From: an uncultured virus (IMG/VR IMGVR_UViG_3300020042_013559)
Lineage: Duplodnaviria; Heunggongvirae; Uroviricota; Caudoviricetes
DNA length: 64,000 bases
Direction: 5' to 3' (one strand)
Virus record (IMG/VR): IMGVR_UViG_3300020042_013559
In this document: positions 1 to 64,000 of the stretch, in pieces
Layout: the number at the start of each line of letters is the position of its first letter
Numbering within the stretch: position 1 is the stretch's first letter
Notes under the pieces: generated by a model
Database searches by the model: none
What the model was told of the DNA's origin: nothing
The model's input: only the letters and a program-made list of their open reading frames with translations
Made by a program: the position numbers and the translations under genes

Positions 1-1731
1 AGCTGCTCCCAAACGAGATTGTTCAAGGGCATTGCGAAGCGCGATATCCCGCGCTGTAGCTGCACCAGTTGTCTCGCCAGAAGCCAGAAATTGCGCGCCA
101 GCACCAAGTTTTCCCTGTTGCAACGCCTGCCTTAACGCAGTGTCCCTTGCCATTGCGTCTGAAACTGTTTGTCCGGAGGTCAACATTTCTCCCCCGACTT
201 TGTATCTTCCCTGTTGTAACGCTTCGCGAAGTTGAGTATCTCTTGCAAGTGCATCAGATGTTGTTTGACCTGAAGCAAGAAATTGAGATGCAGCCCCATA
301 TCTTGCTTGTTTTCTTGCCTCACCAGCCGCGCCAGTTGTCACAGCTTCTTCAACCGCTGGCCCAATACCGTAGATATTGCCGCGAGCAGATTGCGCTCCG
401 CGAGCAGCCTGCTGGTATGCGCGCTGCTCCTCTGCGCCAAGCCTAGATCCCAAGGCCAATTGAGCAGTCGTTTCGCCCTCAACCTGTCTGCGCAATGCCT
501 CAGCTTCTGGTGAGGTTGTTGCACCAATTTTTCCCAATGAATAATCTTGAATTTGTTTTTGTAATTGCGCCCTATACGCCTCTGTTTGTGCGTCTTGAGT
601 TGCACCAATTCCTGATGTCGAGTAATCGCTAAAACCCTTTTCAAGCCTTGATCTGAATGCCTCTGTCTGGGGCGTTGTTGTTGCACCGAGAGGGGTCCGG
701 GCCATAGCCTGGTAGCCTTCAGACATCGCCTTGACAGTAGCCCCAATTGTTGGGTCAATTTCATTGATCTGATCAATGGTGCGCTGTTCCGGGAGGCGTA
801 ATGATTCGCGAAATTTTGAAATAGCGTCGGCAGAAGATGCTGCAGATATTGGGATGTAATTATTGTATGAATTAGAAGCCTTGGAGACGTCGGATTTTAC
901 CCCTTCCAATTGAGACTCGAGGGTTGCTATATTTTCCCTGGCCTTAGCCTGTTCGGACCTTGCAATGCTCGGTAAAAGCTCTTTTGCTTTTGAAATTTTA
1001 CTTGTTAAATCCTGGACAACGCTTGTTCCAAGATCAAGGTACTTTTTGAACTGATTCTTTCTTTCCGTATTTATATCATCAATAATTTGTTGATCTGAAA
1101 CTTGTGAATTTAGCTTATACGACAAGTCTCCGGTCCTAAATGCATTGCTTCCGGCTAGCTGAGAAAGTCCTGTCGATACCTGTCCAAGCCTCGCATCTTC
1201 AGTTGTTGATACTTTAGAAGTATCCGATAGCCCCGCCTTGCCCAATGCTTCGGATATATTTGCAGATTTTTGATTGGATGTATTCGTTAGCCTTTGGAGG
1301 GCATCCTGTTCAACAATAAGACGATTTTGAGCATCTTCTTTTTGTTTCCCGCTAAGACTGTTAACTCTTTCAGTTTGTGTTGCTACAAGTTTTTTTTGAT
1401 TATCTACAGCATCAATCGCGTCCTGAACATCTCCAATATATTGCACGACCAACTTGTCATCTGCTGATAAATTTTTTGAATCAAAACTTCTTATTTCTTT
1501 GGCAAATTTCGAGAGACTGCTTTTTGAGGATTCGCTGGCGTTTTCAATTCCCTTGATTTTTGCAAGTGAAAATTCAATGGAATAATTATTTGTCGCATCA
1601 GCTATATTTTTGGCAGAGGGAACAATTGCAGCCGATTTGTATTTTTTTAGTAAATCATTTTCAATTTCAGAAAGTTTGCCAGTTTTTATTTTTGAGGAAT
1701 ACGCTTCAAGTACCTTATTGTAATTTTCCAT
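1..1731 (-). CDS. Partial (runs off window) Ala/Gln/Gly-rich coiled-coil protein resembling phage ejection/internal virion proteins
   Basis: Hand translation from ATG at 1731 is open to position 1 (MENYNKVLEAY...AARGAQSARGNIYGIG...FLASGQTTSDALARDTQLREALQQG, with ~30-aa repeats). Absent from the ORF track because there is no stop in the window. Confidence 0.7.
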   Translation of the reverse strand, partial: MENYNKVLEAYSSKIKTGKLSEIENDLLKKYKSAAIVPSAKNIADATNNYSIEFSLAKIKGIENASESSKSSLSKFAKEIRSFDSKNLSADDKLVVQYIGDVQDAIDAVDNQKKLVATQTERVNSLSGKQKEDAQNRLIVEQDALQRLTNTSNQKSANISEALGKAGLSDTSKVSTTEDARLGQVSTGLSQLAGSNAFRTGDLSYKLNSQVSDQQIIDDINTERKNQFKKYLDLGTSVVQDLTSKISKAKELLPSIARSEQAKARENIATLESQLEGVKSDVSKASNSYNNYIPISAASSADAISKFRESLRLPEQRTIDQINEIDPTIGATVKAMSEGYQAMARTPLGATTTPQTEAFRSRLEKGFSDYSTSGIGATQDAQTEAYRAQLQKQIQDYSLGKIGATTSPEAEALRRQVEGETTAQLALGSRLGAEEQRAYQQAARGAQSARGNIYGIGPAVEEAVTTGAAGEARKQARYGAASQFLASGQTTSDALARDTQLREALQQGRYKVGGEMLTSGQTVSDAMARDTALRQALQQGKLGAGAQFLASGETTGAATARDIALRNALEQSRLGAA

Positions 1732-2385
1732 TTATAGAATATTGTGCCCCGTCGTTTTGATAAATATTAACTATTTGCCAGCCCCCTGAGTCATTGTTTA
1801 TAAAAACTCCAAAGCCATCTGTAATTGTGGCGCTTGGAGCTAAAAGAATGTATGGATCATTGTTTGGAGGCGTATCTGGAGATTTATTATAAATGACTCC
1901 AGTCCCAGCGTAAAATACATCCCCCCCCGCATTCCCTACATAGTCGTTTTCTGCTTTTTTATTATATGTTCCAGATGGAACACCACCAGATCCAACAATA
2001 ACTACACTTGCCGTACTCGCCACAGGAATCCCGCTAGGGGCGGGTGCAGATGGTGTGCCACTCAATGCATTACTGATGCTTCCATCTCCTATGCTATTCA
2101 CTGCCCGTATTCTCACATCATATTCTGTACCGTTGGTTAAACCTGTGATATTGATTGGACTGGCAGTTGAAGCAGGACTACGAGTGGTGAATGAAGATCC
2201 TGCGTTGCTGCTGTATTTGTAATTGGTAATGATGGAACCTCCATTATTTGTAGGAGCTGTAAAGAAAGCACTTAACTCGGCGTTGCCTGATCCAATGCTG
2301 GTTAAAACAGGTGCATCTGGAACTGTGGCAGATGGTGTTACTTGTCCTTCTCGGGCAGCACTGCCTGCATCATAACTTCCGCCAT
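1715..2385 (-). pseudogene. C-terminal part of a fibronectin type III domain virion protein with no start codon at its 5' end
   Basis: Frame is open upstream of the track ORF: NGGSYDAGSAAREGQVTPSATVPDAPVLTSIGSGNAELSAFFTAPTNNGGSIITNYKYS...ITGLTNGTEYDVRIRAVNSIG (typical FN3). It is preceded by an in-frame TAA, with no ATG before the FN3 domain. Confidence 0.7.
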
Positions 2386-2810
2386 TTTCTTTTAGTTAAT
2401 CTTACCTTTTCTTTGTTTTTTTCTCGATATTGTATGTTGTATAATTTTATTCTTTCTTTGTTTTTTTGGTAATATTCCCGGGCTTTTTGCTTATATTCCG
2501 GGGATTGATTGTACTTTTTTTCATTTGTTTTTTTTATTATTTTTTCTCGATTATTTTGATAATATTCTTTTCTTTCATTTAGCATCTTTTGTTTGTTTTT
2601 TTGGTAATATAATTGACGATATTTTTTTAGTTTTTGTTTATTGTTTTTTTCATATTGTTGACTTTTTTCTATTATTTTTTCTCGATTATTTTGATAATAT
2701 TCTTTTTTATACAGTTTCCTTTTTTCAAGGCTGGAGGAATATGATGGGGCGGGCGGGGCCGCGCTGCTGCGGTTGAAAATCACTTGTTCAGAAGCTTCAT
2801 TGTCATTCAT
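2370..2810 (-). CDS. Lys/Tyr/Gln-rich repeat protein (EYYQNNREKI repeats)
   Basis: ORF track; a ~30-bp direct DNA repeat at ~2540 and ~2675; repeat type is common in phage HNH N-termini. Confidence 0.6.
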   Translation of the reverse strand: MNDNEASEQVIFNRSSAAPPAPSYSSSLEKRKLYKKEYYQNNREKIIEKSQQYEKNNKQKLKKYRQLYYQKNKQKMLNERKEYYQNNREKIIKKTNEKKYNQSPEYKQKAREYYQKNKERIKLYNIQYREKNKEKVRLTKRKWRKL

Positions 2811-2840
2811 AGGCTCATTTTAATATATTCACTTGCTTTT

Positions 2841-3044
2841 TCAACGTTTTTTGCTCTTTTTCACTATTTTAACAGGGGGTGAAGAAGAAGGAGGAGGAGA
2901 TTGTTTCATTTTTGGCAGTTGTACAGTGCACAACAATAAAAGTTCCAAGACTAGTGTAACAAAGAATCCAGTTAATAACATTCTTACATTTCTGATTTTA
3001 CGATTGTTGCTTTTTTTAAGGCAATAAATCTCTGCTTGGTTCAT
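2841..3044 (-). CDS. Small single-pass membrane protein
   Basis: Hydrophobic stretch; TTGACA promoter upstream on the - strand at 3073-3078. Confidence 0.5.
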   Translation of the reverse strand: MNQAEIYCLKKSNNRKIRNVRMLLTGFFVTLVLELLLLCTVQLPKMKQSPPPSSSPPVKIVKKSKKR

Positions 3045-3129
3045 AAAATGATGTTAAATGAACCCTTATTATTGTCAATATATCTTTGTTTGAAAGGATT
3101 CGACCCTTTATAAATGATAAATAAAAGAT

Positions 3130-3348
3130 ATGGATTGGCTAGACAACTATCTGGATGGATTGGGACAATATAAAGTAACAGTTTCACCAGCAGACACTCA
3201 TGTTTGGGGAGTTAAACCCAAGCTTAATAATGTGCAACAAAAGATGCTGTTTGATGCGGCTGCACAAAGTGAATTGGAATATCGATTGCTTGTGCAAGAA
3301 GCAAGACAAGCTGAAATAGGGGGTTTAAAAGGAAAAAATGATATTTAA
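3130..3348 (+). CDS. Late gene; probable N-terminal part of the FN3 protein, separated by an inversion
   Basis: TAAATA just upstream; joins in frame to the 1715-2385 fragment if 2386-3316 is inverted. Confidence 0.6.
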   Translation: MDWLDNYLDGLGQYKVTVSPADTHVWGVKPKLNNVQQKMLFDAAAQSELEYRLLVQEARQAEIGGLKGKNDI

Positions 3349-3553
3349 AATAGTTGAAGATTTTGAAAAGAATACCTCCTGCACAAAGTTCCTTGTGTTG
3401 AGCGCAGATGATGCAGAGCAAATGATACATGGCGAGGGAGAAATGCTAGAATCTTTCAGATCATATCCCCAAGCTGATGCATTTGTTGCAATCTTATTGG
3501 AAGAGGAGCGGAGGACTTTTTATGATAAATTATTGAAAAAAGAAGCAAAATAA
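3338..3553 (+). CDS. Hypothetical protein
   Basis: ORF with AAAGGA Shine-Dalgarno. Confidence 0.6.
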   Translation: MIFKIVEDFEKNTSCTKFLVLSADDAEQMIHGEGEMLESFRSYPQADAFVAILLEEERRTFYDKLLKKEAK

Positions 3554-4081
3554 GAAAGAATTGTTGCCAGAATAGGCAAAAAGAGGGTCTTAAAAATGAA
3601 AATATACAAATCCTATAGAGAGGATATGGTTTGTTTAATGGTTTAATGGGGGAAAGAAGAGATATTCAGATAAGATCAGCATATCGCCATACAGATAAGG
3701 GAAACTTCCATATACCTGAATATATGCCAGTTTGTACCCCTTTAATAACAGATTGGCTTATTAAAGCACAGGCTCATGTAAGCAAAATGAGGGAATTGCA
3801 ACATGAGGAGAGAACGTGTATCAAAAATAGAGAATTCTATACATGAGGGGAATATTATACAAAATAGGGGCAGGAGATTCTGGGTACATCAGGACATTCT
3901 AGAGGAATTATTTACAAAATATTCTACAAATACTGGCCCCTCCGCACTTTCGCGATGTTTTTTTATTTTAAATTTCCTATTATTTTTTTATATATTTATT
4001 TTCTAAATAATTCTATTTATTTTCAAAATCTCGCAAATGCGTTTTTATTGAAATGTTCGCTTCCATTTGTTAAATATTTTT

Positions 4082-4396
4082 ATGAAGCTCAAAATAACCA
4101 AAAATGATATAAAAGGCGGCAAACAACATGATCCAGCAAATTGCGCAGTTGCGCGTAGCATACGACGCAATCTGATATCAAAAGGCAAAAAGAAAAGGAT
4201 AATAGATATTAGTGTGTTGCCTGGTCATGCCAGAATCAGCATAAATGAAGGCAACAAGATTGTTACTTATGGTGCCAAAATGCCAATCAAAGGTAGCCAG
4301 TTTGTTTACGATTTTGATAATGGTGCAAGTGTGAAACCATTCAATTTGGTATTACCTTTGAAAAAAACAAAAACCTACAAAGCTTGCGCTATATAG
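4082..4396 (+). CDS. Hypothetical protein
   Basis: ORF with TAAATA just upstream of ATG 4082. Confidence 0.65.
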   Translation: MKLKITKNDIKGGKQHDPANCAVARSIRRNLISKGKKKRIIDISVLPGHARISINEGNKIVTYGAKMPIKGSQFVYDFDNGASVKPFNLVLPLKKTKTYKACAI

Positions 4397-4421
4397 ATTG
4401 TTTATAAATACCCAGTAATCT

Positions 4422-4493
4422 TGCTGGGTAGCTCAGAGGTAGAGCGGTGCACTGTTAATGCATTGGTCGCAGGTTCGATCCCTGCCCCAGCAG
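4422..4493 (+). tRNA. tRNA-Asn(GTT)
   Basis: Cloverleaf TGCTGGG/CCCAGCA; anticodon loop CT-GTT-AA; GTTCGATCC T-arm. Confidence 0.95.
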
Positions 4494-4516
4494 AACAATA
4501 TAATAATAATTTCATC

Positions 4517-4651
4517 TCTATTAGAGCATCGTTGCTCTATTAGACAAACATCTCTATTAGAAAGGTCTTTCCCTGGGAGGCATTCTTTCATAATAGACGC
4601 GTTTTTCCAAATTTTGCCCCGGGCAAAAATTCATCTTGTTGCTCTATTAGA
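4517..4651. repeat. Cluster of four TCTATTAGA quasi-palindromic repeats
   Basis: Copies at 4517, 4536, 4553 and 4643; further copies at 6032, 7486 and 16226. Confidence 0.85.
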
Positions 4652-4745
4652 AACTTCGTTCCCTGGGAAGCGCAGCATGCTGGCGTAATTATTTGTTAAA
4701 TAATAAAAAAATCAAAAGGTTGAATAAGCAGGGTAAATAATTAAC

Positions 4746-4940
4746 ATGGTCAGCATGAAACAAAATGTTGATGTTTTGCAGCAGCGCATAAAACAACTTG
4801 AAGTTGAAAACAATCTTTTAAAAAAACAAGCATGCAACAAACAACATTATACAACTGGCAACAGTGAATGCATGCATAATTTAAAAACAGAACATGGCAT
4901 TGACCAATATGGCATTGACCAATATGGCATAGTGGATTAG
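4746..4940 (+). CDS. Hypothetical coiled-coil protein
   Basis: ORF; TAAATA upstream; HGIDQYGIDQYG duplication. Confidence 0.5.
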   Translation: MVSMKQNVDVLQQRIKQLEVENNLLKKQACNKQHYTTGNSECMHNLKTEHGIDQYGIDQYGIVD

Positions 4941-5140
4941 GGATGAAACAACAAGCAAAGAACCTGATGAATTTGTTGTTTCAAACGTTCATTGTGTTGT
5001 TTGTATGGACATTTGGATTAGGGGTTATCTTAAGTTTCTGGACGTTTCACAGATGCAGAAACAAATATAGGGAGCTGTTTCAAGAGGTTCAGATCAGATA
5101 AAAGGATTGAACAAATGCTGCCTTTTCCAGTCAAAACCTT

Positions 5141-5923
5141 ATGATGACTGGAATAAAGTTCAATGATTTGCCGGTACTCAGCGATGAGACCATAGAAAAG
5201 TATCAACGGGCAATCAAAAAGGGCCGTCGCCATTTCCTGGACAAACTGGTGCTTCACAACATGAAGTTGGTGGTATACCTGGCCCATCAATTTCGTCCTC
5301 CGGCAGGATATGATCATGATGACCTGATCATGGCCGGAACTCCTGGATTGTATGTCGCAGCCCGTCGATGGAAAAGAATCAAGGGTGCCAGCTTTGGCAA
5401 TTATGCAGCACATTACATCAAGCACGGCATGCGGCGCTTTATTCAAAAGAACAGCAATGTGGTCAGTGTACCATACCGGCATAATGATGAAGTGGCCCGT
5501 GCATATCACGAGAAACATGAGCTGGAGGAACAATTGGGCTGCGGCATAAATTTTGATGATGAGCGGCTGAGTAAGGATTCATTAAAAAGCTTCAGCAGAA
5601 TATGTAAACGTGTGGACCTGGACAAACCAGGTGAAGACGGTGAGTACCTGGAGCTGCCGCAGCATGAACCTGAAAATATTTACGGCAATGAAGAGTACGG
5701 TGTGCTGCATGAATTAATAAATGAATTGGATCCCCGGCAAAAGGAAATATTGCTGGCACGTTTTGGGTTCAATCAACAGGACCATATTCCCACACTGGAA
5801 GAGCTGGGCAACCAAATGCATGTTACCCGGGAACGCATTCGTCAACTGGAGATGAGTGCCATATACAAAATAAAAAAGAAATTAAAAACATATAAACACA
5901 AATATAACCTGCAGATGATGTAG
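5141..5923 (+). CDS. Phage-encoded sigma70-family RNA polymerase sigma factor (RpoD/RpoS-like regions 2 and 4)
   Basis: LVLHNMKLVVYLA...DDLIMAG..GL..AA; SFGNYAAHYIK; region 4 TLEELGNQMHVTRERIRQLE. Confidence 0.92.
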   Translation: MMTGIKFNDLPVLSDETIEKYQRAIKKGRRHFLDKLVLHNMKLVVYLAHQFRPPAGYDHDDLIMAGTPGLYVAARRWKRIKGASFGNYAAHYIKHGMRRFIQKNSNVVSVPYRHNDEVARAYHEKHELEEQLGCGINFDDERLSKDSLKSFSRICKRVDLDKPGEDGEYLELPQHEPENIYGNEEYGVLHELINELDPRQKEILLARFGFNQQDHIPTLEELGNQMHVTRERIRQLEMSAIYKIKKKLKTYKHKYNLQMM

Positions 5924-6302
5924 AAGGATAGGATTCAACAGAATTCAACATGTGCGCAGCATGTAACACATGTGCAGGGTCCAGGAGATGCTCATGTATT
6001 TTTAGCCCGGACCAAAATTCAGAAATACCATTCTAATAGAAAAGCGTGTCCAGGAACATGATGGGCCCTATTGCATCATTATTTTATTAAAATATATATA
6101 TTTTTTTAAAATTAATATCATTAATTATCAACAATTTATAGATTTTTGAAAAAATAAATGTTGATAAAGAATATAATTCATTTATATAAGAAATATGACT
6201 ATCACATATCTGGATGAAGTTCCTGGGATGAAAGCGGCAGATGCTGCTGTCCTGGAAATTTCTGAAAAGAATAATAATAATATTGGAGAAGAAAAACATA
6301 AT

Positions 6303-6593
6303 ATGAATGCAACAAATACTGAAACACGTCGGGGCCGCAAGAGCGAAGGTAAAACATGCAAGTTGGTATGCCTGATCACAGGCACCACGCGTACCGCCGG
6401 TAGCGGTTACCTGGGAACCAAACCTGCAGAGTTCAAGAGCCAGTACATCAGCCGTCCTGCGCTCAAGCTGCTGCGCCAGGGACTGAATGTGCAGCAGGTA
6501 CGGGAACAACTGAGTGCCGGGGCTGGTCTGCCTGACATCAGCAATGAAGTGCTGCAGAGCGCCATCAACCTGAACGGCAAGCACAAGAAATAA
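6303..6593 (+). CDS. Hypothetical protein
   Basis: ORF; GGAGAAG upstream of ATG 6303. Confidence 0.6.
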   Translation: MNATNTETRRGRKSEGKTCKLVCLITGTTRTAGSGYLGTKPAEFKSQYISRPALKLLRQGLNVQQVREQLSAGAGLPDISNEVLQSAINLNGKHKK

Positions 6594-6598
6594 TATAT

Positions 6599-7012
6599 AT
6601 GAAATACACCTACAAGAACCGTCAACCCGTCAGTTCTGTCCTGGAACCAGGCGTTCATCGTTTGACCATTGATGATGCTCGTTTGACCACCAGCCGCGCC
6701 GGAAACGAAATGCTGGAAGTGAAGATGCAGGGTCCCAACAATACCCTTGTCTGGGATTATCTGACCTTCACTGAACGGGCAATGTGGAAAGTTGATTCTT
6801 TTTTGCGCTGCTTTGAAATGCAGCCAGAAATAGACGAAGCTATCGACTTTGACCAACAGTTTGCTGACGACCTGATTGGCAGCAGCGGCGATGTTCAGGT
6901 CAACGTGATTGATTATGAGGGCAAGAAGAAGAATGATGTGGAAATGTATCTGGCTCCTCAAAATTCAAAAAACCTGGTCAAAAACACCAAAAGGGTAATT
7001 CGACAATCGTAA
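6599..7012 (+). CDS. DUF669-like protein (putative phage ssDNA-binding OB fold)
   Basis: LEPGVHRLTIDDA..TTSRAGNEML...VWDYLTFTERAMWK...YEGKKKNDV pattern. Confidence 0.75.
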   Translation: MKYTYKNRQPVSSVLEPGVHRLTIDDARLTTSRAGNEMLEVKMQGPNNTLVWDYLTFTERAMWKVDSFLRCFEMQPEIDEAIDFDQQFADDLIGSSGDVQVNVIDYEGKKKNDVEMYLAPQNSKNLVKNTKRVIRQS

Positions 7013-7026
7013 CAATAATAAATTTA

Positions 7027-7114
7027 TATTATCTTCCGTGAACAATGTTGTACGCTTTGAGCAGCATGTTCCGACCGATAGGACAGTGGCGTTTTCATCC
7101 AGCGGAAGATAGTA
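7027..7114 (+). ncRNA. Candidate structured RNA (unknown class)
   Basis: 12-bp closing stem TATTATCTTCCG/CGGAAGATAGTA; internal hairpin with G-U pairs; possible pseudoknot ACGCT/GGCGT. Confidence 0.5.
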
Positions 7115-7139
7115 TATTTTACTAAAAGGAGAATATAAA

Positions 7140-7400
7140 ATGAAAACCTTGATACAAAAAGCTCGGATTGATGGACCTGCTCACACATTAACCAGTCTTG
7201 AATATGAAACCACCGAAGGCAAAACCAACCTGGTTTTGAATTTGGGTCACGGTGCCCAGGTCAGCATCAATGATAAAAACGTTACAGACGGCCACGATTT
7301 AGAGCCCCTGAAAATCGACATTCAGGTTTCAGGGGACTGGGAAATGCTTGGTTTGAAACAGGTACTTCGAAAATTAGGCGAAAAGGTACTGTCGCTGTAG
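7140..7400 (+). CDS. Hypothetical protein
   Basis: ORF with AAAGGAG SD. Confidence 0.65.
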   Translation: MKTLIQKARIDGPAHTLTSLEYETTEGKTNLVLNLGHGAQVSINDKNVTDGHDLEPLKIDIQVSGDWEMLGLKQVLRKLGEKVLSL

Positions 7401-7516
7401 AACCATTCAACATATCCCAAAAGGGACATGCCAAAAAAATTAACAGGAGATGACCATGGGCAAACCTGTCTGAAGGGCAAGTTGCTCTATTAGAAAGATT
7501 GCACCATAATACACAT

Positions 7517-7924
7517 ATGAACATTTTGAAAAGATTATATATTTTATTTCCCATAGCTTTCTGCAGTTGCACTGGCATGCGCAGCGGCGGAGACAGTGAC
7601 ACCGGATTGTATCCAGGAGCTGCGACCGTGGCGGGCAGCACGGTCGTGGGAGCAGGAACAGGAGCTGCCATTGGTGCATTGGCCGGTCCTCCAGGAGCTG
7701 CCATCGGAGCAGTGGCTGGAGCGGCTGCAGGTGCAGGCGTTGGACTGGGTGTGAACGCAGCAAACAAACAAAACCAAAGTTACCTGGTGGCACCGCGTGA
7801 TCCTGTCAACAGGAACTATGTGATCAACCCGTACAATAAAAATGAAAAATTATATGTAAAAGATGCATCAGAAGGAAAAGTCATGCGCGATCCAGTGGGT
7901 CGAACATATGTGGTAGGGCCCTAA
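7517..7924 (+). CDS. Glycine-zipper lipoprotein with C-terminal VINPY...DPxGRTYVVGP domain
   Basis: Signal peptide ending FCSC; GAAIGALAG..GAAIGAVAG zipper. Confidence 0.7.
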   Translation: MNILKRLYILFPIAFCSCTGMRSGGDSDTGLYPGAATVAGSTVVGAGTGAAIGALAGPPGAAIGAVAGAAAGAGVGLGVNAANKQNQSYLVAPRDPVNRNYVINPYNKNEKLYVKDASEGKVMRDPVGRTYVVGP

Positions 7925-7925
7925 C

Positions 7926-8183
7926 ATGAGCGAGATCCTGGTATTTGTTTTAACTGTCATCCTCTGCAGCACGGGTCTGAACACTTGCCGGGGACTGTGG
8001 CCATCCAACATCAGCCCGGTGGTGCCCCACAACATCACATATGTCATGGCACCACGAGACACGTTTAACCGTCATTACGTGATCAACCCGTACAATCCCA
8101 ATGAAAGACTGTATGTGGGCGATTCTCCGGAAGGAACACTGAAAACAGATCCCATGGGCCGAACATATGTGGTAGGACCCTGA
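7926..8183 (+). CDS. Exported paralog of the preceding lipoprotein's C-terminal domain
   Basis: Shared APRD..NR.YVINPYN.NE.LYV.D..EG....DP.GRTYVVGP. Confidence 0.7.
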   Translation: MSEILVFVLTVILCSTGLNTCRGLWPSNISPVVPHNITYVMAPRDTFNRHYVINPYNPNERLYVGDSPEGTLKTDPMGRTYVVGP

Positions 8184-8195
8184 AAGGAAAAACAA

Positions 8196-8405
8196 ATGAA
8201 CTCATGGACAAATCATTATTCAAATTCAACCCAAGCACACATGGAAAACAATGTTGGAAGACAGGTAAAATTCAAAGATCACAACGGTGACAGTTGGACT
8301 GGCAGCATAACAAGTGTCAGCAATGAAGAGCATTATTGTGTCAGGGTAAATCATCCCAGCATCTGGGAATGGTATGTTCGATCAGAAGCCATAAATTTTA
8401 TATAA
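8196..8405 (+). CDS. Small SH3-like hypothetical protein
   Basis: ORF with AAGGA SD. Confidence 0.55.
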   Translation: MNSWTNHYSNSTQAHMENNVGRQVKFKDHNGDSWTGSITSVSNEEHYCVRVNHPSIWEWYVRSEAINFI

Positions 8406-8409
8406 TATT

Positions 8410-8580
8410 ATGCATAATCATTTCGACGAAAGTGAGACATTGGTGCTGGCCCATGCAGCATTGGTTGCAATGCAGTCCCAGGATCTGCTGGAGGAGCTCC
8501 ATCTGGAATATGATCTGGGTGATGACTTCATCGCGGCCCTGAAGACTAAATGCCGCCGCCTGGTTGATCGCCACGCGTGA
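8410..8580 (+). CDS. 56-aa helical protein (below track cutoff); paralog of 14652-14822 and 15490-15651
   Basis: Hand translation MHNHFDESETLVLAHAALVAMQSQDLLEELHLEYDLGDDFIAALKTKCRRLVDRHA. Confidence 0.6.
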   Translation: MHNHFDESETLVLAHAALVAMQSQDLLEELHLEYDLGDDFIAALKTKCRRLVDRHA

Positions 8581-8584
8581 AGCG

Positions 8585-9205
8585 ATGCCTGCGTTAAACG
8601 AAAACGTACCAAGCTTTAAGGGGCTGGTGAGGAAATCCTACTTTACCAAAAACAAGCAGGATGAAGAAGAATTCTACAATGTCTACGTTTTTGGTCTGCA
8701 ATCGTGCAGCGGAACAATACTCACGTTTCATGTAATGACTGATACTGGAATGGTGCGGAGCCGGGTTCCCCTGTCCGAGATTTATGTAGGGAAGCCAGGG
8801 AAAGACATACCTTTTAATTATAAACAATTGTGGGACTGTTTCAGCGAGAACGTGACCGTGGTCGAATATAAATTCCTAGCGTACCACCGGGCTCAAATCG
8901 TGTTGCGGGATGGGTCAAAGGTTTGGGGTACCTATATGTTTACTGTTGATTGGTACGATAACCCTTACAGCGACGAACCGTCAGATTACAAATGCGGGCA
9001 CATCTTTTCCGCCGACGATGGATACCTGATGTGCATGCCGAATAACCGAATCTTCTGGAAGGATAGCAACTGGGTGACCAAGCCACTGCCCGAGAACCTC
9101 AAGCAGTACAAAGTCGATACCGAGCTCCCAAGTGTCGAAAATCAATCTGATCGCTGGGTCGCAGAGGATACGGATTCGTTCTACTACAATATTGTTAAGG
9201 GTTGA
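8585..9205 (+). CDS. Conserved-looking phage hypothetical protein
   Basis: 206-aa ORF; LQ..SG..LTFHV, QLWDCFS, YMFTVDW, PNNRI motifs. Confidence 0.7.
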   Translation: MPALNENVPSFKGLVRKSYFTKNKQDEEEFYNVYVFGLQSCSGTILTFHVMTDTGMVRSRVPLSEIYVGKPGKDIPFNYKQLWDCFSENVTVVEYKFLAYHRAQIVLRDGSKVWGTYMFTVDWYDNPYSDEPSDYKCGHIFSADDGYLMCMPNNRIFWKDSNWVTKPLPENLKQYKVDTELPSVENQSDRWVAEDTDSFYYNIVKG

Positions 9206-9237
9206 CCTTTTCTTTTTCAGTGATGCAGGTATCTTAA

Positions 9238-9540
9238 ATTCAGCCCTGACCATAACGTATGTGAAGCCGCTCCACGGGCATCGCGTTAGTGCAGCCAACT
9301 GTAAGACTCTTACAGTTCCGTTTTTTTCAACCAACTGCAGTGTTGTTGTTCCCTCGAAATTTTTCTGAAGAGCTGGAGCTGGTCTCGATTATATTCGGGG
9401 GTTTTGTTGCACATGCATCCAATATTGCATATGACCTGTTGGCTTAGGGCAGTCGACTGCACAAGCATCTGAGCGCCACCGGATCAGGGTGGTGCCCGGA
9501 AACCATAACATCATAACGATATGACCTCCGGGCCCAGATT
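9238..9540. ncRNA. Candidate ~300-nt structured RNA
   Basis: GC-richer gap without a convincing ORF; several long-range and local helices. Confidence 0.45.
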
Positions 9541-9609
9541 TATCCCTTTCAGGACATGTTTTGGCAAAAAATATAAAATATATAAAGTTTTTCTTTCTAA
9601 ATAAAACAA

Positions 9610-9945
9610 ATGGCACGAAAGAAGATTTTGCAAAAAAAGACTTGCAAGAAAGAAAAGAATATGGTTATGTCTGATGAAACAGAACCAAAGGAGAGTAACC
9701 AAGTGAGAATGACAAGCAAGCTCAGAAGCAAGCTGAAGAATCTGGTCAATATTGGCCAAGGTCTTTGGCGAGTATTCAACAGAAATGGAGATGCTTATTA
9801 TTGTAAAGATCCTATTCTTCTTGCAGATACTGTTTATCGCAGGAAGTATAGTGAAGTAAACATACAAAACCTCAATGGCCAATACATCAAACAATATTTG
9901 ATAACTGGCAAAAAAGACAAAACAAAAAAGAAAGCAAAGGAGTAA
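9610..9945 (+). CDS. Hypothetical protein (start uncertain)
   Basis: ORF track. Confidence 0.5.
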   Translation: MARKKILQKKTCKKEKNMVMSDETEPKESNQVRMTSKLRSKLKNLVNIGQGLWRVFNRNGDAYYCKDPILLADTVYRRKYSEVNIQNLNGQYIKQYLITGKKDKTKKKAKE

Positions 9946-9946
9946 T

Positions 9947-10240
9947 ATGAAAAGAATAAAGAAGAATAACCCCAATCGTAAAATGATCAGCGAATTTATC
10001 GAGGAGTATTATCCAGATGAAGCAAACAAGATACTATTGGCAGATAATTTTGATGGGGCATTCATTGGAATTGGAAGTGCATTCGGTGGAAAGAATGTGG
10101 CCATCTATGACCGAGCCAAATGCATAAGGATTTTGGAGAAGGATATGAGTCCTGATGAAGCTGAAGAGTTTTTCAGCTACAACACCGAAGGTGCATATGT
10201 GGGAGATTATACCCCAATCTTCATGCATAAGGTGAGCTGA
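9947..10240 (+). CDS. Phage hypothetical protein
   Basis: LADNFDGAFIG...YD..KCI..L...EAEEFFSYN..GAYVG..TPIF pattern common in phages; AAGGAG SD. Confidence 0.75.
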   Translation: MKRIKKNNPNRKMISEFIEEYYPDEANKILLADNFDGAFIGIGSAFGGKNVAIYDRAKCIRILEKDMSPDEAEEFFSYNTEGAYVGDYTPIFMHKVS

Positions 10241-10325
10241 TAATGGTTATTAGAGGTTTTAATAACTAACCAACCCCCATAATATATAAGATTATTTTCT
10301 TGTATTATTTTCAAAATCTGTCACT

Positions 10326-11399
10326 ATGCAACCTATGAGCAACACAACTACAACAACGACACCTAACAGCGGGGCGGTGATGAACCTCTCGCACGACGAA
10401 ACCAATCTTACCAAGGTTAGCGAGATTGCTATTCCCGATCTATTTAACCGAAGATTAAAAACTGGAAACGAGATGTTGGACAAAGTATTTGGTGGCGAAG
10501 GTTTGCTACCATCTACAGTTTTTACACTCGCGGCTGGTGCTGGTCTTGGCAAGACAACCTTCCTACTTCAAATGCTTAATTGTATGACGAAGGTAGGAAT
10601 CAAAACTGCTTATATCTCTGGCGAAGAAAGCCGTGAGATGTTGGCATATACTTGTCGTCGTCTTGGTTTGAAAGATGTGAACATCGCTATTCAAACTGAT
10701 GTAGACAAGGTTTGCGAACTGATGAGCCAAGTGGATGTATTGGTGGTGGATAGTTTTCAATGTCTCTCAACTGCTCGCAAGATGAATGCGAGGGAGAAAG
10801 AAAGCTATTGTCTCCACGAACTAATCAAAACCAGCAAGAAAACCGAGTGTGTTCTTGGTATCGTGCTTCACGTCACAAAGAGCAACAACTATCGGGGTTC
10901 GACTCTGATTCCTCACGCTGTGGACGCAAACTTTATGATGCGTTCGGGTGTAACTGATGAGGATGTTCGGGTAATCTACAGCACCAAGAATCGTTATGGC
11001 AAACTCTACAATGTGGAATTGCGTCTTGGACACAACGGATTCGATTTGGATAATGCAGTCCGTATCAATGATGGAACTGCACCTAATCCGATTGACCCTC
11101 GCAAAGTGCGTTGGCAAGAAGATTTGAAAAAGGTTCTATCGCTTGCCGAGCCAATGACTCAAACCGATGTAACCAATGCTGTAGATGGAAATGTTCAGCG
11201 GGGTTATCTCATCATTCGCCAACTCATCCGAGAGGGCAAGGTGATGAAGGAAGGTCGGGGAGAAGAAGCAGTCTACAAACTTACCGATGCTGGCAAAGCC
11301 AGTCTTGCCCAAGCCAATGAGGAAGGTGCAGGTGAGGGTGAGGAAGGTGGAGATGATGTTGGTGAAGCAGGTGGTGCTCAAATGGAGGGTGGGGTTTAA
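10326..11399 (+). CDS. RadA/Sms-like RecA-family ATPase with C-terminal winged-helix-like region
   Basis: TG..MLDKVFGG; Walker A GAGLGKTT; YISGEES; Walker B VLVVDS; KNRYG (RadA KNRFG) motif. Confidence 0.85.
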   Translation: MQPMSNTTTTTTPNSGAVMNLSHDETNLTKVSEIAIPDLFNRRLKTGNEMLDKVFGGEGLLPSTVFTLAAGAGLGKTTFLLQMLNCMTKVGIKTAYISGEESREMLAYTCRRLGLKDVNIAIQTDVDKVCELMSQVDVLVVDSFQCLSTARKMNAREKESYCLHELIKTSKKTECVLGIVLHVTKSNNYRGSTLIPHAVDANFMMRSGVTDEDVRVIYSTKNRYGKLYNVELRLGHNGFDLDNAVRINDGTAPNPIDPRKVRWQEDLKKVLSLAEPMTQTDVTNAVDGNVQRGYLIIRQLIREGKVMKEGRGEEAVYKLTDAGKASLAQANEEGAGEGEEGGDDVGEAGGAQMEGGV

Positions 11400-11426
11400 T
11401 CCCCCACCTTCCATATAGGAGGACAA

Positions 11427-11600
11427 ATGAAAGAAGATATAAAATATAAAAAGTTATTAAACGAAGGTGTGGGCATACTTGCAGAACTGATGAGCCAAGC
11501 TGACGAGGATACTCCTCACGAATATCGCACCCGACACTTTGATGAAAGCATGATGGCTGCTCACGACTTCATAACCAAGTATAGAAAGGAAACCAAATGA
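11427..11600 (+). CDS. Hypothetical protein (57 aa)
   Basis: AGGAGG SD; ATGA overlap with the next gene. Confidence 0.6.
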   Translation: MKEDIKYKKLLNEGVGILAELMSQADEDTPHEYRTRHFDESMMAAHDFITKYRKETK

Positions 11601-11791
11601 TGGTGGTTAATTATGTTGCAAGAATGTGGTTTGAAATGGAGACACCTATCGGAACTTTTGATAATATACCGGTAGACGAACTGCTAAACATGGCACAGAA
11701 AAGGATTGACTATTTGCGAAATCATCCTCAAGATGCAAATGAAGCGTTCGATTATGAGGATAGTTATACAACAGAAAAGGAGACTGCATGA
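11597..11791 (+). CDS. Hypothetical protein
   Basis: Translationally coupled ORF. Confidence 0.6.
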   Translation: MMVVNYVARMWFEMETPIGTFDNIPVDELLNMAQKRIDYLRNHPQDANEAFDYEDSYTTEKETA

Positions 11792-11976
11792 AAAGAGCAA
11801 CTGAAGTATTGGAACAAATACTAAAAGACTATAGGGAACTGATCATGCATGGTAACGATGATTTGTGGCAAGAAAAACTGACAGTAAATATGTTGGAAGC
11901 TGAACAAGCATTGTTGAATGAAAAGATGCGGGGCAGATACATGGCTGAACAATATGAGTTTGATTTTAGAAAATAA
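11788..11976 (+). CDS. Hypothetical protein
   Basis: Translationally coupled ORF with AGGAG SD. Confidence 0.6.
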   Translation: MKRATEVLEQILKDYRELIMHGNDDLWQEKLTVNMLEAEQALLNEKMRGRYMAEQYEFDFRK

Positions 11977-12014
11977 TTGACAATCATCTTAGAAAGGTAT
12001 ATAAGGTTAAGAAT

Positions 12015-12263
12015 ATGGTAGATCGAGTAAACATGAAAGTGACTGAAAGGGAAAGACAAAGTGGTGAATCATTTGCCCGTTGTCTTAAAAAGTTTGGTGG
12101 AAAAGTGCAGGAAGAATGTATTATCGAAGAAGCCCGAATGCGATCAAAGAAGATGAAGCCCAAAGCATTCAAGCAAGCCAAACAACAATTAAAGATGAAG
12201 ATGTGGGGTGATTACAAGTGGAATCCGTTTGCTAAGATTAAGCGAATAGGCGAGACGACATAG
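12015..12263 (+). CDS. rpsU: Divergent ribosomal protein bS21-like protein
   Basis: ESFARCLKKFGGKVQEECIIEEARMRSKKMKP aligns with the bS21 consensus E.FD.ALRRFKR....G.L.E.R.RE.YEKP. Confidence 0.65.
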   Translation: MVDRVNMKVTERERQSGESFARCLKKFGGKVQEECIIEEARMRSKKMKPKAFKQAKQQLKMKMWGDYKWNPFAKIKRIGETT

Positions 12264-12269
12264 AGCTTT

Positions 12270-12360
12270 GCCTCTGTCGTCTAACTGGTTAAGACCCACG
12301 ATTTATATTCGTGAAGCTCTAGATTAGGGCGCAATATTGGTTCGAATCCAATCAGAGGTA
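12270..12360 (+). tRNA. tRNA with UAU anticodon (nominally Ile) and long variable arm
   Basis: Acceptor GCCTCTG/CAGAGGT; anticodon stem CACGA/TCGTG with loop TT-TAT-AT; V-arm GCTCTA/TAGGGC; T-arm ATTGG-TTCGAAT-CCAAT. Confidence 0.85.
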
Positions 12361-12363
12361 TTT

Positions 12364-12436
12364 GGGCAAATAGCTCAACGGTTAGAGCAGGGCACTCATA
12401 ATGCCTTGGTTGGGGGTTCGAATCCCTCTTTGCCCA
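12364..12436 (+). tRNA. tRNA-CAT, most like Ile2 (lysidine type)
   Basis: Cloverleaf; loop CT-CAT-AA; TAGCTCA..GGTTAGAGCAG...CTCATAAT pattern of ileX-type tRNAs. Confidence 0.85.
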
Positions 12437-12502
12437 TATTATTTTCTTGCAACATGGTTGATTTTTTGTTAAATAAACGGACGATGGGGAATAGGCTTTT
12501 TT

Positions 12503-12585
12503 GGGCAGATACCGAAGTGGCCAAACGGGGCAGACTGTAAATCTGCTGGCATTCGCCTTCAGTGGTTCGAATCCACTTCTGCCCA
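12503..12585 (+). tRNA. tRNA-Tyr(GTA)
   Basis: Cloverleaf with variable arm; loop CT-GTA-AA. Confidence 0.95.
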
Positions 12586-12592
12586 ATCTTAT

Positions 12593-12664
12593 GGCGAGTT
12601 CGTCTAGGGGTTAGGACACAGGACTTTCATTCCTGTTACATGGGTTCGATTCCCATACTCGCTA
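12593..12664 (+). tRNA. tRNA-Glu(TTC)
   Basis: Cloverleaf; loop CT-TTC-AT. Confidence 0.95.
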
Positions 12665-12707
12665 TTTTAATATTGACATTTGTGAAATAATTGAGCAAGC
12701 TAGCAAC

Positions 12708-12905
12708 ATGAAAAATAGATTAAGCAAAACATTCGAAAAGCAACTGCTCTCAGAGTTTGACAAAGAAACCATTGACAGCGTCAATCATTTTATCAATGAT
12801 ATGGAAAAGATGTACAACACCATTAAATTGATGAGATATATTGAAGATCCCAAGAAGCTGGATGGTGATTGGAATCCAGAGTGGGGAACCAAACCAGATG
12901 CTTGA
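12708..12905 (+). CDS. Hypothetical protein
   Basis: ORF directly after a TTGACA-N17 promoter. Confidence 0.55.
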   Translation: MKNRLSKTFEKQLLSEFDKETIDSVNHFINDMEKMYNTIKLMRYIEDPKKLDGDWNPEWGTKPDA

Positions 12906-13284
12906 TGTTACAGAGATGAAAGAGCGAGCCACCCGAAAGGTGTGGATGGTGCTGGAAGAGCTGAACGAGGAGTATGGTGCTGAGTTCGATTTTCCACGAA
13001 TTGAATGGGTGGTGTGTGGTACCACCGCAGGAAAAGCATGGTTGGGACAATGGCGTATTCAGCTGAATGAACAGCTTTGCAAAGAGAATATTGAGGACTT
13101 TATACAAGATACCATTCCTCATGAAGTGGCTCATTTGATTGCTTACAAAGTATTCGGAGATGATGGTCATGGAGATGGTTGGAAAAGCGTAATGCGGGCA
13201 CTGGGATTGAATCCAAGCAGGTGCCACAACTATGATACCAGACGTGTAGAGGGCAAACGAAGCCGAAACAGCATGTTTCGATAA
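12898..13284 (+). CDS. SprT-like zinc metalloprotease
   Basis: TAGKA; IQLNEQL; PHEVAH (HExxH); HGDGWKSVM; RCHNY. Confidence 0.88.
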   Translation: MLDVTEMKERATRKVWMVLEELNEEYGAEFDFPRIEWVVCGTTAGKAWLGQWRIQLNEQLCKENIEDFIQDTIPHEVAHLIAYKVFGDDGHGDGWKSVMRALGLNPSRCHNYDTRRVEGKRSRNSMFR

Positions 13285-13537
13285 AAAAATATAAAAAAAT
13301 TCATTTTTTATTGATTTTTAACATCGTTGTGAGATACATAATGATGTGAAACAAACGGGCAAACACAACACTGAGTGTAGCAAGCCCATTAAACAGACCG
13401 AAGAAGACCGCTTGATTGAAAGCAGCGGAGACACAGGGATTGACTTTTTAAGCGTTTTAAAGGATATATTTACAAAATAAAAACTTTATATATTTTATAA
13501 TATATTGGTTTTTTCTTTACATTCGCTAAATAGTTTT

Positions 13538-14029
13538 ATGAATACAAAACTATTAAGATGGTTAGCTCCAGTACCTTTTGCTTTGTTGTTGGCCAGCTGC
13601 GCAAGCAACAATAGCGGACCCAACTCCAGTTCCAACTCCAGTTCCAGCTCCAGCACTGCGACCAATGTTCGAAATGCTGTTGAACAGGCATTGCCATATA
13701 TCAAGCCTGCTGTAAACCTTGCCTGCACTGCAGTCCTGTCTGGTGCCGTGAGCCCAGAAGACCGCGTTACCAAAGCCAAGATGATTCATGATGTGGCCAA
13801 TGTGGTGCGCAGTTTGAGCAATGGTGATGTGCCCAGTGTTGAAGATCTGGATGATGCTGTGGAAAACTTCCTGCCGGAGAAAACACATTGGACAAACTTT
13901 GCAACCAGCTTGAGCGACATTTACAAAGATCTTTACAGCAAGATCGGGGACGACCCCACACTGGCCCTGAAGGTGTTGAATGCAATCGCAGATGGCTGCG
14001 TGAGTGCAACAGCCGGTTACGTGAAATAA
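13538..14029 (+). CDS. Lipoprotein (late)
   Basis: Lipobox LLLASC; Ser-rich linker; TAAATA upstream. Confidence 0.7.
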   Translation: MNTKLLRWLAPVPFALLLASCASNNSGPNSSSNSSSSSSTATNVRNAVEQALPYIKPAVNLACTAVLSGAVSPEDRVTKAKMIHDVANVVRSLSNGDVPSVEDLDDAVENFLPEKTHWTNFATSLSDIYKDLYSKIGDDPTLALKVLNAIADGCVSATAGYVK

Positions 14030-14301
14030 TGTCCGACGAATTTGGTGAGATTGTAGACAACATCTACAAAACATATTTCACAAAATTCTGGGGCCAGGAT
14101 GATTTCAAAGAGCTGAAACAAAAACGTTTAACGTTTCAACAAAATCAGAAGATCTATGACATGCTCACTGACAATGGATACAAATACGATTTGCTGCATC
14201 GCACATATACATGCCCGCACGGTCACCCGGTGTTGAACGCAGAATACATTTACGAAAATCTGAAGAGCAAGGAAAATATTGAAAAACTTGAAAAAGAATA
14301 A
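14029..14301 (+). CDS. Hypothetical protein
   Basis: TAATG overlap start MSDEFGEIV. Confidence 0.55.
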   Translation: MSDEFGEIVDNIYKTYFTKFWGQDDFKELKQKRLTFQQNQKIYDMLTDNGYKYDLLHRTYTCPHGHPVLNAEYIYENLKSKENIEKLEKE

Positions 14302-14651
14302 TCATCATTACAGATCCATTGACTGGTACCATCCTTTCGGTTTCATTGGCCGCAAGAGCGACGGGGATGGCGGGGCTGATTACGGGTTTGATTTGGATCT
14401 ACAAACAGCGATTAGCTTTAGCCATTATGAGTATGGTTATGTTTTGCTTGTGCGCATTTTTGGATTTGGATTTCAAATCCACTGGTTGGAATTTTAAACA
14501 AAAGTGTTGACGCTTGATCGCTAAGTGGTACAAATGCATCATGCCAAGACCATGTTTACGGTGTAATTATCGTCCAAAACCCAAAGCAACATTTAAACTT
14601 AAACTTCCTAAAAAGTTGAAAAAATGATTTGAAAAAAGATAACTATTATTT

Positions 14652-14822
14652 GTGGAGAATTTCACAGATAAAGAAAAGAATTTGTTGATTCATATTGGGT
14701 TTATTGTTTTGGATGATGAACGTTTAAGTTCTTGTGTGCTTCGGGAATTGCTTGATACATTCGATATTGAGTCGGATAGCACATCAGATACTTTGTTGGA
14801 AAAATTGACAGATCTGGTTTGA
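14652..14822 (+). CDS. 56-aa helical protein, paralog family with 8410-8580
   Basis: GTG start; MENFTDKEKNLLIHIGFIVLDDERLSSCVLRELLDTFDIESDSTSDTLLEKLTDLV. Confidence 0.5.
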   Translation: MENFTDKEKNLLIHIGFIVLDDERLSSCVLRELLDTFDIESDSTSDTLLEKLTDLV

Positions 14823-14860
14823 GCCGCTTGATTTCTTTTACCCTTACCTTAACATCCTTT

Positions 14861-14975
14861 TAGTTCTTTCTCCTGTTCAATTACCCAAGGTAATTGGCTC
14901 AGAACGTGTAGTTCGTGTTGCGGTTGTGTTTGTTCCAAAACAGAGTCAGATAATGTCTGGCAGGAGAAGGAACTA
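14861..14975 (+). ncRNA. Candidate multibranch structured RNA
   Basis: 16-bp closing stem (2 G-U) TAGTTCTTTCTCCTGT/GCAGGAGAAGGAACTA enclosing three or more hairpins. Confidence 0.55.
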
Positions 14976-15030
14976 TTTTATTATAAAATAGTCTTGACAT
15001 TTTGCAAATAATTTGGCAACCTGCTCGCAT

Positions 15031-15306
15031 ATGAAAATGATGCATGCAAATCAAGTAAGAGTAGTCGATGATCCAGCAGAGCTGTTGCTTAAAGCAATCC
15101 TTGAGCAAGCTGTGATGGATATAGTGCAACCCAATCAATCTGTGGATAAAGAAGCTCATGGCACTGCTATAAAACTTATTAGCAGTTGCGTGTTGGATGA
15201 GCTTATTGAAAGCAGTAATCTGAATCTGTGTCCAAGCGTTGTTCGGCAACGACTTAAAATCCCCCGCAACGAAAATGCAGATTATGATTATGGAGTGCGG
15301 GTATGA
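15031..15306 (+). CDS. Hypothetical protein
   Basis: ORF after a TTGACA promoter; L.KAILEQAV.D motif. Confidence 0.6.
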   Translation: MKMMHANQVRVVDDPAELLLKAILEQAVMDIVQPNQSVDKEAHGTAIKLISSCVLDELIESSNLNLCPSVVRQRLKIPRNENADYDYGVRV

Positions 15307-15485
15307 GCCAATATACTAATGAAGATTTTATTAGAGATGATTGGGGATTAATTCAAGATGCTATCATTGATCATATCTCATATCTTAAGCATAGAAAGTC
15401 TTATGGATACGAGGAAGAGCTTGAGCGTCTAGAAGCTATTCTCAAAAAAATAAGCTTCAAGTATGCAATCGCACCCAAGGAGTAA
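15303..15485 (+). CDS. Hypothetical protein
   Basis: Coupled ORF. Confidence 0.55.
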   Translation: MSQYTNEDFIRDDWGLIQDAIIDHISYLKHRKSYGYEEELERLEAILKKISFKYAIAPKE

Positions 15486-15489
15486 TTTC

Positions 15490-15651
15490 ATGAACTTAAC
15501 TGAATATGATCAAACCATTATATTTGAAGCAGCTAGAATTGCATTAAGTGATGCAAATATTTTTGATATGCTGTGTGATGAAATGGATATTAGTGATGAA
15601 CATTTACAGGAAATTCGCTCTCGTTTAGAAAAACATATGGAGACTGCATGA
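15490..15651 (+). CDS. Small helical protein, paralog family with 8410-8580
   Basis: MNLTEYDQTIIFEAARIALSDANIFDMLCDEMDISDEHLQEIRSRLE; AAGGAG SD. Confidence 0.6.
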   Translation: MNLTEYDQTIIFEAARIALSDANIFDMLCDEMDISDEHLQEIRSRLEKHMETA

Positions 15652-15914
15652 ACTTTATTGTTAGCAAAAAAGAGATGCTGGATACTGTTGGCTATATCAG
15701 TGGCCAAAGAATACACTTCAAGATGCCTGTGGAGTTTGATCAGTTGATCAACAATACAGAAGGAATAACATATATAAATTCCCTTGTGGACGATTATGTT
15801 GAGGATGGTTATCTGCTTCAAGATTTGAATTACTTTCCTGAAAAGCTGGAAGGTGAAACCATTATCGTCAGCGTGGATGCGCTTACTGATGAATGGTTGA
15901 AAGGAGATTCATAA
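15648..15914 (+). CDS. Hypothetical protein
   Basis: Coupled ORF. Confidence 0.6.
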   Translation: MNFIVSKKEMLDTVGYISGQRIHFKMPVEFDQLINNTEGITYINSLVDDYVEDGYLLQDLNYFPEKLEGETIIVSVDALTDEWLKGDS

Positions 15915-16165
15915 TGAGAGCAGGAAGATACAGCACATTTGAAAAGAGTTATCAACCCTTAACAAATCAGGATGGCAGTATTCTTTTTGAAACATATGGA
16001 GATGATCTGAACAAGGTTATAGAAACAAAACATAACCACATATGGACACTACTGGATTGTGATGGCAAGTTGAGGATAGGTGCAGGTTATCATATTGTGA
16101 ACCGAATGAACTACATCATCACAAAGCATCCTTGGATCAGCAACGAGTTGTGCTTTAGTTATTAA
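15914..16165 (+). CDS. Phage hypothetical protein
   Basis: FETYG...IWT......GYHIVNR..Y.IT..PW motif. Confidence 0.65.
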   Translation: MRAGRYSTFEKSYQPLTNQDGSILFETYGDDLNKVIETKHNHIWTLLDCDGKLRIGAGYHIVNRMNYIITKHPWISNELCFSY

Positions 16166-16517
16166 CTTCTTACCAAGGATAGTATCGAAATAATTTGCGG
16201 TCTGACCAAAAATTCATCTATCCTGTCTATTAGAAAAGTTTGCCCATCAAGCACATATGTTTATGTAAATACCTATAAGTAAACATTAAATATATATGGT
16301 GAGAATAATCAAAAGTATACTTAATATATCTTTATTTTTTCTTTTGTTTCCTTTGATATTATTAAACGATATGATCAATGATGATTAAAACAAAAACCAA
16401 TTTTATTATTTTCTATAACGCAAAAACACTTCGTAAACAAAAATTATTCCAAACAATATTATTGATGTTGGAATTACAAACATCAAAGAAAATCCCAGTA
16501 TAGTTTTTAAAATATCT

Positions 16518-16706
16518 TCAATCATTGGGAGGATTTATTAAAGGATTTATGCTTTCCAGAAACTTTTCAATCTTTTCCATTTCTTCCGGGGAAACAGTAT
16601 TGTTGTTGTCATCCTTTTCAGGATTCATTCCACCCAATTTTAAATCATAACTATTAATTTTTTCAGGATAATCTTCAGGATCAGGGTAGAACCAGGAATC
16701 AAACAT
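16518..16706 (-). CDS. Hypothetical acidic protein
   Basis: ORF track. Confidence 0.45.
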   Translation of the reverse strand: MFDSWFYPDPEDYPEKINSYDLKLGGMNPEKDDNNNTVSPEEMEKIEKFLESINPLINPPND

Positions 16707-16877
16707 GAATCCAGGTTATCATGCATTATTCTGAAATCAATACTTGGTTATTTTTTTATCTTTTAAAATAATACTAAAGCTGAAACACACAAATATATTT
16801 GCAACATATCCGGCCAGAATATAACCAACAATACTCATTAACATATAAATTATTTACTTATACTGAGTTTCTTTTTT

Positions 16878-16966
16878 AAAAAAAATGCAAGGAACGATAG
16901 GAAACTTAGTCATGTGCACATGAGGTCCTACCTATACAGCCACCGCAAATGGTATCCGCCTTGCAA
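16878..16966 (-). ncRNA. Candidate small RNA with its own promoter and U-tail
   Basis: TTGACA-N17-TGTAAT (17000-16972); TGCAAGG/CCTTGCA closing stem; three-way junction; poly-U end. Confidence 0.55.
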
Positions 16967-17216
16967 GTTGTATTACAGCAAAAACTCACCATATTGTCAA
17001 GAAAAAAGTTGAAGAAAAGTTTTTATAATATGGAAATTATTTTGCAAATAATGTCTTGACAAAAAAATCATTGTCACTTTAGGGCTAATGAATTATTTAC
17101 AAAATAATCTGGACATTTTGAAAAGAATTAGATAGAACCTTTTTCGTGATGAAGAACCTTGAAGAGATGATGCATCGAACAAGAGTCTGATTCACCCCCC
17201 TAACCAAAAGGATAAT

Positions 17217-18179
17217 ATGAATCAACAACAAATGGCTTGGCAGACCATAAGACTGAACAAGAGATTCGGTTTAAGAAAAGACCGAATCACGCAGAGTAAA
17301 ATTGACAGATACATAGAGACACACAAACCTAATGACAGGATTCGCACTTTCGTAACGAATCTTCATTTGAATGAACAAGTGCTAGCAAGGAAAACAAACA
17401 CTTCAATCAAAGCTACGCGAAGGTTTGTGCCGTGGCTGGTTCAGAGTGTGTTGGATAATGAACCCAGAATTGGCAAACCCATCACCAATCCTGACCTGAT
17501 TCGTTACAGGAACAGATTGCGTATGGGAAACCATCTGACCACCAATGTGAAAGGAAAGTTTGTCAGCGATGGCAAGCTGGCAATTCATGACAGAATAAAA
17601 GAACTGATGTTGCAACCTGAAAGCCCAAAAGAAGGTGTGGTGGCTACTCTTGCATATCAATTCAGTCTTGAGTCGAAATTGATACAAGAAAAAGAATTGA
17701 AAAACATCATGTTCCATAGTTATGAATATCCGTATAAGAAGAAGGTGAAAATCACCCGATACAACAAAATCTATCGGATTCAGCAACGCATGCTTCTTTC
17801 CAACAAAAAACTTGGTCAAAGATGCGTAGCGTTTTTCTCCAACATTAATGAGGTGTTGCACCATGAAACACAGGACAGGTTCGCCCACCTTTTCCTTGAT
17901 TATTGTGGAAGCATCACCACCAATCAAAAAACCTTGGAACATGCATTGGAAAACAAGCTGGTGAAAAAAGGTGGATTGATTTGGGTTACACTTTGCAGTC
18001 GCAGTTGTGCGGGTGATCGTGTGACAAAACAACTACCCCTTATTGCCGAGCGTTTCAGCAACGATTATCAGGTGCAAATCATCCGTAATCATAAATTGTT
18101 CCGATACATAAGCAAGATGGACAAACGCAAAAAACGAGGAAAGACCATGTTCACCATGATCTTCCGTCGAATCAAATAA
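17217..18179 (+). CDS. Hypothetical protein with a possible degenerate class I SAM-methyltransferase C-terminal fold
   Basis: FAHLFLDYCG...LVKKGGLIWVT pattern; no clear GxG motif I. Confidence 0.5.
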   Translation: MNQQQMAWQTIRLNKRFGLRKDRITQSKIDRYIETHKPNDRIRTFVTNLHLNEQVLARKTNTSIKATRRFVPWLVQSVLDNEPRIGKPITNPDLIRYRNRLRMGNHLTTNVKGKFVSDGKLAIHDRIKELMLQPESPKEGVVATLAYQFSLESKLIQEKELKNIMFHSYEYPYKKKVKITRYNKIYRIQQRMLLSNKKLGQRCVAFFSNINEVLHHETQDRFAHLFLDYCGSITTNQKTLEHALENKLVKKGGLIWVTLCSRSCAGDRVTKQLPLIAERFSNDYQVQIIRNHKLFRYISKMDKRKKRGKTMFTMIFRRIK

Positions 18180-18258
18180 TTGGTTAGGGAAGGAAAGTGG
18201 GGAGGATACTAACCCATTTTTCTTGACATTTTGCAAATTATTCGGCATAAAAACACAC

Positions 18259-18630
18259 ATGAAAGTTGTTCTGTTCCTGAAAGATGATAAACAAGAATGT
18301 GTATACATATCTGAAGAGGGTGGAGTGGCTTGTGCTCATTTTAATGGGGATATGATCATTTCAGAATATTATCAGGACAGATTGTCAAAAAAAGATTTGC
18401 AGAATAATGATCTTACCATATGGGAAATATTGGGCGAAGGTAAAATGTATGGCACTGAATGGGAAAATAAAACCAAGATTGATCAGGAAATATTAGAAGA
18501 TTTAAGAAAATCATTGGTTGATGATGAAGATGAAATTAAGGAATATCATTTGAATTGGCAAGATATGGAAAAGGATGAAGGAGATTATCCATTCCTGCAA
18601 ACATTCCTGCAAACATTTTTAACATCTTGA
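18259..18630 (+). CDS. Hypothetical acidic protein
   Basis: ORF after a TTGACA promoter. Confidence 0.55.
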   Translation: MKVVLFLKDDKQECVYISEEGGVACAHFNGDMIISEYYQDRLSKKDLQNNDLTIWEILGEGKMYGTEWENKTKIDQEILEDLRKSLVDDEDEIKEYHLNWQDMEKDEGDYPFLQTFLQTFLTS

Positions 18631-18662
18631 CATTCTTTCAAAAATAATCTATAAAAAACAAT

Positions 18663-19067
18663 ATGACAAACAAAGAACTGCTACAACTATTATCAGGTTT
18701 GAAAATCAAAAGAATCACTGTGCAATATAGCGGAAGCGGTGATAGTGGTCAGACTGATGATATTGATGTTGAACCCAGTGGTAGAGCAAATCTTTTGGAT
18801 GAAAACTTTGATGATAAAGAGACTATTCGTGAAGCATTGGATAGGATTTGTTGGAGTGCTATTGAAGATCAACACGACGGATTTTACAACAATGAAGGTG
18901 GGTTTGGTGAATTGGTAATTGATGTGCTTGAGAAAACTATTCAACTGAATCATACCAATTATATTCAAGAAACTGATTATCATGAACATACCATATATGA
19001 TGCGAAAGATGATGAACCTGCACCTGCACCTGATAAGAAAAAGAAAGTTAAAAGGAATCCTGTTTAA
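18663..19067 (+). CDS. DUF6878-like protein
   Basis: V.YSGSGDSG ... GFYNNEGGFG motifs. Confidence 0.7.
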   Translation: MTNKELLQLLSGLKIKRITVQYSGSGDSGQTDDIDVEPSGRANLLDENFDDKETIREALDRICWSAIEDQHDGFYNNEGGFGELVIDVLEKTIQLNHTNYIQETDYHEHTIYDAKDDEPAPAPDKKKKVKRNPV

Positions 19068-19435
19068 TGGCTAATCCTTACCATCACTCTGTCAGTAGCT
19101 CCCGCAAATACGGAGGCAAGCCAGAGGACTATCAACATATCCATGACTGGTTTGATGAAAGTAAAATGATGATGGCAGACTTTCGCCATCGTGCTTTGCG
19201 TCATCATGCCGAGGGCATCTTTATGTGTGAAAGAATCTTTGGTCATACCATCAAGAATAGCGATGGTCGGGTGATTCCTGTTCGTTGGATTGGCGAACAA
19301 CATGTGAAGGAGGACTTGGGTCGTATTCCCAGTATCCAAGACTGGTATAGCCAGATTCGTCCCCTACGCTGGATGGGTGAACCTCCTGTGAAGCTGGAGA
19401 AGGAACTGGAGAAGCAACAACAACAGGATAAGTAA
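19067..19435 (+). CDS. DUF6915-like His-rich protein
   Basis: MANPYHHS.SS..KYGG.PEDY..IH.WFD.SK....DFRHRALRHH.EGI; usually paired with the upstream family. Confidence 0.75.
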   Translation: MANPYHHSVSSSRKYGGKPEDYQHIHDWFDESKMMMADFRHRALRHHAEGIFMCERIFGHTIKNSDGRVIPVRWIGEQHVKEDLGRIPSIQDWYSQIRPLRWMGEPPVKLEKELEKQQQQDK

Positions 19436-19550
19436 CAGGATAAGAATGAATTGTGAATTGATTAAATTAAAATATAAAATCTTTTTGACACGATTGGAAA
19501 TTGAGTTTGTTACCATTAAATTATTCCTAGCCAGCATGTTCTGCTGATAT

Positions 19551-19621
19551 TGCCGGATGGTGTAAGGGTAACACTGGTGACTTTGGATCACCCTTTCTAG
19601 GTTCGAATCCTAGTCCGGCAG
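19551..19621 (+). tRNA. tRNA-Gln(TTG)
   Basis: TGCCGGA/TCCGGCA acceptor; loop CT-TTG-GA. Confidence 0.93.
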
Positions 19622-19874
19622 TTGAAGATCAACTATTTGCAGAAACTTAAAGTTGCATTTCTGCAACTCATTCAATCCAAAGGACTTGCAAAAACGACAT
19701 TACCGAAAAATAAGTCTTTAAGTTTCAACGACTTATATAGTCTATCCAATAGATTAAACTCATGCCCATTAGCATTCCCAAGCATAATACGCACCACCAC
19801 TTCATGCATATTGAAAGTTTGTTTTTCATGGTGTTATTAATAAAGAATTTTTTAATAAATGTCAACTCTATTTT

Positions 19875-20084
19875 TCAACCCCTACGATATTCAGGCAAAG
19901 TTCCCTCGTTTGCTCTCTTTAAGCATCGTGGACAAGTTATCCTTTCGTCATCATTCTTTGACCATCCTACGGAAAGTGCTGGCCGCCTTCCGCACAATGC
20001 CATCCCTCCCCTAGTCGGGATCACGTGGGCAACAACGCCTCTGCCTAGGTGAGTTACTCTGTATAGTCTTTTGATCTTTTTCAT
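19875..20084 (-). CDS. Small Zn-finger-like protein
   Basis: H...ALCG...TCPRC. Confidence 0.55.
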   Translation of the reverse strand: MKKIKRLYRVTHLGRGVVAHVIPTRGGMALCGRRPALSVGWSKNDDERITCPRCLKRANEGTLPEYRRG

Positions 20085-20311
20085 TATATTAATTTGATAG
20101 TATTATACTTCGGAATGTTTTGCCTTTGTAATTGCATATCCACCAGGGTTCTCCATACATGTTTTCACCCTTGGGATATCTCACCTCTACCTTTTTAACA
20201 TCAATACATTCCCTTTTAAACACTACATATTCTTTTATTCTTTTTCCCCGACTATCCTTTTCCTCTGGCCAATCATAAGCAGGATCCTTTTTCCATGCTT
20301 TCTTTTTCATT

Positions 20312-20539
20312 TTAACAACCTTGGCATCCAACAAAATCACAATCACACTTTCTCTTGGCTTCTTGTGTATCATTTATAATTGCTTCCACTCTGTCCAATT
20401 TAAAACCGCATCCCAAAAGAAACTCTGCGAATCTTTCACAAATATCATCAAGCGTGATATGATTGGTTTCAAGAGTATTGGTTACCTCTTTTCCATTTTG
20501 ATCTGTGAATTTGTATGTAAATGTAAATTTTGTATTCAT
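20312..20539 (-). CDS. Phage hypothetical protein
   Basis: L.DI.E.F..FL.GCGF motif. Confidence 0.6.
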   Translation of the reverse strand: MNTKFTFTYKFTDQNGKEVTNTLETNHITLDDICERFAEFLLGCGFKLDRVEAIINDTQEAKRKCDCDFVGCQGC

Positions 20540-20973
20540 GTAAACTATTTAAGCTGTATTTTTGAATTGTCCATTTCACTGGTTTCATATCTTTTCTCCA
20601 GTTTTTCTATTTTACCCAACAATTCCATCAGATTCTCATTTGCAATCTGTTCCATCATAATCTTATGCCATTCGCCGTAGGTCATGATTCTTTCCTTTCT
20701 TTAAATAATGAATATCCCAATTCATCCAAAGCATTCCTATATGCATTCAAAAGATTGTTTGCTTCAATAGTGAAACGCGGTTCACTAAACTCTGCTTGTT
20801 CACTATTTGAATATATTTCGTAGGTCATTATAATCTCCGATAACTATAACGAACATGGCTCACATATACTTTACCTTTATATTCAAAGGTTACATAGTCT
20901 CCATGCATGTTCAGAAACCCTGCTTCATATCCATTCAAAAGCACCCAATTATCTTTTCCCACACAACCCAGCA

Positions 20974-21516
20974 TCATGCTGTTACCATCTTTTTATGGCT
21001 ATGCATGTTGTCCACGATTGCTTTTGCTTCAAGCAATGCATTCTCATAGCTGTATCCCCAGCTTCTATCCATATCCTCGTCATCTTTTTTTATAACATAT
21101 CCATAAACATTTCCGCTAATATAATCGGCATACGCTTTCACTTCACTGCGAAACGTATCTTTTACCTTTTCAATCAAATTTTTAGTTACCTTTTTCACAC
21201 CATACCAACTGCGGATTTTATTATAATCAGCATATATGCATCCCACCAATCCACTATCCCAACGGCAACTAAAGCCAGTGGTATTCATGGTGATACCGCT
21301 ATGATCGTAAAGGTAAAGAGGAAGAACAACAACATCTTTAATCTTTCCTGCCAACATGTTTAACACTTCATCTTTGTTTGCATTAACATCATCTCCTAAA
21401 TTGTACCTGCGGTGCTTGCAAAGCATTCGACCAAGATTGGCATCTTCCATTCTTGGATTGATGGGGTTATCGTCTTGCTCAATCAGTATTTCGTAACCTT
21501 TATAATCAGTTTTCAT
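20974..21516 (-). CDS. Phage hypothetical protein
   Basis: LPLYLYDHSGIT....FSCRWDSG.VG motif. Confidence 0.75.
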   Translation of the reverse strand: MKTDYKGYEILIEQDDNPINPRMEDANLGRMLCKHRRYNLGDDVNANKDEVLNMLAGKIKDVVVLPLYLYDHSGITMNTTGFSCRWDSGLVGCIYADYNKIRSWYGVKKVTKNLIEKVKDTFRSEVKAYADYISGNVYGYVIKKDDEDMDRSWGYSYENALLEAKAIVDNMHSHKKMVTA

Positions 21517-21670
21517 TTTTCATCCTCCCCATATTCTTTTGCCATAAGTTCCAAATCTTCACCATGAATAGTGGTGAAAAGCGGGTTATCCAACTTGTCC
21601 ATGAGCAGATCCAATTTATTTTTCATAAAATAGGTATTACCCAATTATTTGTTAAATGTAAAGCTTTATT

Positions 21671-22204
21671 TTAGCAACGACTGATAACGCCCTTCTCACT
21701 CTTCTTCTCATTGATACTCACACATTCCTGTAAATTCCTTGCCATGGTGATTGGACAACAATCTTTAAACAACTCAAAGTCAAAGTCTGCCACCATATTC
21801 ACATAGAATTTTCTGCCATCCATGTCACTTTTGTAACACCAATCTTTTTTGCCAGAATCGGGATATTCTCCAAATCCACGATAAACCTTCAGACTGCGAT
21901 GATCAAAGTCAAAGATATAGCTCCATTCACAAAACAAACCATCTTTATAGAATTTTTCACCATCCTGCAATACTGGTCGATCAAATGCCCAATCCATGTC
22001 AAACACACTTTTGTGACCTTCATAAGCACTTTCTTCCTGCACAAATTCTATTCTGCTGAAGAAACTCTTTAAAGTTTCCACATCATGAAGCAGACACTTT
22101 TCAAACACTTCCACGCCCAGACATGTAGGATAGCTGTCATGATGGTTATACCATCCCCTTATGTTTTTGTTCTTTTGGTATCCAACAAATCCACGTGTGC
22201 TCAT
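21671..22204 (-). CDS. Phage hypothetical protein
   Basis: MSTRG...YNH.DSYP..LG...FCEWSY motif. Confidence 0.7.
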   Translation of the reverse strand: MSTRGFVGYQKNKNIRGWYNHHDSYPTCLGVEVFEKCLLHDVETLKSFFSRIEFVQEESAYEGHKSVFDMDWAFDRPVLQDGEKFYKDGLFCEWSYIFDFDHRSLKVYRGFGEYPDSGKKDWCYKSDMDGRKFYVNMVADFDFELFKDCCPITMARNLQECVSINEKKSEKGVISRC

Positions 22205-22233
22205 ATTTTATCTCCTTTATATATTATGTTATG

Positions 22234-22707
22234 TTATGGTATCCTGAAACTTTGACCAGTAAAAGGATCGAAAATAACTTGTCCACTCACCAGCCGATTG
22301 CTTCCCCGATCAAAATTAAAATTGCTGTATGGACTTTTCACAAATCCATTACTTTGCACAATGCCAGAAGGAACATTTTCAGGATCATATGATCCACTAC
22401 TGGTTTGCATGTTGGCATATTGTTGAACAGGTTGTTGAACATATCTTGGCTGATATGCCATTTGTTGCTGTTGCTGTTGCTGATTGACCCGCATTGTTCC
22501 TGCCGCATTCAATGCACTTGCTCCCAGCAACGCACCTACCAGCTTGGCGTCGCTTCCGTTGCTGATCATAGGAGCAATCAAAGCTCCCAGCAAACCGCCC
22601 ATGGCAGTTTCGGTCGGCACTCCTGTTCCGCTACCAAAGCTGAATAGTTGAGCATTACAATTTTCAATATATCCTGCTAATAGCAATGTTAAGATTAATT
22701 TTTTCAT
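22234..22707 (-). CDS. Exported glycine-zipper protein with VKSPY...DPFTGQ.F.IP domain
   Basis: Signal peptide; GGLLGALI zipper; C-terminus related to the 7517 and 7926 proteins. Confidence 0.65.
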   Translation of the reverse strand: MKKLILTLLLAGYIENCNAQLFSFGSGTGVPTETAMGGLLGALIAPMISNGSDAKLVGALLGASALNAAGTMRVNQQQQQQQMAYQPRYVQQPVQQYANMQTSSGSYDPENVPSGIVQSNGFVKSPYSNFNFDRGSNRLVSGQVIFDPFTGQSFRIP

Positions 22708-22903
22708 GATTTATTTAATAAACAATTATTTGTTAAATGTCAAACCTTAATATCGCATCTTTCCAGAGTATTCATTTTGCCATCCAATCGTATAACGATT
22801 TTGGCAACTGCAAATCGGTGATTGTCGGTCAGATAAACTGCTCCGCCAGTTGTTTCGTGACGATACAATATTATGTTTTTCTTTTTTTGTTTTTTCATAA
22901 AAT

Positions 22904-23299
22904 TTAAAAAGTTGTTATTTTGAAATCCAAAGTGTTTTCCAATTCATTTTCACTTGGTTTATACCAAATGATATCCTTTTCAATATGGTGTGGAAAAAGG
23001 GTGTCAGGAACGCTGGTTGTGTTGCCCATCTTGTCGCTACATACCAACAACGCTTTTCCTGCAAATGGTTGGCTGAAAAGTTTATATTTAAAATATCTTT
23101 GTTCCTCGCTATTCTTCAACAAACCTTCATCATCCAATATCATGTCTAATGCATTCACCCCCACACCCAGTCGTGTAATGGTGATAAGATCACAACCTAG
23201 TGTGCTGTATAATTGTTCCAGATCAGTTCCAATTTTCACTTCACTCACTTTTTCAAGGAATGGATCAATCAATATGGCCCGCACGTTTTTATTTTTCAT
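22904..23299 (-). CDS. DUF3846-like protein
   Basis: AILIDP...L..LGC..I...DDEGLLK...AGKAL motif. Confidence 0.65.
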   Translation of the reverse strand: MKNKNVRAILIDPFLEKVSEVKIGTDLEQLYSTLGCDLITITRLGVGVNALDMILDDEGLLKNSEEQRYFKYKLFSQPFAGKALLVCSDKMGNTTSVPDTLFPHHIEKDIIWYKPSENELENTLDFKITTF

Positions 23300-23514
23300 A
23301 AAATAGGATTACCCAATTATTTCTTAAATGTAAAGCTAAATGTTTTATTTGTTTACCACAAAGCTTGTGTGTTCTTTTCCATCTTTAATGAAAGTTACCA
23401 AATCCCGTCCACTAAAGAAGTCTTCTTCAACATTCACAAATTCCACCTGACTTAAAGGAATCCATTCCTTATTATAACAAATATAGCTTTGAGTTTCTTT
23501 CCAAAAAGGTGCAT

Positions 23515-24147
23515 TCATTTGTTTTGACCTGCTTTAACCTGCATCATTTGTTCCTCCATCTCCTCTTGTTCCTCTTCATCATCAGTTATGCCCAGTTCAA
23601 TTTTAAGATCACTTGGCAACATTTTAACATCATCATAATATTCATCGTCAACTCTGCCATCATTAAAGAAGTGTTGCACTCCCATAAAAGCATATCCTTC
23701 ATCCAGATAAGCTAGTCGAATGGTTTGGTTTGACTTCATTGCTAGCGTTCGTAACGCATTTTCAGGAACGCTCCAAGCAGTTTGAAAGAATAAACCTTCA
23801 CAATCATCTTTCTTGTAGAACCTATTGTTGTAACTATTCCACTTGGTTCCCCAGTTTTGTATGCTCCAGTCATACCATCCGTCCACACCTGTTTCATTCA
23901 AACATTTTATTTTGTTTTCATTTTGCAACAATTTCCAAGCATCATCTTGTTTGGGTGTTCTTTTTTTCATTATCTGCTTGCAATCGCCAAACTTTAAACT
24001 TTCCAGAATGCAATCAGGCATTGGCACAATCTTGTTAAAATCCAAAAAAGATCCTTCAGCTTTGTTTCTGGAAAGATAGGGTTTCAGAATGCTTTTGATT
24101 TTGTTTCTGCCCACGATGCTTAACAAGTTGTCGGTATGATTAGGCAT
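23515..24147 (-). CDS. DUF1281/Api92-like ferredoxin-fold protein
   Basis: MPNH..N.L; DFNKIVPMP; WYDW...NWGTKWN; F.TAWS.P. Confidence 0.8.
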   Translation of the reverse strand: MPNHTDNLLSIVGRNKIKSILKPYLSRNKAEGSFLDFNKIVPMPDCILESLKFGDCKQIMKKRTPKQDDAWKLLQNENKIKCLNETGVDGWYDWSIQNWGTKWNSYNNRFYKKDDCEGLFFQTAWSVPENALRTLAMKSNQTIRLAYLDEGYAFMGVQHFFNDGRVDDEYYDDVKMLPSDLKIELGITDDEEEQEEMEEQMMQVKAGQNK

Positions 24148-24410
24148 TATAGTCCTCCTTGTTCATATCCAGCATTCTTTGATAGTTCTTTGCAAAGAAT
24201 TAGATATTTTGTAAAATTCTTTTCACACTCACCTTTCCATAGATTAAACATCATATGATTGGTGTCGCTACTGCTGATGCCACAACCTTCGCTCCAATTT
24301 TCAAGAAGACGATTGACTGCTCCCCGCCTGCAAATTTGTTGCACAGCAAGGTCTTGATTGTTCATCCAATCCATCCACCTTTTCCATTCAGTGTTAAAGC
24401 TGTATTTCAT
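24147..24410 (-). CDS. Hypothetical protein
   Basis: ORF after a promoter. Confidence 0.55.
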   Translation of the reverse strand: MKYSFNTEWKRWMDWMNNQDLAVQQICRRGAVNRLLENWSEGCGISSSDTNHMMFNLWKGECEKNFTKYLILCKELSKNAGYEQGGL

Positions 24411-24499
24411 AAAAGAATGTTTAACTTATTTTTAATAAAATGTAAAGAATATATTTTAAAAAAAGAATGGGGTTAGTATCCTCCCCCATTCAATAAGAG

Positions 24500-24985
24500 C
24501 TATCCCAGCACCTCCTCGATGCTTACTCCTGCCACTCGAACGCTACCTTTGATAACCTTGCTGGTCTTGCTTTTGATTTTGGCAAGAGCCAGTTCAGCAT
24601 CCTTCTTCGCCAGCTTCTCAGCGTCATCATCCAGTCGTTCTGCTTCATTCACGATGCTTTCAATAGTCACACCATTCAGCTTGTTTAATGCAACTGCCAG
24701 CAACCGCCAAGGTTTCGCCTGTTGCACACTCAATGTCTCGTGGTCTTCACCTTTAGTGAACCCGAAACGAATGCGAATGGTTTTGTCAATAATTCCTTCC
24801 ATATTTCTTTCAGGAATCATCGCCTTGATTTCATCTTTATCAGCAACACTGCTGAATGCTTTCCAAATCATATAGGTTTCAATCTCGCCTACATTTCGAG
24901 TGTTGTTGGAATGCACTTCACCAATGCCCTCGGTGATGTTGGGAAGGGGATTAATTTCACCCTCGGTCTTGATTCTTTTAGCCAT
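24500..24985 (-). CDS. Hypothetical protein
   Basis: AAAGGA SD before MAKRIK. Confidence 0.6.
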   Translation of the reverse strand: MAKRIKTEGEINPLPNITEGIGEVHSNNTRNVGEIETYMIWKAFSSVADKDEIKAMIPERNMEGIIDKTIRIRFGFTKGEDHETLSVQQAKPWRLLAVALNKLNGVTIESIVNEAERLDDDAEKLAKKDAELALAKIKSKTSKVIKGSVRVAGVSIEEVLG

Positions 24986-25317
24986 ATTATCCTTTCGATC
25001 TCCCATTCACATTCACCTTGGGTTTGGCTATCGCCGCTTCCTTTCGGTTTCTGTTCTTGTTTGATCTTTCGCAAATCTATCAAATTCTTTTCAAAATGTC
25101 AAACACCTTTTTTAAAAGAATGCTGTTCAGTAAAAAGGGTAGTGTTTTGCAAAAGGGTCTTGTTTGTAAAATGTCAAGCATTTCTTAAAGGGGGTAGTGT
25201 TTTAAAGAGGGTGGCATTAGAATCGCTAATACGCAAAAACAAATTTTTTTAAAAACCCGCTGCGCATGCCAACAATTTTTTAAAAATTTTTTTATATTTT
25301 TTTTATATATTTTTATA

Positions 25318-25554
25318 TTATTCGCCACCCCCACCCCCACCATCTCCACCTCCATCCCCTCCTCCTGCTCCATCTGACATGCCTGCATCTGTTGTTGCGT
25401 AATAACCGGGACCGTACCCGTAACCATATCCATACCCACCCCCTCTGCCTGTGGATGCTGGAAATTGCTGAAAACTGCTTCTTTTACTTTTGGTTTTTTT
25501 CTTTCTTTTTCTTCGTTTCTTTTTTTCCAAAATAAATTGATTATATGTTTTCAT
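25318..25554 (-). CDS. Small basic/Gly-rich protein with T4 capsid-targeting-like leader MKTYNQFILE
   Basis: Leader resembles the T4 internal-protein CTS (MKTYQEFIAE); KKKRRKRKKK tract. Confidence 0.55.
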   Translation of the reverse strand: MKTYNQFILEKKKRRKRKKKTKSKRSSFQQFPASTGRGGGYGYGYGYGPGYYATTDAGMSDGAGGGDGGGDGGGGGGE

Positions 25555-25581
25555 AACAGCACAAAACATTTTACGCTGTTA

Positions 25582-25872
25582 TTATTTACGCAGCATTCTA
25601 TCTTGTAGAATCTGTGACAATGTCTTTATATCTTCCTCTAAATTGGCTAAATGGGTTATAGCCATCTCATTGTATGGTGTTTGTCCGGTGGGTGTTTTGT
25701 CTAGCAGCTCAATTAAACCTTTGACTATATTATAGGCTTGTCCCAATTTGATTCTGATTTCATTGGATACATCTGCGGATTCTACATTTTCTTCCCTTAC
25801 CTCTTCCTTTACTTCCTCTTTCAACAATTCCATGTGCCGATAATAAAGCTCGTTAATTTTATCAATATCCAT
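25582..25872 (-). CDS. Late hypothetical protein
   Basis: TAAATA upstream. Confidence 0.6.
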   Translation of the reverse strand: MDIDKINELYYRHMELLKEEVKEEVREENVESADVSNEIRIKLGQAYNIVKGLIELLDKTPTGQTPYNEMAITHLANLEEDIKTLSQILQDRMLRK

Positions 25873-25913
25873 AATACTATTTACCCCCTTTTATATTATA
25901 TTTTTAATATCCC

Positions 25914-26243
25914 CTATTCGGGGCGTTCCCATATCGAATGTCTTATTTGACTTAATGACAAATAATGTTTCCAATCGCTCATAGTTTTTACCTGTTCAAA
26001 AATAGATTCGCTAACACCATATCCAGTGAATTCATTTCTAAATCCCATCCATTTGCCTCTTGTATTCAATGCCTGTTCAAATGTTATATCCCTTTCAAAA
26101 GGATATCCACTCTCTCGAAAAGCAAATTCCTTTTTGCTAGTTCCCATGTTCCAAGTATCGCCTTCTATATCTTTAAGAGTTAAAACTCCTTTTTTTAATA
26201 AAAACTCTATATATTCTATTTTAGTTGTGCCGTATATGTTCAT
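25914..26243 (-). CDS. Hypothetical protein, paralog of 28367-28708
   Basis: Shared ESGYPFE.DIT.EQALNTR.KWMGF...IRHSIWE. Confidence 0.7.
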   Translation of the reverse strand: MNIYGTTKIEYIEFLLKKGVLTLKDIEGDTWNMGTSKKEFAFRESGYPFERDITFEQALNTRGKWMGFRNEFTGYGVSESIFEQVKTMSDWKHYLSLSQIRHSIWERPE

Positions 26244-26437
26244 GTATCTCCTTTTTGTTTGTTTATTATTTCCAATATTATAATCCCAAATTCAATTCCA
26301 GTTGTAAGAGTTCATGCCACTCCTTTAGCATAGCATCCCTGCTTCCCCACGCCTTTTCTATACTTCTCTTCATGTCCTATCTTAAGGGGGTATAACTTTT
26401 AATCAATAATTTTTATCATTCCCGATAAATAAACTAT

Positions 26438-27394
26438 ATGGCAAACAAGACATTTTCTTTCAAAAATGTCATGACAAGTCGAGGTGTGGCAAGTACTTAC
26501 GATGGCAGAATAACACCTGTGTTTAATTATTTGAATGTTGTAACACAAACATATCCCAATGCAGTAACTGCAGAAAACTTCGCGGCTCGCCTTCAAACCT
26601 ATATCCGCTCGGTAAATGCTTCATACACGGCAAACAATGTGCTACTTGCCTCTTCGGTTTGCTCTGATGATGTGAACGGACCCATATTTCCCAATAAAAA
26701 CAATCTGGGTCAAATGCCCTTTTCCCTAAATGCTTTTCTTGGACCTTTTATGGCAGGAGGTTTGGATGGTTATCCTCATACAGGCACCACTGGTCTTTTG
26801 GCCTATGCCTCGCACATAACTTCTGATACGGGCGGTGCTCTGCTCATATATGTTGCGCCTCACATAGGTATTACAAAAGATGGTCAAGTTGGATATATGA
26901 GACGACGCGGACAAAATTACAACGATCTTTCTGCAACTTGTGGAGCGGCTGCCGCAGCTGCTGAATGGATTCGCACCAATGGTGTGGGGGGTCCTGCTCC
27001 AGTATTTCCCGGAACAGGATTGTTGGCCAATCCTGCCGACTATCAATTCTATACTCTAGTTAAGGCAATTTACGACAATGTTGGAGCACGAACAGCCATT
27101 TGCGCCACAGCAAACTTTGGAGAGCAAATGGTATTGGCAACAGAAGCTATTCGCAGTGCTGCTTATAATATAATCACAAGTCCTGTGGGAGGCACAAGCA
27201 CCTTTAAGCTTGCCTATGATAACGCTTTTGGCCAATCCACTCCCGATGTATTTCTAACTACAGGCACATTTATTAACGTGGATGATGGTTACAAAGCTTA
27301 TGCGGATGTCGCCAATTTCCTCAAATACAACCCCACCACGGGGTTGTTTGATGATTACACAACACAATTCAAACAAGAATTATATCCAGACTAA
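26438..27394 (+). CDS. LCIB/LCIC-family beta-carbonic-anhydrase-like protein 1
   Basis: SVCSDDVN; GPFMAGGLDGYPHTG.TG..AYASH; APHIGI...G..G...RRGQ; ATCGA (Cys/His/Cys Zn ligands). Confidence 0.8.
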   Translation: MANKTFSFKNVMTSRGVASTYDGRITPVFNYLNVVTQTYPNAVTAENFAARLQTYIRSVNASYTANNVLLASSVCSDDVNGPIFPNKNNLGQMPFSLNAFLGPFMAGGLDGYPHTGTTGLLAYASHITSDTGGALLIYVAPHIGITKDGQVGYMRRRGQNYNDLSATCGAAAAAAEWIRTNGVGGPAPVFPGTGLLANPADYQFYTLVKAIYDNVGARTAICATANFGEQMVLATEAIRSAAYNIITSPVGGTSTFKLAYDNAFGQSTPDVFLTTGTFINVDDGYKAYADVANFLKYNPTTGLFDDYTTQFKQELYPD

Positions 27395-27399
27395 AATTT

Positions 27400-28293
27400 A
27401 TGGCCATATCACAAACATCCTACACTTCAATCGTAACAGCAGCTTCTGCTTATCCTGGAGCTATTCTTGTAGAAAATTTTGGCAATCATTGCAAAACCTT
27501 TATTCAAACATTATGTGGTTATACTGCAGATAATGTTTTGCGAGCCGATTCTATTTGTTCAGATGATGTGAACGGACCTGCTTATTATAATGGCAATATT
27601 GGTCAAATGCCCGCTTCTTTTAATGATTTTCAAGGACCGTTTTTTGCAGGAGGCATTGGAGGATTTCCTTTCACAGGTAGTATTGGTATGTTTGCGTGGG
27701 CATCCCACGTGCAATACGTTACGGATGGTGCACTATTGTTGTTTTCTGCTCCTCACATTGGAATAACATCAACGGGTCGTCTTGGACATATGGTGAGAAG
27801 AGGTCAATCAACCGATTCCAACACATGCGGAGCAGTAGGAGTTGCAGTTCTTAGAAACACGAACACAGCTCTATCAGGTGTGCCTCCTTTGAGTTCCGAT
27901 CCTTTTCCGTTTGCCGAGGGTGGTACCGCCACAAATACTGGCAGCGGTAACAACTATCAACAGTACATTTTAAATAAAATTCTATGGGATGATACCACTA
28001 CTAGACAATCCTTAACTGCCACCAACGTAACTTTTGATAATAAAATGAAGCTGGCGACAGAATCAATTCGTCGAGCCACTTACACACAAGCCAAATCCAA
28101 TCTGTCTGCTGCTTTTGTAACAATAAATCCTTCGCTTTCTGATTTGGTTAAAGATGTGTTTGTGGTCAATGGCACATTTATTAATGTGGATGATGGCTAT
28201 CAAGCTTATATACAAATTAATAGTTTTGAACTTTATAAAACAAAAACCAATACATTTGTAACTTATACCACACCATTTACCGCATTGTTTTAA
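27400..28293 (+). CDS. LCIB/LCIC-family beta-carbonic-anhydrase-like protein 2
   Basis: SICSDDVN; GPFFAGGIGGFPFTG; AWASH; APHIGI; RRGQ; NTCGA. Confidence 0.8.
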   Translation: MAISQTSYTSIVTAASAYPGAILVENFGNHCKTFIQTLCGYTADNVLRADSICSDDVNGPAYYNGNIGQMPASFNDFQGPFFAGGIGGFPFTGSIGMFAWASHVQYVTDGALLLFSAPHIGITSTGRLGHMVRRGQSTDSNTCGAVGVAVLRNTNTALSGVPPLSSDPFPFAEGGTATNTGSGNNYQQYILNKILWDDTTTRQSLTATNVTFDNKMKLATESIRRATYTQAKSNLSAAFVTINPSLSDLVKDVFVVNGTFINVDDGYQAYIQINSFELYKTKTNTFVTYTTPFTALF

Positions 28294-28366
28294 TCAATAA
28301 TTTAGTTTTCTACTCTTGTCTTGCGCATCTTGCACCAGTTGTTTGAATTTCATGATTATAATATAT

Positions 28367-28708
28367 TTATGTTGGCAATTCCCATATTGAATGTCTTATC
28401 AAGGTTAATGACAAATGATTTTTCCATTCAGCCATATCTTTCACTTGCTGAAAAATGCTCATATCTTTCACACCATAAGCAGGGAATTCTTGTTTAAATC
28501 CCATCCATTTGGCCCTGGTGTTCAATGCCTGTTCATATGTTATATCCTCTTCAAAAGGATAACCACTTTCCAGAAAAGCCAGTTCTTTTTTACTGCTTAA
28601 TTTGTTCCATAGATTGTTTGTTATATTTTTAAAATTTAAAACTCCTTTTTCATTTAAAAACTCCAGATATTCACTTTTGTTCATGGCATTGATGTTATTG
28701 TGTTTCAT
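28367..28708 (-). CDS. Hypothetical protein, paralog of 25914-26243
   Basis: Full-length similarity to 25914-26243. Confidence 0.7.
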   Translation of the reverse strand: MKHNNINAMNKSEYLEFLNEKGVLNFKNITNNLWNKLSSKKELAFLESGYPFEEDITYEQALNTRAKWMGFKQEFPAYGVKDMSIFQQVKDMAEWKNHLSLTLIRHSIWELPT

Positions 28709-29271
28709 TTTATTTTTTCCAAATATTCATTCAATAATTCAGGGAAATTCATGCCCAATACTGTTTTTTTAATTTTATAATATTCAATATCATACATCAT
28801 GGCCGCCTGTTTTTCATCATGGTATCGTTTACAATGATATGTTTGATCATTCATTCTTACTTTTGTCATCCACATTCCTGTTCTCTTATCAAGGCATACA
28901 CCTTTATATTTGCTGCTACAACCTTTCCGTTTATCAGTATTATCCCTGTTTTCACTAGGTGTTTTTGCATGCAAATTGGTTATAACATCATTGTCTCGTA
29001 CCTTATCCCAGTGATCAATCACCATGCCCCATTCTGGCATATTTTTATGATGAAAATAATATATGATATGACTTCTTTTCAATTGATGAAATTTGCCATT
29101 ATTATCAAAATAACTTATTTGTATTCGTCCATTTGTTGAATGTTTTACTCCAATACTTTTGCCTTTTTGTTGAAGGCTATAAACTTTACCTTCCAATGGG
29201 CGTATGTCCCATTTTTGCAACATCATGTCCGGATCAGGGAATAATTTTACTATTTTCCACATATTAAGCAA
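28705..29271 (-). CDS. HNH-AP2 homing endonuclease
   Basis: VIDH.D.VRDND.ITNL; SSKYKGV; AP2 domain. Confidence 0.8.
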   Translation of the reverse strand: MLNMWKIVKLFPDPDMMLQKWDIRPLEGKVYSLQQKGKSIGVKHSTNGRIQISYFDNNGKFHQLKRSHIIYYFHHKNMPEWGMVIDHWDKVRDNDVITNLHAKTPSENRDNTDKRKGCSSKYKGVCLDKRTGMWMTKVRMNDQTYHCKRYHDEKQAAMMYDIEYYKIKKTVLGMNFPELLNEYLEKIK

Positions 29272-29839
29272 GTTCCAGATTCAATAACAGTTGTACCATA
29301 TTATTGTTTATATCATTTGGAAAATTAAGATGGGGTCGACTATATTCTCCCCATAATTCAAAAGCTGCTTTATCATATGCCCGTGCTGCATCCTGTTCTG
29401 ATTCATAATAACCAAAACTCAGATGTTTTCCCCTGTGTTGAAGACTGGCCCGCCATTTTTTGCTTTTTTTACAGGCATAATAACATACTCCTTTGTATCT
29501 GCTGCTAGTTCCATTTTTTTTAGGCATGTTTACTTGTTGCAGATTGTGATCACTGGGTTGCAGATTATCCACCCTGTTATCATTTTTAACATGATTCACA
29601 TGATCTATTTCTTCGGGCAACCAAGCGTATTTCATGTAAAAAAGAATGTCATGAATATAATAAAGTTTGTATCTGCCATTTATTGTATTTTTTAATCCTA
29701 CTCTTAGATAACCGTCTTTGTTAGGCTTGTTTAATATGGCTCGGCCCGTTTTTTTACAATATAATATGCCATTCTTGAAATCTGCCCTGAATTTGTTTTT
29801 CAGATCATTCACACTGAACCTTCGCTGCAATACTTTCAT
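29264..29839 (-). CDS. HNH-AP2 homing endonuclease
   Basis: IDHVNHVKNDNRVDNL; SRYKGV...KWRA...AARAYD.AA. Confidence 0.88.
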   Translation of the reverse strand: MKVLQRRFSVNDLKNKFRADFKNGILYCKKTGRAILNKPNKDGYLRVGLKNTINGRYKLYYIHDILFYMKYAWLPEEIDHVNHVKNDNRVDNLQPSDHNLQQVNMPKKNGTSSRYKGVCYYACKKSKKWRASLQHRGKHLSFGYYESEQDAARAYDKAAFELWGEYSRPHLNFPNDINNNMVQLLLNLELA

Positions 29840-29930
29840 AAGGTTATATTATATTGACAGTGTTATTATTCAATTCTTTTTAATAATTTTCAGGCTAAAT
29901 AAACACCTTGAAATTTTGGTACGATTAACT

Positions 29931-30191
29931 TTATTCTGGATCGTATCCGTAATCTTTTCTGTCAGGTTCTTCGTTGTAACCTTGCATGTAAAGATCATAT
30001 AATTTATCACCTTTTTCCAATTTTATTTTTTCACCATTACCTGTTCCATCTGGATACCAATGCGGATCTGGCTCTCTTCCGTAATAAGCATCTGCACTTC
30101 CCCGGTCATAAGGACTGCCGTGGGGATGCACTTCCGACCAATTGTTGTGCAAAGCTTCTGTTACATGTTGCACTAATTTTTCAAATTTCAT
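29931..30191 (-). CDS. Late hypothetical protein
   Basis: HGSPYDRGSADAYYGR motif; TAAATA upstream. Confidence 0.65.
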   Translation of the reverse strand: MKFEKLVQHVTEALHNNWSEVHPHGSPYDRGSADAYYGREPDPHWYPDGTGNGEKIKLEKGDKLYDLYMQGYNEEPDRKDYGYDPE

Positions 30192-30225
30192 AATACTTTA
30201 TATTATTTAGCACAAACAAGCGTTG

Positions 30226-30594
30226 CTAATTTTTTGCAAAACCTCGAAACAATGTTTCTGGACGCACAATGCAAGGCACCAAATTTATAATGGTTATTTG
30301 ATGATGTTCATCATATATGCGCACCATTCCTTTATATCCTCGACTGGGCATTTGTTCCAGTGTTTCCAGTTCAATCATCATGATTTTTTGACCCACCAAA
30401 TAATGATTGATTATTTGCTCTTGTGTTTTCTCTTTGACAGGCTCATCAAACTGTTGCAGCAGTTCTTCCAGTGTGTTGGGTCCTGTTTTTAATGGAATAT
30501 TCTTTTTAAAATATTTTGAAAAGAAAGCAACAAGTTTTGAAAACATATTCCAGTTATAAACCCCAAAATAATTAAAGCAAGACCCACACTGCAA
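30226..30594 (-). CDS. Hypothetical protein (start uncertain)
   Basis: ORF track. Confidence 0.45.
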   Translation of the reverse strand: MQCGSCFNYFGVYNWNMFSKLVAFFSKYFKKNIPLKTGPNTLEELLQQFDEPVKEKTQEQIINHYLVGQKIMMIELETLEQMPSRGYKGMVRIYDEHHQITIINLVPCIVRPETLFRGFAKN

Positions 30595-30675
30595 TCATTA
30601 ACAAATGTTTTAACTGCCAAATAAAACCATTTTTTCATTTTGTATAAAATATGGCAAACACAACAGTTGGTAGGT

Positions 30676-30885
30676 TCATGATATTATTATGCCCTGCACG
30701 TCATAATTTTCATTATTTATTTCATGTTTTCCATAATACCATTCTTTGTTTGCATTTAATCTGAATTTTTCCAATCTTATTTTTGTTGCATCATTGTATC
30801 CATCCTCGTATCCGGCAATGAACACATGCATAGAATCGTCGTAAGTGCTTAATAACTTTTTTAGTTGTGCCACAGTCATGTGCAT
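30676..30885 (-). CDS. Phage hypothetical protein
   Basis: MTV.QL...L......V...GYEDG motif. Confidence 0.6.
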   Translation of the reverse strand: MHMTVAQLKKLLSTYDDSMHVFIAGYEDGYNDATKIRLEKFRLNANKEWYYGKHEINNENYDVQGIIIS

Positions 30886-31044
30886 ATGCTATCAAAAATT
30901 TTTATGCTGTCAATTTTTTTAGGGTATTTACTTTTTTTCGCGTGAATTTATTTTCGTGATGCCTGCTACTCTAAATAAAAATGTATCTGTTTTTTGTAAT
31001 CAGAAAAAAAAATCTTGATTTGCTAAAACGTATGGTACAACTGT

Positions 31045-33321
31045 ATGACTTCACAAAATATGAACAAAATTATTCAAGTGGAAAAACGGGACGGTAAGAG
31101 CGAAAAGTTCGACATGACCAAAATAGATAAGGTGATTGAATGGGCTATTAACGGCTATAGTGGTGTCAGTATGACAGACATTGAAATCAATGCAAAAATC
31201 AATATTCATGAAGGAATCAGTACCCGGGAAATACATCAATTGATTATTGAAAGTGCAGCCAATCTTATCAGCGTGGAACATCCCAATTATCAATATGTGG
31301 CAGGTCGTCTTCTCAATTATCAACTTCGCAAAGATGTTTGGGGAGGAAAACATCCTCCTCGGTTAAAAGATTTTCTTCATGTTGGTGTTAAAAAGAAAAT
31401 TTATGATCCGGCCATTTTAGAAAAATACAATGAAAAGGAAATCAACAAACTAGGAGAAGAAATTGATCATGATCGAGATTATATTTTCACATATGCTGGT
31501 ATAAAACAATTATGTGACAAATATCTCATCAAAGATCGTGTCAGTGGTGAGATTCATGAAACTCCTCAATTTGCATATATTTTGATCAGCATGACAGCAT
31601 TCATGAATTATCCTGAAGAAACACGATTGGGTTATGTGCGACGTTTTTATGATGCAATCAGCAAACATAAAATCAATCTTCCCACACCTGTCATGGCTGG
31701 TCTTCGTACCAGTTCCAAAAATTATGCCAGTTGCTGTCTTATTGGAGTGGATGATACCAAAGACAGCATCACCAGCAGCGCCACAGCAGTCAGCATGGCC
31801 ACAGCCAATCGATGCGGAATTGGAATTGATGTGAGTCGCATTCGTGCAGCAGGTTCTGGTGTCAAGAATGGCGAAGTGGTTCATACCGGTCTTATTCCTT
31901 TTCTTAAAATATATGAAGCCAGTGTGAAGGCATGGCAGCAAAATGGATTGCGAGGAGGTAGTGCCACCTGCAACATTCAATGGTGGCATTTTGAGATAGA
32001 AGACATTGTTGTTTTGAAAAACAATGCAGGTACTGATGATAATCGTGTGCGAAAACTGGACTATACAGTAGGCATGAGCAAACTGTTTTATGAGCGGGTG
32101 CGAAACAACGAGGATGTGACTCTTTTCAGTCCGCACGAAGTTCCTGAGCTTTTTGAAGCATGGGGTACTGACAATTTTGACAAGGTTTACAAGGAATGTG
32201 AAAGTCGCAGACTCAAGATTAAAAAGCGGATTAATGCTCGAAAGCTGTTTGGAACAATTGTAAAAGAACGAGTGGAAACCGGAAGAATTTATATATTAAA
32301 TGTAGACAATGCGAATGAACATGGTGCATGGCTGGACAAGATTACCATGAGCAATCTTTGCACAGAAGTTATACATCCAACCATACCCATGCGGGATTAT
32401 CATGATCCTGAAGCTGAAATTGGCATGTGCATACTCAGTGCCATCAACATGCTGGAAATCAAGAATTGGAATGAATTGGAAAAGGTATGTGATTTGACAG
32501 TTCGTTTCTTGGATGAAATAATTGATCTGCAGGATTACTTCAATATTGCTGCAAAGAATTTTGCAAGCAAACGTAGAAGTCTTGGTATTGGAATCACCAA
32601 TCTTGCTGCATTTCTGGCCAAACATGAAATGAATTATGACAGTGAAAAAGCTTTGACTCTTTTGGATGAATGGATGGAATATTTTCAATATTATCTTCTC
32701 AGCAGCAGTGTTGAGATTGCCAAAGAAAAAGGACGGTGTGAAAAATTTGATAAAACAAAATATAGCCAGGGAATTCTGCCAATAGATACATTTAAAGACA
32801 GTTTGAAAAATCTTACAAAAAGAAAGTTGAGCAATGACTGGGAAAAGCTTCGCAAACAAATCAAAGAACATGGTTTGCGACACAGCACACTCAGCAGCTG
32901 CATGCCCTGTGAAAGCAGCAGCGTCATACAATCCAGCACAAATGGTGTGGAACCTATTCGCAGTCTTATCACATATAAAATGAGCAAAATGGGTAAACTA
33001 CCAGTGCTTGTTCCAGGAATAGGAAAATATGAAAAGAATTATCAATTGGCTTATGATCTCAAAGACAATAAAGGATTATTGAATGTTAATGCAATAATCC
33101 AAAAATATATTGATATGGCCATAAGCACAAATGTTTATTATAATTACAGTCATTATGAAAATCATGTGCTTCCAGATGCGCTAGTCATGAAAGAGATCAT
33201 GTATGCTTATAGTCTGGGATTGATTAGTCTTTATTATTTAAACAGCGATGATGGAGATAAAGAACAAATGATGAATCAAAAAGAAGACAAAGATTGTAGT
33301 AGCGGAGCTTGCAAATTGTAA
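31045..33321 (+). CDS. nrdA: Ribonucleotide reductase class Ia alpha subunit
   Basis: ATP cone V.KRDG; ETPQ; ASCCL; SNLCTE; C-terminal C..GACKL. Confidence 0.97.
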   Translation: MTSQNMNKIIQVEKRDGKSEKFDMTKIDKVIEWAINGYSGVSMTDIEINAKINIHEGISTREIHQLIIESAANLISVEHPNYQYVAGRLLNYQLRKDVWGGKHPPRLKDFLHVGVKKKIYDPAILEKYNEKEINKLGEEIDHDRDYIFTYAGIKQLCDKYLIKDRVSGEIHETPQFAYILISMTAFMNYPEETRLGYVRRFYDAISKHKINLPTPVMAGLRTSSKNYASCCLIGVDDTKDSITSSATAVSMATANRCGIGIDVSRIRAAGSGVKNGEVVHTGLIPFLKIYEASVKAWQQNGLRGGSATCNIQWWHFEIEDIVVLKNNAGTDDNRVRKLDYTVGMSKLFYERVRNNEDVTLFSPHEVPELFEAWGTDNFDKVYKECESRRLKIKKRINARKLFGTIVKERVETGRIYILNVDNANEHGAWLDKITMSNLCTEVIHPTIPMRDYHDPEAEIGMCILSAINMLEIKNWNELEKVCDLTVRFLDEIIDLQDYFNIAAKNFASKRRSLGIGITNLAAFLAKHEMNYDSEKALTLLDEWMEYFQYYLLSSSVEIAKEKGRCEKFDKTKYSQGILPIDTFKDSLKNLTKRKLSNDWEKLRKQIKEHGLRHSTLSSCMPCESSSVIQSSTNGVEPIRSLITYKMSKMGKLPVLVPGIGKYEKNYQLAYDLKDNKGLLNVNAIIQKYIDMAISTNVYYNYSHYENHVLPDALVMKEIMYAYSLGLISLYYLNSDDGDKEQMMNQKEDKDCSSGACKL

Positions 33322-33344
33322 ATAATATGATATAAAACTTGCCC

Positions 33345-34409
33345 ATGAAAAGTGTTCTTAATTTAAAATGTGTCGATAGTACCAAGCAACCTTTGTTTCT
33401 TGGTGAAGATCTTAATTTACAAAGATATGACAAATTCAAATATCCTATATTCTTTGAATTGTTTAAAAAGCAAAATGAGAACTTTTGGTGGCCCCATGAA
33501 ACCACGCTTGGCAAAGACCGGGGAGATTACAAGGATCTGACTGATACTGAGCGTTTTGTTTTTGACAGCAACTTGCGTTTTCAAACACTGGGTGACAGCA
33601 TGCTTTCCCGAAGCATTCACTCATTGAAAGAATATGTAAGCAATCCTGAACTGGAAATTTGCATGAATACATGGGCTCAGTTTGAAGGAATTCATAGCTA
33701 TAGCTACAGTTATCTTTTGAACAATGTGTATCCAGATCCCACCAAGTTTTTTGACAGCATTATGGAAGACAAGGAAATTGTTGGTCGGGCTGAATTGATA
33801 CGAAATAATTTTGACAAAATTCTTGGAGATGATGAAAAGAAGGATATTAAACAGAAAATATTTGACTGCATTCTTTCTGTAAATGTGATGGAAGGTTTGG
33901 TTTTTTATGTGAGCTTTGCTTGCAGTTTTTATTTTGGTTATCGGGGTAAAATGGAAGGAAATGCAAAAATTATAAAATTCATTCAACGGGATGAAGCATT
34001 GCATTTCAGTGTTACCCAGAATCTTATCAAAATATTGCGAGATGAAGACAAAGAAGGCTTTACTAGTATTGTAAAGAAAAGTGAAGATAAGGTTTATGCA
34101 TTTTATGAACAAGCCACCAAGAATGAACAGGATTGGGCCAAATATTTGTTCAGCAAAGGAAATCTATTGGGATTGAATGAAGAAGTTATCACTGGCTACA
34201 CAAAATGGCTTTGCGATAATCGTTTGCGCAGTTTGGGATATAAAAAGATTTTTAATCAAAAAGACAATCCCTTGGCTGGATGGATGAACAGTTATATGGA
34301 CAGCAGCAAAGTGCAGGTAGCACCTCAAGAAACGGAAATAAGCAGTTATAAAATAGGGGCACGTGATACTACTCTGACCGACAAAGATTTCGACGATATT
34401 AAATTATAA
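33345..34409 (+). CDS. nrdB: Ribonucleotide reductase class Ia beta subunit
   Basis: FWWP.E; E.IHS.SY; EGLVFYVSFA; RDEALH; APQETE. Confidence 0.97.
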   Translation: MKSVLNLKCVDSTKQPLFLGEDLNLQRYDKFKYPIFFELFKKQNENFWWPHETTLGKDRGDYKDLTDTERFVFDSNLRFQTLGDSMLSRSIHSLKEYVSNPELEICMNTWAQFEGIHSYSYSYLLNNVYPDPTKFFDSIMEDKEIVGRAELIRNNFDKILGDDEKKDIKQKIFDCILSVNVMEGLVFYVSFACSFYFGYRGKMEGNAKIIKFIQRDEALHFSVTQNLIKILRDEDKEGFTSIVKKSEDKVYAFYEQATKNEQDWAKYLFSKGNLLGLNEEVITGYTKWLCDNRLRSLGYKKIFNQKDNPLAGWMNSYMDSSKVQVAPQETEISSYKIGARDTTLTDKDFDDIKL

Positions 34410-34422
34410 TATAAAATCTTTT

Positions 34423-34629
34423 TTATTTTTCGTTAAGACTTTCTTTCATTTCCCTAAAATATGTTAAAAATTTAAGTAGAGTTTTTTGTCCGTTTTCATA
34501 AGGCATTTGATAAATTGTATTTTTTATTGAATTTAAATTGGGTTGACTTTCCATCAAATATTCCAGGTGTGCTTCCAAAAGCATCAATACACCATAATCG
34601 ACTGAATCATACTCAATTGTTTTCTTCAT
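34423..34629 (-). CDS. Hypothetical protein
   Basis: ORF track. Confidence 0.5.
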   Translation of the reverse strand: MKKTIEYDSVDYGVLMLLEAHLEYLMESQPNLNSIKNTIYQMPYENGQKTLLKFLTYFREMKESLNEK

Positions 34630-34664
34630 TGTACCATCCTAATGCTTCACTGACATTTGCAAAA

Positions 34665-35177
34665 TCAAGATTTTTTTATTTTATTAAAACAGTCTTTGGG
34701 CATTTTAAACATTCGCAAAGCCCGATTATAAGCAATATATGCTTCTTTTCTGGTCATAAAACATCCCAGATGATATTTTTTCCTATTAATTTGTATTTGG
34801 GATATCCAAACACCTTTTGATTTGTGAAAATGTGCTCCTCTTTGTTTTTTTCTATTAATATTTTGTAAAGTTTTATTGGCAATTCTTAAATTTTTTAATC
34901 GATTATCAGATTTATTTCCATTAATATGATCAATCGTATAAGGTAAACGGGGAAGAAATCCATGCATCATATAAAATGCTACATGATGTGTTTGATAGTT
35001 TTGACCACAAACTTTAATGTTTGAATAACCAGAAGAATTCAATGTTTTAATAGGATACATTATTTTGTTATTAAAAAAATTACATACACGACAAATTTTC
35101 CCAGTATCAGGATTATAGAAATAATTTTTTAACAAATATTCCCGATCAATATTTTTTTCTAAACTTAGTCTTTTCAC
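34665..35177 (-). CDS. HNH-AP2 homing endonuclease
   Basis: IDHINGNKSDNRLKNLR; W...I.....YHLG.F....EA..AY. Confidence 0.88.
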   Translation of the reverse strand: MKRLSLEKNIDREYLLKNYFYNPDTGKICRVCNFFNNKIMYPIKTLNSSGYSNIKVCGQNYQTHHVAFYMMHGFLPRLPYTIDHINGNKSDNRLKNLRIANKTLQNINRKKQRGAHFHKSKGVWISQIQINRKKYHLGCFMTRKEAYIAYNRALRMFKMPKDCFNKIKKS

Positions 35178-35217
35178 AATCCTTATTGTACAGATTGTGG
35201 GTAAAAATCAATATATT

Positions 35218-36351
35218 TTAAATATGATCTGATTCGTATTTTTCCATGGATTTTACAATTTTTTGAAAACTTGGCGGAAATTTTTTATTATTTGAACGCA
35301 TGTGATATCTTGCTAAAAATGTTGTGCTGGCACTTGGACTAGAAGCTATAATGTCAATAACATTTTCTGGCAAAGGTTTATTGTGAGCTAAAATATTGTT
35401 TGCAACCAAAACCATGTTTTGGGGTGTTACCAAATCTGTGACTTTTTTATCAGGCAAATCTCCAAGTATTTTGGCATAAACACTTGCATACCTGCCTGCA
35501 TATTTTTGTCTTTCTTGTTCTTTTGCTTTTTTAACTTGACCTTTTGTAGCAGGTCCATAAACATGTTCATCCACTTTTGATTTAACAATTGCATTTTCTA
35601 ATATTTTGAAAATTTTTTGATTTATAATTCCTTTTTCCAATAACAGCGTACCATAATTGGATGCATAATTGCAATTTTTTGCTAAAGATTTTACAATTTC
35701 TAACGGAACAACATAATCATTGATTATAGTACCTTCAGCAAATGCAAAAGATGCATCAGGATCTGTTTTTATAATATCAATTATTTTTTCAGATACTTTA
35801 CCGCCATTATTAGCTATAATTTTTGCATAATTGCTAGCAGCTTCCGGACTATTTGAAAATGCATTTTCCACAAAATCTGGAACAGGTTTATTATTTTGAA
35901 CCAGAACTTTTGCATATCTTAGGGTATAGTGAGGATTGTCTAGTATTTTTGGAAGCAACTCATTCTGCAGATCATTATTTTCTAAAATGACATTTTCTGT
36001 GATATAGCTTCGCAGATTTATTCCTAATTTTGTATTACCTAATGCTTTTAAAATAATGTCAGGAACTCTGATTCCATGATCATGATAAGATTTTCCCATG
36101 TAATATGCATTTAATGGTTCTTCAATTATTTTGTTTAAAAGAATTTCAGGAACTTCCATATCTCTGTCCAAATAATCACAAGCAACATTACGAGATAAGT
36201 GTCCTCCCATTTTTTCGTCACTAACTATTCCTTGAAGAACAATTTCTGGAATAATTTTTTTATTTTTTATGAAAACTTTGGCCAAACGCACCGAAGTGTT
36301 TGGATCAGAGCTTATGGTTCCAAGAAGTTCGTCATGAAGATTATCACTCAT
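35218..36351 (-). CDS. Helical-repeat hypothetical protein
   Basis: Repeated P....YAK.....VP..I units. Confidence 0.65.
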   Translation of the reverse strand: MSDNLHDELLGTISSDPNTSVRLAKVFIKNKKIIPEIVLQGIVSDEKMGGHLSRNVACDYLDRDMEVPEILLNKIIEEPLNAYYMGKSYHDHGIRVPDIILKALGNTKLGINLRSYITENVILENNDLQNELLPKILDNPHYTLRYAKVLVQNNKPVPDFVENAFSNSPEAASNYAKIIANNGGKVSEKIIDIIKTDPDASFAFAEGTIINDYVVPLEIVKSLAKNCNYASNYGTLLLEKGIINQKIFKILENAIVKSKVDEHVYGPATKGQVKKAKEQERQKYAGRYASVYAKILGDLPDKKVTDLVTPQNMVLVANNILAHNKPLPENVIDIIASSPSASTTFLARYHMRSNNKKFPPSFQKIVKSMEKYESDHI

Positions 36352-37409
36352 TATTTTTCTTTCAGACCTGCTGTGAACAGGAACAATTTGAAAACTGATT
36401 CTGGATTTTCTTTCATGTTTTTGATGTATACGGCTTTTTCATTTTCTTTCAAATCATTGAATATGTTTTCATCAAAATCTTCTACTGTTTTGATATATTC
36501 ATTTCTTAAATTTTTATCGAATGTTTTCCATGCTTCAAAAGGAAGTGAGGTTCCCCGTTGTATGAACTCTTCTTTTTCGTTATATTTCAGACTGTTGAAT
36601 GTTTCAAGATTAAAATCATTTGCCAGATCATTGAATTTTTCAATCTTGCTTTTCTCTTCATCACTCAAAGGTTTGGCCACAAATATTTTTTTGTCAAAAG
36701 CCGGTTTAAGTTCAGGAAACACTTTTAATATTTCCTCTTGGCTTGTGTCTTTTGTTCCATGCCCCTGACTACCATTATCAGCCCATGTCCATTTATACTC
36801 ATTATAAGGAAGCACATCCAATACAATCAAATGGGAAGGATCTACGTATTGGCCATTTTGTTTTTCATCAGTACGTTTTTTAAATCTTATAAAATAAAAA
36901 CTGGATTGATCTCGCAGACGATAACTTGTGTAAAGATTTCCAGAAGATGGACGGCTTATGCAAAAACTGTAATTGCTTCCTAAACGAATACATTTGCTTT
37001 GATTGTCGCCAAGAAATATTTTTACATTACTATCTTCATAAATGGATTTTTCAGCATCAGCCACTTCATCTGGCATGGTTAATTTTACTGATTGTTGCAG
37101 TTCATCAATTTTGTGTTCAAAGTCACTGAATTTTTCAAATCGTGTTATATCCTCAATTTTGTTTTTCTTTTTAAGAGCTAAAAACTTTTTATAATATTCA
37201 TCCAATATGTCCAAATTTTGAACTTCATTGAAAAATTTTGCCAGTTTTAATGCATGACCTTTGCTGGGTGTTTTGTCCATTTCCAGCAACTTGCTGGCTA
37301 TTTTTTCATTTTTATTTTGCAATAAATTTAATACATTTTCCACACCGACCTTTTCATGCATAAGGGTATATTTTTCAAAAATAAGATATGTATCTTTATT
37401 AAAAGACAT
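36351..37409 (-). CDS. Late hypothetical protein; shares a domain with 39436-41139
   Basis: TAAATA upstream; LG.NYSFCIS...Y..Y motif. Confidence 0.7.
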   Translation of the reverse strand: MSFNKDTYLIFEKYTLMHEKVGVENVLNLLQNKNEKIASKLLEMDKTPSKGHALKLAKFFNEVQNLDILDEYYKKFLALKKKNKIEDITRFEKFSDFEHKIDELQQSVKLTMPDEVADAEKSIYEDSNVKIFLGDNQSKCIRLGSNYSFCISRPSSGNLYTSYRLRDQSSFYFIRFKKRTDEKQNGQYVDPSHLIVLDVLPYNEYKWTWADNGSQGHGTKDTSQEEILKVFPELKPAFDKKIFVAKPLSDEEKSKIEKFNDLANDFNLETFNSLKYNEKEEFIQRGTSLPFEAWKTFDKNLRNEYIKTVEDFDENIFNDLKENEKAVYIKNMKENPESVFKLFLFTAGLKEK

Positions 37410-37443
37410 GAAAGTATTTATTCATGTTTTTGTAAATAATATT

Positions 37444-37806
37444 ATGTTACAAAACGAAATTGAATTAATTTTTGAAAAATACAAATCAATGGATAATGTG
37501 TCTGATGAAGATAACATTGATGTGAAGAAGTCAGATTTGAACAAGGATGGCAAACTTAGCAGTTATGAAAAAGCTCGGGGAAAAGCCATAGACAAAGCTA
37601 CTGGTGGAGACGGAAAGCTTTCTAAATCAGAGGATTCTGAAGAAATTTCAAAAATTCCTAGTCGTAAAATCACTAGTTTTGAAAAATATAAGCTGAGTCA
37701 AGCCAAGAAATTTTTAAAAAATGCACATACTTTCAATAAAATGCTCAGTCACATGAGTGGTTTTAATGAAAAAGAAGCTCGTAAAATTGTTAAAAAATAC
37801 AGTTGA
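37444..37806 (+). CDS. Late protein with EF-hand-like DLNKDGKLSSYE motif
   Basis: TAAATA upstream; motif seen directly. Confidence 0.65.
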   Translation: MLQNEIELIFEKYKSMDNVSDEDNIDVKKSDLNKDGKLSSYEKARGKAIDKATGGDGKLSKSEDSEEISKIPSRKITSFEKYKLSQAKKFLKNAHTFNKMLSHMSGFNEKEARKIVKKYS

Positions 37807-37836
37807 ATAACCTGTTTGGTTCGATAATTAAGATAT

Positions 37837-38145
37837 ATGAATAAACTACACACCCTCGTATCGGTGTTGACCTTGGTTGCTGCCATGTCCTTTGCGGACA
37901 CTGGTTCTGCCACGACAGCTTCCGATTCGGATGAAATCACAGCTGAAGGAGTTGTTTTGTCGATTGCTGATCTTGTTATCGTGCGTCCCATTTCAACAGC
38001 CGGAACCGTCGTAGGTTTTGGTCTTTTTGCAGTGTCCAGTCCGTTTCTGGCCATGGCTGACGAAGTTGACTCTGGTTATGATGTTCTGGTAGCAAAGCCT
38101 GGTGAATTCACTTTTCATCGTGATCTGGGCGACTTCAATCAGTAA
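37837..38145 (+). CDS. Exported/membrane protein of bacterial type (DLV..RP...TF.R.LG family)
   Basis: Signal peptide; hydrophobic helix; followed by a terminator. Confidence 0.6.
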   Translation: MNKLHTLVSVLTLVAAMSFADTGSATTASDSDEITAEGVVLSIADLVIVRPISTAGTVVGFGLFAVSSPFLAMADEVDSGYDVLVAKPGEFTFHRDLGDFNQ

Positions 38146-38159
38146 TATCATCTAAAAAG

Positions 38160-38198
38160 AAATACCCAGATGGCTTTTAAACCATCTGGGTATTTTTT
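38160..38198. terminator. Bidirectional intrinsic terminator
   Basis: AAATACCCAGATGG-loop-CCATCTGGGTATTT between convergent genes. Confidence 0.85.
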
Positions 38199-38210
38199 AT
38201 ATCTGGACTA

Positions 38211-38420
38211 TCACTTACGCTTTTTACGATTTGTTTTCTTGGGAGCAGACTTTTCAGTATCCACAAAATTCTGTAATGCTTTTACTGCACCAATTTCAAA
38301 ATATTGATCTTCTGTGATTACACTGCGACCATAATCAGTAATGGTTTTTCGTTCTATATCTGATATATTTTCAAAGTCTACTCTATACATTGTTATTTTT
38401 TTAATTTTGCCAATTTTCAT
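38211..38420 (-). CDS. Hypothetical protein
   Basis: Coupled ORF. Confidence 0.55.
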   Translation of the reverse strand: MKIGKIKKITMYRVDFENISDIERKTITDYGRSVITEDQYFEIGAVKALQNFVDTEKSAPKKTNRKKRK

Positions 38421-38698
38421 TTATTTTCCTCCAATTCTTTTATTTTGTTTTGTGCTTCTTCTAATGTTTGGTATGACCATCCAAAATCTCCCCATTGACT
38501 ATCACAAGGATAAACTTCTGAGGGAGGAATTTTGTTTCCCATGATTTCATAACCATTGTGCGATTTTATAACGATTACCTCATATGTCAAGCTTCCATGT
38601 TCAATGTGTTTTTGCGTATAAATTGCAAAATTTTCTTTTCTGTAAATTTGTTCATAATGAAAGTTTTTTCGATCAAAACTCTTTTCCAATATTTTCAT
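38417..38698 (-). CDS. Hypothetical protein
   Basis: YEV...E.YP....WG..GW motif. Confidence 0.6.
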   Translation of the reverse strand: MKILEKSFDRKNFHYEQIYRKENFAIYTQKHIEHGSLTYEVIVIKSHNGYEIMGNKIPPSEVYPCDSQWGDFGWSYQTLEEAQNKIKELEENK

Positions 38699-38776
38699 AT
38701 TTGTATTTTATGTGGACAAAAAATAAGTCAATAAAAAATATACAACCAGGCTGAAAAATTTTTTAATTTAAGCAAA

Positions 38777-39211
38777 TTACTTAATATATCCTAAAATTAA
38801 ACTTTTGTTGTTTTGTAAAAATCCTGAATCAGGATTTGGCAATTTGCTAACTGCCTGTTCAAAACTGAAGAATTTGGCTTGAGGATTGCGTCTATCCAAA
38901 GGTTGCAGTTTTTGGTTTTCTACTTGAAACAAATACATGAAAACCAATCTTTTCTTTCCTTTGCGAGTCGGTCTGTAATATTGGCCCAATGATTTTATAG
39001 GATACAATGAACGAATGCCTGTTTCTTCCCGTATTTCCCTTATGGCAGCATCCAAGGGCGATTCACCTTCATCAATTCCACCTTTTGGAAAACTCCAAGA
39101 ACCATCCTTCTCTTGAACAAGAACAATATTTGCTTTTTTATCAAAAAGAATGCCGCCAGCACTGCGACGTTTTGCAATTTTTTTAATTTCCGAAAAACTC
39201 GGAAATTTCAT
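38777..39211 (-). CDS. NUDIX hydrolase
   Basis: W.FPKGGIDEGESPLDAAIREIREETG Nudix box. Confidence 0.92.
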   Translation of the reverse strand: MKFPSFSEIKKIAKRRSAGGILFDKKANIVLVQEKDGSWSFPKGGIDEGESPLDAAIREIREETGIRSLYPIKSLGQYYRPTRKGKKRLVFMYLFQVENQKLQPLDRRNPQAKFFSFEQAVSKLPNPDSGFLQNNKSLILGYIK

Positions 39212-39423
39212 TATTTCTTGCTTTTTTTGCTTTTCTTTTTGGTGGATTTTTTAACAGTCTTTTTGGAAGGTGTTTTTTCAATATAAGATTCGCCAACAAA
39301 AGGATCTTCAACATCCTTTGAGGGAAACAAATTGAGAACTGTGTTTTTCAGATCTTCGATCTTCCAAACCACTGTCCAACGAACCGTTTCAATCACATTT
39401 AACAGATCATTTAATATTTTCAT
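39211..39423 (-). CDS. Late hypothetical protein
   Basis: TAAATA upstream; Lys-rich tail. Confidence 0.55.
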   Translation of the reverse strand: MKILNDLLNVIETVRWTVVWKIEDLKNTVLNLFPSKDVEDPFVGESYIEKTPSKKTVKKSTKKKSKKSKK

Positions 39424-39435
39424 ATTATATATTAT

Positions 39436-41139
39436 TTAATGTCGATCCACCTTTTTAATGATATCTTCTGCAATTTGTTTACGATCAATATTTTGTGAAA
39501 CAAAATCAATAAAGTTACTCTTTTCTTCTTCTGTTTGTTCAGCACTGACATCAGGTATTAATGATCCTAATTTTGTATAATATGATGGATTTTCCAGAAT
39601 ATTAAAAAATGTTGCAGTGTCACCTTCCTGAAAAACATCCAACAAAGAATCATAAGGAATGGTAAGAATGTTCTTTCTGCCCTTTTTATCAATAACGATT
39701 CCTCGGCTTTTAAAAGCATCCATTACGGTATTTTTCAAATATTTGTTGGATATTTTTTTAATATGAGCATTTAAAACATTTCTGCATATGCTGTAAAATT
39801 CATCGGAACTTTCCGGTGTTTCAGCAATATCATCATAAACACGAATTACATTTTTTCTTTGTTGTGGACTTAAAATGCTGTTTAAAACAAAAGGTACAGT
39901 TTCAGAGTCTTCATTTCCATCAAAAAACACACTGACAGGATTATAAAGAAAACCTTGAATGACTCGATTGATTCCATAATTGTAAAAATCTTCAAAAAAT
40001 TCATCAGCTTCACCTTTTACAATCGTAAGCTCCATTCCTTCGTCATTGAAAGTTGCTTTGTTTTCAAAAGCATCGGAAAGAATTTGTAATCCTTTATTCA
40101 ATCTATCCAAATCCAACTGACCTTGAACAATCATGGTCACAATATTGCGCACTGAAAGATTCTGGAAGAATTGATCTGGTTCTTTATCCAGTATGGATAT
40201 TCCACCTGTTAACAATTTTGCTTTGCGCAGATCATCTTCATCTGGTTCTGTTTTTTCATAATCATCCAATATGACCTGACCAATAATCGGATGGTTGCTG
40301 AAAAATTCAAAAACATCAATTGAACGATCATCTGAATCCATATATTGACCGCTGGGAAAATGAAATTGAAATTTCACCAATTCATCTTTCTTTTTCAGGA
40401 ACACCACATAAAGAGGGCCGTCTTTGGTGTAGGTGTCATAATAAGTGTTGTTGCTGCTGCGAGCAGCCGTGCACCATCTGGTATTGTTTCCCAAGCTTTG
40501 CGATGCAGACAGTGTTAATGGAACACCCACAAAATACTGGCTATTATCCAACAGAATGCGAACTTTGCTTTTGTCTTTGATATCTTCTTCTTGATATTTG
40601 GGAACAAAAGGTTTGATGATGTAGTAAAGCGTGGTAAAATCCGGTATTTGATTAATGTCCCTCACATTCTTTTTGTTTAGGGAAACCTTGCTTTTGTTTT
40701 TGTCGTAAATTTTCAAATCGCTGTTCACCTTGTAAAGATCCTGATTTAAAAATCTTTTAAAATCACTCAGTGTTTTTCCAGCCCCTTCGCCTTTTTCATC
40801 GAATATTTTCAGAAATGTTTTGAGTATCCAATCGCTGTATTGACCGGCATATCCTGCTCCTTTTTCCATGTCCACTTTGCTGAAGGGATCTGCACTGATC
40901 AAAAGATCAATAGTATCGCTGAGAAAATCCAGATAGCTTTTGTATTTTTCGTTTGTTTCAGTTCCTTTTTTGAATTCCTCGTAACTGCTGGGCAGATTAC
41001 TTTCATCGGGCCAAATGTGCAACAGTTTAGAATAGAATATAGGAAGATATTTGCTTTTGAGAAATTCCAGGCGATCCACATTTTCCCTCAAAACATTTCT
41101 TTCATAGCTTTCTCGTATGTTCTGCAAATCTTTTCTCAT
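39436..41139 (-). CDS. Large late hypothetical protein with TRWCTA domain
   Basis: TAAATA upstream; T.WCTA...Y..Y...GPLY...KFQFHF...Q.MD..D. Confidence 0.7.
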   Translation of the reverse strand: MRKDLQNIRESYERNVLRENVDRLEFLKSKYLPIFYSKLLHIWPDESNLPSSYEEFKKGTETNEKYKSYLDFLSDTIDLLISADPFSKVDMEKGAGYAGQYSDWILKTFLKIFDEKGEGAGKTLSDFKRFLNQDLYKVNSDLKIYDKNKSKVSLNKKNVRDINQIPDFTTLYYIIKPFVPKYQEEDIKDKSKVRILLDNSQYFVGVPLTLSASQSLGNNTRWCTAARSSNNTYYDTYTKDGPLYVVFLKKKDELVKFQFHFPSGQYMDSDDRSIDVFEFFSNHPIIGQVILDDYEKTEPDEDDLRKAKLLTGGISILDKEPDQFFQNLSVRNIVTMIVQGQLDLDRLNKGLQILSDAFENKATFNDEGMELTIVKGEADEFFEDFYNYGINRVIQGFLYNPVSVFFDGNEDSETVPFVLNSILSPQQRKNVIRVYDDIAETPESSDEFYSICRNVLNAHIKKISNKYLKNTVMDAFKSRGIVIDKKGRKNILTIPYDSLLDVFQEGDTATFFNILENPSYYTKLGSLIPDVSAEQTEEEKSNFIDFVSQNIDRKQIAEDIIKKVDRH

Positions 41140-41174
41140 GTTTGTTATTATTTATAAAAAAACGATTTTGTCAA

Positions 41175-41309
41175 CTAAAGACTTGGTTGCATGCCGGAAC
41201 CTGCTGCAGGCAGAAAAGCAGTATTGGGCATGGTGGTGGCATCCATGCCCTTATTCTTTACAAAATATTTGAAAGGCGGTATTTTGCGTCTTTTCTTTGA
41301 CTTTTTCAC
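41175..41309 (-). CDS. 44-aa basic late peptide (below track cutoff)
   Basis: GTG start 6 nt after TAAATA; MKKSKKRRKIPPFKYFVKNKG... Confidence 0.45.
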   Translation of the reverse strand: MKKSKKRRKIPPFKYFVKNKGMDATTMPNTAFLPAAGSGMQPSL

Positions 41310-41338
41310 CCTTGTATTTACTATAGATAAATAACGTT

Positions 41339-42472
41339 ATGAGTGAAAGTTATCAACCATATTCACGAAGCAATTCTGGATACAATCCTTTCAATGTGTT
41401 TTTTTATTACACACATCATTTTAAAAAGCAGCCATTGGTGTTCAAATTGAACAATCTGCTGATCAGCGACAACATTTTGAGCAAATTGGAAAAAAAAGGA
41501 TCGCTAAAAATTTTTGACAGCAAAACAGATTATCGCAGCAAAAAAAGTGACAAGAGGGATGTGTTTACCACTCAGCTTTATTACACATATAAAGATGCAG
41601 TGGTGTGCTTGGATCGTACCAAAGATGATGAGGATGATTATGGTGTGTTTTCTCCAAATGAAGCATTCGAGGAAAAAATGGAAAGCAAAAGTTTCTGGGT
41701 ACAGATTCTTTATACTGAAATACAAACATTGGAAGAAATACGAGGAATGTTTGAATACAAAGAAAATGTCAAAAAAGGAAATGTGTTTCTGATTTGTCAG
41801 GATGGCATTGAAGGAACATATTTGAAAAAATTTGATATTAAACTGCCCAGCGATGATATTGATATTGAACTGAATTATGGAAAAGATTTTAGAAATAAAT
41901 ATGACAAAATTTTGGAAAAATTAAAAGATGATAAGAAAAGTGGATTGGTTCTTTTTTCTGGCGTTCCTGGCAGTGGCAAAACCACAGTTGTTAAAAATCT
42001 GGCCATGAATATTGACAAAAAAATAATATTTGTTCCACCTGGTACAGTGGATATTATCACTACTCCTGGATTTTTGAATTTTATGCTGGCTCATAAAAAC
42101 AGCATTCTTTTGATTGAAGATGCTGAAAAAGTCATACGCAGCCGGGAAGGTGAAGGCAGCAACCCTGAAGGTGTCAGCAACATATTGAATCTTACTGACG
42201 GTTTTCTTGGGGATTGTTTGAATTTGTTTATTATAGCAACTTTCAACACTCCTCGTGAAAAAATTGATAAAGCATTGATACGCAAGGGCCGTCTTATTGC
42301 AGAGCATCATTTTGAAGAATTGGATGTTGAACAATCAAATAAAATTTTGAAAAAAATAGGCAGCAAACGGGTTGCTGAAAAAAACATGACGCTTGCCGAA
42401 ATATATAATGAAGAAGGTGGTATGGATGATAAAGAAAAGGATAAAGAAAAGAAAAGAATAGGCTTTGTTTAA
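41339..42472 (+). CDS. AAA+ ATPase
   Basis: G.PGSGKT; LLIEDAE; LNLTDG; ID.AL.RKGR; C-terminal IGF. Confidence 0.9.
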   Translation: MSESYQPYSRSNSGYNPFNVFFYYTHHFKKQPLVFKLNNLLISDNILSKLEKKGSLKIFDSKTDYRSKKSDKRDVFTTQLYYTYKDAVVCLDRTKDDEDDYGVFSPNEAFEEKMESKSFWVQILYTEIQTLEEIRGMFEYKENVKKGNVFLICQDGIEGTYLKKFDIKLPSDDIDIELNYGKDFRNKYDKILEKLKDDKKSGLVLFSGVPGSGKTTVVKNLAMNIDKKIIFVPPGTVDIITTPGFLNFMLAHKNSILLIEDAEKVIRSREGEGSNPEGVSNILNLTDGFLGDCLNLFIIATFNTPREKIDKALIRKGRLIAEHHFEELDVEQSNKILKKIGSKRVAEKNMTLAEIYNEEGGMDDKEKDKEKKRIGFV

Positions 42473-42508
42473 AAGAATTTGTGCCTTGTTTGAGTAAATA
42501 ATAAAAGA

Positions 42509-45500
42509 ATGGCACTCAAGAATTTTACACAATTTACTCCTCAAACTGTTCTCAGCGCCACAGACTTTGTGGTGGGTTATCGCAATGTAGACGAAATACG
42601 CACTGATCTGGACAGTCTTACAGTTGCCATCAGCGGATTGCTTATTGCAAAAGGTTTCACACCAGGCGGTAGTGTTGGAACAGTAAAACGAATCAATTAT
42701 CGTTACACAATTGATCTTGGTGAAAATCTAAATGCTGTCAGTGGCATGGATGATTACGGCAATTATCTTTCATACACAGTGGGTCAGTTGGATGTGTTTC
42801 GCAATGGTGTGCATCTTGTGGATAGTCAAGATTTCATAGCAAATAACAGCACACAAATCAGAAACTTGAGCACCATGAATATTGGTGACGTGGTGGATGT
42901 GGTCACACTCAGTGCAACAGGTGTCACCATCACAAATCTTATTAGCGGAGGCGGAACTGTTTTCCAAACCAATTATCGTTACACATGTCCAACCACAGTT
43001 GCAATTGGAACCATCAACATATCTGGTGCAGACGATCTGGGAAATACTCTTCTTTATTCTTCGCCAACTTTGGATGTGTATTTGAACGGAAGTCATCTGG
43101 TCAATGGACAGGATTACTCAGCATCAAATGGAAGCACCATCACTTTATCAGAAGGATTGAGCAGCGGTGACGTGTTGGATGTGGCCACTCTCAGTGCTTA
43201 TGACATTGGTGGTTTGGGAGGAGTAAGCCGCATCATAGCAGGTCCGGGAATAATATTGAATCCCAGCAGCGGATTGGGCGATGTGACCATTACTGGAAAC
43301 ACATTTCAACTTACCGGAGGAGATATTGTTATTCCAGTGGGCAGCACCCGCACTTATAAAAAACTAAGCACTGCGTTCAACAGCATGAGTTCATATTTGC
43401 TAGATTCGGGAGAAAGTAGTGTGACATTTGCAATAGATCCTGAAGCAATTGATGAAAATGATGTGATGGTGCTGAATCATCCAAATGGTCAATTTTTTAC
43501 ATTAAGTGGATCATATCAAGAAGGATTTGTTTCCACGGGAATCAATCCTGTGACAAACGTGCAAATGGCAACAGGAGCTGCTCTTAGTGCAACTTTCACT
43601 TTTGACGACACACTGACTAATCCTCTAGTAAATGATTATGTCTGCATATGGTATGTTAGTGGAGCCAAAGCTATACAAAATGTTAGTTTGGGAGCTGCTC
43701 AAGCAAGTGGACAACCTTCATTATATTCAGGTTATAATAGTAACTTAGATTCTACATTAAACGGGAATGGCGAATCTTTGCTAACCAGTGGCGCTTATGT
43801 TGTTTATTCTGTTTTGCGAGATTCAACAGCAGGTGCAACTTTGTCTGGAACTTATCAATCACTTTCTGGAGTTGTAACATATAGAAGCAAATATGGAGCT
43901 ACAACACTCAATCAGTTTGATATTAATTTATCAAATACTGCAGCCCCAGACGGAACAACAAGTCTAGCCACATTTGCGAGTGCAGATCGAAGACGTATAT
44001 TCATGGATTATGGAACACCTGAAGCATGGAAAGGAAACAGAATAATAGGCGCAACAGGAAGTACAGATCACACACTCACATTCAGTGATGCTCGAGCCAC
44101 CAACACATATTTGAATCGGGGTGATTGTTTGTTGATTTTAAATCAAGTGGCTGTTGTTAAAGAGGTATTTGGCACCAATACGTGTATTGTTACAGGACTG
44201 ATAAGATTTCCCATCCCACTTGGCTATACCACCACATATGCAAGTCTTCCTGCTGCCATGCAAACCCAAGGATTTTATTACATGGTGAATAGTCGTTTGG
44301 ATTATTATTATGGATCTCACAGGGTTGCTGCTCGATCAGGAAGCAGTGTAACTATTGAAGTGTGCCAAACAGTATGCGGAGGATTAAGTAGTTCAGCAGC
44401 TACTCAAGGAGAATCATTTTTTCCTCTTCCTCGTTATGGTGTGAGATCTTTGGGTAGTAAAGATACTGACATCGTCAGCAATGACCTGTTTCGTTTCAAC
44501 AGAAGCAAAACTGAAAACAAAGTTTTAAAATCGATAATAAATTTAAAAGCTAGTCCTGGATTGGTTGTATATGGAAGCAGATTAAATTTTGATAGCTTGG
44601 TTTTCAACATGCAACAAAATCCAAGTGGATATAGTCCCGATTCAGGAATTTATTCTTCAATTAATAATACAGGAATGGAGTTTGGATCTTCTGTTGGAAC
44701 AAATACAAACACAACCATAAACGCAAGTTCAGATATAACAATGTTGCATGTGGTGGTAAATTATTCTTTAAGTTCACAAAAAAATGCATTTGGAATAATT
44801 GCACGTAACAATACATCATTGAATTCCAACTTTTTGACATTCAATTCACAACCTAAACCCAATTTGATCACAGAACACACACTTTCTGATGGCAACTTTT
44901 ATTTAAAAGTACCAACGAATTTGACTCTTGTTCAATCAAGACTAACCTCAAAATATCTTGCGATGAATGGCGGGGGCAACCTTGCGGCTCGAGGAGCTCT
45001 TACTACAGATTCAGATTCTTCAGTTGTACTTTCTTACACGTATATAAAAAATACAAACATATATCCTTTCTTTTTTGACGATACAAGTGTGGAAATGAGA
45101 GGCACAATTATCAATAATGTGGGATTTTATGGGGATTATATTGGCGCTAATTACCCAAACACTAGTTATTATTACGATTCTAATACTCGAGGCGCAGCTA
45201 TAGAAAATTGTGCAAATCCAGTTATTTTTGGTTGTCTCCATATTGGGGGGTTGAAATCGCTTATACCAGGTTTTGCTTTTGATGCTTGTAATGGTGCTTA
45301 TATGCTGGGTGTTGCAGTTTGGAATTGCGCTCAACCCAGCGGCTTTTCATCTTATGGTGGAATTACGTTCAATAGTTGTATAGGCAGTCTGCTTTATTTT
45401 AGTTTTATTAGTGATAGTGCTTCAGGTTCCACCTATGGGGGTGTTGGTCTAACAACAGGAGGCAGTTTAAAGATATGTGATACTGCATTTTCCAGAGGAA

Positions 45501-45796
45501 GTTTTGGTCTTTCTCTTGCAGACAACTCAGATATAACTTACGTTTGGGGTGGCACAAGAAATACTACGTTTCTTTATAACAACACTACAATTAGTGTAGG
45601 ATCAAATACAAGATTGAGTTTGGACACTTTTGGTGTATTTAATTATTTGAATTATTTGTATGTTTTGAATGGTTATAATTCAACAGCAAGCCTTACTAGT
45701 GTTCTTTTAGGAGGTGTTCCCAATACCACATTTAGTGGCATAACGCAAAATGCAGTCGCATGGGCAGGTACGAATTCTTTTTTGAGATACACATAA
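42509..45796 (+). CDS. Tail fibre/spike protein with duplicated N-terminal module and beta-helix-like C-terminus
   Basis: 1095 aa, rich in S/T/G; two NYRYT...SG.DD.GN.L.Y...LDV..NG.HLV modules; followed by a chaperone gene. Confidence 0.75.
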   Translation: MALKNFTQFTPQTVLSATDFVVGYRNVDEIRTDLDSLTVAISGLLIAKGFTPGGSVGTVKRINYRYTIDLGENLNAVSGMDDYGNYLSYTVGQLDVFRNGVHLVDSQDFIANNSTQIRNLSTMNIGDVVDVVTLSATGVTITNLISGGGTVFQTNYRYTCPTTVAIGTINISGADDLGNTLLYSSPTLDVYLNGSHLVNGQDYSASNGSTITLSEGLSSGDVLDVATLSAYDIGGLGGVSRIIAGPGIILNPSSGLGDVTITGNTFQLTGGDIVIPVGSTRTYKKLSTAFNSMSSYLLDSGESSVTFAIDPEAIDENDVMVLNHPNGQFFTLSGSYQEGFVSTGINPVTNVQMATGAALSATFTFDDTLTNPLVNDYVCIWYVSGAKAIQNVSLGAAQASGQPSLYSGYNSNLDSTLNGNGESLLTSGAYVVYSVLRDSTAGATLSGTYQSLSGVVTYRSKYGATTLNQFDINLSNTAAPDGTTSLATFASADRRRIFMDYGTPEAWKGNRIIGATGSTDHTLTFSDARATNTYLNRGDCLLILNQVAVVKEVFGTNTCIVTGLIRFPIPLGYTTTYASLPAAMQTQGFYYMVNSRLDYYYGSHRVAARSGSSVTIEVCQTVCGGLSSSAATQGESFFPLPRYGVRSLGSKDTDIVSNDLFRFNRSKTENKVLKSIINLKASPGLVVYGSRLNFDSLVFNMQQNPSGYSPDSGIYSSINNTGMEFGSSVGTNTNTTINASSDITMLHVVVNYSLSSQKNAFGIIARNNTSLNSNFLTFNSQPKPNLITEHTLSDGNFYLKVPTNLTLVQSRLTSKYLAMNGGGNLAARGALTTDSDSSVVLSYTYIKNTNIYPFFFDDTSVEMRGTIINNVGFYGDYIGANYPNTSYYYDSNTRGAAIENCANPVIFGCLHIGGLKSLIPGFAFDACNGAYMLGVAVWNCAQPSGFSSYGGITFNSCIGSLLYFSFISDSASGSTYGGVGLTTGGSLKICDTAFSRGSFGLSLADNSDITYVWGGTRNTTFLYNNTTISVGSNTRLSLDTFGVFNYLNYLYVLNGYNSTASLTSVLLGGVPNTTFSGITQNAVAWAGTNSFLRYT

Positions 45797-45797
45797 T

Positions 45798-46217
45798 ATG
45801 AAAATAATAGTAACACAATCAAATAATGTTTTTGGACCTGTTGGGGATGATATCACACCTGAATTGCTGGGTTATGCAAACGAACCTTACAGCAACATAT
45901 TTTTTCCAATTTTAACACCTTTAAAAAGTGAACAGGTTGCAGTGTATGTAGACCCTATTGATCCTGCAAGAAGCATTTACAAAAATATTTTAATCAATCC
46001 TTGGACATATTGGAATAACGATACAAAACTAGCCAGCATTCGTTTGCAAAGGAATTATCTATTGAGTCAAACAGATTGGACAGCATTGAATGATGTGCCT
46101 CTTTCTCCAGAAGAGAAAACGGCTTATGAAAATTATCGGCAACAACTGAGGGATTTTCCAGACGTTGTTGATCTGGATTTGCCGATTGAAGAGATAATCT
46201 GGCCAACCAAACCATAA
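45798..46217 (+). CDS. Tail fibre assembly chaperone
   Basis: IR..RN.LL..TDW....D.PL......YRQ.LRD.P......WP..P. Confidence 0.88.
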   Translation: MKIIVTQSNNVFGPVGDDITPELLGYANEPYSNIFFPILTPLKSEQVAVYVDPIDPARSIYKNILINPWTYWNNDTKLASIRLQRNYLLSQTDWTALNDVPLSPEEKTAYENYRQQLRDFPDVVDLDLPIEEIIWPTKP

Positions 46218-46227
46218 ATAATAATAT

Positions 46228-48927
46228 ATGAGCAACGCACGTGATCTAGGAAATGCAGGCCGGGGAATTAATTTAGATAGTTTATCTAATACAATTCTGG
46301 GTCAGGATGCTCTAGCTTGCAACACCACAGGAAGCTGCAACACAGCTTTTGGAAATAATGCCCTCACTTGCAACACTTTCGGATTCAACAACATTGCTGT
46401 TGGGGGTAATGCTCTCCGTTGCAACACCACAGGAAGCTACAACATTGCTGTTGGAGTTAATGCCCTAGAGTTTAACACCAGCGGATGCGCTAACACTGCT
46501 GTTGGGGATGGTGCTCTCCGTTGCAACCTCAGAGGATACGACAACGTTGCTTTTGGAGTCGATGCTCTCGAGTGCAACACTGATGGATACTACAACACTG
46601 CTATTGGAATCAATACACTCAGGCAAAACACCACAGGAACATGTAACACTGCTGTTGGATTTAATGCCCTTCGTTGCAACACCACAGGAGCTGCCAACAC
46701 TGCTATTGGATATAATGCTCTTCTTTACAACACCACAGGATGCAGTAACACTGCTGTTGGGGATGATGCCCTCCGTTGCAACACCATAGGAAAGGAAAAT
46801 ACTTCTATTGGAGTTAATTCCCTCATTTACAACACCACAGGATGCAGTAACACTGCTGTTGGAGTTGCTGTTCTTGCTTGCAACACCGTTGGATCTCAAA
46901 ACACTGCTGTTGGATATACCGCTCTCTCTTACAACACCACAGGATGCAGTAACACTGCTGTTGGAGTTTTTGCCCTCTATTGCAACGACACAGGAAGAGA
47001 CAACACTGCTGTTGGAACTAATGCCCTTCTTAACAACACGACAGGCTTTCGAAATACAGCTTTTGGAACCAATAGTTTGTATGATAACACCGCAGGAAAG
47101 TGCAACACTGCTCTTGGATATACCGCTCTCTCTAACAACACCTTGGGGGATTTAAACACTGCCGTTGGAGATAGTGCCCTCTGTAACAACACCACAGGAT
47201 GCAGTAACACTGCTGTTGGAGTTCAAGCCCTCTTTTGCAACACCACTGGTAGATGGAACACTGCAGTAGGAGCCAATGCCCTTTGCGGAAATACCATTGG
47301 AACCGATAATGTGGCAGTTGGATATAATGCTTTACTTTGCAACACTACGGGATACCAAAATGTTGCTGTTGGAAGCGGCGCTCTATGCTCAAACACATCT
47401 GGTTATGATAATGTGGCGGTTGGAACAAATGCCATGTTTAATAATACGAATGGTTATTATAATGTTGCGGTTGGAAGGTGTGCTTTGGGAAAGAATATTG
47501 ATGGTGGCTACAATACCGCTATTGGAACTTTTGCCCTCCTGTGCAATACAACCGGCGGAGGCAATAACGTTGCATTCGGATATGGTGCTCTATGTCTTAA
47601 TCAAGCAGGATGTTATAACGTAGCTGTTGGAACCAGTTCTCTTGCCAGAAACACCTTTGGATGCAGAAACGTGGCAGTTGGTGAAGGAGCATTGCAATGC
47701 AACACCACCGGGGATTCTAATATTGCTATAGGGACGTGTGCTGCATCCTGCAACGATACAGGTTTTAGCAATGTTGCAATTGGGCTTAATTCCATGTTTT
47801 GCAACACGACAGGATTCCAAAACACGGCTGTTGGAAATGCTTCTTTACAGAGAAATAGCATAGGAGTTTCAAATGCTGCTTTTGGAGCTAATGCCCTCAC
47901 TTGCAACACCACAGGAAACAGCAACACTGCTCTAGGAACTGGTGCCCTCACTTGCAACACTATAGGATGTACTCTCGTTGCTGTTGGAGCTAATGCCAAT
48001 CAATGCAACATCACCGGAAATAATAATGTTTCTGTTGGAGTTAATTCCCTCTATCGCAGTACCACAGGAAGTAACAACACTGCTGTTGGAACGAGTGCTT
48101 TTTCTGGTAATGTGAATTACATCAATAGTAGTGCTTTTGGTTACGACGCACAACCTACAAACAGCAATCAAATTAATTTAGGAGGGTTAGATGGTTCCTC
48201 CAACCTTCCAGCAGTTCGAGGTGGAACATATACCACCGTATCAGATTGCCGGGATAAAGCAGATATTCGTCCCACAGTTCTTGGATTGGAATTTGTCAAC
48301 AAAGTGCAGCCCGTAGATTATAAATGGGATATGCGAGCTGCTTATTATGTTGATGAAACTTATGTTGAAGATGAAGAATATACTGATTATGAAATCAGTT
48401 ATCAAACTGAAGAATATGTTGAAAAAGAAAATCAAATCATTAGTTATAAAGATGTAGAATATGTTGAAAAAGAAAATCAAATTATCGGTTATAATGATAA
48501 AGATTTTGGAGACGGTGTAACGTTTAAAGAACCTGTATTTGGTTTAGTTGATGTGACCCGTACTCGTCAAGAACCTGTTTATGGTTTGGTGGATGTTACC
48601 CGCACCCGTCAAAAACAAATTCGCACTCCTGTTACCAAAACACGGCAAGTGGAACGCACCCGACGTGTGTCAGTTCCAAAAGATGGTAGCAAAAAACGCA
48701 ACCGTTATCATCATGGTGTAATTGCTCAACAAATCAAACAGGTTATTGATCAAACCGGAGTTGATTTTGCCGGTTATCATGATGATAGTTTTACCGGAGG
48801 GGGCGACATTATAGCAGTTGGTTATAGTGAATTTATCGCTCCTCTTATCAAATCAGTACAGGAATTGCATGAATTGATCAAGCAAAACACCACTTTGATA
48901 AATGAACTTAGCAGCAAGATAAGCTAG
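46228..48927 (+). CDS. Trimeric tail fibre/adhesin with 14-17-aa NTAVG..AL.CNTTG repeats and a C-terminal peptidase S74 intramolecular chaperone
   Basis: Roughly 40 repeats; SD.RDK.DI...LGL.FV....PV.YKW; HHG.IAQ; Y.EFIAPLIKSVQEL. Confidence 0.88.
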   Translation: MSNARDLGNAGRGINLDSLSNTILGQDALACNTTGSCNTAFGNNALTCNTFGFNNIAVGGNALRCNTTGSYNIAVGVNALEFNTSGCANTAVGDGALRCNLRGYDNVAFGVDALECNTDGYYNTAIGINTLRQNTTGTCNTAVGFNALRCNTTGAANTAIGYNALLYNTTGCSNTAVGDDALRCNTIGKENTSIGVNSLIYNTTGCSNTAVGVAVLACNTVGSQNTAVGYTALSYNTTGCSNTAVGVFALYCNDTGRDNTAVGTNALLNNTTGFRNTAFGTNSLYDNTAGKCNTALGYTALSNNTLGDLNTAVGDSALCNNTTGCSNTAVGVQALFCNTTGRWNTAVGANALCGNTIGTDNVAVGYNALLCNTTGYQNVAVGSGALCSNTSGYDNVAVGTNAMFNNTNGYYNVAVGRCALGKNIDGGYNTAIGTFALLCNTTGGGNNVAFGYGALCLNQAGCYNVAVGTSSLARNTFGCRNVAVGEGALQCNTTGDSNIAIGTCAASCNDTGFSNVAIGLNSMFCNTTGFQNTAVGNASLQRNSIGVSNAAFGANALTCNTTGNSNTALGTGALTCNTIGCTLVAVGANANQCNITGNNNVSVGVNSLYRSTTGSNNTAVGTSAFSGNVNYINSSAFGYDAQPTNSNQINLGGLDGSSNLPAVRGGTYTTVSDCRDKADIRPTVLGLEFVNKVQPVDYKWDMRAAYYVDETYVEDEEYTDYEISYQTEEYVEKENQIISYKDVEYVEKENQIIGYNDKDFGDGVTFKEPVFGLVDVTRTRQEPVYGLVDVTRTRQKQIRTPVTKTRQVERTRRVSVPKDGSKKRNRYHHGVIAQQIKQVIDQTGVDFAGYHDDSFTGGGDIIAVGYSEFIAPLIKSVQELHELIKQNTTLINELSSKIS

Positions 48928-48961
48928 GTTGATAATATATAAAATCTGATATAATAGCCTG

Positions 48962-49927
48962 GTGATTGATGTTCATTCGCTTCTTGCCAATCATTTGGCA
49001 AAATTAACTTACAACAAGTATAATCAAACATATACAGCATGTTGTCCCATATGCCGCGAAGGTGATTCTTGGCTGAAAAAGAAGCGTTTTTATTTTTATA
49101 ATAAAACCAACAGCTGTTATTGTTTCAATTGTGGTTACAGCGCAAAATTATATAAATTATATTATGATTTGACTGGTAAAATGATGGGTAAACAGGGTTT
49201 TGAAAGTCCCAGATTCATTGAGGAAAAAGAAGCTCCCACTCCTGAAATACTTCCAAAAGACAGCATTAACATTTTTGAAAGCACCCAACTTTACAAAAAC
49301 ATGCATAATCCCATTTTTAAAAAAGCCATACAATATGTGTGTGACCGACGATTGCATTCCAGCATAAACCGACCCAAAACATTCTGGTTCAGTTCAGTTG
49401 ATTTTATCCATAAAAACAGATTGATCATACCTTTTTATGATTTGGACGATAAAATAGCTTATTATCAAAGTCGTAAACTGCCAGGAGATACTAGCGATTT
49501 GCCCAATTATCTGAGCAAAAGCGGTGGTGAAAGAAGTCTTTTCAACATCAATCGGGTGAACGAACAACCCTACGTTTTCATATTTGAAGGTCCTTTAGAT
49601 GCATGTTTCATTCATAACGGAGTGGCCGTGAGCGGAATCAATAAAAGCCGAAACAGTCTTACTGACAAACAAAAAGAGCAACTCAGCAACTTTCCTCTGC
49701 ATCAAAAAATATGGGTACTAGACAATCAAAACAAGGATACTACAGCCCGGGAAAAGATGAAGCAGATCATTGAAACTGGTCAGAAAGTGTTTGTTTGGCC
49801 CAAAAATATAATTTATAAAGATTTTAATGAAATGTGCATGGGATTGAAACAAAACAAAGTGGATGTGAATTTTGTTTTACAAAACACTTTTCAAGGACAT
49901 AAAGCCCGGGCAAAAATGATGATATGA
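48962..49927 (+). CDS. DNA primase (T4 gp61-like)
   Basis: CPIC..G.S...K...CFNCG zinc finger; RLIIPF; IFEGPLD; LDN...D; KDFNE. Confidence 0.88.
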   Translation: MIDVHSLLANHLAKLTYNKYNQTYTACCPICREGDSWLKKKRFYFYNKTNSCYCFNCGYSAKLYKLYYDLTGKMMGKQGFESPRFIEEKEAPTPEILPKDSINIFESTQLYKNMHNPIFKKAIQYVCDRRLHSSINRPKTFWFSSVDFIHKNRLIIPFYDLDDKIAYYQSRKLPGDTSDLPNYLSKSGGERSLFNINRVNEQPYVFIFEGPLDACFIHNGVAVSGINKSRNSLTDKQKEQLSNFPLHQKIWVLDNQNKDTTAREKMKQIIETGQKVFVWPKNIIYKDFNEMCMGLKQNKVDVNFVLQNTFQGHKARAKMMI

Positions 49928-50353
49928 TTATTTTTCGCTCTTGCTGGCGATAAGATATGCTTTTAGACGTTCGCTAAGACCACTCAATTCAACGCAAACA
50001 CGAGCAATCTTTTTAGTTTCACTCTTGGCAACTTTTTCAAAAAGCGTGTCGCAAGGAGCCATATGCAACTGAGTTTGAACTGAATTAATGTCGGGACTGT
50101 TTAGATATTCCAGAAATTTATCAATGTTTCTTACCCATGTTTGCAGTTCAATGGCTTGAGCAGAATTGGTTTGACGACTGGCCATTTGCTCCCGGGTAAC
50201 TGCTTTAACATCAAATTCTTGAGGAACTGTGCCTTTATCCAATTCAGCTTCCATACTGGTCCTGTCTTCTGAAGGTTGAACAGCAGGAGCTTCCAGTTCA
50301 GGTTTGTCCTGTTCTTTTATAATATTTGAAAATAATTTGTTAAATATGGCCAT
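49928..50353 (-). CDS. Late hypothetical (putative head-associated) protein
   Basis: TAAATA upstream; F.KLF..II.E leader. Confidence 0.6.
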   Translation of the reverse strand: MAIFNKLFSNIIKEQDKPELEAPAVQPSEDRTSMEAELDKGTVPQEFDVKAVTREQMASRQTNSAQAIELQTWVRNIDKFLEYLNSPDINSVQTQLHMAPCDTLFEKVAKSETKKIARVCVELSGLSERLKAYLIASKSEK

Positions 50354-50387
50354 ATTATTATTTATTATAAAGGTAAATAAAATATAT

Positions 50388-50747
50388 ATGTTTAATGAAG
50401 ATAGCCAGATGATTTATAATCGCTGGGTTAGTGGCATAGCCAGTCGGGAGCTTAAGGGTCAAACACTTACAGTTGATGATTTAATTCAAAAATACTCACC
50501 TCAAGGAAGCACACTGGCTCCTAAAAATCTTCCTTATCCTCTGGACAAGATTTTTGAAAGTTTGGCAGATAATTTTGTAAAATTAAGCAACAGCAAGATG
50601 ATATGTGAAATGAGCAAGAATAACCCTCTTATTGGCAACAAGAAAGAGAAATTGCATCAATTGGAACAGGTTATCGACAAGATCAATCAGGCACAAAAGA
50701 TACTTGAAGAAACTGTAACCCCTCTAAATAAGATTTTAGAGGGTTAA
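50388..50747 (+). CDS. Late hypothetical protein
   Basis: TAAATA upstream. Confidence 0.6.
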   Translation: MFNEDSQMIYNRWVSGIASRELKGQTLTVDDLIQKYSPQGSTLAPKNLPYPLDKIFESLADNFVKLSNSKMICEMSKNNPLIGNKKEKLHQLEQVIDKINQAQKILEETVTPLNKILEG

Positions 50748-50748
50748 A

Positions 50749-51165
50749 ATGCTATTCAGAACAATATTATTCGTTAGTCTTCCTTTGACCAGTATTGGAA
50801 TTTTATATTCCCTTAATGTAAGGAATTTTTGGACATATTTTTTCACATCTTGTTTCACAGTGGGACTGCAGTATGCCATCGATTTTGCTTTTCATAAGTT
50901 TGCCATAGTAAGATATGGTTTGCGTATCAAGGAAACTAATTTGCAGATTGAAAAAGAGTATAATAAACGAGGAGTAGAACTGACCTGTCCTTGTGCAGAG
51001 AAAAGCAAATGCTTTGTGCCAATTGATCTGAATCAAGGAACCAGCTACAAATGCCTTCAATGTGACAAACAAATATCAGTTTATGTCAAATTGGGCACTG
51101 CCCTTGAAACTGAACCAGTGGTGGTGCAATCTTTGGAAGCTCTGCCCCTAAATCTGAATGAGTAA
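50749..51165 (+). CDS. Two-TM protein with C-terminal Zn-ribbon
   Basis: Hydrophobic N-terminus; CPC and C..C motifs. Confidence 0.6.
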   Translation: MLFRTILFVSLPLTSIGILYSLNVRNFWTYFFTSCFTVGLQYAIDFAFHKFAIVRYGLRIKETNLQIEKEYNKRGVELTCPCAEKSKCFVPIDLNQGTSYKCLQCDKQISVYVKLGTALETEPVVVQSLEALPLNLNE

Positions 51166-51595
51166 TTTATTATATCAAATCGCAAAAAGTGTTAATAGCA
51201 CAGCAGTTGTGCCTGTTTCCACTGTAAAAAATGAAAATTGGGCACAGGAATTTGATCAGGAACTGAGTGAATTTTTTGTTAAAAAAGGTCCAGAATATTA
51301 TAATTTATATAAATTATTTCGAACCAAAAAGAAAAATTTAAATGATAGTGAACGCATCATTTTGGATATTTTTGAAGAAATTTTTCAGGAATATAAAAAG
51401 TTAAGCATAAAAAATCCAGAAGGTATAGACCGAAAAAGTTTCGTGGTGCATAAAATTTATGAATCTGTCAATGCAGCATTCAGCATCATGACTGAATTGA
51501 AGATTAAACTTGACGTTCCTCTGCTTTTCTGTATTTTGGCTGCATATGTTCAACAATACATCCACGATCAAAACACAAACCGAAGACAACAATAA
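51158..51595 (+). CDS. Hypothetical protein
   Basis: ORF track. Confidence 0.55.
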   Translation: MSNLLYQIAKSVNSTAVVPVSTVKNENWAQEFDQELSEFFVKKGPEYYNLYKLFRTKKKNLNDSERIILDIFEEIFQEYKKLSIKNPEGIDRKSFVVHKIYESVNAAFSIMTELKIKLDVPLLFCILAAYVQQYIHDQNTNRRQQ

Positions 51596-52217
51596 TCAAA
51601 AAGTAATTTTATCCATCCCGATCAATAATAAAAATTCAAAGATCGAGATGAGCGCTGATGAATGGCGAAACATAAGCGACAAAGTTGCTCGCAATTTAAA
51701 AAATCCTCATCTTGAAAAGATGAAAGAAAACATTTCCATGGACATGATGTTTTATGGTCGCAGAGCAAAGCTGAATGTTTCTGAAAAGGAATTAAAAAGT
51801 TTATGTGAAATTATTATGGAATTGAGCGATGATAATCCCAAAAAGATTTCTGATAATGTAGTGATGGAAATGAATCATCAAAACCGTCCGGCCCGTGTTG
51901 AAATGAGCAAAAGCGAGATGGCTCGTTGGCTTTGTTTGGTGGAAAGTATTGATCTTATTGAAAAGAAATGCAGCGAATTCAATGTGAACATGTCAGATGA
52001 TTTTTGGATACAACCGATTGCTATTCAGAAATATATGGATAGTCGTTTTGAAACAATGTTGGATGAAGTGAATCATCACGAATTTGGAATTGATACTAAA
52101 AAAGCAAATTTGGATATTTTGAAAAGAAAGAAATATCAGGAAGATGCGTCTGAAAAAGAAGATGAAGAAGCTGATTTACCTGAAATTCAATTGAATCAAT
52201 TATCTCGCACATCATAA
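51510..52217 (+). CDS. Hypothetical protein (start uncertain)
   Basis: ORF track; internally repeated MS..E module. Confidence 0.55.
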   Translation: MTFLCFSVFWLHMFNNTSTIKTQTEDNNNQKVILSIPINNKNSKIEMSADEWRNISDKVARNLKNPHLEKMKENISMDMMFYGRRAKLNVSEKELKSLCEIIMELSDDNPKKISDNVVMEMNHQNRPARVEMSKSEMARWLCLVESIDLIEKKCSEFNVNMSDDFWIQPIAIQKYMDSRFETMLDEVNHHEFGIDTKKANLDILKRKKYQEDASEKEDEEADLPEIQLNQLSRTS

Positions 52218-52963
52218 GTTCCATACACTTCATCTTGTCCAGAACCTTCATAATTAAAAACAAATCTATTAACAATTTGAGGAGCACTGCTTTGAACATT
52301 TTCTGACCGAGGATTGGTCGGTACGTTTCCACTTACAGTTGCACTGAGTGTGCCATAACCAGTGTTGTCCATGACTTGTTGATTGCCTTTTTCATTGGGC
52401 AGATTCACTTCTTGTGAATAATCAAATCTCTTCATTTTGAGCAACCATACATAATGTCCGGCCAATGCATTGATTTTGCTGTTTTCACTATCCAGTCTTT
52501 GGGTTATTTCAAACAATTTTCCATCCCGATCTCCTGGTCTGTCATTTCCATACTCCAGAAGTTTAACAACGTCACCGCTTTTAGGTTCCTGATTTTGACC
52601 AAAAACACTATAAAAGCTGCTGATATGAACAAATGCAGTAATATAATCCTGACCATCAAATCCGAATTTATTTAAAGTAAGATTGTCTTCATCTAGTGTG
52701 ATGGCCATCACAATCTGCTTGGGAGTGGGCCAGCTTGTGATTGGATCTTCACCATAAATGTTGTCGGCACTCAATGTGCTGTATGGATTTTGCCAATAAT
52801 TTATCTTTTGACCATAAAGATCTATCTGTTCCCGCCAATAGTTGCCGATCACATCCCGTTCACATTCATTGTTTTCTTTGTCAGTAAAACGCAGAACACT
52901 GGCTGTGTAATTGAAAGGATACACAGAAACACAACCTGGTCCCAAATATCGATCAACGCTCAT
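52196..52963 (-). CDS. Neck/head-closure protein (T4 gp14-like)
   Basis: E.I.LYG....Y; .D.IYGED; .NKFG; EP..GD.; FEI; F.YS.E. Confidence 0.7.
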   Translation of the reverse strand: MSVDRYLGPGCVSVYPFNYTASVLRFTDKENNECERDVIGNYWREQIDLYGQKINYWQNPYSTLSADNIYGEDPITSWPTPKQIVMAITLDEDNLTLNKFGFDGQDYITAFVHISSFYSVFGQNQEPKSGDVVKLLEYGNDRPGDRDGKLFEITQRLDSENSKINALAGHYVWLLKMKRFDYSQEVNLPNEKGNQQVMDNTGYGTLSATVSGNVPTNPRSENVQSSAPQIVNRFVFNYEGSGQDEVYGTYDVRDN

Positions 52964-54033
52964 TCACTCTCCAATACATATATATTATTTTGTTTTCTTA
53001 TACTTACAGATGAACGACCAAGCTTGACTGGTTTTTCACTTAAATTCACATTGTAAAAAGTTGCAATTTGCATGGCCCGGGGTTCGCTGATTATTCTTCT
53101 TCCTTTGCTTTTTTTCAAAACACCAACTTCAGCAAATGTGTCGGTATTTTGATGCATGAGCGGAACTGTTCGAGAATGTTTACGCAATCCAGGATCCCGT
53201 ATAAAAGGTTTTTGATGACGGGCTCCCCGTTTCTTTTTGTCAAACATTTGAGATGTTTGACTTTTTGTTCCTATCAAATCACTCACAAAAAGATTAGGAA
53301 TACCGCTGTTCCATGTTTGTTCTGTGTAAATTTTATCATAAGATTCATTTTTCAAATCGTTTAGTTTATCCAGGTAACCAGCATCCCTTAATTTTTTGAA
53401 AACAAGATTTTCAATGCAAAAATCAAATATGGTGCTTTTATCTGTCATACATTCTTTTCTGGAATCTGCCAATTTTTCTCTTATTTTTTTAGCCCGGTTA
53501 TGAATTTGGCGGAAAATGATACGGCAATCACTTTTACGGAAAAGATCAATCAGTGAATCAATTTCATTTTTAAAATGATCATATTTTTTCAATACATTTT
53601 GCTCATCAATTTCCGGTGGATTATATGAAGCTTTTTGAAGCCATTTGTTTTTTAAAAGACTATAAACAGGTTTGGTGGCATATGGTTTTACTGATGTATC
53701 TTCAATGTATATTTCAATAGGATGATCCTTTAAAACGATATCATGGCTCAAATTCCATTTATATTTTTCTGCATCAAAAAGCTGTTTGACCAATTCAGGT
53801 TTGGCTTTTACTTTGCTGAAATCTATTTTCAAATGCAGATCAATATCACTCTTGTTTGTATATGTGTAATTGGTTAAGGAACCTGTAAATTCAATATCTT
53901 CCAATGGTGCATTTGTTTTTAAACTACGATAAAACTCCAATGCAATATCAACAAGCTTGGAAGATACTTCTTTATTTAAATGGAAATCTTTCCAAAATTT
54001 TTTATTTAGCTTGGAATGGTATTCAAATGCCAT
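52960..54033 (-). CDS. Pol-beta superfamily nucleotidyltransferase
   Basis: TGS..NY....SDIDLH; IEIY; ENLVFK.LR; TAAATA upstream. Confidence 0.75.
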   Translation of the reverse strand: MAFEYHSKLNKKFWKDFHLNKEVSSKLVDIALEFYRSLKTNAPLEDIEFTGSLTNYTYTNKSDIDLHLKIDFSKVKAKPELVKQLFDAEKYKWNLSHDIVLKDHPIEIYIEDTSVKPYATKPVYSLLKNKWLQKASYNPPEIDEQNVLKKYDHFKNEIDSLIDLFRKSDCRIIFRQIHNRAKKIREKLADSRKECMTDKSTIFDFCIENLVFKKLRDAGYLDKLNDLKNESYDKIYTEQTWNSGIPNLFVSDLIGTKSQTSQMFDKKKRGARHQKPFIRDPGLRKHSRTVPLMHQNTDTFAEVGVLKKSKGRRIISEPRAMQIATFYNVNLSEKPVKLGRSSVSIRKQNNIYVLESE

Positions 54034-54046
54034 ATAGTTATTTAGT

Positions 54047-54082
54047 CAAAAAAAAACCCCCGTTGATTAGACGGGGGTTTTT
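54047..54082. terminator. Intrinsic terminator
   Basis: A-tract, CCCCCGT/ACGGGGG stem, T-tract. Confidence 0.8.
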
Positions 54083-54097
54083 TATTATATATTTTTA

Positions 54098-54715
54098 TCA
54101 GTTGGCTTGGAACAGGTCTTGATCACCTTTTCCGCCACCCTTGATCACTCCAGGAACGACGTTGGCTTTTCCTTTTGTGCTTGTGGGTGCACCACCTTTG
54201 ACTCCAGATCCAACAAGAGCGTGGCCCCGTTCGCCTTCGGTTCCAACCTTGTCAGTTACTTTGGAATCACCACCCTTGCCGTTTTTGGCAAGACTGGTCA
54301 ATGTGCTAGCAACTTTGTTGCTGCCGGAAGAAACTTTTGATAGTTCTTGACCTTTTTTGGCATTAACAAGAGCATGACCGAGATCTTCTGCTTCGATCTC
54401 TTCAGTAGCAATTTCTTCATCTTCATCTTCGCTTTCATCATCGCTCTCTTCAGCGTCTTCATCTGAAGATGACATTTCATAATCTTCATCAGATGCAGAT
54501 TCATCACCACCGACATCATCGGGGATAAGATCAAGGCTTTGAAGCTTTTGCAAAAGTTCAATTGCTTTGGCGAGATGCTCTTTAGGAGTCAGCTCTGTTT
54601 CTTCACTAGTGGCTGCCGGGGCGACATCGGCGGTGCCGGGTTGAGCGCCAGTGATACCAAGTTCAACGTCGTCCTCGGACATCACAGCTTCATATAGTTT
54701 GTCGAAGTTACTCAT
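54098..54715 (-). CDS. Acidic late protein (possible prohead core/internal protein)
   Basis: MSNFDKLYEAVMSE leader; D/E tract; TAAATA upstream. Confidence 0.6.
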   Translation of the reverse strand: MSNFDKLYEAVMSEDDVELGITGAQPGTADVAPAATSEETELTPKEHLAKAIELLQKLQSLDLIPDDVGGDESASDEDYEMSSSDEDAEESDDESEDEDEEIATEEIEAEDLGHALVNAKKGQELSKVSSGSNKVASTLTSLAKNGKGGDSKVTDKVGTEGERGHALVGSGVKGGAPTSTKGKANVVPGVIKGGGKGDQDLFQAN

Positions 54716-54720
54716 ATAGA

Positions 54721-55326
54721 TTATTTACTGTTATCCTTTCTATTTTTTGTACTTTTATTTACAAAACTGAAAAATTCTTCAAGTGCTTCTGTATGACCAT
54801 TGACTGCAGCCACCGTCAACAAATTCACAAAGTTTCTTTTACCCCATATTGTCTTATATTCACTAAGACGTGTAAAAGCTTCATGCTTATCATCTTTTAC
54901 AAGCTCATTTATGATCAAATTGACATTTTTTGTGTTAATAACACTTTCGTTGGCGCTACTGAGTTGTTCTGGTTGAAAATAGTTGTCTTTTTTAAATTTT
55001 TTCTCTTTAACATCAATAGGTTCAGCCAATTGTTCAGTATCAGGACCACTGTCCTTATGAGCAAAATCTTTTAGTTTGGGTTCAGAAACTATTTTCTTAT
55101 CTTTAACCAATTCAAAAGCTTGCACTCCACCTTTTCCTGGTTTTGTGCCGAATTTGGCTTTAGGATCAGTTGTTTTCTTGCTTTTCTTTTCTAAAACTAC
55201 TTCATCTTGTTGATGTGCAGCATTTTCCAGAAGCATTTTATGATAAACTGCTCCAATGTCCAATAATGTGTTTGCGTTACTTTTAGGCATACCGTATTTC
55301 TTAATATATTTACTCTTTTGGTTCAT
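54721..55326 (-). CDS. Late hypothetical protein
   Basis: TATAAATA upstream. Confidence 0.6.
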   Translation of the reverse strand: MNQKSKYIKKYGMPKSNANTLLDIGAVYHKMLLENAAHQQDEVVLEKKSKKTTDPKAKFGTKPGKGGVQAFELVKDKKIVSEPKLKDFAHKDSGPDTEQLAEPIDVKEKKFKKDNYFQPEQLSSANESVINTKNVNLIINELVKDDKHEAFTRLSEYKTIWGKRNFVNLLTVAAVNGHTEALEEFFSFVNKSTKNRKDNSK

Positions 55327-55343
55327 ACGTTAAGTATTTATAC

Positions 55344-57011
55344 TTGATGAAATCAAATGATAGATATTTGGGAAATCCAAATCTGCCTACCCCAACTGCT
55401 GAGTTTGAGTATACGCCAGAGATGATCAAGGAAATGGACAAATGCAAATCCAATATTCTTCATTTTGCTGAAAATCATTTTTTCATTGTTAATTTGGATG
55501 TGGGTCGAGTAAAAATAAAACTGCACAATTATCAAAAAAAAATTTTAAGAAGTTTACGGGACAATCGTTTTGTTTGTTTGCTGTCAAGTCGTCAGGCAGG
55601 AAAAACAACAGTCATGACCATATATTGTCTTTGGCTGGCATGTTTTCAAAACGATCAAAGAATTCTTCTTGTTGCAAATAAAGAAGAAACTGCCAAAGAA
55701 ATTTTTGCACGTATTCGATTGGCTTATGAAAATCTTCCCAACTTTTTAAAACCGGGTGTAACAGAATATGGAAAAACTGCCATGGGTCTTGCCAACGGCA
55801 GTCGCATCAGTATCAGCACCACATCATCTGATGCAGGCCGTGGAAGTTCCGTTAATGTTTTGGTCATTGACGAGTTGGCTCACATTGACAACAGCATGGT
55901 GGAAACATTTTGGTCTGCTGTTTATCCCATCATTTCATCCAGTAAAAAAAGTAAAATTTTTGTGGCCAGCACACCCAATGGAACTGGCAATCTTTTTTAT
56001 CAATTATACACAGACGGAATGGAAGGAACAAATAATTGGAAAACAGAAAGGGTGGATTGGTGGGAAATTCCTGGTCGAGACGAAAAATGGAAGGATAATA
56101 CAATCAAAAGTCTGGGCAGTCGAGAATTGTTCGACCAAGAATTTGGAAATGAGTTTCTCCAGGAAGGTGAATCTGCACTGAATGGAGATGATTATGAAAA
56201 ATATAAAGCAGCATGCAGCGATCCTCTTTTCATTTTTGATGATGGAAAATATAAAATATGGGAACAACCACATAAAAACGGAATATATGTTGCAGGTGTG
56301 GACGTGGCTGAAGGGGTAGGACAAGCAAGCAGTGTAATTCAAATATTTGATTTGGCAGATTTAAGCAGCATTCGTCAGGTTGCCATGTACAGGGACAACA
56401 CTATTACTCCTTATAACTTTACAATAAAACTTGTGGATATTCTTGCTCAATGGGGAAATCCTCCATTGTTGATTGAAAGAAACAATTGTGGCGGTCAGAT
56501 TGCAGATGCTCTTTTTGAAAATTATAGCTATGATCCAATGATCAGTTATAGTCATGGAAAAACATTTGATAAACCTGGAATATTCACCAATACAAACACC
56601 AAATATCATGCAGTCATTAACATGCGGTATTGGATCAATGAACTGCGATCCATAGTTTTTCGGGATATTGTCACATTAAATGAATTGAAAACATTCATAC
56701 GCTATCCAAACGGAACATGGGCTGCACGAAAAGGAAATAACAATTTTGATGATTGTGTCATGAGTATGGCCATGGCTTTTCTCATTTTAACAGATGATCT
56801 TGTGGAAAAATATTATGAAGTAACTGGAAGAGATAAAAATAACCGGCCCAGTTCCATAATTCCTTTTAAAAAGAATGATGGATTAACATTTAAATTTGGA
56901 GTTAATGAAGATGGATTTTCCGGCATGCCTGTGATCATGTCTTCCAAAGATAAGGACGAAATGGAGATTGAAATGGATTATTATTCCAATCAAGGCTGGA
57001 AACCCCTTTAA
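55344..57011 (+). CDS. Terminase large subunit (T4 gp17-like)
   Basis: YLGNPNL; SRQAGKT; LVIDE.AH; ASTPNG; FDQEFG; GVDVAEG; IERN; DD.VM. Confidence 0.95.
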   Translation: MMKSNDRYLGNPNLPTPTAEFEYTPEMIKEMDKCKSNILHFAENHFFIVNLDVGRVKIKLHNYQKKILRSLRDNRFVCLLSSRQAGKTTVMTIYCLWLACFQNDQRILLVANKEETAKEIFARIRLAYENLPNFLKPGVTEYGKTAMGLANGSRISISTTSSDAGRGSSVNVLVIDELAHIDNSMVETFWSAVYPIISSSKKSKIFVASTPNGTGNLFYQLYTDGMEGTNNWKTERVDWWEIPGRDEKWKDNTIKSLGSRELFDQEFGNEFLQEGESALNGDDYEKYKAACSDPLFIFDDGKYKIWEQPHKNGIYVAGVDVAEGVGQASSVIQIFDLADLSSIRQVAMYRDNTITPYNFTIKLVDILAQWGNPPLLIERNNCGGQIADALFENYSYDPMISYSHGKTFDKPGIFTNTNTKYHAVINMRYWINELRSIVFRDIVTLNELKTFIRYPNGTWAARKGNNNFDDCVMSMAMAFLILTDDLVEKYYEVTGRDKNNRPSSIIPFKKNDGLTFKFGVNEDGFSGMPVIMSSKDKDEMEIEMDYYSNQGWKPL

Positions 57012-57023
57012 TTAAATAATATC

Positions 57024-57587
57024 ATGGCAGCCACATACAACCAATCCATGCTCAATAAGGCACGGAAAGACAAGTTTTTGATGGTTTTAACACCCTCCAA
57101 GTTTTTAAGAGATAAAATCAACAATTTGGAAAGAGGAAATGACACTATAAATTTGGATAGTTTTCAATTTTCAGTGTTTGGTATTGATGTTCCAGATATA
57201 ACCATTCCTCAAGTTGAAACCAGTTATGGTGCACAAGTTTTAAAAGTCACAAGTTATTCCCGACCTTCTTTTAATAATGTTAATGTTAAATTCACTGTGG
57301 ATAATAATTACAATAATTATTGGTTCATTTACAGTTGGATGAATCTTTTAAATGATGATAAAACAGCTATTCCAAATCAAGGTAGTTATCCTCCTTTATT
57401 GAATGATTATTCAACCACCATAACTATCTATGGGTTAGATGAATACAACAAAAATAAAATAAAATTCGAATTTCACCAAGTAATACCTGTAAAACTAGGA
57501 ACCATAGCTTATAACTACAGAGATAGCGGAGAAGTTGAAAGTAGTTTCGAATTCAGTTTTTTTCAACTTATAACAAATCTTCTTTAA
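57024..57587 (+). CDS. Tail-tube-fold protein (gp3 tail terminator/tube-like)
   Basis: F.V....VP.I.I; F.VD..Y.NY..I..W; F.F....P..LG...Y motif; position before the sheath gene. Confidence 0.6.
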   Translation: MAATYNQSMLNKARKDKFLMVLTPSKFLRDKINNLERGNDTINLDSFQFSVFGIDVPDITIPQVETSYGAQVLKVTSYSRPSFNNVNVKFTVDNNYNNYWFIYSWMNLLNDDKTAIPNQGSYPPLLNDYSTTITIYGLDEYNKNKIKFEFHQVIPVKLGTIAYNYRDSGEVESSFEFSFFQLITNLL

Positions 57588-57629
57588 AAAAAATTAAAAA
57601 AATTATTCAGAATAGAATAAATAATTTAT

Positions 57630-59999
57630 ATGCCTAAACGTACAATCCAAAGTCCCGGAGTTGAAATTAACGAAGTTGATCTTTCATTGCGTCCTGTAAT
57701 TACTGTACCCACAACTACTTTAATTGCAGGTTTCTCACCGCAAGGACCTTTGGATGAAATTATCCAACCTTCAAGTCTGAGTGAATTTGAAAATATTTAT
57801 GGCAGACCTGTTAATGCACCTGAACGTTATTTTTATCATACTGTAAAAGCAGCTTTCCAATCTCAAAATGAAATTCTTGTTACTCGTATGCCATATGGTA
57901 GCGGAAGTGGAGCAGGTTTCACTGATTCTTACAGTGCCCTTGTTTATCCTGTAACCAGCTATAACGGTTCTTACGATACTGATGAAGGAACAGTACCTGC
58001 TACTGGAGAAGTTGGTCTTAGCGGTGCAAACACATATTTCTTGGGTCAACCCACTCAAATCGAAATGACTGCTCAAGAATATCAAGATATTTTAAATGGA
58101 AGTGCATTTTCTGCATGGAAGAATGTTCCAACACAATTCACATTTACCAGCACTGGTGCCAGCAAGCTGACACAATTGGCAAATGCTGGAATTATCGTGT
58201 TGAATAAAGCTCAAACCAGCATTAACAACAGGTATGAAGGATATTATTTAGGTGCAATTGACAATACAAACCTGAATCCTGCTACTCAATTCGATGGTGT
58301 TAATACTATCAAAACAATTGATAGCAACGCCGGATCCACATTCAACTTCCTTTCAATTCCTCGTACACGTCTTAACTTCCCTCTCAGTGCAAGTGAGTTT
58401 GGAATTGGAAACAGTATCAGTGAAATTATGGAAAATCTTCCAACCTTCAATGTTAGCACTCGTCAATTTGACGATACATTGCTGGTCGGTCTATTCAAAC
58501 TTCGCCAAAGCACATTTGGCACAGATACATTAACTCTTGATTATCTCCTTTCTGAAAGTTATGTCGGTTCTCTTGATTATTGGAGACAAATCAATGATGT
58601 GAACGGTGGATTACCTATCTCATTCTTCCTGGGATCACGTGAAGATGATAGTCCCAATGTTTCGATGCTGATCAATCCGTTTATCACCAATCGCAACACT
58701 CAAACTTGGATCAGCAGTGCAGGCTTTCCCACAAAGAAAGTCCGTGTGCTGAATCCTAATTTGGCAATTCCTTACAACGGCAATGGATTTGTTGATACTA
58801 ATGTAACTTACGAAACACGTGTAGGTGCTCCTAGCGCAACTGTAAGTGCAATTCTTCAAAACGGAATTCTAAAAAGAGCTGATTCACTATACAGCTTAGG
58901 TGCATTCGATAGCACAGTTGTTAGCACCAAGCTTATCGGAAGCATACCCGCCAAACTGCAACGTGTGTTTGATCTTGTTGAAAATGTAGATCTTTACAAC
59001 ATCAGCATCACTGTTGAAGCTGGATTAGGAACCATTTTTGCTGCTGCTGAATACAATTCAGACGTATTGAGTGGTGCAAACATCTTTGACGATACAATTC
59101 CTTTGGATATGAGCGGATTTTATGTGACAAACAATGAATCCATCAATGGTAATGCGTTGACTATCCGTGAAAATTATAATTCTGTTGCCAGCACATTCAT
59201 CAACTTTGCTCAAAATGTTCGTAAGGATCACATCTTTATTGCAGATCCTATCCGCAACATCTTTGTTCAAGGTGAAAACAGCAAGATCATTGATGATCCA
59301 ACCAAGAACTTTAATCAACACATATACTGGCCACTCCGCCATAACTTCTCATTGCTTAACACAAGCTATGCTGCAACTTATGGCACATGTGCTCGGGTAT
59401 TTGATGATGGTCTAAGCAGGCAAACATGGGTTCCGTTCTCGGGATTCGCAGCTGCAGCTTATGCAAATACCGATGATAACTTCCAACCTTGGTTCGCACC
59501 TGCAGGATTTACTCGCGGTGTGTTGCTCGGTGTAAATGATCTTCCGATCTATCCTAATCAAAAACAAAGGGATACACTTTATAAGATCAATATCAACCCT
59601 GTTGCATTCTTCCCGGCTGAAGGATTCGTGATCTTCGGTCAGAAGACCTTGCTCAAAAAACCCAGCGCATTTGATCGTGTAAACGTTCGTCGGTTGTTCC
59701 TGTATCTGGAAACAGCCACACGTAACACAGTCAAGTTCTTTGTGTTCGAGCCAAACACACTCTTCACACGTACTCAGGTTGTGAATGTTCTAACCCCGAT
59801 CTTTGATCTGGCTAAGAATACACAAGGTGTCTACGACTACCTGATCATCTGTGACGAAAGGAACAATACTCCTGACGTTATCGATCAAAATGAACTGGTT
59901 GTTGACATCTATATCAAACCTGTTCGTGCCGCTGAGTTCATCTTGGTAAACTTCTATGCCACTCGCACTGGCCAAGACTTCCAAGAATTGCTCGCCTAA
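57630..59999 (+). CDS. Contractile tail sheath protein (gp18-like)
   Basis: SPGVEINEVDLS; PWFAPAG..RG; FGQKTL; FDRVNVRRLF; FEPN; IKPVRAAEFI. Confidence 0.95.
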   Translation: MPKRTIQSPGVEINEVDLSLRPVITVPTTTLIAGFSPQGPLDEIIQPSSLSEFENIYGRPVNAPERYFYHTVKAAFQSQNEILVTRMPYGSGSGAGFTDSYSALVYPVTSYNGSYDTDEGTVPATGEVGLSGANTYFLGQPTQIEMTAQEYQDILNGSAFSAWKNVPTQFTFTSTGASKLTQLANAGIIVLNKAQTSINNRYEGYYLGAIDNTNLNPATQFDGVNTIKTIDSNAGSTFNFLSIPRTRLNFPLSASEFGIGNSISEIMENLPTFNVSTRQFDDTLLVGLFKLRQSTFGTDTLTLDYLLSESYVGSLDYWRQINDVNGGLPISFFLGSREDDSPNVSMLINPFITNRNTQTWISSAGFPTKKVRVLNPNLAIPYNGNGFVDTNVTYETRVGAPSATVSAILQNGILKRADSLYSLGAFDSTVVSTKLIGSIPAKLQRVFDLVENVDLYNISITVEAGLGTIFAAAEYNSDVLSGANIFDDTIPLDMSGFYVTNNESINGNALTIRENYNSVASTFINFAQNVRKDHIFIADPIRNIFVQGENSKIIDDPTKNFNQHIYWPLRHNFSLLNTSYAATYGTCARVFDDGLSRQTWVPFSGFAAAAYANTDDNFQPWFAPAGFTRGVLLGVNDLPIYPNQKQRDTLYKININPVAFFPAEGFVIFGQKTLLKKPSAFDRVNVRRLFLYLETATRNTVKFFVFEPNTLFTRTQVVNVLTPIFDLAKNTQGVYDYLIICDERNNTPDVIDQNELVVDIYIKPVRAAEFILVNFYATRTGQDFQELLA

Positions 60000-60016
60000 T
60001 AATTGATTAATTGTTA

Positions 60017-60056
60017 ATAACCGGTCAATACTAAAATATTGGCCGGTTATTTTTTA
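60017..60056 (+). terminator. Intrinsic terminator after the sheath gene
   Basis: ATAACCGGTCAATA/TATTGGCCGGTTAT stem plus T-tract. Confidence 0.8.
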
Positions 60057-60090
60057 TATTGTAAACTCTTAAAAAAGCATAAATATAATT

Positions 60091-60504
60091 ATGCCAACCA
60101 TAAAAGTTGTTAAATTATACCAGGAACAACCAGTTTATGATCCAACAATTGTCATAAAATTAGCTCTTGAATGTTCAGCACAATTAAAACTTTTTCATTG
60201 GCAAACATTCAGTTTTGCTCAACACGAAGCTTTTGATAAGATAGGAAAAGATTTGGCTAAAGCTTTTGATAGTTTGGTTGAAACTTTACTTGGGCGTTAT
60301 AGGCAATATGAATATAAACCTTTAAATTTTGAAATTCTACCTCATTCTAATGAAACTGTTCTTGTAAAAATAAACCAGTATTTACAAATATTGACAGGTC
60401 AGCCTTGTGCATTACTAGATCCAAAAGATTCAGATGCACAAAACATTGTGGAAGAGATTGTTGCAGATTTGAATAAACTTAAATATTTGTTGACTTTAGA
60501 GTAA
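60091..60504 (+). CDS. Ferritin/Dps-like protein (DUF5856-like)
   Basis: LFHWQT.S.AQH.A......D.LVE..G; KYLLTL. Confidence 0.75.
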   Translation: MPTIKVVKLYQEQPVYDPTIVIKLALECSAQLKLFHWQTFSFAQHEAFDKIGKDLAKAFDSLVETLLGRYRQYEYKPLNFEILPHSNETVLVKINQYLQILTGQPCALLDPKDSDAQNIVEEIVADLNKLKYLLTLE

Positions 60505-60545
60505 AAAAAATCAAAAAAAAACATAACTTAAGAATAAATATTATT

Positions 60546-61139
60546 ATGGCTGATACAACACAAACAATTCAAAGTTTTTATCAAATCGCAACTGAGCGTG
60601 ATTTCGCTCGTAAATTTAGTTTTCGTCTATTAAATGTTGATCCAGGTGATGCTTCAAACGTAAGTTTTGATGAAAACGATTTGGTTTATATTCGCACTGC
60701 TCAACTTCCTGCCCGTGAAATAACTGAAGTCACAGTCCCTTACATGGGTCTGGATTTCCACATTCCAGGCACAGTTAAATATCCTGGTTCTGAAGCTTAT
60801 AGCTTGGAATTTTATTGTGATAGCAACAGCAAAATTCGTCAGAAGTTTGAAGATTGGAGTCGCGACGTGTTTGATGATATCACAAGCACTGGAAATTATT
60901 TTTCTCCCAAGCAAACAGCAACAATTGATATGGTTCAACTAGACAATCAATTGAACCGTGTTGCTCAGTATCAATTGGTTGGAGTAAGCCCTCGCAGTGT
61001 TGGACCTCTTGAATATGATACAACCAACGGAGGAGACTTTGTTACCTTCACAGCGACTATCGCTTATCACTATTTCCGCCGCACATTCCAAAATGGTGGA
61101 ACAACTCCTCCCGTAAACGCTAGATTCAGCAATCCATAA
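60546..61139 (+). CDS. Tail tube protein (gp19-like)
   Basis: AQLP......VPY.G....PG...Y; R.KFE.W; F..T.AY.YF. Confidence 0.85.
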   Translation: MADTTQTIQSFYQIATERDFARKFSFRLLNVDPGDASNVSFDENDLVYIRTAQLPAREITEVTVPYMGLDFHIPGTVKYPGSEAYSLEFYCDSNSKIRQKFEDWSRDVFDDITSTGNYFSPKQTATIDMVQLDNQLNRVAQYQLVGVSPRSVGPLEYDTTNGGDFVTFTATIAYHYFRRTFQNGGTTPPVNARFSNP

Positions 61140-61147
61140 TCGGGCTT

Positions 61148-61171
61148 TCCTTCTAAATAATATTAGAAGGA
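61148..61171 (+). promoter_or_regulatory. Hairpin containing a late promoter and sequestering the Shine-Dalgarno
   Basis: TCCTTCTAA-ATAATA-TTAGAAGGA; TAAATA at 61154-61159. Confidence 0.65.
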
Positions 61172-61180
61172 GATAGAGCA

Positions 61181-62311
61181 ATTAACGATCCAATCACAGA
61201 TGCAATTCGGGGATTAACTAACAATCTACGAGGATTAACAACAGGCGGAAATCCTCCTTTTGCCCCACAAGTTACAAACGCATATGGATTCAATATCCCT
61301 GGCGTACCTTTAATAAGTCCACAAGAGTATTTTCTTACTCAAATGGAAAGTTGGTTTTCAACTGTTCCTTTAAATAGTCAGTGGGTAGTTTTAATAGACA
61401 ATTATCCCCGAGCCATATCCAGTGAAATTATTCAAGGTTTGGAATATACAGACGGATCCAAACAAGGATGGAATATCAGTCGTCCTGCACAAATATTAAC
61501 CAGTCAATTTTATCAAAAGGTAATTGGATGTATTTTTGCTCAAGGAGTCAATCTTCCTCAAGATGATTATGAAATAGAAAGTGCACCAATAGACAATAAC
61601 AGGGGATTTATACCTGGAATTCTTGCTTCAAAAAGAACCAGTTATGCTAATAAGTTTTTAAAGATAGAATTTCTTGAAACCAATACTTCATTTTTAGATA
61701 TGGTGATACGTCCCTGGGTAATTTTAGCAAGCCATTACGGATATGTGGCTCGTCCTGGTGGTACAGCTGATTTGCGACATATAAAATGTAATCTTACAGT
61801 TATGCAGTACACTCGTTCTTATCAAAAAGTTAGTCAAATTCCCAGAAAAGTTTGGACTTTTTATAATTGCGTTCCTTATTTTGTGGACAATCAAAGCATA
61901 ACATACAGTCCAGATACAGAATATGAGAAATATTCTACACAATGGATTTATAGTAATTACACTGTGCATTCTAATTTGTATTTGCCGTTACCTGATGTTA
62001 TCAATCGAATCAGTAATGGTGTGGTTCCAAACATTTCTCCTTTCCAAAATGGAAACAACTTTACCAACCAGAATTTACCCAAGACAGGATTACCCGGTGC
62101 TTTCTTCTGCTGGGTTGCTCGTGAAGTTTATGGTCAGGATAATCCAAAATGGCTGTTGTTCCGCCAATGGATGCTGACCAAATCACCAAAATGGTTCATG
62201 CATTTGTACATTGCATTTGGTGCATCGTTTGCTAAGATGATTCGAAATCGTACTTTTATTAAGAATTTGATAAAAAAATGGATGGATTCAAAAATAAAAG
62301 AGATTTTTTAA
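61181..62311 (+). CDS. Baseplate tail-tube initiator-like (gp54/gp48-type) protein with probable ATT start and C-terminal CWVAREVYG domain
   Basis: Frame open 54 codons upstream of ATG 61343, back to TAG 61172; tube-like motifs (FLET..S..D.V.RPW; W.F.NC.P). Confidence 0.6.
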   Translation: MNDPITDAIRGLTNNLRGLTTGGNPPFAPQVTNAYGFNIPGVPLISPQEYFLTQMESWFSTVPLNSQWVVLIDNYPRAISSEIIQGLEYTDGSKQGWNISRPAQILTSQFYQKVIGCIFAQGVNLPQDDYEIESAPIDNNRGFIPGILASKRTSYANKFLKIEFLETNTSFLDMVIRPWVILASHYGYVARPGGTADLRHIKCNLTVMQYTRSYQKVSQIPRKVWTFYNCVPYFVDNQSITYSPDTEYEKYSTQWIYSNYTVHSNLYLPLPDVINRISNGVVPNISPFQNGNNFTNQNLPKTGLPGAFFCWVAREVYGQDNPKWLLFRQWMLTKSPKWFMHLYIAFGASFAKMIRNRTFIKNLIKKWMDSKIKEIF

Positions 62312-62314
62312 TCC

Positions 62315-63187
62315 ATGAACAATTTTTACTGTAGGATATTCGTTCCTTCAACAGGAACATACGAATATTTTAAAGAAATAAATTTTGTTGCATCCAAAAG
62401 CATATCCAAATTCATTCAAAACAATGATTTAAAAGGTTTAGCATTGTTTTTGGAAACTGTTGTAAGGGATAATTGCTATAATAAAGACGTAAATTTTAAT
62501 ATACTGGACCTTTTGAGTATTCTTTGTCAGTTACGCAGCTATTGTTATGGTAATGTCATAACTTTTAACTTAAAAAATGAAAATAATGCAAAAATTTCAT
62601 TCAAACACAATGTGCAAAGGGTTATTGAATTTGAAGAATTGTTTAAAAAATCATTTGAAACTGTAATACACCATAAAAATATTGAAATTAAATTGGATCT
62701 GCCAAGTCATTTAATGGTATTGGACGATTCTGACATGATTTCTGAAAATATAAAATATATTAGTATTGAGTCAGAGAAGGTTCCGTTCTCAAATTTAACA
62801 AAAAATGAAAAAGAATCTGTATTAAATTTGTTAACTGCCAATTTTTCTAATAAAATAATGGATTATATACAAGAAAACGTAAAATTTTTGTCAAATTATG
62901 AATTTTTTGAAAAAATAAACATTAACACTTTTCAAAATATTACATTAAACCCTTATAATAATTCATTTATAGAATATCTTAAAATTATTTTCAACTATGA
63001 TTTGATGAGTTTGTATGAAATAGAATACTTATTGATAAGAAAGCTTAAATTTTCTCTTTTGGATTTGGAAAATATATCTCTAAATGAAGCTGAATTGCAT
63101 CTTAATTTATATAAAAAAGAATTAAAATCTATGGAGGAACAAAATAGCAAATCTGGTGTTGCAAAAGGTATTGGTCCGGATAATTAA
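62315..63187 (+). CDS. Baseplate hub-related protein (gp26/gp51-like)
   Basis: D.L.IL..LRS...G motif; C-terminal FSL.DLEN...E..L; position. Confidence 0.5.
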   Translation: MNNFYCRIFVPSTGTYEYFKEINFVASKSISKFIQNNDLKGLALFLETVVRDNCYNKDVNFNILDLLSILCQLRSYCYGNVITFNLKNENNAKISFKHNVQRVIEFEELFKKSFETVIHHKNIEIKLDLPSHLMVLDDSDMISENIKYISIESEKVPFSNLTKNEKESVLNLLTANFSNKIMDYIQENVKFLSNYEFFEKININTFQNITLNPYNNSFIEYLKIIFNYDLMSLYEIEYLLIRKLKFSLLDLENISLNEAELHLNLYKKELKSMEEQNSKSGVAKGIGPDN

Positions 63188-63192
63188 TCTAT

Positions 63193-63972
63193 ATGAGTCA
63201 ACCCAACTTAGATAATGTATTATCAAAATTAAAAGAGATTTCATCATCAGAACGCATACAAGTACAGGTTCTGTCCAAGAACAGCAAAGTACCGTTTAAA
63301 CCCATTACAGCAAAGCAACAAAAGGATTTAATTGAAGCTGCTTCATCAGGACCCAAAGCTGCTTTCCTTTATCCAAAAGTTGTCAACAGCATCATTTTGG
63401 AAAACTCTGAAGAAAAAAATATTTTAACCAGTGATCGTTCTCTTATTCTTATGGAGCTGAAAGTTAATTCTTTTGGACCTGTTCATAAGATTGAAAAGGA
63501 AGGCAAAACATATGAATTGGATCTGCAAAAGATACTGAATGAGTTTGATCCATCCACTGTAGCTTTTAATAAGCAAGATTCCTTTTCTCAAGGAGGAATT
63601 ACAATAAACTGTGTGGTTCCTTCACTGGATTATGAGAATCAAATCATAGATGGATTTTTAAAATCTTTTGGTTCTGATTTTGAAAACGAATCAAAACTTC
63701 AAAAAATCATAAGTGATGTGTATATTTTGGAAATTGTAAAATATATAGACACTATAGTGATAAAAGATACTGAATCTGCAACCATAGATTTGAAAACCTT
63801 GAATATTCTTCAAAAAATCAAGGCGGTTGAATCTATTACAGCCAATCTTGTACAAAAAGCTATTGAATTTGTTTCAAAATCCAAGCAAGTGGAAAACAAG
63901 CTTACTTCACAAAAGATTGGTGATGAAACTGTTGATATAAACCTAGATACATCATTCTTTTCAGGTTCATAA
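63193..63972 (+). CDS. Baseplate hub protein (gp26-like)
   Basis: V.FKPIT.KQQK.L; DR..I..EL; C-terminal FF. Confidence 0.55.
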   Translation: MSQPNLDNVLSKLKEISSSERIQVQVLSKNSKVPFKPITAKQQKDLIEAASSGPKAAFLYPKVVNSIILENSEEKNILTSDRSLILMELKVNSFGPVHKIEKEGKTYELDLQKILNEFDPSTVAFNKQDSFSQGGITINCVVPSLDYENQIIDGFLKSFGSDFENESKLQKIISDVYILEIVKYIDTIVIKDTESATIDLKTLNILQKIKAVESITANLVQKAIEFVSKSKQVENKLTSQKIGDETVDINLDTSFFSGS

Positions 63973-64000
63973 TTGATTTATTTTGATAAATATTTGGGAT

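Follow-up and report, generated by a model that had tools for sequence, protein, structure and literature searches.

A tandem pair of LCIB/theta-type carbonic anhydrase genes in a freshwater T4-like phage: a candidate particle-borne zinc enzyme

The tandem gene pair and its zinc site

The window, meaning the whole 64,000-nucleotide stretch of viral DNA analysed here, derives from a T4-like myophage with terminase, sheath, tail tube and baseplate genes (Pfam, PHROGs), and its tail block is syntenic with that of a complete 217-kb record, G002. The nearest record, G001, matches window positions 43113–61860 only, and PF18599 was not found in it. Nine of the 14 sequencing runs containing at least half of the searched words are labelled freshwater or lake, and one run may be the sample from which the window came.

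Between two flanking repeats, the window carries two LCIB-family genes in tandem on the plus strand, separated by 5 nt and headed by a TAAATA element (Table 1). The original prediction had described two adjacent paralogs with shared motifs, the element lying 6 nt before the first ATG, and both the coordinates and the sequences bear this description out: the products, P0001 and P0002, are 43% identical across 294 columns, and the C-S-D, PHIG, CGA and GG..G.P.TG motifs are all present in each. Its assignment of the pair to the LCIB family with a zinc site likewise holds, through Pfam, PDB alignments, the modelled fold of P0001 and the invariance of the site residues. Specifically, the Pfam model PF18599 (LCIB_C_CA), which had been named as a check, matches P0001 with 105 bits (E = 4.7e-30) and P0002 with 102 bits (E = 4.2e-29) against a cut-off of 25, while a PDB sequence search returns eight matches for each protein, all of them LCIB-family, the best cited for P0001 being 6kfs (E = 5e-20).

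Table 1. Positions of the features discussed, in window coordinates, with the predicted site residues of both proteins.
Feature	Position	Strand	Description or basis
TAAATA, T4-late-type promoter element	26426..26431	+	6 nt before gene 1 ATG
Gene 1 (P0001, 318 aa)	26438..27394	+	LCIB/theta-CA domain from about residue 30
Gene 1 N-terminus, short and variable (residues 1–29)	26438..26524	+	pLDDT, leader comparisons
Gene 2 (P0002, 297 aa)	27400..28293	+	Leaderless LCIB/theta-CA domain
P0001 site residues			Zn: C75, H142, C168; others: D77, H126, R156; alignment with PDB entries
P0002 site residues			Zn: C53, H119, C143; others: D55, H103, R133; alignment with PDB entries and P0001
Left flanking repeat, contains 109-aa ORF (25914–26243)	25926..26255	-	Repeat comparison
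Right flanking repeat, contains 113-aa ORF (28367–28708)	28379..28711	-	Repeat comparison
TAAATA and free-standing 72-aa handle copy, cargo-less (ORF 3130–3348)	3118..3348	+	Family heading gene 1 in nearest relatives

Both proteins align with the PDB entries through a Cys-His-Cys zinc triad and further Asp, His and Arg residues, and the metal ligands of theta-CAs are reported to be one His and two Cys (PMC8132391). An alignment of 122 homologs, made up of both window proteins together with the top 120 of 322 matches, shows no variation at C75, D77, H126, H142, R156 or C168. The six residues are also kept in 75 of 75 phage rows of a thinned locus set, whether first, second or single copy, the conservation of C-x-D there being built in because that motif had served as a selection filter. 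In the alignment with 5b5y, which has a 15-residue offset, our own mapping places S76 at PtLCIB4 S47 and H126 at PtLCIB4 H88, the positions mutated in 5b60 and 5b5z, and R156 would correspond to the catalytic Arg as described in PMC5876011. The zinc ligands and the catalytic Asp, His and Arg look intact in both copies, neither of which appears degenerate; for some LCIB proteins with a complete zinc motif, a lack of in vitro activity has been reported (PMC5876011).

Both genes are under purifying selection, with dN/dS values of 0.10–0.52 for gene 1 and 0.05–0.21 for gene 2 (six pairs each), so that all 12 comparisons stay below 1; the top values, 0.40 and 0.52, come from gene 1 against its nearest strains and have few changes behind them. 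Neither window protein shows a strongly hydrophobic N-terminal or transmembrane stretch. P0002 carries two extra cysteines in its first helices, at residues 31 and 39, which are also kept in several relatives and form a possible disulfide that would fit an outside location.

Promoter element, expression and local arrangement

TAAATA stands at like spacing before the sheath, tail tube, fibre and spike genes of the window. Window-wide, its count shows no overall enrichment (75 found against 73.9 expected), and an element ending no more than 15 nt from the ATG precedes 20 of 74 ORFs, compared with about 1% of random positions. Just five of these 20 ORFs have a structural annotation, and in relatives TAAATA is also found upstream of ribonucleotide reductase (NrdA/NrdB) and K/E-rich genes; it is the mark of a phage promoter class that is not confined to structural genes. 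The late timing proposed for the pair is an assumption taken from the T4 late consensus. The element mostly ends 4–9 nt before the ATG, for example at 42495, 46215, 57013, 57618 and 60535. Because this gap leaves no room for a Shine-Dalgarno sequence, late mRNAs may be near-leaderless. Scans for sigma-70 promoters and terminators gave chance level only.

The K/E-poor, tail-like composition noted originally is confirmed, with K+E at 4.4% in P0001 and 4.0% in P0002, next to 3.5% in the tail fibre and 4.9% in the tail spike of the window. The tail spike gene (46228–48927, plus strand) contains a repeat region of about 51-nt periodicity and a Peptidase_S74 chaperone domain.

Lake RNA contigs from all three runs examined, belonging to three studies, cover parts of both genes, and one of them spans the gene junction (26906–27459). 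Positions 25924–26185 and 28282–29300 have no RNA contig cover, whereas a DNA run covers all 30 bins. These data hint at expression, at the level of contigs whose strains may lack the flanks.

The two flanking repeats are direct, 74% identical over 333 nt, and encode proteins that are 64% identical; two HNH-AP2 endonuclease genes come after the right repeat. At a related locus, L081, whose pair is 97.5% identical, an HNH-AP2 gene lies upstream and the pair occupies a site matching window 29901–29907, with the junction falling at a TAAATA-bearing stretch. The flanking repeats and the arrangement at L081 mark the LCIB pair as a predicted mobile cassette.

A virus-only branch and its cellular relatives

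An alignment search found 104 relatives in viral contigs and 360 in metagenome contigs (80 of each being retained), and an alignment search of 185,579 genomes found 52. Scanning the viral contigs with P0001 alone gave no match, whereas the alignment succeeded. P0001 has 0 matches in 50,697 GenBank records of cultured phages, neither P0001 nor P0002 matches PHROGs, and no phage LCIB or theta CA was found in literature titles and abstract openings. In quick IQ-TREE and FastTree runs, which included no named algal row, a long branch (support 100; 1.0–1.35 changes per site) separates the phage sequences from 42 cellular rows, and a wider tree of 112 of 145 representative sequences splits the phage members off again with support 100. 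The pair belongs to a virus-only LCIB branch, apparently undescribed, that is spread over large freshwater phages.

The phage survey proposed for the pair found it at 26 of 161 viral or metagenome loci, the remaining 135 of 161 carrying one LCIB ORF (loci are redundant across collections). Pair-bearing loci fall into two lineages with genes 3–8 nt apart, and all listed second genes begin at the domain and are leaderless. In the lineage of the window, 17 of 18 first genes have a second gene, the exception stopping at a contig edge. The pair may derive from one origin or two. Between L003 and L090 the first genes are 96% identical and the second genes 82%, a partner swap; strict partner co-evolution was rejected, since identities correlate (rho 0.54) yet swaps occur. 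Any partner interface would have to be tolerant, because partner genes are shuffled between strains.

The closest parallel in gene number is Chlamydomonas LCIB/LCIC (5k5w, 5b5x), likewise two family paralogs that may form a heteromer (PMC5876011, PMC10096703). The phage duplication is independent, with both genes nested in the virus branch (support 100), the structural identity is 15–17%, and the photosynthetic context is missing. Because the duplication occurred inside the virus branch, P0001 and P0002 are not LCIB/LCIC orthologs; the original analogy fails on this point, and the likeness between the two pairs reads as convergent. A part in CO2 concentration, the other side of that analogy, fares no better: the photosynthesis gene PF00124 is absent from five related records, two of them complete, while a Synechococcus control was positive, and bestrophin or PEP carboxylase neighbours occur at 0 of 161 viral or metagenome loci.

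Such neighbours are a feature of the cellular family, with bestrophin nearby at 17 of 51 cellular loci and PEP carboxylase at 9 of 51. The named cellular relatives found are mostly from Bacteroidota and Balneolota; these are the closest among those found, with 25–46% best-segment identity and the same catalytic set, and they differ from the phage proteins in being handle-free, about 230–250 aa long, 11.5% K+E and set among metabolic neighbours that phages lack. In Bacteroidota, LCIB-family genes stand directly behind bestrophin or PEP carboxylase (L178, L181, L183, L169, L203 and others), and the bestrophin–LCIB adjacency echoes the algal BST–LCIB link. The cellular family looks like a bicarbonate-supply CA, a setting that the phages would have lost. 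As the scan patterns were phage-derived, these groups are candidate donors of the phage gene at most.

PtLCIB4 and other theta-type CAs (5b5y, 6kfs, 9vzj) have PF18599 and the Cys-His-Cys zinc motif in common with the phage pair, and their fold compares with the P0001 model at TM 0.63–0.66 by query and 0.81–0.84 by target. By our own mapping, P0001 also has a Ser where PtLCIB4 has S47 and a His where it has H88. The phage proteins differ from these enzymes in their 22–24% structural identity, virus-only branch and inserted loop, in the His that P0001 has for Phe at position 114, in very low K+E and in the handles of phage relatives. Diatom CAs have been surveyed in PMC8119650.

Subunit models, N-terminal handles and possible function

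The AF2 model of P0001, built from the 122-row alignment, has a pLDDT of 80 overall, with residues 1–27 below 50. Foldseek returns eight matches for it at E ≤ 0.001, all LCIB entries, with 6kfs (TM 0.66/0.83) and PtLCIB4 ranking on top and ordinary beta-CAs after them; no BFVD match was found at E ≤ 0.001. Because AF2 without an alignment gave no usable model of P0002 (pLDDT 30), the fold of the second protein rests on sequence.

A P0001–P0002 heterodimer model scores 0.76, against 0.01 for the best of three controls, and passes a mark that 51 of 78 solved complexes attain, compared with 2 of 108 mismatched pairs. At least 36% of contacts are common to the runs, with a partner pLDDT of at least 80, and the confident contacts set P0002 residues 78–84, 90–96 and 102–103 against P0001 residues 76–78, 156–159 and 169–170, as expected for a modelled partner completing the active site. 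Because the solved structures of the family contain two modelled chains, this pass speaks for likeness only, and the score probably reflects likeness to solved dimers, which the predictor may have memorised. In pair-bearing phages, the chances are somewhat better than even that the second, leaderless protein would pair with the first as a heterodimer; within the family a heteromer is not needed, because 135 of 161 loci show a single LCIB ORF. The two-subunit complex of the original prediction is left plausible by the passing model and weakened by the solved dimers that the pass may mirror and by the single-gene state of most relatives. Structure prediction, which had been proposed as a check, supports the LCIB fold of P0001 and leaves the heterodimer plausible.

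Low K+E extends over the whole phage branch, the domain averaging 2.5–4.3% across the 75 rows of five phage groups, compared with 11.5% for the 42 cellular rows. In G002, where the median is 14.5% over 164 ORFs, 27 of the 164 lie at or below 7.5%. Scanning 25 of these (two more crossed locus borders), alongside six of the 131 high-K+E ORFs as a control, gave for the 23 other than the pair seven head, tail or connector PHROGs, one RCC1, seven unknown-function families and eight with nothing; none of the 23 is a metabolic enzyme. Low K+E is also found in a secreted PEP-CTERM protein of G002. The late element and the structural-type composition suggest displayed cargo, but neither is specific to virion proteins. 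At G002 179565–184582 (L225:19565 to L226:4579), a PEP-CTERM protein, an N-methyl pilin-type gene and a FecR-domain gene form a cluster that appears to be a host-surface module, and the PEP-CTERM and pilin-type genes hint at a host compatible with Planctomycetota, Verrucomicrobiota or kin.

The 96 distinct N-terminal extensions of relatives sort into nine groups. Four groups reappear at the same loci on Pro/Thr-rich or fibre-like ORFs that are not LCIB genes; in two of these four, the partner ORFs carry RCC1 propellers and gp9-like ends. For two other groups the matches, to structural and tail fibre genes of Flavobacterium phages, are weak (E 0.2 and 0.5), and the group 5 leader matches nothing in PHROGs, Pfam or neighbouring ORFs. 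The leader of about 75 aa on gene 1 of the nearest relatives has no usable Atlas match; hhalign (94%, E = 1e-7) links it to a handle family that heads 55 longer proteins, 11 of them with FN3, BspA-LRR, CBM5/12 or LamG calls. Relatives of the free-standing handle copy in the window (Table 1) run on into FN3, LRR, CBM or LamG cargo. Elsewhere in the family, the LCIB homolog P0357 runs into Ser/Ala repeats, which in our own reading look like fibre repeats, and P0356 (776 aa) has the domain inserted in a large protein with no other Pfam or PHROG match; P0356, P0357 and P0268 have no cultured-phage match.

Compared with 3837 N-termini, that of P0001 weakly resembles a different handle family (E = 0.0095), and it gives no significant match to the handle of its nearest relatives (shuffle p 0.04–0.62). 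Searched for elsewhere with degenerate patterns, its 29 residues gave 0 hits for two patterns and seven unrelated ORFs for a third. Surface display is likely for the phage branch as a whole, judged from relatives, and evenly poised for the window pair, whose anchoring is less sure because 29 residues replace the handle. The virion association proposed originally gains from the handles that relatives have in common with adhesin-type proteins, and loses from P0001 having no recognisable handle of its own.

The reading we prefer, held tentatively at a little under even chances, is that the two genes form a late cassette encoding a zinc enzyme that is borne on the particle and has the chemistry of a carbonic anhydrase. 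A single transcript from TAAATA would give both proteins, each folding as an LCIB/theta-CA subunit (gene 1 modelled, gene 2 aligned) that binds zinc through Cys-His-Cys and also has an Asp/Arg pair, plus a His predicted to face the partner subunit. The subunits would dimerise, in pair-bearing phages most likely as a heterodimer of the first protein with the leaderless second. The first subunit of relatives bears a portable N-terminal handle that is also present on adhesin-type domains of the same phages, and through this handle the dimer would be attached to the exterior of the particle. CO2 hydration is a moderately probable reaction for the predicted site, and in lake water, with its weak buffering, the enzyme would speed CO2 + H2O <-> HCO3- + H+ at the surface of the particle or of the host. 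The resulting local shift in pH would help the phage to attach to respiring cells or to enter them. As to purpose, we prefer, as a speculation, local control of pH or bicarbonate where the phage meets the host surface.

A particle-borne hydrolase of the Zn-hydroxide type that acts on a different substrate, such as an esterase stripping O-acetyl or carbamoyl groups from the host capsule, for which tailspike deacetylases offer a parallel, is ranked second because position 114 is His in 61 of 75 phage rows and Phe in 42 of 42 cellular rows. P0001 follows the phage majority here. The surroundings of the site are remodelled further by an inserted loop near it, with Q92 and P94 in all 75 phage rows, along a branch of 1.0–1.35 changes per site. 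The P0002 stretch 90–96, the counterpart of the remodelled region, lies in the modelled interface, carbohydrate-binding domains are among the handle partners, and PMC8132391 refers to the diatom theta-CA paper where it lists reports of esterase activity, all of which favours this alternative. However, every residue used for CO2 hydration is kept, and the wider pocket is a supposition, and P0002 retains Phe (F91), which leaves the hydrolase rather unlikely.

The pair could also be an ordinary auxiliary metabolic gene set, in which a soluble CA acts in the infected cell or is freed at lysis and provides bicarbonate for host carboxylases. Consistent with this are the cellular relatives adjoining bestrophin (17/51) or PEP carboxylase (9/51), the metabolic genes behind TAAATA and the window pair having no recognisable handle. 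Phage-borne carbonic anhydrases are likewise reported as viral auxiliary genes from sponge vOTUs (bioRxiv 10.64898/2026.01.21.700432); these differ in being beta-class, near bacterial MAG genes and in some cases fused to sulphate transporters, and the relevant section of that study does not mention theta/LCIB. A cytoplasmic enzyme is hard to square with repeated grafting to varied handles and with fibre-like repeats, branch-wide K+E is down to about one third of the cellular value, and the metabolic neighbours are kept at 0 of 161 loci, making this explanation distinctly improbable.

A non-catalytic adhesin, whose CA fold or open Zn site would bind anionic host-surface groups, has in its favour the handles held in common with adhesin-type domains and is nevertheless very unlikely, as all 122 homologs keep the catalytic Asp, His and Arg, whereas a pure binder would be expected to drift; vaccinia D8, the viral precedent, has lost its Zn ligands. 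D8 likewise places a CA fold on a virus surface (PMC4256255) and differs in its alpha-CA fold, membrane anchor, chondroitin sulfate binding and unrelated sequence family. Least probable is a head-internal protein with a capsid-targeting leader, packaged and injected with the DNA: late proteins with a common K/E-rich leader do exist (31 ORFs, 16 distinct, mean K+E 19.6%), but LCIB proteins account for 0 of the 31 (by a self-defined motif), their composition is the opposite, and their handle partners are surface-type domains.

The LCIB/theta family has been studied almost solely in algal CO2 concentration. The pair described here appears to be an intact, expressed-looking representative of an undescribed viral branch of this known enzyme family, and the virus-only branch, purifying selection and many handles point to an unrecognised job on or around lake phage particles. 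By annotation these genes would pass for auxiliary genes of carbon metabolism, though they are particle-protein-like. The pair also provides a small, expressible natural test of heteromer against homomer, an open question for LCIB/LCIC (PMC10096703). A displayed, active theta-type CA, forming a heterodimer with one handle per dimer and turning respiratory CO2 into a proton signal, or else a new surface hydrolase, might gate or aid infection, a possibility that we place on the unlikely side. In that case a phage-particle enzyme would act on inorganic carbon or pH instead of cell-wall polymers.
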